A stretch of DNA of 23,216 bases from Candidatus Margulisiibacteriota bacterium (lineage in GTDB: Bacteria; Margulisbacteria; WOR-1; O2-12-FULL-45-9), in NCBI GenBank assembly GCA_034723395.1, contig JAYEOW010000055.1, positions 1 to 23,216 on the forward strand. Direction: 5' to 3'. A program made the position numbers and the translations under genes. The notes under the pieces are model-generated. The model did no database searches, was not told the origin of the DNA, and worked only from the letters and a program-made list of their open reading frames with translations. Position 1 is the first letter of the stretch. Every line of letters starts with the position of its first letter. This document shows, piece after piece, positions 1-23,216 of this stretch.

Positions 1-40
1 AGGCTTGCAGATGGAAAATTTTTGCGATATCATTCTTCAT
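1..40 (-). CDS. 5' end of a minus-strand ORF (MKNDIAKIFHLQA...), putative transposase
   Basis: AAAGGAG (complement of 49-55) lies 8 nt before ATG (complement of 38-40). 13 open codons run to the window edge. Product inferred only from the IS-like end. Confidence 0.5.
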   Translation of the reverse strand, partial: MKNDIAKIFHLQA

Positions 41-88
41 GTGGTAGGCTCCTTTCTTTTTTGTGTAAGATAAGGAAAACCTACCACA
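40..88. promoter_or_regulatory. Stem-loop covering the SD and start of the minus-strand ORF
   Basis: TGTGGTAGG (40-48) pairs with CCTACCACA (80-88). Inner pairs are TCCTT (50-54)/AAGGA (72-76) and TCTT (55-58)/AAGA (67-70). Confidence 0.65.
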
Positions 89-136
89 CTTTTACTTATT
101 TTTTAGCACACTCTTTGCTATAGAGCCATTTTTTCG

Positions 137-165
137 TTGACAATCCCCTGCCTACAATCTATAAT
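137..165 (+). promoter_or_regulatory. Consensus sigma70 promoter of the flagellar-like operon
   Basis: TTGACA (137-142), 17 nt spacer, TATAAT (160-165). ATG at 175 with no SD. Confidence 0.85.
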
Positions 166-174
166 AAAACTACG

Positions 175-912
175 ATGACCGACCGCATATTGGAGATTGG
201 CAAAGCCGGGCTGGAAAGCGCTGATCAAAAGGTCAGAAAGCTGATGGATAATATGGTCAATTCCGCAGTCCCCGGCTATAAAAAATCAGATGTTTCGGTG
301 CGGGCATTTCCCCTCGAACTCGAAGCCGCTTCCCAGCGTATTTCCGCGATGAAACCCCAGGTCGAAGGATCGTTTCATAGCAATATTCAAGGGGCCCTGA
401 TCAAGACGGGAGGTAAGCTGGACCTTGCTCTGGGGTCGGATGGATACTTTGAGATATCCGGTCCGTGGGGTGATGGGTATACTAGGGACGGGAGATTCCG
501 CTTAGATAAAGATGGCAGGCTGCTTACGGTTGCCGGCAACTATCCGGTGATCGGGAGGCACGGTCCGATAATCGTCACCCCCGGATCAGAGATAGAGTTT
601 ACCGAGACTGGTGAAATCAAGATCGATGAATCTGTTGTAGACCATATCAAAGTGGTAAATCCCGAGAACAGGGATACGCTCGAATCTTTGAACGGGAGTG
701 TTTTTAAAAAGAGCGGCGATTTTACCGTAATGATCGAAGTTGAGAATCCGCGTTTGATCCAGGGCTACATTGAAGCCTCTAATGTGAATATTATCGATTC
801 GATGATGGAGATGATCTATCTGGAAAGAATTTATAATATGAACACTAAAATAATCCAGAGCCGTGACGCGACCTTAGCCCGTTCCATGGAGCTTGGAAGG
901 CCTACCCAATAA
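175..912 (+). CDS. flgF: Flagellar basal-body rod protein, FlgF-like
   Basis: Degenerate N-terminal rod motif (DNMVNSAVPGYKK), TGGKLDLAL, YTRDGRF and C-terminal GYIEASNVN. Directly precedes flgG. Confidence 0.8.
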   Translation: MTDRILEIGKAGLESADQKVRKLMDNMVNSAVPGYKKSDVSVRAFPLELEAASQRISAMKPQVEGSFHSNIQGALIKTGGKLDLALGSDGYFEISGPWGDGYTRDGRFRLDKDGRLLTVAGNYPVIGRHGPIIVTPGSEIEFTETGEIKIDESVVDHIKVVNPENRDTLESLNGSVFKKSGDFTVMIEVENPRLIQGYIEASNVNIIDSMMEMIYLERIYNMNTKIIQSRDATLARSMELGRPTQ

Positions 913-926
913 CAAGGAGGTAACTT

Positions 927-1724
927 ATGTTTCAACCGTTATATGTAGCTGCAACCGGCCTGTCAGCAATGCAGGATGAGATCTTGGGGATTACCGATAA
1001 TTTAGCCAATGCTAAAACGGTCGGTTTTAAGAAGGGGCGGACCGAAATGGAGTCCCTTTTTTATATCGAGAAGAGCTTTAAGGACGTTTTATACGAAGCG
1101 ATGTCGGGGAACGAAACACCGCCGGTAAATGTTGAGTACGGGACCGGGGTCAGGATTGCTTCAACCCCGCGAGATTTTACCCAGGGGAGCATTGAAATAA
1201 CCAATAATCCGCTGGACGTGGCAATTAAAGGAGAGGGATTTTTTGTTTTTAAAATGCCGGATGGGACGAATACCTACGGCCGTGCGGGGAATCTCCATTT
1301 GGATAACGCGGGGAACCTGGTTGATCCCAATGGGCATCTCTTCGATCCCGAGATCGTTATCCCCGAAGGGACCACTTCGATCGTTGTCCAGCAGGATGGG
1401 ACGATCCTGGTGGCGGTCAATAATGAAAATGAATATTCTGAGATCGGGCAGATCAACCTGGCGCGCTTTACTAATCCCGCCGGGTTAAAGAGTTTGGGCC
1501 AGAATCTTTATCAGGCGAGCGATGCTTCGGGAGTGCCCTTCATCGGCATACCGGGAGAAGATGGGTTTGGCAGCATGAATCAATACGCGTTGGAGCAATC
1601 AAACGTGGACGTTATTTCTGAAATGATGCGGATGGTAACGGTGCAGAGAGTTTTTGATACGGTTACTAAGGCGGTTCAGTCGTACGAAGGTATGCTGACC
1701 AGTCTTGAGCGGATGAAACAGTAA
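927..1724 (+). CDS. flgG: Flagellar distal rod protein FlgG
   Basis: NLANAKTVGFKK, GTGVR, TNNPLDVAIKGEGFF, NPAGLKSLGQNLY, LEQSNVD. SD GGAGG upstream. Confidence 0.92.
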   Translation: MFQPLYVAATGLSAMQDEILGITDNLANAKTVGFKKGRTEMESLFYIEKSFKDVLYEAMSGNETPPVNVEYGTGVRIASTPRDFTQGSIEITNNPLDVAIKGEGFFVFKMPDGTNTYGRAGNLHLDNAGNLVDPNGHLFDPEIVIPEGTTSIVVQQDGTILVAVNNENEYSEIGQINLARFTNPAGLKSLGQNLYQASDASGVPFIGIPGEDGFGSMNQYALEQSNVDVISEMMRMVTVQRVFDTVTKAVQSYEGMLTSLERMKQ

Positions 1725-1728
1725 GCTA

Positions 1729-1763
1729 GATATGAGATATGTGAGATGTGATATGAGAAATAT
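1729..1763 (+). repeat. Heptamer tandem array at the flgA start
   Basis: GATATGA GATATGT GAGATGT GATATGA GAAATAT. Confidence 0.75.
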
Positions 1764-2463
1764 TTTATTAATCAGTTTGCTAATTGTGTTTATGACAGCT
1801 TCGTTTGCGCTGGAGAATCCGGAGCGGGAGATGACCGAGGTCATCGAGAATTATGTGCTGGAGAAATATCCGGAATGGATCGGGCTGGAGATAAAAGTAA
1901 ATTATAAATATGCGGACAAGACGTTTAATAAGCTCCGTTCCATGGGAGACAAAGTAACGCTCGAAATTCCGGAGCAATATCAAAACAGCCGTCCGGTAGG
2001 GAATGTGATCTTGCCGGTTGTTGTTAGTTCAAAAGGGTATTCAAAGAAGCTGTTTGTGCGTGCTAAAGTGGAGGTTCTCCATGATGTCGCGGTTGCAAAT
2101 AATTATATTCAACGAGGGAGCGTTATAACTGATGAGGATGTAATGATCGAGCAGCGGGATATTGCTATGGTGCCGCAAAAATTCCATTTTAAGCTGGAGG
2201 ATGTGGTAGGGAAAGAGGCCAAGACCTCGATCCCTGAAAAAAGCACGGTTTACGCATGGATGATAAAAGAGGTGCCGCAGGTCCATCGCGGCGATAAAGT
2301 GATGATCAGCATTGTCGGTACCAACCTGATGGTTAAGAGCGAGGGGACCGCGCTGGAAGACGGCTACATCGGGAAGATATTAAAAGTTAAAAGGAAAAAC
2401 GTTAAGAACCCGTTGGAAGGGATTTTAGTCTCTGCTAATGAAGTCGAGGTGGTGTTAAAATGA
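1732..2463 (+). CDS. flgA: P-ring assembly chaperone FlgA (true start may be 1753)
   Basis: Signal peptide ending ASFA, SAF-like region, C-terminal VHRGDKV...GTALEDGYIGKILKV. Lies between flgG and flgH. Confidence 0.85.
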   Translation: MRYVRCDMRNILLISLLIVFMTASFALENPEREMTEVIENYVLEKYPEWIGLEIKVNYKYADKTFNKLRSMGDKVTLEIPEQYQNSRPVGNVILPVVVSSKGYSKKLFVRAKVEVLHDVAVANNYIQRGSVITDEDVMIEQRDIAMVPQKFHFKLEDVVGKEAKTSIPEKSTVYAWMIKEVPQVHRGDKVMISIVGTNLMVKSEGTALEDGYIGKILKVKRKNVKNPLEGILVSANEVEVVLK

Positions 2464-3095
2464 AAATCCCAAATCCCAAATTCCAAATCCTAACAAGGGA
2501 AAATATTATGTTAATGACTACATTGTTGGGATTTTTGATTTTAACATTTGGATTTTCCGCGCAGGCGGACTCGGTTTGGAATAAAGATAGTGCCTCTCCC
2601 TATAGTACGCAAAAAGCGTATAAAGAAGGGGATATTATCAATATAATTATCCTCGAGAGCAGCACTGCTCAGAATAAAGCCGGCACGAGATCGGATGTCA
2701 AAGATGATCTGGGCGCGAGGTTTACCCATACTATATCGCGTTTAGCTCCGGTGATCGGGACCAACAATTCGGCAACCGGGCAATTTTCGAACAAGTATAG
2801 CGGGTTGGGACAGACTTCGCGCACCAGCAATGTACAGGCGCGGATCGCCGCCTGGGTGACCGATGTTAATCCGAACGGGAATTTGAATATCAAGGGGAGA
2901 CACCGGGTTGAAGTTAATGATGAGATTCAGGACATTATGATTACCGGGATTGTTCGGCCTAAAGATATTAGCGGGGCAAATACGATCTACTCTTATCAGG
3001 TAGCGAATGCGGAACTTTCGATCAAAGGGACCGGGGTAATTGCAGAGACCGAATCTCCCGGCTGGCTGACCCGGATCTTTAACTGGATATTTTAG
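2460..3095 (+). CDS. flgH: Flagellar L-ring protein FlgH, no lipobox Cys
   Basis: KAYKEGDIINIIILE, PNGNLNIKG, ITGIVRPKDISGANTIYSYQVANA, PGWLTRIFNWIF. Confidence 0.92.
   Translation: MKIPNPKFQILTRENIMLMTTLLGFLILTFGFSAQADSVWNKDSASPYSTQKAYKEGDIINIIILESSTAQNKAGTRSDVKDDLGARFTHTISRLAPVIGTNNSATGQFSNKYSGLGQTSRTSNVQARIAAWVTDVNPNGNLNIKGRHRVEVNDEIQDIMITGIVRPKDISGANTIYSYQVANAELSIKGTGVIAETESPGWLTRIFNWIF
2464..2555. repeat. Inverted heptamer arrays inside the flgH signal-peptide coding region
   Basis: Left arm AAATCCC AAATCCC AAATTCC AAATCCT (2464-2491). Right arm GGGATTT TTGATTT TAACATT TGGATTT (2528-2555). Confidence 0.75.
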
Positions 3096-3100
3096 GAGAA

Positions 3101-3212
3101 CAAATGACAAATAACAAGTGGCAAATGACAAATAAATCATTAAATCATAAATCAATTAAAAGATTTGGAATTTGGATTTTATTAGGATTTTGGATTTTGT
3201 CATTTGGGTTTT
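3101..3212. repeat. Inverted heptamer arrays inside the flgI signal-peptide coding region
   Basis: Left arm CAAATGA CAAATAA CAAGTGG CAAATGA CAAATAA (3101-3135). Right arm AGATTTG GAATTTG GATTTTA ... GATTTTG GATTTTG TCATTTG (3161-3206). CAAATGACAAA and TTTGTCATTTG are exact reverse complements. Confidence 0.8.
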
Positions 3213-4255
3213 CCGCGCAAGCGGCATCGCCTGCGGTCAGGATCAAAGATATCGCCAACATCTTAGAGGCGAGAGAAAACCAATTAATGGGTTTTGGCCT
3301 GGTGGTTGGATTGAGGAATACAGGGGACAAGACCCAGACCGGGTTTACCCAGCAGGCCTTAACCAATCTTTTATCGCGGATGGGGATTGTTCCGCAGACG
3401 GTCGATTTCAGGTCTAGAAATGTTGCCGCGGTTATGGTTACGGCTAATCTTCCTGCATTTATAAAACCGGGACAGAAATTGGATGTGACCGTATCTTCAG
3501 TAGGCGACGCTAATTCGCTGCAGGGTGGGACATTATTAATGACCCCGCTCTACGGCGCTGACGATAAGGTTTACGCGGTTGCGCAGGGTAGCCTTTTGGT
3601 CGGGCTGAAATCTTCTACCGCTTCCGTCCCCTATATCCGCCGCAGCCAGACGACAGTTGGCCGGATCCCGGGAGGGGCGCTGGTCGAAAAAGAGGTGCCG
3701 GTCTCGGTCGGGGACAAGGGTTTGATTACCATCGTCCTGGATAATCCGGATTTTACTACGGCCACCAGAGTTGCTGCTTCGATCAGCCGGATCGGATTAG
3801 AGGCAAAGGCGAAAGATGCCGGGACGGTAACTATCCCGGTACTCGGGGATATTATAACTACGGTTTCCAGAATAGAAAAACTCACTGTCGTCCCGGATGT
3901 AGTGGCCAAGATCGTGGTTAATGAACGGACCGGTACTATCGTTATCGGAGAGAGCGTAAAAATTGCTCCTTGCGCCGTTTCTTATTCCGGAATTGACGTT
4001 ACGATCGGGAACGTTTCGCTCTTTACCGAGGGGTCGGGCGGAGAAGCGGCCCAGGATGATTCACGCTATCGGGCGCGTTCGGTCGCGCGGTTAGATGAGG
4101 CCAAGGGCGATCTTAAACTGGTTTCGGGTGGGGCGACATTGTCGGCCTTAGTAAGGGCGCTGAACGCGATCGGGGCATCGCCGAAAGATATGATCGCGAT
4201 ACTGCAGGCGATGAAGAAAGCGGGGGCGATCAAGGCGGAGTTAGAGGTAATATAA
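3104..4255 (+). CDS. flgI: Flagellar P-ring protein FlgI
   Basis: RIKDIA, RENQLMGFGLVVGLRNTGD, RNVAAVMVTA, SLQGGTLLMTPL, VNERTGTIVIG, ILQAMKKAGAIKAELEVI. Confidence 0.96.
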   Translation: MTNNKWQMTNKSLNHKSIKRFGIWILLGFWILSFGFSAQAASPAVRIKDIANILEARENQLMGFGLVVGLRNTGDKTQTGFTQQALTNLLSRMGIVPQTVDFRSRNVAAVMVTANLPAFIKPGQKLDVTVSSVGDANSLQGGTLLMTPLYGADDKVYAVAQGSLLVGLKSSTASVPYIRRSQTTVGRIPGGALVEKEVPVSVGDKGLITIVLDNPDFTTATRVAASISRIGLEAKAKDAGTVTIPVLGDIITTVSRIEKLTVVPDVVAKIVVNERTGTIVIGESVKIAPCAVSYSGIDVTIGNVSLFTEGSGGEAAQDDSRYRARSVARLDEAKGDLKLVSGGATLSALVRALNAIGASPKDMIAILQAMKKAGAIKAELEVI

Positions 4256-4257
4256 AA

Positions 4258-4560
4258 ATGGATGGAATTCAAAGTAATATGGTCCGGATACAAGCGATGG
4301 CGGCCATGCAGAATACTGCGAATATACAGCAGCGTGAACAGGTAAAAGATGAATTTATGGCGATCTTTTATAAAGAGATGCTAAAGCAGGCTTTTAAAGG
4401 GCCGAAGTTCGGTCTCGATGAAGAGAACCCGTCCTTTATGGGGACTTATGGATCGGACATGCTGGTGGAAAAATTAGCTATGCAGCTTGCCCAGAGCAAG
4501 GCGTTTGCTGCTGGCAATATTCTTCCAAAAGTAGCAGAAAGAAATGGGATAAATGACTAA
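4258..4560 (+). CDS. flgJ: Short FlgJ-like rod-binding protein, no muramidase domain
   Basis: Follows flgI. EFMAIFYKEMLKQ and SDMLVEKLAMQLAQ resemble the FlgJ N-terminal rod-cap motifs. Confidence 0.65.
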   Translation: MDGIQSNMVRIQAMAAMQNTANIQQREQVKDEFMAIFYKEMLKQAFKGPKFGLDEENPSFMGTYGSDMLVEKLAMQLAQSKAFAAGNILPKVAERNGIND

Positions 4561-5293
4561 GACAAAAAAGCGGGCCGTTAAAAAAGTAAAAAAAATTGTT
4601 GTAAAATCGATCGAAGCGTATATGCCGCTGGTCCATTCGATCGCCTCAATGGTCTCAGGAAAGGGCCTCCCTCCAAATATTGAATACGATGACCTGGTTT
4701 CCGACGGGACCGTCGGGTTAATGAAGGCGTGGGATAATTTTGATCCCAATCGCGGAGTGAAGTTTGAAACCTATGCTTCATACCGGGTGCGGGGAGAGAT
4801 CCTTGACGGATTAAAGAATTACAGCCCGGTCCCGTATCGTGTCCAGGTGATGGTCCGTGACCTGGCGAAAAAAGGGGTAAGCTCGGTCGTTGAAAAAAAA
4901 GGGAAAGAGAAGGAAAAAGAGGTTGAGCTCGAGAAGAAAGAGCTGACCGAGAAAGAATTTAGACAGGCGATCAAGCGGATTAAAAAGATCGTTTCTGCTT
5001 CGGCGTTGATGTATCTGATGTCTTTGGAAAGGATGTCCGCGACCGGATATGAGGCGCAGGTTTCCGGAGAAACCACACCGGCAGCGGAACTTGAATTCGC
5101 CGAACTTAAGGGGAGCATTAGGGGAGCGATCGACGGATTGCCTCCGTTGCAGCGGAAAGTAGTGGAACTATTTTACCATAAGGGGATCAACCAGAAAACG
5201 ATCGCCAAGCGGTTGAAGCTTTCGCGTCCGAAAGTGTGCAGGGTGTTGGCCAAATCGATTAAAATTATAAAAGGTAAATTAAAGCGTGTCTAA
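4553..5293 (+). CDS. Divergent FliA/WhiG-like sigma70-family sigma factor
   Basis: Region 2 DDLVSDGTVGLMKAWDNFDPNRGVKFETYASYRVRGEILDGL. Region 4 AIDGLPPLQRKVVELFY...QKTIAKRLKLSRPKVCR. Confidence 0.85.
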   Translation: MTKTKKRAVKKVKKIVVKSIEAYMPLVHSIASMVSGKGLPPNIEYDDLVSDGTVGLMKAWDNFDPNRGVKFETYASYRVRGEILDGLKNYSPVPYRVQVMVRDLAKKGVSSVVEKKGKEKEKEVELEKKELTEKEFRQAIKRIKKIVSASALMYLMSLERMSATGYEAQVSGETTPAAELEFAELKGSIRGAIDGLPPLQRKVVELFYHKGINQKTIAKRLKLSRPKVCRVLAKSIKIIKGKLKRV

Positions 5294-5585
5294 ACCGTTA
5301 TTTGATCCAACCTTTGGGAACCTTGAGCGGGCAATGGAGATTGCTACCCGCCGCCAGGAAGTTATTACCAATAATATCGCGAACGCAAAAACCCCGGGTT
5401 ACGAAGCCTTGAACTTTGATGAGCAATTGATGCGGGCGACAAAGAGATTGAATAAAAAAGAGGTAGTGCTGGAGGATGAGCTTGCCGCGTTGACCGAAAA
5501 TTCGGTTGCATACTCGTCCTATGTTAAGTTATTATCATCTAAATTCAATGTTTTAAAGACGATCGCGTCCCAGGGGAGGAGGTAA
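5286..5585 (+). CDS. flgB: Proximal rod protein FlgB, short form (GTG start)
   Basis: RQEVITNNIANAKTPGY motif. Directly precedes flgC. Confidence 0.85.
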   Translation: MSKPLFDPTFGNLERAMEIATRRQEVITNNIANAKTPGYEALNFDEQLMRATKRLNKKEVVLEDELAALTENSVAYSSYVKLLSSKFNVLKTIASQGRR

Positions 5586-5591
5586 TAAGCA

Positions 5592-6029
5592 ATGGGGTTA
5601 AATCGGGCGATGGACATTAGTGTGTCGGGGATTAATGCTCAGCGGGTTACTATGGAGCTTATTTCCTCTAATATTGCCAACATCAACACCACCAGGACGG
5701 TATATGGCGGCCCATACCGCCGGCGGATACCGGTACTGGCGGAAAAAAGCGTCTCCTTTGCCGAAGAACTTTCCCGGGCGGAGCGAAGCTTGGCCAGGGG
5801 AGAAGGCGGCGTGGAAGTTTTGGATGTAGTTGAAGATTCGGCCCCTTTCCAAAAAGTGTATAAACCGGGACATCCGGATGCCGACGCCCAAGGGTTTGTG
5901 TCTCTGCCGAATGTGGATCTTTCAGAAGAGATGGTGAATATGGTTTATACCCAAAGGCTACACGAGGCGAACATCACCGCTTTTAACGCGACTAAAAAAA
6001 TGATGCAGGATACATTGCAAATACAATGA
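5592..6029 (+). CDS. flgC: Proximal rod protein FlgC
   Basis: SNIANINTTRT, GGPYRRR, YKPGHPDADAQGFVSLPNVD. Confidence 0.96.
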   Translation: MGLNRAMDISVSGINAQRVTMELISSNIANINTTRTVYGGPYRRRIPVLAEKSVSFAEELSRAERSLARGEGGVEVLDVVEDSAPFQKVYKPGHPDADAQGFVSLPNVDLSEEMVNMVYTQRLHEANITAFNATKKMMQDTLQIQ

Positions 6030-6385
6030 CCGATAAAATTGGACCAATAAGCGCGGAGATGAGATTGGCCCAGATCCTGGGAGATGACATGATCGCGCAG
6101 ACCGCCCCGGTCGCGCCGAATGTCAATCCGGGGGTAGATAAACCGGGTTTTGCGGAAGGAAGCCCGTTTGATGATATTTTAGGGAAGGCGATCCAATCGC
6201 TTAACGCCGTGAGCCGGTCCGAGAGATATGCAGATCAACTGGTAAATAAATATATCCGTGGGGAAGCCGAACTCCACGAAGTTATGGTAGCCCAATCGAA
6301 AATGAGCATCATGGTCCAGTTAGCGGTTACAACCATTAATACAGCGGTGACAACCTTTAAAGAGGTCACCCAAATGCAGATTTAA
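6026..6385 (+). CDS. fliE: Hook-basal body protein FliE
   Basis: FDDILGKAI...LHEVMVAQSK...FKEVTQMQI. Lies between flgC and fliF. Confidence 0.88.
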   Translation: MTDKIGPISAEMRLAQILGDDMIAQTAPVAPNVNPGVDKPGFAEGSPFDDILGKAIQSLNAVSRSERYADQLVNKYIRGEAELHEVMVAQSKMSIMVQLAVTTINTAVTTFKEVTQMQI

Positions 6386-6399
6386 GATAAGGAGTAGAA

Positions 6400-7845
6400 A
6401 TGGCAGAAGCAGCGCCGGCGCCGACTGGCGGCGGGTTAGATATCAGAAGATTATTACTTATGGGCGGGGTCGGAGTAGTTATCGTATTTGCCGTGATATT
6501 TCTTCTCTTTCGCGGATGCGCGGCGACCGGGGGGAGAGGTGGATCAGATTATACAGTTATTTATTCAAACCTGGGATTAAAGGATGCGGCAAATGTAGTT
6601 GCCCGGCTTAAGGAATTGGCAATTCCCTACGAGTTAAAGGACCAAGGACGATCGATCGCTGTACAGAAAAACAGATCGGACCAGGCGCGGCTCGGGCTGG
6701 CCGAAGAAAACCTGCCGGCGGGCGGGGTAGTAGGCTGGGAGATCTTTGACGAAACAAAATTAGGGGCGACCGATTTTGACCGGCGGATCCAGCTTATCCG
6801 CGCAATTTCGGGCGAGCTTTCAAGGACTATCCGCAGGATAAACGCGGTCGAAGACGCGCGGGTCCAGGTGGTTATGCCCGAAACCCGCCTTTTTGAGACC
6901 GTAAAAGCTCCAGTAACCGCTTCGGTCCTTTTAAAGTTAAGGCCGGGAGCAGAACTTATCCCGACTAAGATCCGCGGGATCGTTCACTTAGTTTCCAGCA
7001 GCGTTGAGAACCTTCAAACCGAGAATGTAACGGTTGTGGATAATAATGGAAGGATCCTAACGACGAAAACGATCTTAGAGGCCCCGGACCGTGAGCGGAT
7101 AAGTATTAAAAAGATCGTGACCACCCCTAAGGACATTATTATTACTGCCGAAGTAGAGGCGATAACCAAGGTTGCCACGGCGCCATTAAGCGCAGAAGAA
7201 AAGATCATGCTTAAAGTTAAGGCCAAGAAGAGGTTGGAGGTTGACCTGGCGGGGAAGGCGCAGGAGATCCTGAACCGTTTCTATCCGCCAAATAGTGTGA
7301 TCATAAAAGTTAATGTGGAGCTTAAGAACTCTACTGACAAAAAGAGCGCGAAATATGAGTTGAAGGTCGGGAGATTAACCGCGGTGATCTTGGTCGATAA
7401 CCGGATCGAGTTGACCCCGGAATTAAAGAGCTCTACTTATAAATCGGTCGCAGCTGCGGTCGGTTATGACAGGAAACGGGGCGATAAGATCATTATGCAA
7501 AAGGTCCCCTTCCATCTGGCGACCCCGCCTCCAGAGGTGATGAAGGCCGAAGTTCAAAAGGTGTTTCCGCCGGAAAAGAACGGTAAAAAGAGCATTGATA
7601 TTCTCCCGATATCCGGGATCAAATATCTCCCCTGGATCGGTGGAGGGGTTTTGCTCCTTTTGTTAGTTGTCTTGATCATAAAAAGGATCGGGAAAAAGAG
7701 ACCCCCCGAGAAATTAGAGATGACCGAATTTCCCGCAAAGCCGGAAGAACCGGCGAAAGGGTCGGAGGTTGACGCGATAAAATCAGCAGCGGCGAACAAT
7801 CCGGAAAAGATTGCGGAGCTGCTTAAAAGTTGGTTAACTAAATAA
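6400..7845 (+). CDS. fliF: MS-ring protein FliF with shortened RBM3 insertion
   Basis: Two TM segments, GWEIFD...GATDF, GELSRTI, ARVQVVMPE, TASVLLKL, AVGYDRKRGD, and C-terminal NPEKIAELLKSWL. Confidence 0.93.
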   Translation: MAEAAPAPTGGGLDIRRLLLMGGVGVVIVFAVIFLLFRGCAATGGRGGSDYTVIYSNLGLKDAANVVARLKELAIPYELKDQGRSIAVQKNRSDQARLGLAEENLPAGGVVGWEIFDETKLGATDFDRRIQLIRAISGELSRTIRRINAVEDARVQVVMPETRLFETVKAPVTASVLLKLRPGAELIPTKIRGIVHLVSSSVENLQTENVTVVDNNGRILTTKTILEAPDRERISIKKIVTTPKDIIITAEVEAITKVATAPLSAEEKIMLKVKAKKRLEVDLAGKAQEILNRFYPPNSVIIKVNVELKNSTDKKSAKYELKVGRLTAVILVDNRIELTPELKSSTYKSVAAAVGYDRKRGDKIIMQKVPFHLATPPPEVMKAEVQKVFPPEKNGKKSIDILPISGIKYLPWIGGGVLLLLLVVLIIKRIGKKRPPEKLEMTEFPAKPEEPAKGSEVDAIKSAAANNPEKIAELLKSWLTK

Positions 7846-7846
7846 A

Positions 7847-8311
7847 ATGCCTTTGAGCGGAAGAGAAAAAGCGACAATATTTTTATCTATCCTGGGGGCG
7901 GATACCTCAGCCAGAGTCCTTCGCTATCTGCCGGATGAACTAGCCGATCTGATCGCGGCAGGGATCAATCACCTTCCGACGCCTTCATCCGAAGCGCTTT
8001 CAGAGGTTTTGGGCGAATTCAAAGGTTTTCTGGCGCTGCCCGGGGAAAAGTCTCCGCCGAAAAGGATCGAAGAGCGGCCGGCTCCTCCTCAACCGAAAAG
8101 GTCGTATGCTATTTTAAAATACGAAAGGCCGCAGCTGGCGGCATTTTTGGTATCGATGCTTCCGGCCGAAGAGAAGGAAGATGTGCTGGCGGGTATTCCC
8201 CGCGAGCGGGGGATGGTGGAAGAATTTTTAGCTAATATCAAAAAGAACTCCTTATCGCCAAAATTAGAAGCGGTATTGAGGGAGCAATATAAAGGGAAAT
8301 TATGGGACTAA
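7847..8311 (+). CDS. fliG: Half-length FliG-like protein (N domain and part of M domain, no C-terminal torque domain)
   Basis: LSGREKATIFLSILG matches the FliG N-terminal motif. ERPQLAAFLVSML matches the EHPQ motif. Lies between fliF and fliH. 154 aa. Confidence 0.8.
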   Translation: MPLSGREKATIFLSILGADTSARVLRYLPDELADLIAAGINHLPTPSSEALSEVLGEFKGFLALPGEKSPPKRIEERPAPPQPKRSYAILKYERPQLAAFLVSMLPAEEKEDVLAGIPRERGMVEEFLANIKKNSLSPKLEAVLREQYKGKLWD

Positions 8312-8991
8312 TCAAAAGGGACCTTATTGAAGAGAAAGGGACATTGCTGATAGAAAAGAAGGCACCGGTACTTCCGCCGAGGCCGAAGGTCGAAATGGCG
8401 CCGCAGAGACCGGCTTCTGAAACAGAGATTAAAAAATCAAAAAACGAGGCACAGGAGATAATTGAGGCGGCGAGGCAAGAGGCAGCAGACATTAAGGAGG
8501 AAGCAAAGGAGGCGGGGAGACAGGAGGGGAGACAGGAAGCCTCTTCAAGAATAGAAGAGGCGATGGAGACGTTGAATGCGGCGGTAAAAGAGCGAAAAAA
8601 AATAATCTCCGATTCCGAGAATGAGATTTTAAGACTCTCTTTGAAAGTAGCTGAGCAGATAATCCGTTCCGAAGTTTCGCTCCATCGCGATGTTTGCCTT
8701 AATATTGTTTCTGAAGCTATTTCGAGAGTATCCGATCGGGAACAGATAATCGTAAAGGTAAACCGTGAAGATGCTGAATATTTAAAGCGGTATAAGGACC
8801 GCCTGGCCGGGATGCTTGATGGAGTGAAAAGTTTTTCGATCATTGAAGATGCCAATATTGAACCAGGTGGATGTGTTATCGAGACCAACCTCGGTTTTAT
8901 CGACGCCCGTATCGCAACAAAAATAAAATCTATCGAAGAAGCCCTCAACAAAGTGAGTTCCAGTAAAGAAGAAAAAAATCCCGCGCAATGA
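8302..8991 (+). CDS. fliH: Export ATPase regulator FliH/SctL
   Basis: AxxxG repeats ([13 protein letters not shown]), [25 protein letters not shown]. Confidence 0.92.
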
Positions 8992-10298
8992 AAATTGATT
9001 TTGAAGAATACCATAGAGCGGTAGATAAGGCCGAACTGGTAAAAGTTATCGGCAAGGTTGTCCAGGTTGTCGGTTTGATCATAGAAGCCCAGGTTGGCGG
9101 GGTTTCTGTCGGGGATCTATGCACCATACGGATCGAAAAAGATAATCGTGATGCCCAGGCCGAAGTGGTCGGCTTTCGCGAAAACCGTGTCCTCTTAATG
9201 CCCCTCGGTTCTACCTCTGGGATATCCCCGGGATCCCAGGTTACCGCAGCAGGAAGACCTTTGATGGTTCCTGTTGGCAAAGACCTTTTAGGTAGGGTAT
9301 TGGGAGGATTGGGGGAGCCGATCGATGGTAAAGGGCCGCTTACCGGTGAAGAAAAATATCCGCTGGACGCGGATCCTCCCGATCCGGTTAAAAGACCGCG
9401 CGTTACCGAAGTTCTCCGCGCAGGTATTCGCGCGATCGATGGGACGCTAACCGTTGGCAGGGGGCAGAGAATCGGGATCTTTGCCGGTTCCGGTGTAGGG
9501 AAGTCTACTTTAATGGGCATGCTTGCCAGAAACACCGAAGCAGATGTCAACGTGATCGCGTTGGTCGGTGAGCGCGGCAGGGAGGTGCGCGATTTTATTG
9601 AAGAATCGCTGGGAGAAGAAGGTTTAAAGAGGTCGGTAGTTATTGTCGCGACTTCCGACAAGCCCCCTCTGATCCGCCTGAAAGCGGCCTTTGTCGCCAC
9701 CGCGGTCGCCGAATATTTTCGTAATAAAGGGAAGAAAGTTGTCTTGATGATGGATTCGGTGACCCGTTTTGCCATGGCCCAGCGTGAGATCGGCCTGGCA
9801 GCGGGGGAACCACCGACAACAAAAGGATATACTCCATCTGTTTTTGCGTTACTTCCCAGGTTGATGGAGAGGTCGGGGACGTCGGAAACCGGGACGATCA
9901 CCGCTTTTTATACGATCCTGGTCGAAGGGGATGATTTTAATGAACCGATTGCCGACCACTCGCGCTCTATTCTGGACGGGCACATTGTGCTCACCAGGTC
10001 GCTGGCGGCGCGCAACCACTATCCGGCGATCGATGTCCCGCACAGCGTATCCCGATTGATGACTAACCTGGTCTCCGATGAGCATAAGAAATCGGCGGGG
10101 CAATTAAGAGAAGTTTTGGCCCGTTATGCCGAAGCGGAGGACCTGATCAACATCGGCGCCTACGTAAAGGGAAGCAATCCGAAGATCGATTACGCTTTGT
10201 CAAAGATCGATCAGGTGAACGGGTTCTTAAAGCAGGGGACCTTTGAAAAGGTCAACTTTGAAGATACGGTCAACCAGATCATAGGGATATTTATATAG
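8988..10298 (+). CDS. fliI: Export ATPase FliI/SctN
   Basis: Walker [52 protein letters not shown]. Confidence 0.97.
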
Positions 10299-10789
10299 TG
10301 GCGAAGCCAAAACCGGGCAAGAAATTCAAGTATGACCTCACGCCTGTCCTGAAGGTAAGGGCGATCAAAGAGAAAAAAGAACAGGAAAAATTTGCCGAAA
10401 AGAAACGCTCTTACATGACCGAAAAGAAAAAGGAAGATGAGATTGATGAAAATAAAAAGGGTAAAGAGGGGGAGCTGCGCGGAGTTTTTAAAAAAGGGCC
10501 AATTTCTGATTTTTCCAAAGTTTTGCAGAGAAAAGCACATCTCGAAGTGTTAAAAGACGACCTTGATAAACAGATCGAAAAGGTGATCGAGTCAAGTAAG
10601 CTTTTAGAAGAGCAGCGCGCCCACCTGATCACCGCGATGAAGGATAAGAAGGTTATGGAAAAGCACAAAGAGAAAAAACTTGAAGAGTATAAGAAGATCA
10701 TGAACGACCTGGAGACCAAATTCTTAGACGAGATCGCTACTGAGAGATTCCAAACTGAAAAACACGACCAGAAGAAGAAAAAGAGCTAG
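10298..10789 (+). CDS. fliJ: FliJ/SctO-like coiled-coil stalk protein (GTG start)
   Basis: [12 protein letters not shown] at the N-terminus, charged coiled coil, [11 protein letters not shown] near the C-terminus. Follows fliI. Confidence 0.85.
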
Positions 10790-10977
10790 ACTGCTTTTAT
10801 CGCTTTCCCGGCCTTAAGGCACTTGGTGCAGACATAATCTTTTATCTTTTTCCCCTCGAAAATGATGTTCATCTTCTGCAGGTTGGGATTGAAGCGCCGT
10901 TTGCTGTGGCGGTTGCTGTGGGATACAGTATTGCCGCTTCTTGGCTTTTTACCGCAGTAAACACATTTCTTGCTCAT
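10786..10977 (-). CDS. rpmB: 50S ribosomal protein L28 (63 aa, zinc-ribbon type)
   Basis: [35 protein letters not shown]...CTKCLKAG. True start is 10977, not 11076. Confidence 0.96.
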
Positions 10978-10981
10978 AGCG

Positions 10982-11010
10982 TTTATAGTATAGCATGATT
11001 GTGTTAGAAT
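10982..11010 (+). promoter_or_regulatory. Possible promoter of the recG operon
   Basis: TGtTAGAAT (11002-11010) extended -10, with weak -35 TTTATA (10982-10987) at 17 nt spacing. Confidence 0.45.
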
Positions 11011-11015
11011 GACAA
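10987..11015 (-). promoter_or_regulatory. sigma70 promoter of rpmB
   Basis: Minus strand TTGTCA, 17 nt spacer, TATACT, with an extended -10 TG. ATG is 9 nt downstream of the -10. Confidence 0.75.
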
Positions 11016-11024
11016 ACAGTAAAC

Positions 11025-12971
11025 ATGACGACAAAACTAGACACACCAGCTCAATATATAAAAGGGGTCGGCCCAAAGGTGGCTAAACTGCTTAAAAAAC
11101 TTGGCTTGGAAACGGCTGAGGATATAATATATTTTTTCCCGCGCGATTATGATGACCGTTCAACCGTTAAAGCGATCGCGCAGCTTTCTCCGTCAGCACA
11201 TGAAGTGGTAAAAGGGGAGATCATATCGATCAATAACCAGCAGACGCGCGGCCGGTTTTCGGTACTAAAAATAGTTGTTTCCGACCGCTCGGGATCGGTG
11301 CAGGCGGTCTGGTTTAACCAGCCTTATCTGGCCAGAATGTTCCGAAAGGGGATGCGGTTGATCCTTTCCGGTAAAGTGGAGATCTCAAATTATGAGGGGA
11401 TCATGCAATTTATCGTTAAGGATTTTGAGATAGATACGGGGGTAAACCCGAAGATCGTCCCTTTTTATCCTTTAACCGAAGGGCTTTATCCAAAAAAGAT
11501 GCGGGCAATAGTTGAGCGGGCGCTGGATGAATGTTTGGATGAGATCGAAGATACGGTCCCAGAAGAGGTAAAGAAGAAATATAAGCTTCCCGATCTTCAA
11601 AAATCGATCCATCAGCTCCATTTTCCGGACGACCTGAAAAAAATAGCAATAGCTCACCGGCGTCTCGCTTTTGATGATTTCTATAATTTTTTCATAGAGC
11701 TTGGCCGGCGCAGGAAAAAGATTAAAGCAGAAAAAGGTGTCAAGTTTAAAGTTGATGAGGCAAGGATCAGAGAATTTAAGAATTCTCTCCCGTTTAAATT
11801 GACCGGTTCGCAGGAGCGGGTATTAAACGATATTTTTACGGATATGCAAAGTGATCGGCCGATGAACCGGCTTTTACAGGGAGATGTCGGTTCGGGTAAA
11901 ACGATTGTGGCGGCGATCGCCGCTTTGGCAGCGGTTAATGATGGTTATCAAGTAGCCTTTATGGCGCCGACCGAGATTTTGGCGCAGCAGCATTATGCGA
12001 AAATAGCAAATTATCTTGACGAATTTAAAGTTTCGGTCGAGCTAGTGACATCCAACACATTGGGAAAAGGAAGGGAGCAGAAGGCGGATATTATTATCGG
12101 GACCCACGCCCTTATCCAGGAAAAAGTTAAATACAAAAACCTTGGTTTAGTGATTATCGACGAGCAGCACCGCTTTGGAGTAATGCAAAGGAAAACGCTT
12201 GCGCAAAAAGGGATGAGCCCCGGCCTTCTGATCATGACCGCGACCCCGATCCCAAGATCGCTTGCCTTAACCCTTTATGGAGATCTCGACCGTTCAGTTA
12301 TCGGCGAAATGCCGCCGGGGAGGACTCCGATCAAGACCCATTATGTGCCAGAGGGTAAACGGAGCGGCGCTTACAGTTTTATGCGTGAAAAGGTGAAAGA
12401 GGGGCGGCAAATATTTATTATCTGCCCCCTGGTGGAGGAATCTGAAAAAGTGGACCTTAAGGCGGCCATGGATGAAGCGGAAAGGTTGCAAAATGATATT
12501 TTTCCCGACCTAAAAGTCGGGCTTATTCACGGACGTTTGCCCGGCGATGAGAAAGACAGGATCATGAAGGATTTTAAGAATAAAAAGATCGATATCCTGG
12601 TATCTACGACGGTGATCGAGGTCGGGATTGATATCCCGAACGCAACTGTTATGGTTATAGAGCACGCGGAAAGGTTTGGCCTTTCACAGCTCCACCAATT
12701 ACGGGGAAGGATCGGACGCGGTTCTGAGCAGTCATTTTGTTTCTTGATCGGCCAGCCAAAAACTGAGGATGCAAGGATTAGGATCAGGGCGATGCTCGAT
12801 TCTAATGACGGATTTGATATTGCCGAAGTCGATTTAAAATTGCGCGGACCGGGCGACTTTTTCGGCACTAAACAGAGCGGATTGCCTGAGTTTAAAGTGG
12901 CTGATATTATAAGAGATGCGCAGGTTTTGCGTGAAGCTCGACAGGCAGTCATTGATCAGGGTAAATTATGA
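11025..12971 (+). CDS. recG: ATP-dependent DNA helicase RecG
   Basis: KGVGPK, wedge domain [67 protein letters not shown]. Confidence 0.97.
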
Positions 12972-13513
12972 GAGTAATTGCAGGGATAAAAAAAGGTAAA
13001 ACGTTAAAATCACCGAAAGGGAAAACTAGGCCATTATCAGATCAGGCTAAGGAGTCCCTTTTTAATATATTGCGACCATATACCGAAGGGAGCTATTTTC
13101 TAGACCTATTCGCGGGGAGTGGCGGAGTGGGGATCGAAGCACTTTCGCGCGGGGCGACCCTTTCTATTTTTGTTGAATTGGATAAGAAAACTGTCCAGGT
13201 AATAAGAGAAAATATTGAGCTTTGCGGTTTTACAGATCGATCCGAGGTTTATGCTTTGGATGTCCTGCGGGCGTTGAAAATATTAAAGAGAAAAGGGGCA
13301 AAATTTGATATAATATTTATCGGCGCTCCATATGGCAGTCCAAACTTGGTAAAGGCGATCGAGGAGCTGTCGGATGGTTCGTTGTTGAATAAAGAGGGGA
13401 TTGTTATCGCCGAGCACAGGGCGAAGCATAAAATGGAAGAAGATTTTGGATCGCTCAAGCGGGTAAGAGAGGCCCGCTATGGGGATACTGTTTTAGCCTT
13501 TTATAAGAGATAA
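12968..13513 (+). CDS. rsmD: 16S rRNA m2G966 methyltransferase RsmD
   Basis: MRVIAG..KG, TRP, KESLFN, LDLFAGSGGVGIEALSRGA, YGDT. Motif IV reads GAPY. Confidence 0.92.
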   Translation: MRVIAGIKKGKTLKSPKGKTRPLSDQAKESLFNILRPYTEGSYFLDLFAGSGGVGIEALSRGATLSIFVELDKKTVQVIRENIELCGFTDRSEVYALDVLRALKILKRKGAKFDIIFIGAPYGSPNLVKAIEELSDGSLLNKEGIVIAEHRAKHKMEEDFGSLKRVREARYGDTVLAFYKR

Positions 13514-13515
13514 TA

Positions 13516-13986
13516 ATGAAAATAGCGATATATCCGGGAAGTTTTGATCCGATAACCAATGGCCACCTCGACATCATTGAAAGGGCGGCTAAATTATTTG
13601 GTAAGGTCGTCGTTTCGGTGATCCGCAATCCTGCAAAACAACCGCAGTATACTCTGGCCGAAAGGGTGCAGATGATCAGAAGTTCAATTAAGGGGACCAA
13701 AAATGTTGTAGTCGATAGTTTTGACGGTTTATTGGTCGGTTACGCCAGGAAAAAGAAGGCGAATGTAATTGTTAGAGGGCTTCGCGCGGTATCGGATTTT
13801 GATTACGAATTCCAAATGGCGCTTACCAACCGGAAGATGGTCCCTGAGATCGAAACCCTGTTTTTTATGACCGATTATAAATATTCATATCTCTCTTCAA
13901 GTTTTGTAAAAGAGATCGCGCGGCTAGGGGGGAAGGTTGGCGAACTTGTTCCCGCCCCCGTGGCTAAGAAACTGCATAAAGGATAG
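13516..13986 (+). CDS. coaD: Phosphopantetheine adenylyltransferase
   Basis: IYPGSFDPITNGHLDII, RGLRAVSDFDYEFQMA, LSSSFVKEIA. Confidence 0.98.
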   Translation: MKIAIYPGSFDPITNGHLDIIERAAKLFGKVVVSVIRNPAKQPQYTLAERVQMIRSSIKGTKNVVVDSFDGLLVGYARKKKANVIVRGLRAVSDFDYEFQMALTNRKMVPEIETLFFMTDYKYSYLSSSFVKEIARLGGKVGELVPAPVAKKLHKG

Positions 13987-13996
13987 GTGTAAAAAA

Positions 13997-14443
13997 ATGG
14001 AAATTTTAGGATTACTGGATACACTGGAATCGATGATCATGGATGGTTCCCGGATCCCATTTACCAAAAAATTAATTGTAAATGAAGACAAGATCCTGGC
14101 GGTAGTCGATAAGATCAGGCTGGTGGTCCAGGGTGGGGGAGGTTTTGCCAAAGAGGCGATCACCGGTAAGCCTATTCCTGCGGAGAAGGCACAGGCCGAG
14201 GCAGAGGCCCCTCGACAGAGCTCGGGGCAAGCGCAGGTTCATGCAAGCCCTCCTGAGGGGGGAGAAGCGGTTGAAGTGTTACAGCAAGCGTACCAGATGG
14301 CAAAAGAGATCCGCGAAGGGGCTGATCATTATGCGGATGAGGTATTAGAAAATCTCGAAGCGACCTCTTCGAGAATATTGAGGACGGTTAAGGCGGGCCG
14401 GGATCGATTGGCAAAAACGGCTCCGGTTGAGGAGAAGAAGTGA
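13997..14443 (+). CDS. Conserved coiled-coil protein downstream of coaD (Cdv3/SepIVA-like)
   Basis: Start [14 protein letters not shown]...RIPFT, C-terminal [20 protein letters not shown]. The position after coaD is typical of this family. ATG at 13997 preferred over 13937. Confidence 0.7.
14207..14231 (+). repeat. REP-like hairpin, copy 1, inside the CDS
   Basis: GCCCCTCGACAGAGCTCGGGGCAAG, 23/25 identical to 17074-17098. Confidence 0.8.
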
Positions 14444-15159
14444 AACGAAACGACGGCCGGTCGGAAAAGGATATTCGACCGTTAAAGATCAAAAGGAATT
14501 ATCTTAAGTATCCTGAAGGTTCGGTGCTTATCGAGATGGGGAGCACTAAGGTGATTTGCACAGCGTCGGTATCAGAAAATGTCCCTTTCCATAAAAAAGG
14601 GTCGGGCGAAGGCTGGGTAACCGCCGAATACTCGATGCTTCCGCGGGCGACTACGGAACGAAATTCAAGGGAGCGGAATGTGCGCGGCAGGACGCAAGAG
14701 ATCCAGCGATTAATCGGTCGATCGCTCCGTGCGGTGGTAGACCTTGAAAAGCTTGGGGAAAGGACGATCGTGATCGATACCGATGTTATCCAGGCCGATG
14801 GCGGCACCCGGACCGCGGCGATCAACGGAGCGATGGTCGCTTTGAAAGATGCGGTCGCTTTTCTTTTGAAGAATGGGAAGATAAAAAAAGATCCGATCGA
14901 AGCAAACCTGGCGGCGATGAGCGTAGGTATTGTCCAGGGCCAGCCGATGGTCGATCTTGATTACAGCGAAGATTTTATGGCCGAGGTTGATATGAATGTG
15001 GTGATGACCGAAGCGGGAGGATTTGTCGAGGTGCAAGGGACGGCAGAGGGGATCCCTTTTTCAAAGAAGAAACTGGATGAATTATTGGATCTGGCAAAGA
15101 TCGGCATCCAAAAAGTTATCAAAATTCAAGAAGAGGCGCTGGGGAAAAATGCCGAATGA
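14440..15159 (+). CDS. rph: Ribonuclease PH (GTG start)
   Basis: [67 protein letters not shown]. Confidence 0.97.
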
Positions 15160-15248
15160 CGAATTCCTAATGCCGAATTTATGTGTCGCTTCGCGACGTC
15201 ATTATAATAATACATTAGTTCGGCATTCGACATTCGGAATTCGGAATT
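15148..15248. repeat. Inverted heptamer arrays with a central mini-hairpin
   Basis: Left arm AATGCCG AATGACG AATTCCT AATGCCG (15148-15175). GTCGC-TTC-GCGAC (15185-15197). Right arm CGGCATT CGACATT CGGAATT CGGAATT (15221-15248). Confidence 0.85.
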
Positions 15249-15263
15249 AATAAAGGAGTAAAC

Positions 15264-15983
15264 ATGAAAGGCGTAATCTTGGCGGGAGGCACGGGTTCCC
15301 GCTTATATCCGTTAACTAAAGTAACTAATAAGCATCTCCTTCCAGTGGGGAGAAAGCCGATGATCTTCCATACGATCGATAAGATGACCGAGATGGGGAT
15401 AAAAGAGATCCTGATCGTGACCGGAGTGGACCATATGGGTGATATTGTCACTCTTTTGGGGAGCGGGAAAGATTTTAACTGCAAATTTACTTATAAGGTC
15501 CAGGATGAGGCGGGGGGGATTGCCCAGGCCTTAGGCCTGGCTGAGAATTTTGTTGGAAAAGAGCAGATGGTGGTTATTTTGGGAGATAATATTTTCGAAG
15601 ACAACTTGAGCCAGTTTGCGGAAGCGTTTGAGAGGCAGAAGAAGGGGGCAAAAGTTCTGGTTAAAGAGGTTTCTGATCCGCAGCGGTTTGGTGTTGTCGA
15701 AATGGATAAGGGGAAGATCGTTTCGATCGAAGAGAAACCGAAGAAACCAAAGAGCAATTTTGTAATAACCGGAATTTATTTTTACGACCATGAAGTGTTT
15801 GATATTATTCGCGGATTAAAACCCTCGGCGCGCGGAGAATTTGAAGTTTCCGATGTGAACCGCGCTTATCTGAAGAGGGGTAAGCTTACTTATGATATAT
15901 TGAGCGGCTGGTGGACCGATGCGGGGACCTTTGAATCGTTAGAGCGGGCAACATTAATGGCAGAGGGGAAGATCCAGCTGTGA
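15264..15983 (+). CDS. Sugar-1-phosphate nucleotidyltransferase (short RmlA/SpsI-type glucose-1-phosphate thymidylyltransferase)
   Basis: KGVILAGGTGSRLYPLT, LGDNIF, EEKP, PSARGEFEVSDVN, WTDAGT. SD AAGGAG. Confidence 0.9.
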   Translation: MKGVILAGGTGSRLYPLTKVTNKHLLPVGRKPMIFHTIDKMTEMGIKEILIVTGVDHMGDIVTLLGSGKDFNCKFTYKVQDEAGGIAQALGLAENFVGKEQMVVILGDNIFEDNLSQFAEAFERQKKGAKVLVKEVSDPQRFGVVEMDKGKIVSIEEKPKKPKSNFVITGIYFYDHEVFDIIRGLKPSARGEFEVSDVNRAYLKRGKLTYDILSGWWTDAGTFESLERATLMAEGKIQL

Positions 15984-16993
15984 AGCTATTAGTTACCGGC
16001 GGTGCTGGGTTTATCGGCAGCAATTTTATCCGCTTTATCTTAAACAAATATCCCGAAGACCACGTTATTAACTTTGATAAGCTGACCTATGCGGGGAATC
16101 TCGATAATTTAAAAGACATCGAAGATAATGTTCGCTATAAATTTTATAAAGGGGACATTAGTGACCCGATCGCGGTTGAAAAAGCGATCGGCCTTTTTGA
16201 TCAAGTAGATGCGATCGTTAATTTTGCGGCGGAGAGCCATGTTGACCGATCGATCCTTTCGGCGGGGGCATTTGTCCAGACCGATGTATATGGCACTTAC
16301 ATCCTCCTTGAAGCGGTAAAGAAACATAAGATCAAAAAATATCTCCATATTTCGACCGATGAGGTCTATGGCAGCATTGAAAAAGGTTCGTTCACTGAAG
16401 AATCGAACCTATCTCCAAATTCTCCTTATGCCGCCTCCAAAGCGGGAGGGGACCTGATCGTGCGGTCTTATTTTAAAACTCACGGCCTGCCAGTTGTTAT
16501 CACGCGTTCATCAAATAATTATGGGCCCTATCAATATCCGGAGAAAGTAATGCCGTTATTTATTACTAATCTTATTCAGGGTAAAAAAATTCCCCTCTAT
16601 GGCGACGGTAAGAATGTCCGCGACTGGCTGTATGTGGATGATAATTGTGCGGGGGTAGATACTGTTTTGCGCAAGGGGAAGATCGGGGAAATTTATAATA
16701 TCGGGGGAGAGAGCGAAAGGCAGAATATCGTGATCACTAAGATGATCTTAAAAGAGCTGGGGAAGGGCGAAGAGATGATCGAGCCGGTAAAGGATCGGCC
16801 GGGGCACGATCGCCGGTATTCAATTGATTGTTCAAAGACCAAAAAACTTGGCTGGAAGCCTAAAATGGCTTTTGAGGATGGGATGAAGAAGACGATCGAG
16901 TGGTATAAGGAGCATCGGGAGTGGTGGGAGAAGATAAAAGAGAAAGAGAAAGATTTTCAAAAGTTTTATAACGAATGGTATGCTAAGAGATAG
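15980..16993 (+). CDS. rfbB: dTDP-glucose 4,6-dehydratase (GTG start)
   Basis: VTGGAGFIGSNF, DKLTYAGN, AAESHVDRSI, STDEVYG, SPYAASKA, DRPGHDRRY. Confidence 0.96.
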   Translation: MKLLVTGGAGFIGSNFIRFILNKYPEDHVINFDKLTYAGNLDNLKDIEDNVRYKFYKGDISDPIAVEKAIGLFDQVDAIVNFAAESHVDRSILSAGAFVQTDVYGTYILLEAVKKHKIKKYLHISTDEVYGSIEKGSFTEESNLSPNSPYAASKAGGDLIVRSYFKTHGLPVVITRSSNNYGPYQYPEKVMPLFITNLIQGKKIPLYGDGKNVRDWLYVDDNCAGVDTVLRKGKIGEIYNIGGESERQNIVITKMILKELGKGEEMIEPVKDRPGHDRRYSIDCSKTKKLGWKPKMAFEDGMKKTIEWYKEHREWWEKIKEKEKDFQKFYNEWYAKR

Positions 16994-17016
16994 CCTTAAC
17001 CCAAGAGATAAGAAGG

Positions 17017-17226
17017 CAGCCCTCATCCAATTATTTCTTTAACCAATACTTTTTTTTCAGCAACCTTCTCCCAGTCCCTCGACAGAGCTCGGGACAAGTG
17101 GGAGAAGGACTGATAAATTATCGAAAACATTACTATTTTGTAAACATTAACTAGCCACTCCCTCTCCCTCTGGGAGAGGGAAGCTCAAGATAAGCCGAAC
17201 ATTTGGAATAACCAGGGTGAGGGCTG
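17017..17226. repeat. Composite palindromic element (MITE/REP-like)
   Basis: Outer inverted repeats CAGCCCTCATCC (17017-17028) and GGGTGAGGGCTG (17215-17226), 11/12 match. Hairpin CCTTCTCCCA/TGGGAGAAGG (17064-17108). Hairpin TCCCTCTCCC/GGGAGAGGGA (17159-17181). Confidence 0.75.
17074..17098 (+). repeat. REP-like hairpin, copy 2, nested in a hairpin loop
   Basis: GTCCCTCGACAGAGCTCGGGACAAG. Confidence 0.8.
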
Positions 17227-17245
17227 TAATCTTCCCCTATTGTAC

Positions 17246-17274
17246 TTGACAAAATTAGCCCATGGTTATATAAT
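17246..17274 (+). promoter_or_regulatory. Consensus sigma70 promoter of the glycan locus
   Basis: TTGACA (17246-17251), 17 nt spacer, TATAAT (17269-17274). Confidence 0.85.
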
Positions 17275-17301
17275 GTTCATTGATTGAACAATAAGTGAAC
17301 A
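17274..17301. promoter_or_regulatory. Putative operator overlapping the transcription start
   Basis: TGTTCA-N5-TGAACA (17274-17290), plus a further TGAACA at 17296-17301. Confidence 0.65.
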
Positions 17302-17307
17302 TTAACC

Positions 17308-17811
17308 ATGGTTAATGAAAACGAACTAAAAGTTATCGAAGAGATCTCCCGCGAAAAGGGGCTTACCCAAAGGGATCTTTCCAAAAAAACACAACTTTCC
17401 CTGGGTGCGGTAAATGTTATCCTCAAACGGCTGGTTAAGCGCGGAATCCTAAAAGCTGCTGATTATTCGGTTACCCCAAAAGGATTTGCCGCAAAGGCAA
17501 AGCACTCATATAACTATATCCTTAAAACGGTCAGTCTAGTTAAACTGGTAAAGGGAGAGATCGGGAAAATCGTCCTTGAGGAGTACAATCGAGGGCAAAA
17601 AAAATTCGTAATTTTGGGGGACGATGATCTGGCGGACATTATCGAGTTGGCGTTAAAGGGATTTGATTACAAGCGGGTTACGAGCGTTAAAGCAATTGAG
17701 GATAAAAGCGCTCTGGTTTTATTGAGTGATAAATCCTCAAAATCCAACGGTTTCCGTGCTTTGAATATTGCCGAGAGATTAGGGGAATCTTACTGGGGAG
17801 TAGATTTGTAA
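17308..17811 (+). CDS. Winged-HTH (MarR-like, polysaccharide-locus-associated) transcriptional regulator
   Basis: TQRDLSKKTQLSLGAVNVILKRLVKRG...YSVTPKG, followed by a small Rossmann-like C-terminal segment (FVILGDDDLA). Confidence 0.82.
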   Translation: MVNENELKVIEEISREKGLTQRDLSKKTQLSLGAVNVILKRLVKRGILKAADYSVTPKGFAAKAKHSYNYILKTVSLVKLVKGEIGKIVLEEYNRGQKKFVILGDDDLADIIELALKGFDYKRVTSVKAIEDKSALVLLSDKSSKSNGFRALNIAERLGESYWGVDL

Positions 17812-17813
17812 TT

Positions 17814-18536
17814 GTGAAAAGTGAAGAAGCGGATGAATTAAGAAAAATAATGAGTTCGGAATATGAAGTGCTCCCGCATCTGGATTCAGATATCGGGACT
17901 TTCCGTTATATTAAAGATGCGGATAAAATAAAGGACCAGCTAAAGACAGGCAAGATATTAGATTGGGGTTGCGGCTTGGGCCAGATGTCGTACCTCTTAA
18001 AGAATCGCGGATTTGATGTTATTAGTTATGATATAGATCAGAACGGCCGCAAATTCCTTGATCGGATCGGACAAACGCTGATCTTGGCCGAAGATCCGGT
18101 TAAAATGCCTTTTCCGGATGGTAGCTTTGAGGCGGTCCTCTCCTCCGGAGTATTGGAACATGTTCCCGACCATCTGGCGTCGATTAAGGAGATAAGCCGG
18201 ATCTTAAAGGACAATGGATACCTAATTATCTTCAGGCTGCCAAATCGATACTCATATATAGAATTTGTATCTGATCTTTTACGCCGGGGTGATCATCCGG
18301 TCAAGTATTCGGTAAGCGAGATAAAACAGATCCTTGATAAGGAGGGTTTTAACCTGGTGGATATCAGGTACAAAAGTTTCTTTCCTCACAATCTTAAGGG
18401 GTTCCCGGGGATGGTGAGGAAACTTTATCATAAATGTGATTTTATTTTGGGAAAAATTGATAGTTTATTCGAAAATATACCGCTGATCAATAAGTTAAGC
18501 ACGAATATCGAGATAATAGCGCGTAAGAGGGGATAA
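17814..18536 (+). CDS. Class I SAM-dependent methyltransferase (GTG start)
   Basis: ILDWGCGLG motif I, PFPDGSFEAV, SGVLEHVPD, RILKDNG. Confidence 0.88.
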   Translation: MKSEEADELRKIMSSEYEVLPHLDSDIGTFRYIKDADKIKDQLKTGKILDWGCGLGQMSYLLKNRGFDVISYDIDQNGRKFLDRIGQTLILAEDPVKMPFPDGSFEAVLSSGVLEHVPDHLASIKEISRILKDNGYLIIFRLPNRYSYIEFVSDLLRRGDHPVKYSVSEIKQILDKEGFNLVDIRYKSFFPHNLKGFPGMVRKLYHKCDFILGKIDSLFENIPLINKLSTNIEIIARKRG

Positions 18537-18785
18537 TGGAACAAAGTGTAACTAAAAGAACAGCTAAGAATTTTTCCTGGCTGCTGGTCGGCAGCGGCTT
18601 TTGGCTTACTCTAAAATGCACAGGTATTTTTATTGACTCATAATATGTTTGTCGGATCAGACAGGTTTATGCAATTGATAATCAGCAATACAGTGCTTGT
18701 GGCGGTTGCGGGAATATTAATTATTTTATTTGAATTTAATTATATTTCAGAATTTGTCAAGGAGATTATAAGAAAAAATGGTTAA
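18536..18785 (+). pseudogene. Internally deleted Wzx-type flippase remnant
   Basis: 5' frame MEQSVTKRTAKNFSWLLVG (stop at 18641-18643) matches the N-termini of both intact flippases. A second frame (18615-18785) ends ...ILIILFEFNYISEFVKEIIRKNG*, resembling their C-termini. Confidence 0.8.
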
Positions 18786-19776
18786 TGTAAGCAAGCCACC
18801 TTTACTTTCTATCTGTATCCCCACTTACAACCGTGCGGATTGCCTACAAGGGGGCTTGGAGAAAGTCATTCCGCAAGCCAAAAAGTATGGGATTCCTATT
18901 TATATTTCAGACAATGCTTCAACCGATAATACAGAAATTATTGTTAAATCCTGTCAAAAAAAATATCCAAATATTATTTACTTAAAGAGATCTAAAAATT
19001 ATGGGGCAACAATTAATATTGCCAAGGTTTTGCGTATGTCAAAAACAAAATATTCGTGGCTGCTAGGTGACGACGATCGATTAACCAAGAATGCGATTGT
19101 AGAGATGCTGAAAATATTAGAATTGAATAATTATGATATGGTGGTAGTGAATGGGGGGAAGAAAGTTAGGGCTTCTGCGGAAAAGGTAAGGGGGAGAGTA
19201 AGTGATTTATATGAATCCTCAGCTTATTCTGATAGAAATAAGTTATTGGCTGATCTTGGCTGGCATATGACCTGGATGAGTTGCCTGATCTTTAGTTCAA
19301 AGATGATTAGGGAGGGCAGATTCGAGGCCTTTTTTGATATACACGTGCCGCATTTTGCTGTGATATTTGATTATCTTTCGCAAGGTAATAAGGCAGTTTA
19401 CTGGGAAGCTAAACCTTTTATCTATGGTTCGTCTCGTGATTTGAGCAATTGGCGCGATAAAGCATTTGAAGTGTTTGGCAGGATGTGGATTGATGCAGTT
19501 AAAGAGTTACCTGCCGATTATACCCTTGAAGCAAAAAATGCTTGTATTAAAAACCATGGTATAAAAGGCAGGTTATTTAGCCCTATCACTTTAATTATTC
19601 TGAGGTTGTTAGGTTATTATGACCTGTCAGTATACAGAGAATCTGAATCGCATTTTGCTCGTTTGACCAATTTGCCAAAATCTATTATGTGGATGATTGC
19701 GATTATTCCTGTGCCAAAGGTTATTTCGCATATCCTTCGGAAGCTCGTAGTATTTATGCGGCGGGGAAGAAATTAA
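18778..19776 (+). CDS. Family 2 glycosyltransferase
   Basis: LLSICIPTYNRA, ISDNASTDNT, YSWLLGDDD. Confidence 0.9.
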   Translation: MVNVSKPPLLSICIPTYNRADCLQGGLEKVIPQAKKYGIPIYISDNASTDNTEIIVKSCQKKYPNIIYLKRSKNYGATINIAKVLRMSKTKYSWLLGDDDRLTKNAIVEMLKILELNNYDMVVVNGGKKVRASAEKVRGRVSDLYESSAYSDRNKLLADLGWHMTWMSCLIFSSKMIREGRFEAFFDIHVPHFAVIFDYLSQGNKAVYWEAKPFIYGSSRDLSNWRDKAFEVFGRMWIDAVKELPADYTLEAKNACIKNHGIKGRLFSPITLIILRLLGYYDLSVYRESESHFARLTNLPKSIMWMIAIIPVPKVISHILRKLVVFMRRGRN

Positions 19777-19777
19777 T

Positions 19778-21235
19778 ATGGAAAAGAGCAATACTACAAA
19801 AAAGATAGCAAAAAATTTTTCTTGGCTTTTGTTGGGGAATATAGTCGGTGGCACGATTAATTTTATATTAGTGGTCTATGTTGCTAGGACACTGGGGGCA
19901 GTTGTTTTCGGTCTGCTGCAGTTTGCGCTTGCTTTTATTGCATATCTGTATATGGTAGTAGATTCTGGACTGTCAATTTTTGGTACGCGCGGGATCGCTA
20001 AAGATCCAAGCCAGGTAGGGGATTATTCGTTAAATATTATTTTGATGCGTTTAACGCTCGCTTTATTTGTGTTTTTTGCTGCTCTGTTGGTTGTTTGGTT
20101 GATTCCCATTGCTTTTAATGTCCGCCTCTTATTTATCGCAGTGTTTTCTCTGGTCTTTTATCACGCGCTGAGACCGGATTGGATCTTTCAGGGGCTGGAA
20201 AAAATGCAGTATATTGCGTTTGCCCGGATATTATATCCCGTTATATCCTTTTTGCTGATTGTCTTCCTGGTAAAGCAGGCTGGGGATCTGGTCAGGGTTC
20301 CTTTGATTCAATCTGCTTGTGGATTGATCGTGGCGACCTTATTTTTAATAATATTATTTAAGAAATATGTTCATGTTAAATTAACCGATGTAAATGTAAG
20401 CAGCTGGCCAAAGTACTTTATCCAAGCGTTTCCGTTAGGGGCATCTGCTTTCTTGACTATTATTTATGGCAATATGGACATGATCATGTTGGGATTTATG
20501 GACCAGCCAGCCGTAGTCGGATATTACAATGCAGCCTATCGAATATTCTATATTTTGGGTGGGATCTTCGGCCTTTGGGTAGCTACCGCAATCCCAACCA
20601 TGAGCAAAAGAATTGGTGAAGATAAGGACGGTTCTAAGATGTTCTTGGATAAGTTTACACATATTACATTGCTTGGGATCATTCCTATAACTGTCTTGAT
20701 CTATCTTGCTTCGCCTTTGGTGATCGGATTCGTTTTTGGGCCAGAATATACGAGCGCTGTTTTTGGCCTTCAGGTCTTGATCTGGGCCATAATCCCCATT
20801 GCTATTGGTAGCATTTATGGGCAACTAATATTGATTAGTGCGGGCTTTTTTAAGAGATTTTTCCAGGCCGTAGTGCTAGGGGTGGGGGCTAATATTATCC
20901 TTAATTTTATTTTAATTCCTCGTTTCAGCTTTATTGGCGCCGCCATTGCTACGATCCTGGCGGAATTAATTGTGACTATTATGGTGATGAAATATAGCCA
21001 GAAAGTGCTTCCTATAAAAATTGGCCATCATTTTATTAAGCCATTAATTATTGTTTTGGCAGCTCTAATTGGCTTTTATGTAGTATATTTTCCGACCGCT
21101 TTTATGAGCGAATATCCCAGAATATTTATAGCCTGTGGTTTTGCCTTTTTACTTTGTTTGTTATCTGTTCAGTTGATCGATGGGAAATTCTTGAGTGGAT
21201 TTATTAAAGAACTAATAGTAAAGAGGGAGAGATAA
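19778..21235 (+). CDS. Wzx/MOP-family polysaccharide flippase
   Basis: Polytopic 485 aa protein with KNFSWL, YVARTLG...FG, DWIFQGLEKM, DMIMLG, VGYYNAAYRI and GAAIATILAE. Confidence 0.9.
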   Translation: MEKSNTTKKIAKNFSWLLLGNIVGGTINFILVVYVARTLGAVVFGLLQFALAFIAYLYMVVDSGLSIFGTRGIAKDPSQVGDYSLNIILMRLTLALFVFFAALLVVWLIPIAFNVRLLFIAVFSLVFYHALRPDWIFQGLEKMQYIAFARILYPVISFLLIVFLVKQAGDLVRVPLIQSACGLIVATLFLIILFKKYVHVKLTDVNVSSWPKYFIQAFPLGASAFLTIIYGNMDMIMLGFMDQPAVVGYYNAAYRIFYILGGIFGLWVATAIPTMSKRIGEDKDGSKMFLDKFTHITLLGIIPITVLIYLASPLVIGFVFGPEYTSAVFGLQVLIWAIIPIAIGSIYGQLILISAGFFKRFFQAVVLGVGANIILNFILIPRFSFIGAAIATILAELIVTIMVMKYSQKVLPIKIGHHFIKPLIIVLAALIGFYVVYFPTAFMSEYPRIFIACGFAFLLCLLSVQLIDGKFLSGFIKELIVKRER

Positions 21236-22701
21236 TGGAACAGAGTGTAACTAAAAAAATGGCAAAGAATGTTTCCTGGCTTTTTGTTGGAAATGCATTA
21301 AGCGGAGGATTGAAATTTGCTTTGATCGTTTATGTGGCGCGGGCGCTCGGGGTTGCCGCCTTTGGATTATGGCAGTTTGCCCAAGCGTTCTTGATTTACC
21401 TTATGCTTTTGGTCGATATAGGTTTTTCTGTCTTGGGAACGCGTGAGATCGCAAAACAAAAAGATAAGGCAGCTGCTATCTCGACCAATATGTTTATTGC
21501 CCGTCTTATCGTATGTTCGGTGATTTTTGTCCTTTCCTTGTTCGTTCTGTATTTTATCCCAATTTTAAGCCAGGTAAGATGGCTTTTTATTTTTACTTTT
21601 CTTTTTCTGTTTTATCGCGCGCTTAACGCGGACTGGGTATTCCAGGGCCTTGAAAAAATGGAATACATTTCTTTAACAAGAATTTTGTTTTCTGCTTTGT
21701 CTTTTGCGCTGATTGTTTATTTTGTCAGAGGACCACAAGATTTGCTTAGAGTACCATTATTACAAGCGTCGCTTGGGATCGGGATCTCAGTAATTATCTT
21801 GTTTTTTCTTTATAGAAACATTTTATCCGTAAGGATGGGGGGCTTCGTTCCTCATCATGCTTGGCGGTATTTTTTACAGGCAATTCCATTGTGCGGATCA
21901 GTATTTATGATGCAGATAAATAATAACATGGATTCAATTATGTTGGGATTTATTAAGGGTGCGTCTATCGTTGGGTATTATACTGCAGCCTACCGTATAT
22001 TTTTTATCTATGCTGGATTGTCTTCTCTATTAACCGCAACCGCCCTCCCAATAATAAGCAGAAGAATATCTGAAGACAGGCTGAAAACGGAAACATTTCT
22101 TGATAAGTATGTTCGTCTCACCATGTGGTTTTTGTTCCCTTTAACCGTTCTAGGTTTTATTGCCGCACCAATAACTGTTAATTTACTGTTCGGCGCTGAA
22201 TATGGCGCTTCTATAATTGCGCTTTGGGTATTGGTCTGGGCATTGTTCCCCTTTGCGATCGCAAATATTTATGGTGGATTGATATTAATAGGGGCGGGAC
22301 ATTTTAAGAAGTTCTTCTTATCGGTATTTGCTGGAGCAGCATTAAATATTATCCTGAATATTATTTTAATCCCACCTTTTAGCTATGTTGGAGCAGCCGT
22401 TGCTACTATTACTGCCCAGACAGTTACGGCAATGCTTGCCTTTTACCTGTCCAAGCAGGCTGTTCATATCTCTCTGATCAAGCATATGGTTAGGCCATTA
22501 TTGGTTTCTTTGGTTGCGGTTGTCTTTGCATCGATTGTTTATTTATTTCCTTTTACCGCAAGTGTATTTAGCCGACAAATAATTAGCTGTTTTGTGTTTG
22601 CGCTGGCATGTGCGATATTCATATTTATAGCTGAGCGCGAATTTTTGTTTATGTTTATTAATGAAATTATAGGGATTAAGAAAAATGTCGAAGCAGTCTA
22701 A
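21235..22701 (+). CDS. Second Wzx/MOP-family polysaccharide flippase
   Basis: 488 aa paralog of the upstream flippase: YVARALG, DWVFQGLEKM, DSIMLG, VGYYTAAYRI, GAAVATITAQ. Confidence 0.9.
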   Translation: MEQSVTKKMAKNVSWLFVGNALSGGLKFALIVYVARALGVAAFGLWQFAQAFLIYLMLLVDIGFSVLGTREIAKQKDKAAAISTNMFIARLIVCSVIFVLSLFVLYFIPILSQVRWLFIFTFLFLFYRALNADWVFQGLEKMEYISLTRILFSALSFALIVYFVRGPQDLLRVPLLQASLGIGISVIILFFLYRNILSVRMGGFVPHHAWRYFLQAIPLCGSVFMMQINNNMDSIMLGFIKGASIVGYYTAAYRIFFIYAGLSSLLTATALPIISRRISEDRLKTETFLDKYVRLTMWFLFPLTVLGFIAAPITVNLLFGAEYGASIIALWVLVWALFPFAIANIYGGLILIGAGHFKKFFLSVFAGAALNIILNIILIPPFSYVGAAVATITAQTVTAMLAFYLSKQAVHISLIKHMVRPLLVSLVAVVFASIVYLFPFTASVFSRQIISCFVFALACAIFIFIAEREFLFMFINEIIGIKKNVEAV

Positions 22702-23200
22702 TAATCAAATACTCCTTTCAATTTGCATCCCGACTTATAATCGGGCTAGATTTTTAGTTGAATTGTTAAATAGTATTATTCAACCTTTAAATAAAGCCAG
22801 TTTGAAGCAAGTTGAGATAGTGATCAGCGATAATTCGCAAAGTAATGATACGGAAGTGGCGATTGAAAAAATAAGTGCAGCCAGTGAAGTCCACATTAGT
22901 TATTATAAAAATAGCTCTAATGTTGGCGCCGATAAAAATATTGTATTAGCAGTAGAACGAGCAAAAGGTAAATATTGCTGGCTTTTAGGTGACGATGACC
23001 TGGTCGTTACAGATGCGATCGCAAGGATTCTAAAGCAGATTGAACTAAATCAGGGTATCGATGTTTTTATGGGAGACAAGGAAGATATTTACATTAAACC
23101 GTCTAATATAATGAAATCTAAACAGATATTAAACCTTAAAAAAGAGAAGATATTTGATTTTAAAAAAGAGGATATTGAAGAATATTTTCGAGTTTCATAG
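22685..23200 (+). CDS. Family 2 glycosyltransferase, apparently cut short by TAG (possible pseudogene)
   Basis: LLSICIPTYNRA, VISDNS, YCWLLGDDD. Only 171 aa versus 332 aa for its paralog. The frame stays open after the TAG (KLIGF) to the window end. Confidence 0.75.
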   Translation: MSKQSNNQILLSICIPTYNRARFLVELLNSIIQPLNKASLKQVEIVISDNSQSNDTEVAIEKISAASEVHISYYKNSSNVGADKNIVLAVERAKGKYCWLLGDDDLVVTDAIARILKQIELNQGIDVFMGDKEDIYIKPSNIMKSKQILNLKKEKIFDFKKEDIEEYFRVS

Positions 23201-23216
23201 AAATTAATAGGTTTTT

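Follow-up and report, generated by a model that had tools for sequence, protein, structure and literature searches.

The operon at positions 175-10789 and a second operon elsewhere in the same genome probably build a non-rotating, filament-less, flagellum-derived machine resembling a hook-basal body and conserved across the Margulisbacteria, which we label System B. We infer from its gene content that System B most likely works in export or in the envelope and not in swimming, because motor and filament are missing, FliG is half-size, and relatives keep the set next to a normal flagellum. The window analyzed is the whole of contig C55 (23,216 nt, starting at base 1) from the genome of an uncultured Margulisbacteria/WOR-1 bacterium; the Margulisbacteria are the sister phylum of the Cyanobacteria. 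No description of a System B-like machine was found in the literature searched.

Positions 175-10789 hold 15 tightly coupled genes forming one operon in the order flgF-flgG-flgA-flgH-flgI-(flgJ-like)-sigma-flgB-flgC-fliE-fliF-miniFliG-fliH-fliI-fliJ. An earlier note, made from the DNA alone, had read this region as a single coupled operon ending at fliJ against a convergent rpmB gene, in agreement with the spacing of adjacent genes (-10 to +14 nt) and with a 4-nt overlap between fliJ and rpmB. Pfam flagellar families were matched by 13 of the 15 ORFs, and sigma-70 regions 2 and 4 by one further ORF. The features are as follows.

137-165, + strand, sigma-70-type promoter: TTGACA, 17 nt, TATAAT; its 3' end lies 9 nt upstream of the flgF ATG.
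175-912, + strand, flgF-like proximal rod protein, 245 aa: Pfam Flg_bbr_C and FlgE/F/G D1; best NCBIfam match TIGR02490 flgF, under cut-off.
927-1724, + strand, flgG distal rod protein, 265 aa: TIGR02488 flgG at 275.3, above the cut-off of 252.75; also matched by Pfam.
1732-2463, + strand, flgA P-ring assembly chaperone, 243 aa: Pfam ChapFlgA, E 2e-24.
2460-3095, + strand, flgH L-ring protein, 211 aa: Pfam FlgH, E 3.7e-45; signal peptide present, without a lipobox cysteine.
3104-4255, + strand, flgI P-ring protein, 383 aa as called: Pfam FlgI, E 1.6e-111.
4258-4560, + strand, conserved 100-aa protein at the flgJ position: no Pfam or NCBIfam match for the window copy.
4553-5293, + strand, FliA/WhiG-like sigma factor, 246 aa: Sigma70 r2 and r4.
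5286-5585, + strand, flgB short proximal rod protein, 99 aa: TIGR01396 FlgB at 59.9 against a cut-off of 59.05.
5592-6029, + strand, flgC rod protein, 145 aa: Pfam Flg_bb_rod and Flg_bbr_C.
6026-6385, + strand, fliE, 119 aa: Pfam FliE, E 2.3e-13.
6400-7845, + strand, fliF MS-ring protein, 481 aa: Pfam YscJ_FliF and partial YscJ_FliF_C; TIGR00206 fliF above cut-off.
7847-8311, + strand, mini-FliG, 154 aa: Pfam FliG_N/FliG_M only.
8302-8991, + strand, fliH, 229 aa: Pfam FliH, E 9.3e-22.
8988-10298, + strand, fliI export ATPase, 436 aa: TIGR03497 FliI_clade2 at 666.2, above the cut-off of 629.8.
10298-10789, + strand, fliJ, 163 aa, final gene of the operon: Pfam FliJ.
10786-11076, - strand, rpmB, convergent with the operon.

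The true start of flgI may be further downstream, since its initial codons pass through copies of an AATGAC repeat.

Hook, filament, stator and FliM/FliN genes had been described as absent from the window, and Pfam searches detected none there. For FliM, FliN and a hook-position gene this does not extend to the genome, where the second operon, on contig C46, carries fliK, a 271-aa flgE-like gene, fliM, fliN, fliOPQR and flhBA and so supplies the export gate (flhAB, fliPQR). The 271-aa protein is FlgE/FlgG-like and occupies the hook position. The presence of fliM, fliN, fliK and this gene indicates that the machine keeps a C-ring/sorting platform together with a length-control and switch module; the NPTH autocleavage site of FlhB is found in the window's genome (G000) and in 10 of 11 relatives (11/12). 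The System B set thus comprises FliOPQR, FlhB, FlhA, FliHIJ, FliF, FlgB/C/F/G, FliE, a probable FlgJ-type cap, FlgA/H/I, FliM, FliN, FliK and the FlgE-like protein. Judged as a motility flagellum, it has the gate and ATPase, MS ring, rod and P/L rings and lacks FliG_C, the MotA/MotB stator, hook cap, hook-filament junction, flagellin and filament cap.

Rotation requires the FliG C-terminal domain and MotAB, and canonical hooks need FlgD to polymerize. Pfam models were run on the window's genome, which is 97% complete, and on 30 relatives of the same order, giving 31 draft genomes; such absence calls could miss filament or stator proteins of divergent sequence. FlhA was found in 30/31 genomes, FliMN_C in 27/31 and Flg_bb_rod in 30/31. 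FliG_C was found in 0/31. The sole MotA_ExbB match is an ExbB beside ExbD and TonB in the window's genome (none in 30/30 relatives), and the sole Flagellin_N match is an orphan 251-aa ORF, a fragment, in one relative (G019). The window's genome itself has no match to Flagellin_N, MotB_plug, CheW, FlgD, FliD_C, FlgM, FliS or FlgN, and no FlgK-type protein, its Flg_bbr_C matches being confined to the FlgF, FlgG and FlgC of the window. The earlier note had taken an export gate without motor (FliG_C, stator) or filament as the pattern that would support its non-motile machine, and these searches of genome and order gave that pattern; no full-length fliG, motAB or flagellin, which would have spoken against it, was found in the genome.

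The 154-aa FliG begins with the first portion of FliG_N, followed through a disordered linker by the middle ARM domain, in which ERPQ replaces EHPQ. All 10 matches in a profile search against the PDB were to FliG; residues 2-79 align to positions 5-81 of Thermotoga maritima FliG_N, and ERPQ aligns to the EHPQ of Salmonella. The AlphaFold model (pLDDT 73.8) was matched by Foldseek to 5tdy_D (1.7 Å over 63 columns) and 4qrm_D (1.7 Å over 65 columns). Scored against the three-domain FliG model TIGR00207 the protein reaches 34.6, far below the cut-off of 226.7. The gene is found in 28/31 genomes of the order, with dN/dS of 0.08-0.12 in the least saturated pairs. A homologue search returned 259 proteins; lengths run from 147 to 168 aa in the 120 listed, and no relative of 271-2000 aa scored. 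The torque domain is lost from the gene itself: the 154-aa gene and its neighbours fliF and fliH leave no room for one, and FliG_C was found in none of the 31 genomes of the order. The protein is, as predicted from sequence and model, a FliG cut down to its FliF-binding (partial N) and FliM-binding (M) parts. As such it would be a natural minimal FliG, an adaptor to both FliF and FliM, for the study of C-ring and sorting-platform anchoring.

The other parts that the earlier note had listed as reduced are indeed shortened. Of the 131 positions of the FlgB model, the 99-aa FlgB covers only 1-56. FliF has 481 aa, compared with 528 aa in a canonical system and 481-541 aa in 19/20 relatives; the sole outlier (L061, 263 aa) is probably cut. 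Hydrophobic windows mark two hydrophobic segments in it, and its C terminus forms a tail like those that bind FliG. The 100-aa family at the flgJ position resembles FlgJ weakly, the Pfam Rod-binding family PF10135 being matched by 3/22 members (best E 7e-4). The gene is kept in 20/20 relatives with dN/dS of 0.13-0.35 and probably encodes a single-domain rod-binding (rod-cap) protein. FliI, by comparison, retains its catalytic motifs as claimed; the Walker A motif lies at residue 167 and Walker B around residue 251, and dN/dS is 0.01-0.06.

In another class, 13 genomes (G088-G100) combine System B with a canonical flagellum; each has at least two FlhA matches, at least two FlgI matches, canonical FliG and flagellin; MotB_plug was found in 5/5 of those tested. 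G100 carries a full flagellar operon (System A, locus L055) with three-domain FliG, FlgD, a 656-aa FlgE and FliL. It has a System B operon as well, arranged like the window's and encoding a 181-aa mini-FliG; in G089 a 175-aa protein lies between FliF and FliH. The two systems of G100 share the flgB-flgC-...-fliF-fliG-fliH-fliI-fliJ and fliK-...-flgE-...-fliN-fliOPQR-flhBA backbones, with homologous proteins throughout. Only System A has a 333-aa FliG (N, M and C), FlgD, the 656-aa FlgE with its D2 domain, FliL, flagellins and MotB. The proteins of the window's genome are nearer to System B than to System A of G100 in 6/7 comparisons (FlhA 65 versus 43% identity, FliI 71 versus 63%, FliH 44 versus 29%), the exception being FlgC (42 versus 43%). 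FlhA identity is 41-43% between Systems A and B and 63-78% within System B across classes. Because 13 genomes carry the set beside a canonical flagellum, System B is a distinct machine across the phylum. The earlier note's "independently remodelled basal body" is thus upheld in part: the operon does not represent lineage-specific remodelling of a sole flagellum but belongs to a second, phylum-wide system, and its use in secretion or attachment is a proposed one.

All genomes compared are uncultured metagenome bins, and the relatives, not being independent samples, keep the window's 15-gene order in 20/20 cases over two families (two end at flgF at contig ends) and the order of the second operon in 11/11. 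Across the phylum FlhA is present in 135/146 genomes and FlgI in 136/146. All 15 genes have dN/dS of 0.01-0.41 in six within-genus pairs, indicating the purifying selection that the earlier note had named as support; relaxed selection was not seen. The ORFs extracted from the relatives are free of frameshifts, the exceptions to intact reading frames being an internal TAA in one flgI (G004) and the short fliF of L061. No cargo, chaperone or effector-like gene accompanies the first operon across 20 relatives or the second across 11, and no System B substrate, secretion signal or chaperone was found.

If System B is an export machine, mini-FliG would act as a static adaptor that hangs the FliM/FliN platform and the FliHIJ ATPase beneath the FliF ring. 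The type III gate would export rod subunits and the FlgE-like protein, passing the P and L rings, after which FliK and FlhB would switch export to late substrates that leave through the uncapped channel to the medium or the cell surface. The FliA-like sigma factor probably directs the expression of genes linked to System B.

The same parts might instead form a static envelope-spanning anchor, an attachment organelle or a short appendage (rod plus FlgE-like stub) whose export merely serves its own construction. The retention of a full rod, P/L rings and a length-control protein, and the lack of an accompanying cargo, chaperone or effector-like gene, are what would be expected of such a structure, and we consider it possible, though rather unlikely. 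A FliK/FlhB switch with a largely conserved NPTH site and a dedicated sigma factor would be costly if nothing followed rod and hook export, and neither operon encodes an adhesin or tip protein.

A working flagellum with a filament, stator and torque interface too divergent for Pfam is improbable. System B does have FliM, FliN, FliK, a gene at the hook position and the greater part of the basal body, and the absences depend on profile searches of draft genomes. However, the torque domain of FliG is absent from the gene itself, no MotA/ExbB/TolQ-family protein was found in any of the 30 relatives, and FlgD, FlgK-type proteins, FliD, FliS, FlgN and CheW were not found, whereas identical searches easily detect all such parts in those genomes of the phylum that carry both systems. 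Least credible is that System B is what is left of a lost flagellum and has no function today. Flagellar decay usually begins with the loss of motor and filament genes, and the genomes are small (1.1-1.9 Mb), but the conserved gene order and lengths, the purifying selection, reading frames intact but for two cases and the spread of FlhA and FlgI through the phylum all contradict it, and maintenance of System B next to a working flagellum in some lineages rules out simple decay.

The sigma factor within the operon has dN/dS of 0.02-0.10 and occupies the same position in the System B operon of G100. Its best match is TIGR02479 FliA_WhiG (135.6 bits, under the cut-off of 189.6), and a scan for the sigma-28 consensus gave chance-level matches only. 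The -35/-10 pair upstream of flgF recurs, by eye, in most of 18 relatives listed, with 4-5 of the 18 rows either ending inside or before the -10 or departing from TATAAT there. With the promoter ending this close to the flgF ATG, the transcript probably has little or no leader. Consensus sigma-70 promoters at both operons suggest constitutive expression; the locus was detected in none of the RNA runs searched.

To our knowledge, exaptation of the flagellum for non-motility work has a single monophyletic known case, the injectisomes, and is suspected in Buchnera. System B would add an independent and far better preserved exaptation: a complete basal body, minus exactly the torque half of FliG, that free-living uncultured bacteria maintain under strong selection. 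It is also a candidate for a new route of secretion in this sister phylum of the Cyanobacteria. According to PMC8109811, the hook-basal bodies of Buchnera aphidicola keep basal body and type III export genes without a filament (see also Maezawa 2006 and Toft & Fares 2008, as cited in PMC3459982). System B likewise retains basal-body and export genes and has lost flagellin and stator; Buchnera cells do not swim, and for their set an export role is proposed with no substrate known. The Buchnera set is the reduced remnant of the sole flagellum of an obligate endosymbiont, whereas System B is phylum-wide in environmental bacteria. Reduction of a sole flagellum was rejected for System B, orthologous copies of which stand beside the canonical flagellum in the 13 genomes. 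As far as those sources describe Buchnera, a FliG cut to N and M parts and an in-operon sigma factor also set System B apart.

Non-flagellar type III systems (injectisomes), with an "intermediate" form in Myxococcales, are treated as flagellar exaptations by Abby & Rocha 2012 (PMC3459982), who use FliE, FlgB and FlgC as flagellum-specific markers. On that account they resemble System B in having a flagellar export core exapted after loss of motility genes, without FliG_C and MotAB, and in keeping a FliN/SctQ-type platform; System B differs in its FliE, FlgB, FlgC, FlgF, FlgG, P/L rings and FliG remnant. An injectisome identity, which would go with absent flagellar rod genes, was rejected on the presence of FliE, FlgB and FlgC. 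An SctV-type gate was rejected as well: System B FlhA scores 770.8 bits with the FlhA model and 661 with SctV (TIGR01399 hrcV, cut-off 692.25), both just under the cut-offs, and lies outside the SctV clade (support 100) in the FlhA phylogeny that the earlier note had suggested. The best tree also places it outside all sampled canonical flagellar FlhAs, between these and SctV. That System B is a third ancient type III lineage, neither canonical flagellum nor injectisome, is a doubtful reading; if true, System B would be a present-day relative of a stage that has been proposed in the origin of injectisomes, with motility genes lost and rod, P/L rings (and a FliG stub) remaining, and the deep FlhA placement, if it holds, would give a view of that origin.

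A non-flagellar FliF-FliG fusion rotor with its own MotAB was seen once in the same phylum (G125); searches with FliG_C and MotA_ExbB found no such rotor in the 31 genomes of the window's order. Fusion rotors, like System B, reuse flagellar parts outside a swimming flagellum, but they keep FliG_C and the stator without export gate, rod or rings, the reverse of System B.

Contig C55 is complete at 23.2 kb and belongs to the genome G000 (1.68 Mb in 55 contigs, 97% complete). The earlier note described a 15-gene flagellar operon at 175-10789, and this was borne out by the ORF layout and by Pfam and NCBIfam names. The interval holds 15 co-directional ORFs separated by gaps of -10 to +14 nt, in the order FlgF, FlgG, FlgA, FlgH, FlgI, orf100 (an unassigned 100-residue ORF at the flgJ position, 4258-4560), a FliA/WhiG-like sigma factor, FlgB, FlgC, FliE, FliF, mini-FliG, FliH, FliI, FliJ. 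The operon closes with fliJ, which shares 4 nt with the convergent rpmB. The 154-residue mini-FliG has Pfam matches to FliG_N and FliG_M only, and FliI has Walker A and Walker B motifs and exceeds the NCBIfam FliI_clade2 cut-off. Other features of the window are as follows.

Features of the window beside the operon
137-165: sigma-70 consensus promoter (TTGACA, 17 nt, TATAAT), ending 9 nt upstream of the flgF start
Remainder of the window: recG, housekeeping genes and a polysaccharide cluster (Pfam)

The short distance from the -10 hexamer to the flgF start codon (window 137-177) is much alike in most relatives for which the full promoter stretch was available, which suggests that flgF, the first operon gene, may be leaderless or nearly so.

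A second operon, on contig C46, comprises fliK (243 residues), an FlgE/FlgG-like gene (271 residues), fliM (440 residues), fliN (96 residues), fliO, fliP, fliQ, fliR, flhB and flhA. We refer to the two operons together as System B, and to the canonical flagellum of the same phylum as System A. The export gate, which the earlier note had left to be sought outside the window, is thus present on C46 (fliOPQR, flhBA). The note saw no FliM, FliN or hook gene in the window; elsewhere in the genome, C46 supplies FliM and FliN together with a length-control protein and a gene at the hook position. G000 and 10/11 relatives share the NPTH autocleavage site of FlhB. FliM (L012:14063-15385) ends in an acidic low-complexity tail of ~110 residues, nearly all Glu and Asp. 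No CheY-binding peptide was recognisable at the FliM N terminus, which fits the missing chemotaxis genes. Between a Mur ligase gene and fliK lie a gene for a 23S-rRNA-intervening-sequence protein and a 138-residue ORF (L012:17273-18135). Both were rejected as parts of System B because they occur in G000 only and are missing from 11/11 relatives, most of which have in their place an apparent tRNA gene.

Profile searches were extended to the window's order, represented by G000 and 30 relatives from two families (16 of them at least 90% complete). As these are draft genomes, a missing match reads as "not found", not as absence.

Profile matches in the window's order
FlhA: 30/31 genomes
Flg_bb_rod: 30/31 genomes
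mini-FliG: 28/31 genomes
FliMN_C: 27/31 genomes
Flagellin_N: 1/31 genomes
MotA_ExbB: 1/31 genomes
FliG_C: 0/31 genomes

G000 itself gave no match for FliG_C, MotB_plug, CheW, FlgD, FliD_C, FlgM, FliS or FlgN. No FlgK-type protein was seen in it, the rod/hook C-terminal domain being confined to FlgF, FlgG and FlgC of the window. The sole flagellin match of the order is an isolated 251-residue ORF with the N-terminal domain only, beside an OLD-family nuclease in G019 (L007:1408-2163). The sole MotA_ExbB match is ExbB, found with ExbD, TonB and NikR in G000 (C10, L014:488-2386); no gene of this family was found in the 30 relatives, and the cluster may be a recent acquisition or bin contamination. 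Of the motor and filament genes whose inventory the earlier note proposed, the order gave one orphan flagellin ORF and no MotA/ExbB-family protein besides ExbB.

Of 427 candidates, 259 were homologous to mini-FliG at E <= 0.001. Among the 120 matches listed, lengths were 147-168 residues and the source, where named, was Candidatus Margulisbacteria or candidate division WOR-1. No relative of 271-2000 residues reached E <= 0.001, a negative that the search tool itself cautions is weak evidence. A 643-residue open frame in G030 that appeared to fuse FliF to mini-FliG was rejected as an artefact, because it crosses a run of N. The PDB chains matched by a 36-member mini-FliG profile were FliG in 10/10 cases. 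Residues 2-79 align to the Thermotoga maritima FliG N-domain co-crystallised with the FliF C terminus, and an ERPQ motif around residue 92 aligns to EHPQ of Salmonella FliG. The AlphaFold model (mean pLDDT 73.8) has four helices (5-61), a disordered linker (pLDDT <50 at 62-78) and five further helices (88-147, pLDDT 85-90). Foldseek placed FliG on top with weak whole-chain E-values (best 1e-3). The N domain superposed on FliG_N in 5TDY at 1.7 Å over 63 columns, and the middle domain on its FliG counterpart in complexes with FliM (4QRM, 3SOH, 4FQ0) at 1.7-2.2 Å over 59-73 columns. Conservation is strongest in the N-terminal 64 residues, and the C-terminal tail of FliF is of the FliG-binding type. 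We infer that mini-FliG would join the FliF ring to FliM/FliN as a static adaptor.

Both operons are conserved. In 20/20 relatives the 15 genes keep both their order and their lengths, two of these operons being cut at flgF by the end of the contig, and the second operon is kept in 11/11. Across all 15 genes dN/dS was 0.01-0.41 (Nei-Gojobori, six within-genus pairs, dS 0.3-2.4), two L067 FlgF values being discounted as cross-matches to FlgG.

dN/dS of selected operon genes
FliI: 0.01-0.06
Sigma factor: 0.02-0.10
mini-FliG: 0.08-0.16
orf100: 0.13-0.35

In a wider set of 351 mini-FliG pairs, 210 were synonymously saturated and the two least diverged gave 0.10 and 0.08. Relaxed selection, which the earlier note had named as grounds for refutation, is not what these purifying values indicate. 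Plain decay of a flagellum is unlikely in view of the conserved gene order and the low dN/dS. A motility flagellum with hidden parts is likewise unlikely: FliG_C, the stator and, apart from one orphan flagellin ORF, the filament parts were not found in the order. Identical searches recover all of these missing parts elsewhere in the phylum.

A survey of 146 genomes of the phylum placed System B beside a canonical flagellum in 13 of them.

Profile matches in the phylum
FlgI: 136/146 genomes
FlhA: 135/146 genomes
mini-FliG-like (E <= 0.01), mostly frames of 150-250 residues: 83/146 genomes
Flagellin: 15/146 genomes
FliG_C at canonical strength (E 1e-38 to 1e-44), frames of 335-344 residues: 13/146 genomes (G088-G100)

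These same 13 genomes hold 13 of the 15 flagellin matches and have two or three FlhA and two FlgI matches; where a few other drafts show a second FlhA or FlgI match, it is fragmentary or comes from one gene broken across contigs. In G100 (3.3 Mb, 100% complete) one contig carries a canonical operon of flgB, flgC, fliF, fliG, fliH, fliI, fliJ, fliK, flgD, flgE, fliL, fliN, fliOPQR and flhBA, with a 333-residue FliG that has N, M and C domains and a 656-residue FlgE. A second contig has the window's order, flgF-flgG-flgA-flgH-flgI-orf-sigma-orf-flgC-fliE-fliF-(181-residue mini-FliG)-fliH-fliI-fliJ, and a third has fliQ-fliR-flhB-flhA. G089 likewise encodes a 175-residue protein between FliF and FliH besides a 342-residue FliG; the mini-FliG profile had no match in G096, G088, G099 or G090. 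Flagellin and MotB_plug were each found in 5/5 two-system genomes tested. Proteins of G000 were nearer to System B than to System A of G100 in six of seven comparisons, the exception being FlgC.

Identity of G000 proteins to those of G100
FlhA: 65% to System B, 43% to System A
FliI: 71% to System B, 63% to System A
FliH: 44% to System B, 29% to System A
FliF: 32% to System B, 28% to System A
FlgC: 42% to System B, 43% to System A

System B is a second system, not a remodelled version of the cell's only system.

A further 51 genomes of the phylum have FliG_C matches of lower strength. An assignment of those of 350-510 residues to MgtE was wrong for all three looked at. Two are FliG-like proteins of three domains that stand as orphans away from any flagellar operon, in the flagellin-less genomes G047 (L190:3729-4781, 350 residues) and G063 (L191:3316-4413, 365 residues), and might work together with System B in their classes. 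In G125, which is of the window's class and like G000 lacks canonical FliG, a 493-residue FliF_C(RBM3)-FliG_M-FliG_C fusion (L192:2359-3840) adjoins a MotA_ExbB-family gene and TPR proteins; this is a non-flagellar rotor-stator module. FliG_C and MotA_ExbB searches found no orphan FliG-like or FliF-FliG fusion module in the window's order.

The FlhA phylogeny was built with an outgroup of 80 named FlhA/SctV loci from other phyla, with ORFs taken on the matched strand. The unrooted tree (IQ-TREE, LG+C20+F+G4 PMSF, quick search) used 55 of 106 rows: 11 System B, 5 System A, 12 SctV, confirmed as such by NCBIfam, and 27 other flagellar; L162, which gave no frame, was left out. The SctV, System B and System A clades each had SH-aLRT support of 100, and System A lay among ordinary flagellar FlhAs. 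System B falls between canonical FlhAs and SctV, because a branch supported at 96 sets all 32 canonical rows apart from the other two. Its FlhA scored just below the FlhA cut-off (770.8 versus 772.1), with a raised SctV score of 661. The phylogeny called for in the earlier note thus sets System B apart from SctV and canonical rows, but an AU test did not reject a single System A + System B clade (delta lnL 8.5, p 0.32), and long-branch attraction is a live concern for this tree. System B may be a third lineage of type III machines; given the AU result, it may also have arisen by duplication inside the phylum followed by fast divergence.

Rod-binding Pfam matches, all weak, were found in 3 of 22 members of the orf100 family, and a PDB profile search with the family gave no meaningful match. 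The overlap of orf100 with the sigma gene raised an FlgM-type anti-sigma factor as a candidate, which was rejected on the basis of 0 FlgM Pfam matches in G000, the weak Rod-binding matches of the family and its place at the flgJ position. In the working that we propose, FliF and the export gate would assemble in the inner membrane, and mini-FliG would link FliM/FliN and FliHIJ to the FliF ring. Export would carry the rod proteins, the FlgE-like protein and a probable FlgJ-type cap through the P and L rings, after which FliK and FlhB would switch export specificity, and late substrates would exit via a channel closed by no known cap. The main rival to this secretory working is a purely structural or adhesive role.

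Consensus sigma-70 promoters are conserved before both operons, and other genes are therefore the probable targets of the in-operon sigma factor. A sigma-28 regulon sought by consensus scan of G000 was rejected: the nine strict matches are at chance level, eight lying within long ORFs and the ninth at the rplO end, before secY. No RNA sequencing runs containing the locus were listed; one DNA run that contains it may come from the source sample.

The closest known cases are the hook-basal bodies of Buchnera (PMC8109811) and the injectisomes, including an intermediate form in Myxococcales (PMC3459982); PMC12199754 counts "half a motor" genomes, which offer a more general parallel. Compared with Buchnera, System B differs in being found together with a true flagellum, in its truncated FliG and in its spread across a phylum of environmental bacteria; what sets it apart from injectisomes is that the rod and the P and L rings are kept and that the gate is of the FlhA type. 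Literature searched on flagella in Margulisbacteria, Margulisiibacteriota, Saganbacteria or WOR-1, on type III secretion in Margulisbacteria, on Termititenax and on FliG in non-motile cells gave no description of System B, and in the main text of the main genomic paper on these lineages the terms flagell*, motil*, secretion and pili never occur. System B is undescribed in the literature searched.

FlgH is a lipoprotein in model bacteria. The signal peptide of FlgH in the window (2460-2610) ends in FGFSAQA and is without a lipobox cysteine, and FlgI (3104-3230) has the same signal-peptide tail. As called, flgI opens with 41 codons that show 73% identity to the beginning of a 434-residue ORF on contig C4 (L015:5085-6389, minus strand). 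A phmmer link between this ORF and FlgI was rejected as relationship, the likeness being confined to the 41-residue N-terminal leader. Two copies of AATGAC lie at 3103 and 3124, inside window 3095-3230. The 5' stretch of flgI looks like a heptamer repeat followed by a signal peptide common to the C4 ORF, and the true flgI start may lie downstream of the called one.

Window 15264-23200 encodes a nucleotide-sugar/polysaccharide cluster with an NTP transferase, a dehydratase, two Wzx-type flippases and two GT2 glycosyltransferases. Its G+C drops to 0.37-0.41, compared with 0.45-0.51 for the flagellar operon, and it looks like a variable surface-polysaccharide island.

Follow-up and report, generated by a model that had tools for sequence, protein, structure and literature searches.

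The analysed stretch of 23,216 nt (the window) belongs to a 1.68-Mb genome of a Candidatus Margulisiibacteriota bacterium, designated G000 in the comparisons below, and carries the flagellar genes flgA, flgH and flgI, the products of which each matched their own Pfam family. The mature FlgH and FlgI proteins are unrelated, as the first-pass annotation had stated (PF02107 and PF02119, with the Pfam matches beginning only at residues 34 and 46, respectively). Both are preceded by leaders in which an A/C-rich left arm made of 7-nt units is followed by a T/G-rich right arm (Table 1). TRF detected four period-7 arrays in these leaders, namely the left arm of flgH and, in flgI, 3100-3133 (ACAAATG x4.9), 3132-3154 (ATAAATC) and 3164-3199 (TTTGGAT x5.6), with match levels of 71-90% and at most two identical adjacent units. 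The postulated complementarity of the arms was confirmed by computation (71-88% for flgH and flgI), the flgH right arm being complementary to the left arm and also to the AUG region. In the flgI left arm, TGG occupies the position at which a perfect AAATGAC repeat would create an in-frame TGA. An untranslated copy of the same architecture is followed by an SD and then an ATG at 15264.

Table 1. Features of the flgA-flgH-flgI region and of an untranslated copy of the element in the window.
Feature	Position	Strand	Remarks
flgA start array, AGATATG heptamers, flgG-flgA junction	1728..1758	+	TRF
flgA end/flgH start junction	2446..2463	+	SD GAGGTGG 2446-2452; ATG 2460-2462 overlaps flgA stop TGA 2461-2463
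flgH leader, 36 aa, MKIPNPKFQILTRENIMLMTTLLGFLILTFGFSAQA	2460..2567	+	predicted SPase I site AQA↓DS; mature DSVWN kept in relatives
flgH left arm, AAATCCC x3.9	2464..2490	+	TRF; reads as polar n-region KIPNPKFQI
flgH right arm, GGGATTT/GGATTTT-type units	2523..2555	+	reads as h-region LLGFLILTFGF
flgH c-region tail TCCGCGCAGGCG (SAQA)	2556..2567	+	11/12 nt common with flgI, nowhere else in the genome
mature FlgH (L-ring protein) and stop	2568..3095	+	Pfam PF02107, E=3.7e-45
flgI start: SD AGGAG 3094-3098 overlaps flgH stop TAG 3093-3095; ATG 3104-3106	3094..3106	+	
flgI leader, 40 aa, MTNNKWQMTNKSLNHKSIKRFGIWILLGFWILSFGFSAQA	3104..3223	+	predicted site AQA↓AS
flgI left arm: AAATGAC-type units 3100-3133, then ATAAATC units 3132-3154	3100..3154	+	reads as n-region
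flgI right arm, GGAATTT/GGATTTT/GTCATTT units	3163..3211	+	reads as h-region FGIWILLGFWILSFGF
flgI c-region tail TCCGCGCAAGCG (SAQA)	3212..3223	+	private flgH/flgI match
mature FlgI (P-ring protein) and stop	3224..4255	+	Pfam PF02119, E=1.6e-111
untranslated copy of the same architecture	15149..15248	+	AATGCCG/AATGACG arm, short central GC hairpin, TTCGGCA/TTCGGAA arm

The arrays begin at or right after the ATGs, and the concern that the true starts might lie downstream of them was answered by the context of these codons. The flgH ATG lies behind a GAGGT SD and overlaps the flgA stop, the GA(A/G)GTnGAGGT...ATG context recurring at this position in 18 of 18 relatives, and the flgI ATG follows a conserved TAGGAG, a context of this type being present in relatives. 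Two further in-frame ATGs of flgH, at 2508 and 2514, are preceded by a weak AAGGGA motif, and initiation there could conceivably give a shorter leader devoid of the left arm. In flgA, the first in-frame ATG (1732) is overlapped by the AGATATG array, and no SD was seen upstream of it on inspection of the sequence; the second in-frame ATG (1753) opens an ordinary 19-aa leader, MRNILLISLLIVFMTASFA. The AGATATG array possibly lies upstream of the real flgA start at 1753, and its translation is uncertain.

Signal peptides were called with home-made rules instead of a SignalP-type predictor, and the gene caller was home-made too. Both leaders passed this heuristic. Their n-regions (KIPNPKFQ in FlgH and TNNKWQMTNK in FlgI, read correctly in the first-pass annotation) are accompanied by positive charges at K2, K7 and R13 of FlgH and at K5, K11, K16, K19 and R20 of FlgI, and the h-regions, LMTTLLGFLILTFGF in FlgH and FGIWILLGFWILSFGF in FlgI, are hydrophobic and uncharged. 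Small residues occupy positions -3 and -1 (AQA↓DSVWN and AQA↓ASPAVRIKDI), and in alignments with 19 relatives the mature proteins begin at matching positions. Since the right arm is the only hydrophobic segment ahead of the mature protein, it must be translated. From the sequence we infer translation of the left arm, export driven by the leaders and their cleavage.

The likeness of the two leaders that had been pointed out, 36 of 42 identical nucleotides between 2526-2567 (encoding LGFLILTFGFSAQA of FlgH) and 3182-3223 (encoding LGFWILSFGFSAQA of FlgI), was reproduced, and the ungapped match widened to 51 nt (42/51, 82%; 2523-2573 versus 3179-3229). The 21-mer TTTGGATTTTCCGCGCAGGCG, with up to three mismatches allowed, occurred only at the two leader sites in the window (0 matches in 100 shuffles) and only at the same two sites across the whole genome. 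The leaders are alike only in their last 45 nt (38/45): the left arms belong to different subfamilies and the right arm is common to both. The SAQA tail lies outside the repeat, and this 12-nt c-region is private to flgH and flgI. Such a tail suggests a short local recombination event, and chance combined with a family preference for S-A-x-A could also have produced it.

The arms belong to a genome-wide repeat family with A/C-rich AAATCC(C)/AAATGAC units in the 5' arm and the complements GGATTTT/GTCATTT in the 3' arm. In flgH and flgI, the copies begin at the conserved SD-ATG and stop just short of the AQA cleavage site. Nucleotides 1-108 of the flgI leader matched the leader of an unrelated gene, G000:C4:88337(-), at 95 of 108 positions (88%, blastn E=1e-32), and this C4 gene, like flgI, has TGG in place of the in-frame TGA of the perfect AAATGAC array. 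The flgH leader resembled the leaders of C40_48901 (73/90) and C43_23083 (70/89), both at about 80%. Inverted-repeat arms and similar copies at unrelated loci, features of palindromic elements (MITE/RPE-like), were thus present. The borders of the flgI and C4 copies fall on the ATG and on the end of the array, with no target-site duplication evident there, and the search of the genome for an active transposase of the Y1_Tnp type returned a single truncated fragment of 79 aa.

The GGATTTT array was found at many other loci (only three arrays in the genome under a strict regular expression demanding at least three GGATTTT units), and heptamer units also occur untranslated and on both strands. 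The statistics were based on arrays detected with TRF and lag statistics. Genome-wide, TRF gave 167 rows of period 7, with dozens of units, versus 63 of period 6 and 81 of period 8, and runs at lag 7 numbered 91 versus 39 at lag 6 and 23 at lag 8. Intergenic DNA held 24 of the 91 lag-7 runs (26% versus 8.2% of the genome, a 3-fold enrichment), the first 120 nt of ORFs held 22 (24% versus 10.7%) and ORF interiors, as delimited by a crude gene caller, held 43. Exact GGATTTTGGATTTT was present in 13 of 31 genomes, the reversed control pattern giving two matches in all, and it was commonest in G013 (23) and G000 (9), the two genomes with a flgH leader of this type.

The association with exported genes predicted in the first-pass annotation was found genome-wide: period-7 arrays occurred in 15 of 280 signal-peptide-like (SP-like) leaders and in 8 of 1244 other starts (Fisher p=7.8e-7), an association that could be partly circular, since T-rich arrays lend a hydrophobic appearance to whatever ORF start they occupy. 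These gene-start statistics used longest-ORF starts, SD-based start picking being noisy. A looser predictor gave 18 of 415 SP-like and 11 of 1109 other starts, and periods 5, 6, 8 and 9 showed no bias toward SP-like gene starts. Strongly periodic leaders made up only about 5% of the SP-like ones. All T-rich arrays at gene starts (7/7) were placed in N-termini that looked SP-like when judged from their translations. All-versus-all blastn of gene 5' ends yielded 81 pairs, versus 19 for interior segments, and the largest 5'-end cluster comprised 19 genes, 16 of them SP-like, with flgH and flgI among them. When 16 other array-bearing genes of G000 were scanned, 12 matched a Pfam family and four matched none; ten of the 12 matches were to envelope or membrane families (SLH x3, LolA_like, SBP_bac_5, PD40, LptD_N, Poly_export, UPF0164 and YibE_F) and the remaining two were TPR and DJ-1/PfpI.

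The comparison with orthologues showed that 19 relatives keep the mature N-termini (DSVWN of FlgH and SPAVRIKDI of FlgI) without these leader peptides. Their leaders are unrelated and mostly short (the median flgH leader plus two residues is 25 aa versus 38 here), and some are made of other heptamers. Lag-7 arrays were detected in 18 of 55 flgA, flgH and flgI leaders of 20 genomes, versus 2 of 55 for lags 6 and 8. The orthologues of the C4 gene followed the same turnover pattern. Strains were compared on assembled Logan contigs, which hide rare variants. In contigs from another study with gene bodies 85-90% identical, the exchanged part is exactly the leader segment: 68 other nucleotides replace 2452-2570 and 63 other nucleotides replace 3099-3220, and in one such contig 3094 is joined to 3182 via 32 other nucleotides, with the right arm alone kept. 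An assembly artefact was considered and rejected: run X1, which may be the source sample, was assembled independently and spans 2300-3400 with 0 differences, and a contig from another study bears the flgI right arm in place.

Altogether, the leaders of flgH and flgI are probably copies of a dispersed, imperfectly palindromic family of 7-nt-unit repeats that replaced short ancestral leaders. The family copies, the conserved starts, the leader turnover and the enrichment at exported genes speak for the earlier proposal that a heptamer element may have been domesticated as, or have invaded, Sec signal peptides. Each copy occupies the stretch from the conserved SD-ATG to the predicted signal-peptidase site. 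Translated in frame, its A/C-rich arm would yield an n-region rich in Lys, Asn, Pro and Gln, and its T/G-rich arm an h-region of Gly, Phe, Trp, Ile and Leu. With its palindromic design of this polarity, the element would read as polar and then hydrophobic in either orientation. The replacement would be tolerated, since a Sec signal peptide requires no more than charge, hydrophobicity and a small-x-small site. The flgI leader may be a chimera, with its first 108 nt matching the leader of the C4 gene and its last 45 nt matching flgH; recombination or gene conversion through the common GGATTTT array would have generated it, which would also explain the private SAQA tail.

The two leaders might instead resemble each other because a short segment was duplicated or converted between the adjacent flgH and flgI leaders, a strictly local event without any repeat element. 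The 12-nt tail TCCGCGCA(G/A)GCG, with 11 of 12 positions in common and found nowhere else in the genome, fits such an event, as does the flgH-flgI leader score within G000 of 55, by far the highest of the 19 genomes in which both leaders could be compared (next 33, background mean 15.9, sd 5.6). However, the better full-length matches of both leaders lie elsewhere (in the C4, C40 and C43 genes), the part common to flgH and flgI is mostly the GGATTTT array present at many other loci, and the flgH leader of G013, which belongs to another genus, matches the flgI leader of G000 better, with a score of 76. As the whole explanation the local event is therefore unlikely; local conversion would account for only a portion of the likeness. 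We give even less credence to convergence at the peptide level, in which a special leader motif, ...GFxILxFGF-S/N-x-A-x-A, would have its own recognition factor and the DNA would look alike through selection at the peptide level. FGF(S/N/P/T)xAxA-like c-regions, written in different codons, close at least ten of the G000 leaders, but the identity between flgH and flgI includes synonymous positions, the periodicity is 7 nt and not 3, the units occur also in untranslated DNA of either strand, and relatives export the same proteins under unrelated leaders.

Another reading takes an mRNA hairpin as the selected function and the coding of the leader as a by-product: by base pairing with the SD and AUG, the downstream arm would restrict translation of flgH and flgI to ribosomes arriving from the gene upstream (enforced translational coupling). 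The gene layout suits it, with flgA and flgH overlapping as ATGA and the flgH stop overlapping the flgI SD, and the predicted stems 2451-2472/2526-2548 and 3095-3111/3196-3214 cover both SD and AUG. The folds reached an MFE of -36.6 kcal/mol for flgH (z -2.44, 4 of 200 shuffles as good) and -29.1 kcal/mol for flgI (z -2.36, 5 of 200), and two-armed leaders of relatives fold strongly (z -3.5 to -4.7 for L006 flgH, L014 flgH, L014 flgI and L016 flgA). Most orthologues, however, are devoid of such a hairpin, single-arm arrays (e.g., L020 flgH) do not fold, and array-bearing leaders do not fold significantly better than others (mean z -1.22 versus -0.42, Mann-Whitney p=0.12, n=55 flgA/H/I). With 15 nt of upstream context the z of flgH is only -1.36, and the right arm is translated in any case. 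We consider this reading improbable. The first-pass annotation had supposed that the arms could fold and tune translation; the predicted SD/AUG-pairing hairpins (z about -2.4) support this only weakly. A phase-variation switch, in which 7-nt slippage would shift the frame and turn the flagellar ring genes on or off, is very improbable. As in the Neisseria opa CTCTT repeats (PMC3745409), the unit length is no multiple of three and the arrays lie in the leader-coding region. The flgH and flgI arrays, however, are imperfect, and with so few identical adjacent units low slippage rates are expected; the sole near-identical contig, from run X1, had no length change here, in an assembled contig in which rare variants would be hidden.

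The repeat family preferred here as the source of the leaders has likenesses in several known systems. Short tandemly repeated repetitive (STRR) heptanucleotide sequences of heterocystous cyanobacteria, the sister phylum of the organism studied here, form many unit families and many short dispersed arrays enriched between genes, and they are described as intergenic. The arrays here likewise consist of tandem 7-nt units of many families dispersed genome-wide, but they also form inverted pairs behind start codons and are read as the n- and h-regions of signal peptides. Our literature search, which covered sources outside subscription journals, returned no paper in which heptamer arrays code for signal peptides and none linking STRR with signal peptides. 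TAACTGA direct repeats are known from marine Beggiatoaceae, some Cyanobacteria and Bacteroidetes; they too are heptamer direct repeats located mostly a few nucleotides from start codons, patchy and strain-specific, with no known mobilising mechanism (PMC4679880). Unlike the present arrays, they stop all frames in forward orientation, sit upstream of starts and have a proposed 5' UTR regulatory role, and the term 'signal peptide' is absent from the paper on them (PMC4679880). Rickettsia palindromic elements (RPE) and other MITEs are palindromes of about 100-150 bp copied in frame into unrelated genes and translated within the host protein; according to a review, the RPEs are inserted into metabolic genes, where they code for a conserved peptide whose role is unknown, and signal peptides or signal sequences have 0 occurrences in that review (PMC10969869). 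In contrast, the element here is made of heptamer arrays, lies at the extreme 5' end and would supply a signal-peptide module. The opa pentamers also encode part of a leader peptide, but they are perfect repeats acting as a frameshift on/off switch (PMC3745409), whereas the arrays here are imperfect, form inverted pairs and are replaced between lineages instead of switching by unit number.

A broader picture is offered tentatively, as possible but less than probable: palindromic heptamer arrays may be lineage-wide, orientation-independent 'signal-peptide cassettes' that recombine between unrelated genes via shared arrays and repeatedly overwrite leaders. They could re-address proteins that gain a T-rich arm, the hairpin might tie translation to the upstream gene, and the process may operate in several unrelated uncultured phyla. 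In the usual view, signal peptides are loosely constrained and drift through point mutations. In the present case, repeat DNA takes the place of entire leaders, matching cassettes stand on unrelated proteins, and one chimeric leader seems to be the product of a crossover inside the common array. The repeat family accounts for the DNA-level likeness of leaders in such genomes, and annotators should be aware that a long polar extension at the N-terminus can be genuine in such MAGs. Unexplained heptamer repeats of the STRR type gain a testable phenotype. If export is confirmed, the flgH and flgI leaders would represent a simple natural route from non-coding repeat DNA to a functional targeting sequence.

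The two segments paired in the first-pass annotation, 2526-2567 and 3182-3223, are identical at 36/42 nt and encode LGFLILTFGFSAQA and LGFWILSFGFSAQA. Without gaps, the match between the flgH and flgI leaders (predicted signal-peptide coding segments) extends over 51 nt at 82% identity. A 21-mer from this match, allowing up to three mismatches, matched these two sites alone, both in the window and across the 1.68-Mb genome of the bacterium (G000); 100 shuffles gave no match. The complementarity proposed for the left (A/C-rich) and right (T/G-rich) heptamer arms was confirmed at 71-88%. At 2556-2580 in the window, as in all 18 relatives (L003-L020), FlgH has an AxA-D(S/A/T) site without a lipobox cysteine; judged by these sequences, this L-ring protein does not appear to be a lipoprotein, whereas FlgH of enterobacteria is one.

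Coordinates of the flagellar genes, heptamer arrays and other repeats (window positions, or contig and strand in G000)
Feature	Position	Identified by
flgF/G and further flagellar genes		Pfam
flgA	1732-2463	Pfam
flgH	2460-3095	Pfam
flgI	3104-4255	Pfam
Period-7 arrays of flgH/flgI leaders	2464-2490; 3100-3133; 3132-3154; 3164-3199	TRF
A-rich array, polar N-terminal extension, RecA-like	C19:41510(-)	
The same, ScpA-like	C11:17325(-)	
The same, PurH-like	C4:89952(-)	
GC-rich second repeat	C11:4579(+); C1:16326(-); C36:5794(+); C45:20599(-); C7:84708(+); flgI leader of relative locus L009	
...SPSEMERG... element	C35:30332(+); C48:6745(+); C7:52373(+); C8:3339(-)	

Over nt 1-108 (of 120), the flgI leader agrees at 95/108 positions with that of gene C4:88337(-) (blastn E=1e-32), whose 434-aa product is unrelated to FlgI and has no Pfam match; both leaders carry TGG where a perfect AAATGAC array gives an in-frame TGA. 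The flgH leader (nt 4-96) resembles those of C40_48901 (73/90) and C43_23083 (70/89), and its likeness to flgI is confined to the final 45 nt (38/45), made up of the common GGATTTT-type right arm and a 12-nt c-region tail (11/12) with no further occurrence in G000. Since the C4 match covers nt 1-108 and the flgH match only the final 45 nt, the flgI leader looks chimeric, with a C4-like front, a flgH-like rear and a junction within the common array. Beside this composition, pure local conversion between flgH and flgI is a less well supported account.

The flgH ATG at 2460, 4 nt ahead of the array onset, overlaps the flgA stop (ATGA) and is preceded by GAGGTGG, and the GA(A/G)GTnGAGGT...ATG junction is kept in 18/18 relatives with a recovered flgH 5' end. 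The flgI ATG at 3104 is preceded by AGGAG, overlapping the flgH stop; TAGGAG-type contexts also occur in relatives. The right arms must be read, since they give the sole hydrophobic segments ahead of the conserved mature N-termini (DSVWN... in FlgH, (A/V/E)SPAVRIKDI in FlgI), and the conserved starts suggest that the left arms are read too. True starts downstream of the arrays, raised at first pass as a possible objection, are thus opposed by the conserved Shine-Dalgarno (SD)-ATG pairs preceding both arrays, but the in-frame flgH ATGs at 2508 and 2514 would allow a shorter leader. In flgA, the true start may be at 1753, which would leave the AGATATG array (1728-1758) ahead of it.

G000 (45% G+C, 97% complete) contains 167 TRF rows of period 7, 63 of period 6 and 81 of period 8. 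Among 91 lag-7 runs (tandem 7-nt units), placed by a crude home-made gene caller, 24 were intergenic (26% vs 8.2% of bases), 22 fell within the opening 120 nt of an ORF (24% vs 10.7%), 43 in ORF interiors and two in the last 120 nt. With the same caller and home-made signal-peptide rules, arrays occupied the first 180 nt of 18/415 signal-peptide-like (SP-like) genes versus 11/1109 others under a loose rule (p=7.6e-5), and a stricter rule gave 15/280 versus 8/1244 (p=7.8e-7). The window's three flg genes all belong to these 15. Periods 5, 6, 8, 9 and 10 had no bias toward SP-like gene starts in G000, so the anticipated genome-wide enrichment was found for period 7 only among the periods compared. 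All-vs-all blastn gave 81 pairs of gene 5' ends and 19 of interior segments; the largest 5'-end cluster comprised 19 genes, 16 SP-like, including flgH and flgI. FlgA, FlgH and FlgI match their own Pfam families. Another 16 array-bearing genes were scanned: four had no Pfam match, ten matched envelope/membrane families (SLH x3, LolA_like, SBP_bac_5, PD40, LptD_N, Poly_export, UPF0164, YibE_F) and two TPR and DJ-1/PfpI. Twenty-nine genes carry arrays within their first 180 nt: T-rich arrays lay in SP-like N-termini in 7/7 cases; A-rich arrays also lengthen cytoplasmic-looking proteins (judged from N-terminal translations only). Two features would reflect a selective filter: T-rich arms persist solely on exported proteins, and A-rich arms are purged of stops. 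Untranslated copies of the paired-arm architecture occur on contig C15 and at window 15149-15248. In the latter, an intergenic palindrome, the AATGCCG/AATGACG arm overlaps the end of the upstream gene, followed by a GC hairpin in the centre (GTGTCGC..GCGACG), the TTCGGCA/TTCGGAA arm, an SD and ATG 15264.

In contigs from sequencing runs X2 and X4 of another study, gene bodies are 85-90% identical to the window and precisely the leaders are replaced, 2452-2570 by 68 other nt and 3099-3220 by 63. One X2 contig passes from 3094 through 32 other nt to 3182, retaining the right arm alone in a short leader whose front resembles the flgH TTLLGF segment. A contig of run X1, possibly the source sample, spans the region unchanged. 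Phase variation is less well supported.

FlgI is present in 29/31 related genomes, G000 counted; the nearest named records are WOR-1/Saganbacteria/Margulisiibacteriota MAGs, and the relatives are non-independent samples. Orthologues with the same peptides and no periodicity were not what we saw: leaders at 19 loci are unrelated to those of G000 and to one another, and mostly short (flgH leader plus two residues, median 25 aa vs 38 in G000). Lag-7 arrays (at least 15/21) occurred in 18/55 flgA/H/I leaders from 11/20 of these non-independent genomes, and lags 6 and 8 at that threshold in 2/55. Other units were used, such as ACAAGAT/ATCTTGT (L006 flgH), AAATGTC/TTTGTCA (L014 flgH) and AACTTCA (L016 flgA). 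Only G013 among the relatives has a GGATTTT-type flgH leader (score 76 against G000 flgI). Exact GGATTTTGGATTTT was found in 13/31 genomes (23 matches in G013, nine in G000), its reversed control pattern twice in total. Leaders of the C4 gene turn over likewise among its orthologues from 13 relatives, with lag-7 arrays in 5/14 leaders, G000 counted. Within-genome flgH-flgI leader similarity was 55 in G000, 33 in the next-best genome and 15.9 on average in the background; being peculiar to G000, it is not a conserved functional feature. Peptide-level convergence is also less well supported. In L016 (G019), both leaders encode AVSCLLLIVS, numerous synonymous changes separating the two (21/30 nt identical), which looks like a second, older sharing of a FlgH/FlgI leader segment.

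The suggestion that the arms could fold held in part. Long imperfect hairpins in which the right arm pairs with the SD and AUG are predicted for the flgH and flgI 5' regions (-36.6 kcal/mol, z -2.44; -29.1 kcal/mol, z -2.36), and strong folding for two-armed leaders of relatives, but array leaders as a class had no significant extra structure compared with the rest (p=0.12). A function residing primarily in the hairpin is accordingly less well supported.

Other repeats were seen in G000. A GC-rich repeat ahead of h-regions has the longest-ORF reading ...PSPxHSLTNGFSSTPSPxGRGT...WVRV; as a GTG start is possible directly before the h-region, the repeat may be a hairpin that precedes the true start and is not translated. 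A further common 5' element, reading ...SPSEMERG... with a CCCCTCTCCATC / GATGGAGAGGGG-type hairpin, stands directly upstream of GGATTTT-type leaders, e.g., the lipoprotein-like MRIGFWILILVISLTGC. An AACTAAC array (L131:672-703, on G000:C19; product LTNNLQLTTNNL) within a valS-like ORF (16..1224) is an array inside an essential enzyme (ValRS-like). The sole G000 match to Y1_Tnp (PF01797), a 79-aa ORF at C19:37834-38058 (-) (L131:1498-1737), looks truncated, covering profile positions 5-78 of 121.

Cyanobacteria carry STRR heptamer repeats. TAACTGA repeats lie close to start codons in Beggiatoaceae (PMC4679880), Rickettsia palindromic elements are in-frame (PMC10969869) and opa has CTCTT repeats in its leader (PMC3745409). 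The TAACTGA, Rickettsia and opa accounts do not present repeat arrays as signal peptides, STRR heptamers are not known to act as such, and our literature search found no paper on arrays serving this role.

The dispersed copies and the leader replacement make the inverted-array element invading Sec signal peptides, as first proposed, the best explanation. Palindromic heptamer-array elements would invade gene starts and replace leaders, selection would filter the insertions, and a short recombination event between the flgH and flgI leaders would have added the likeness of these two.
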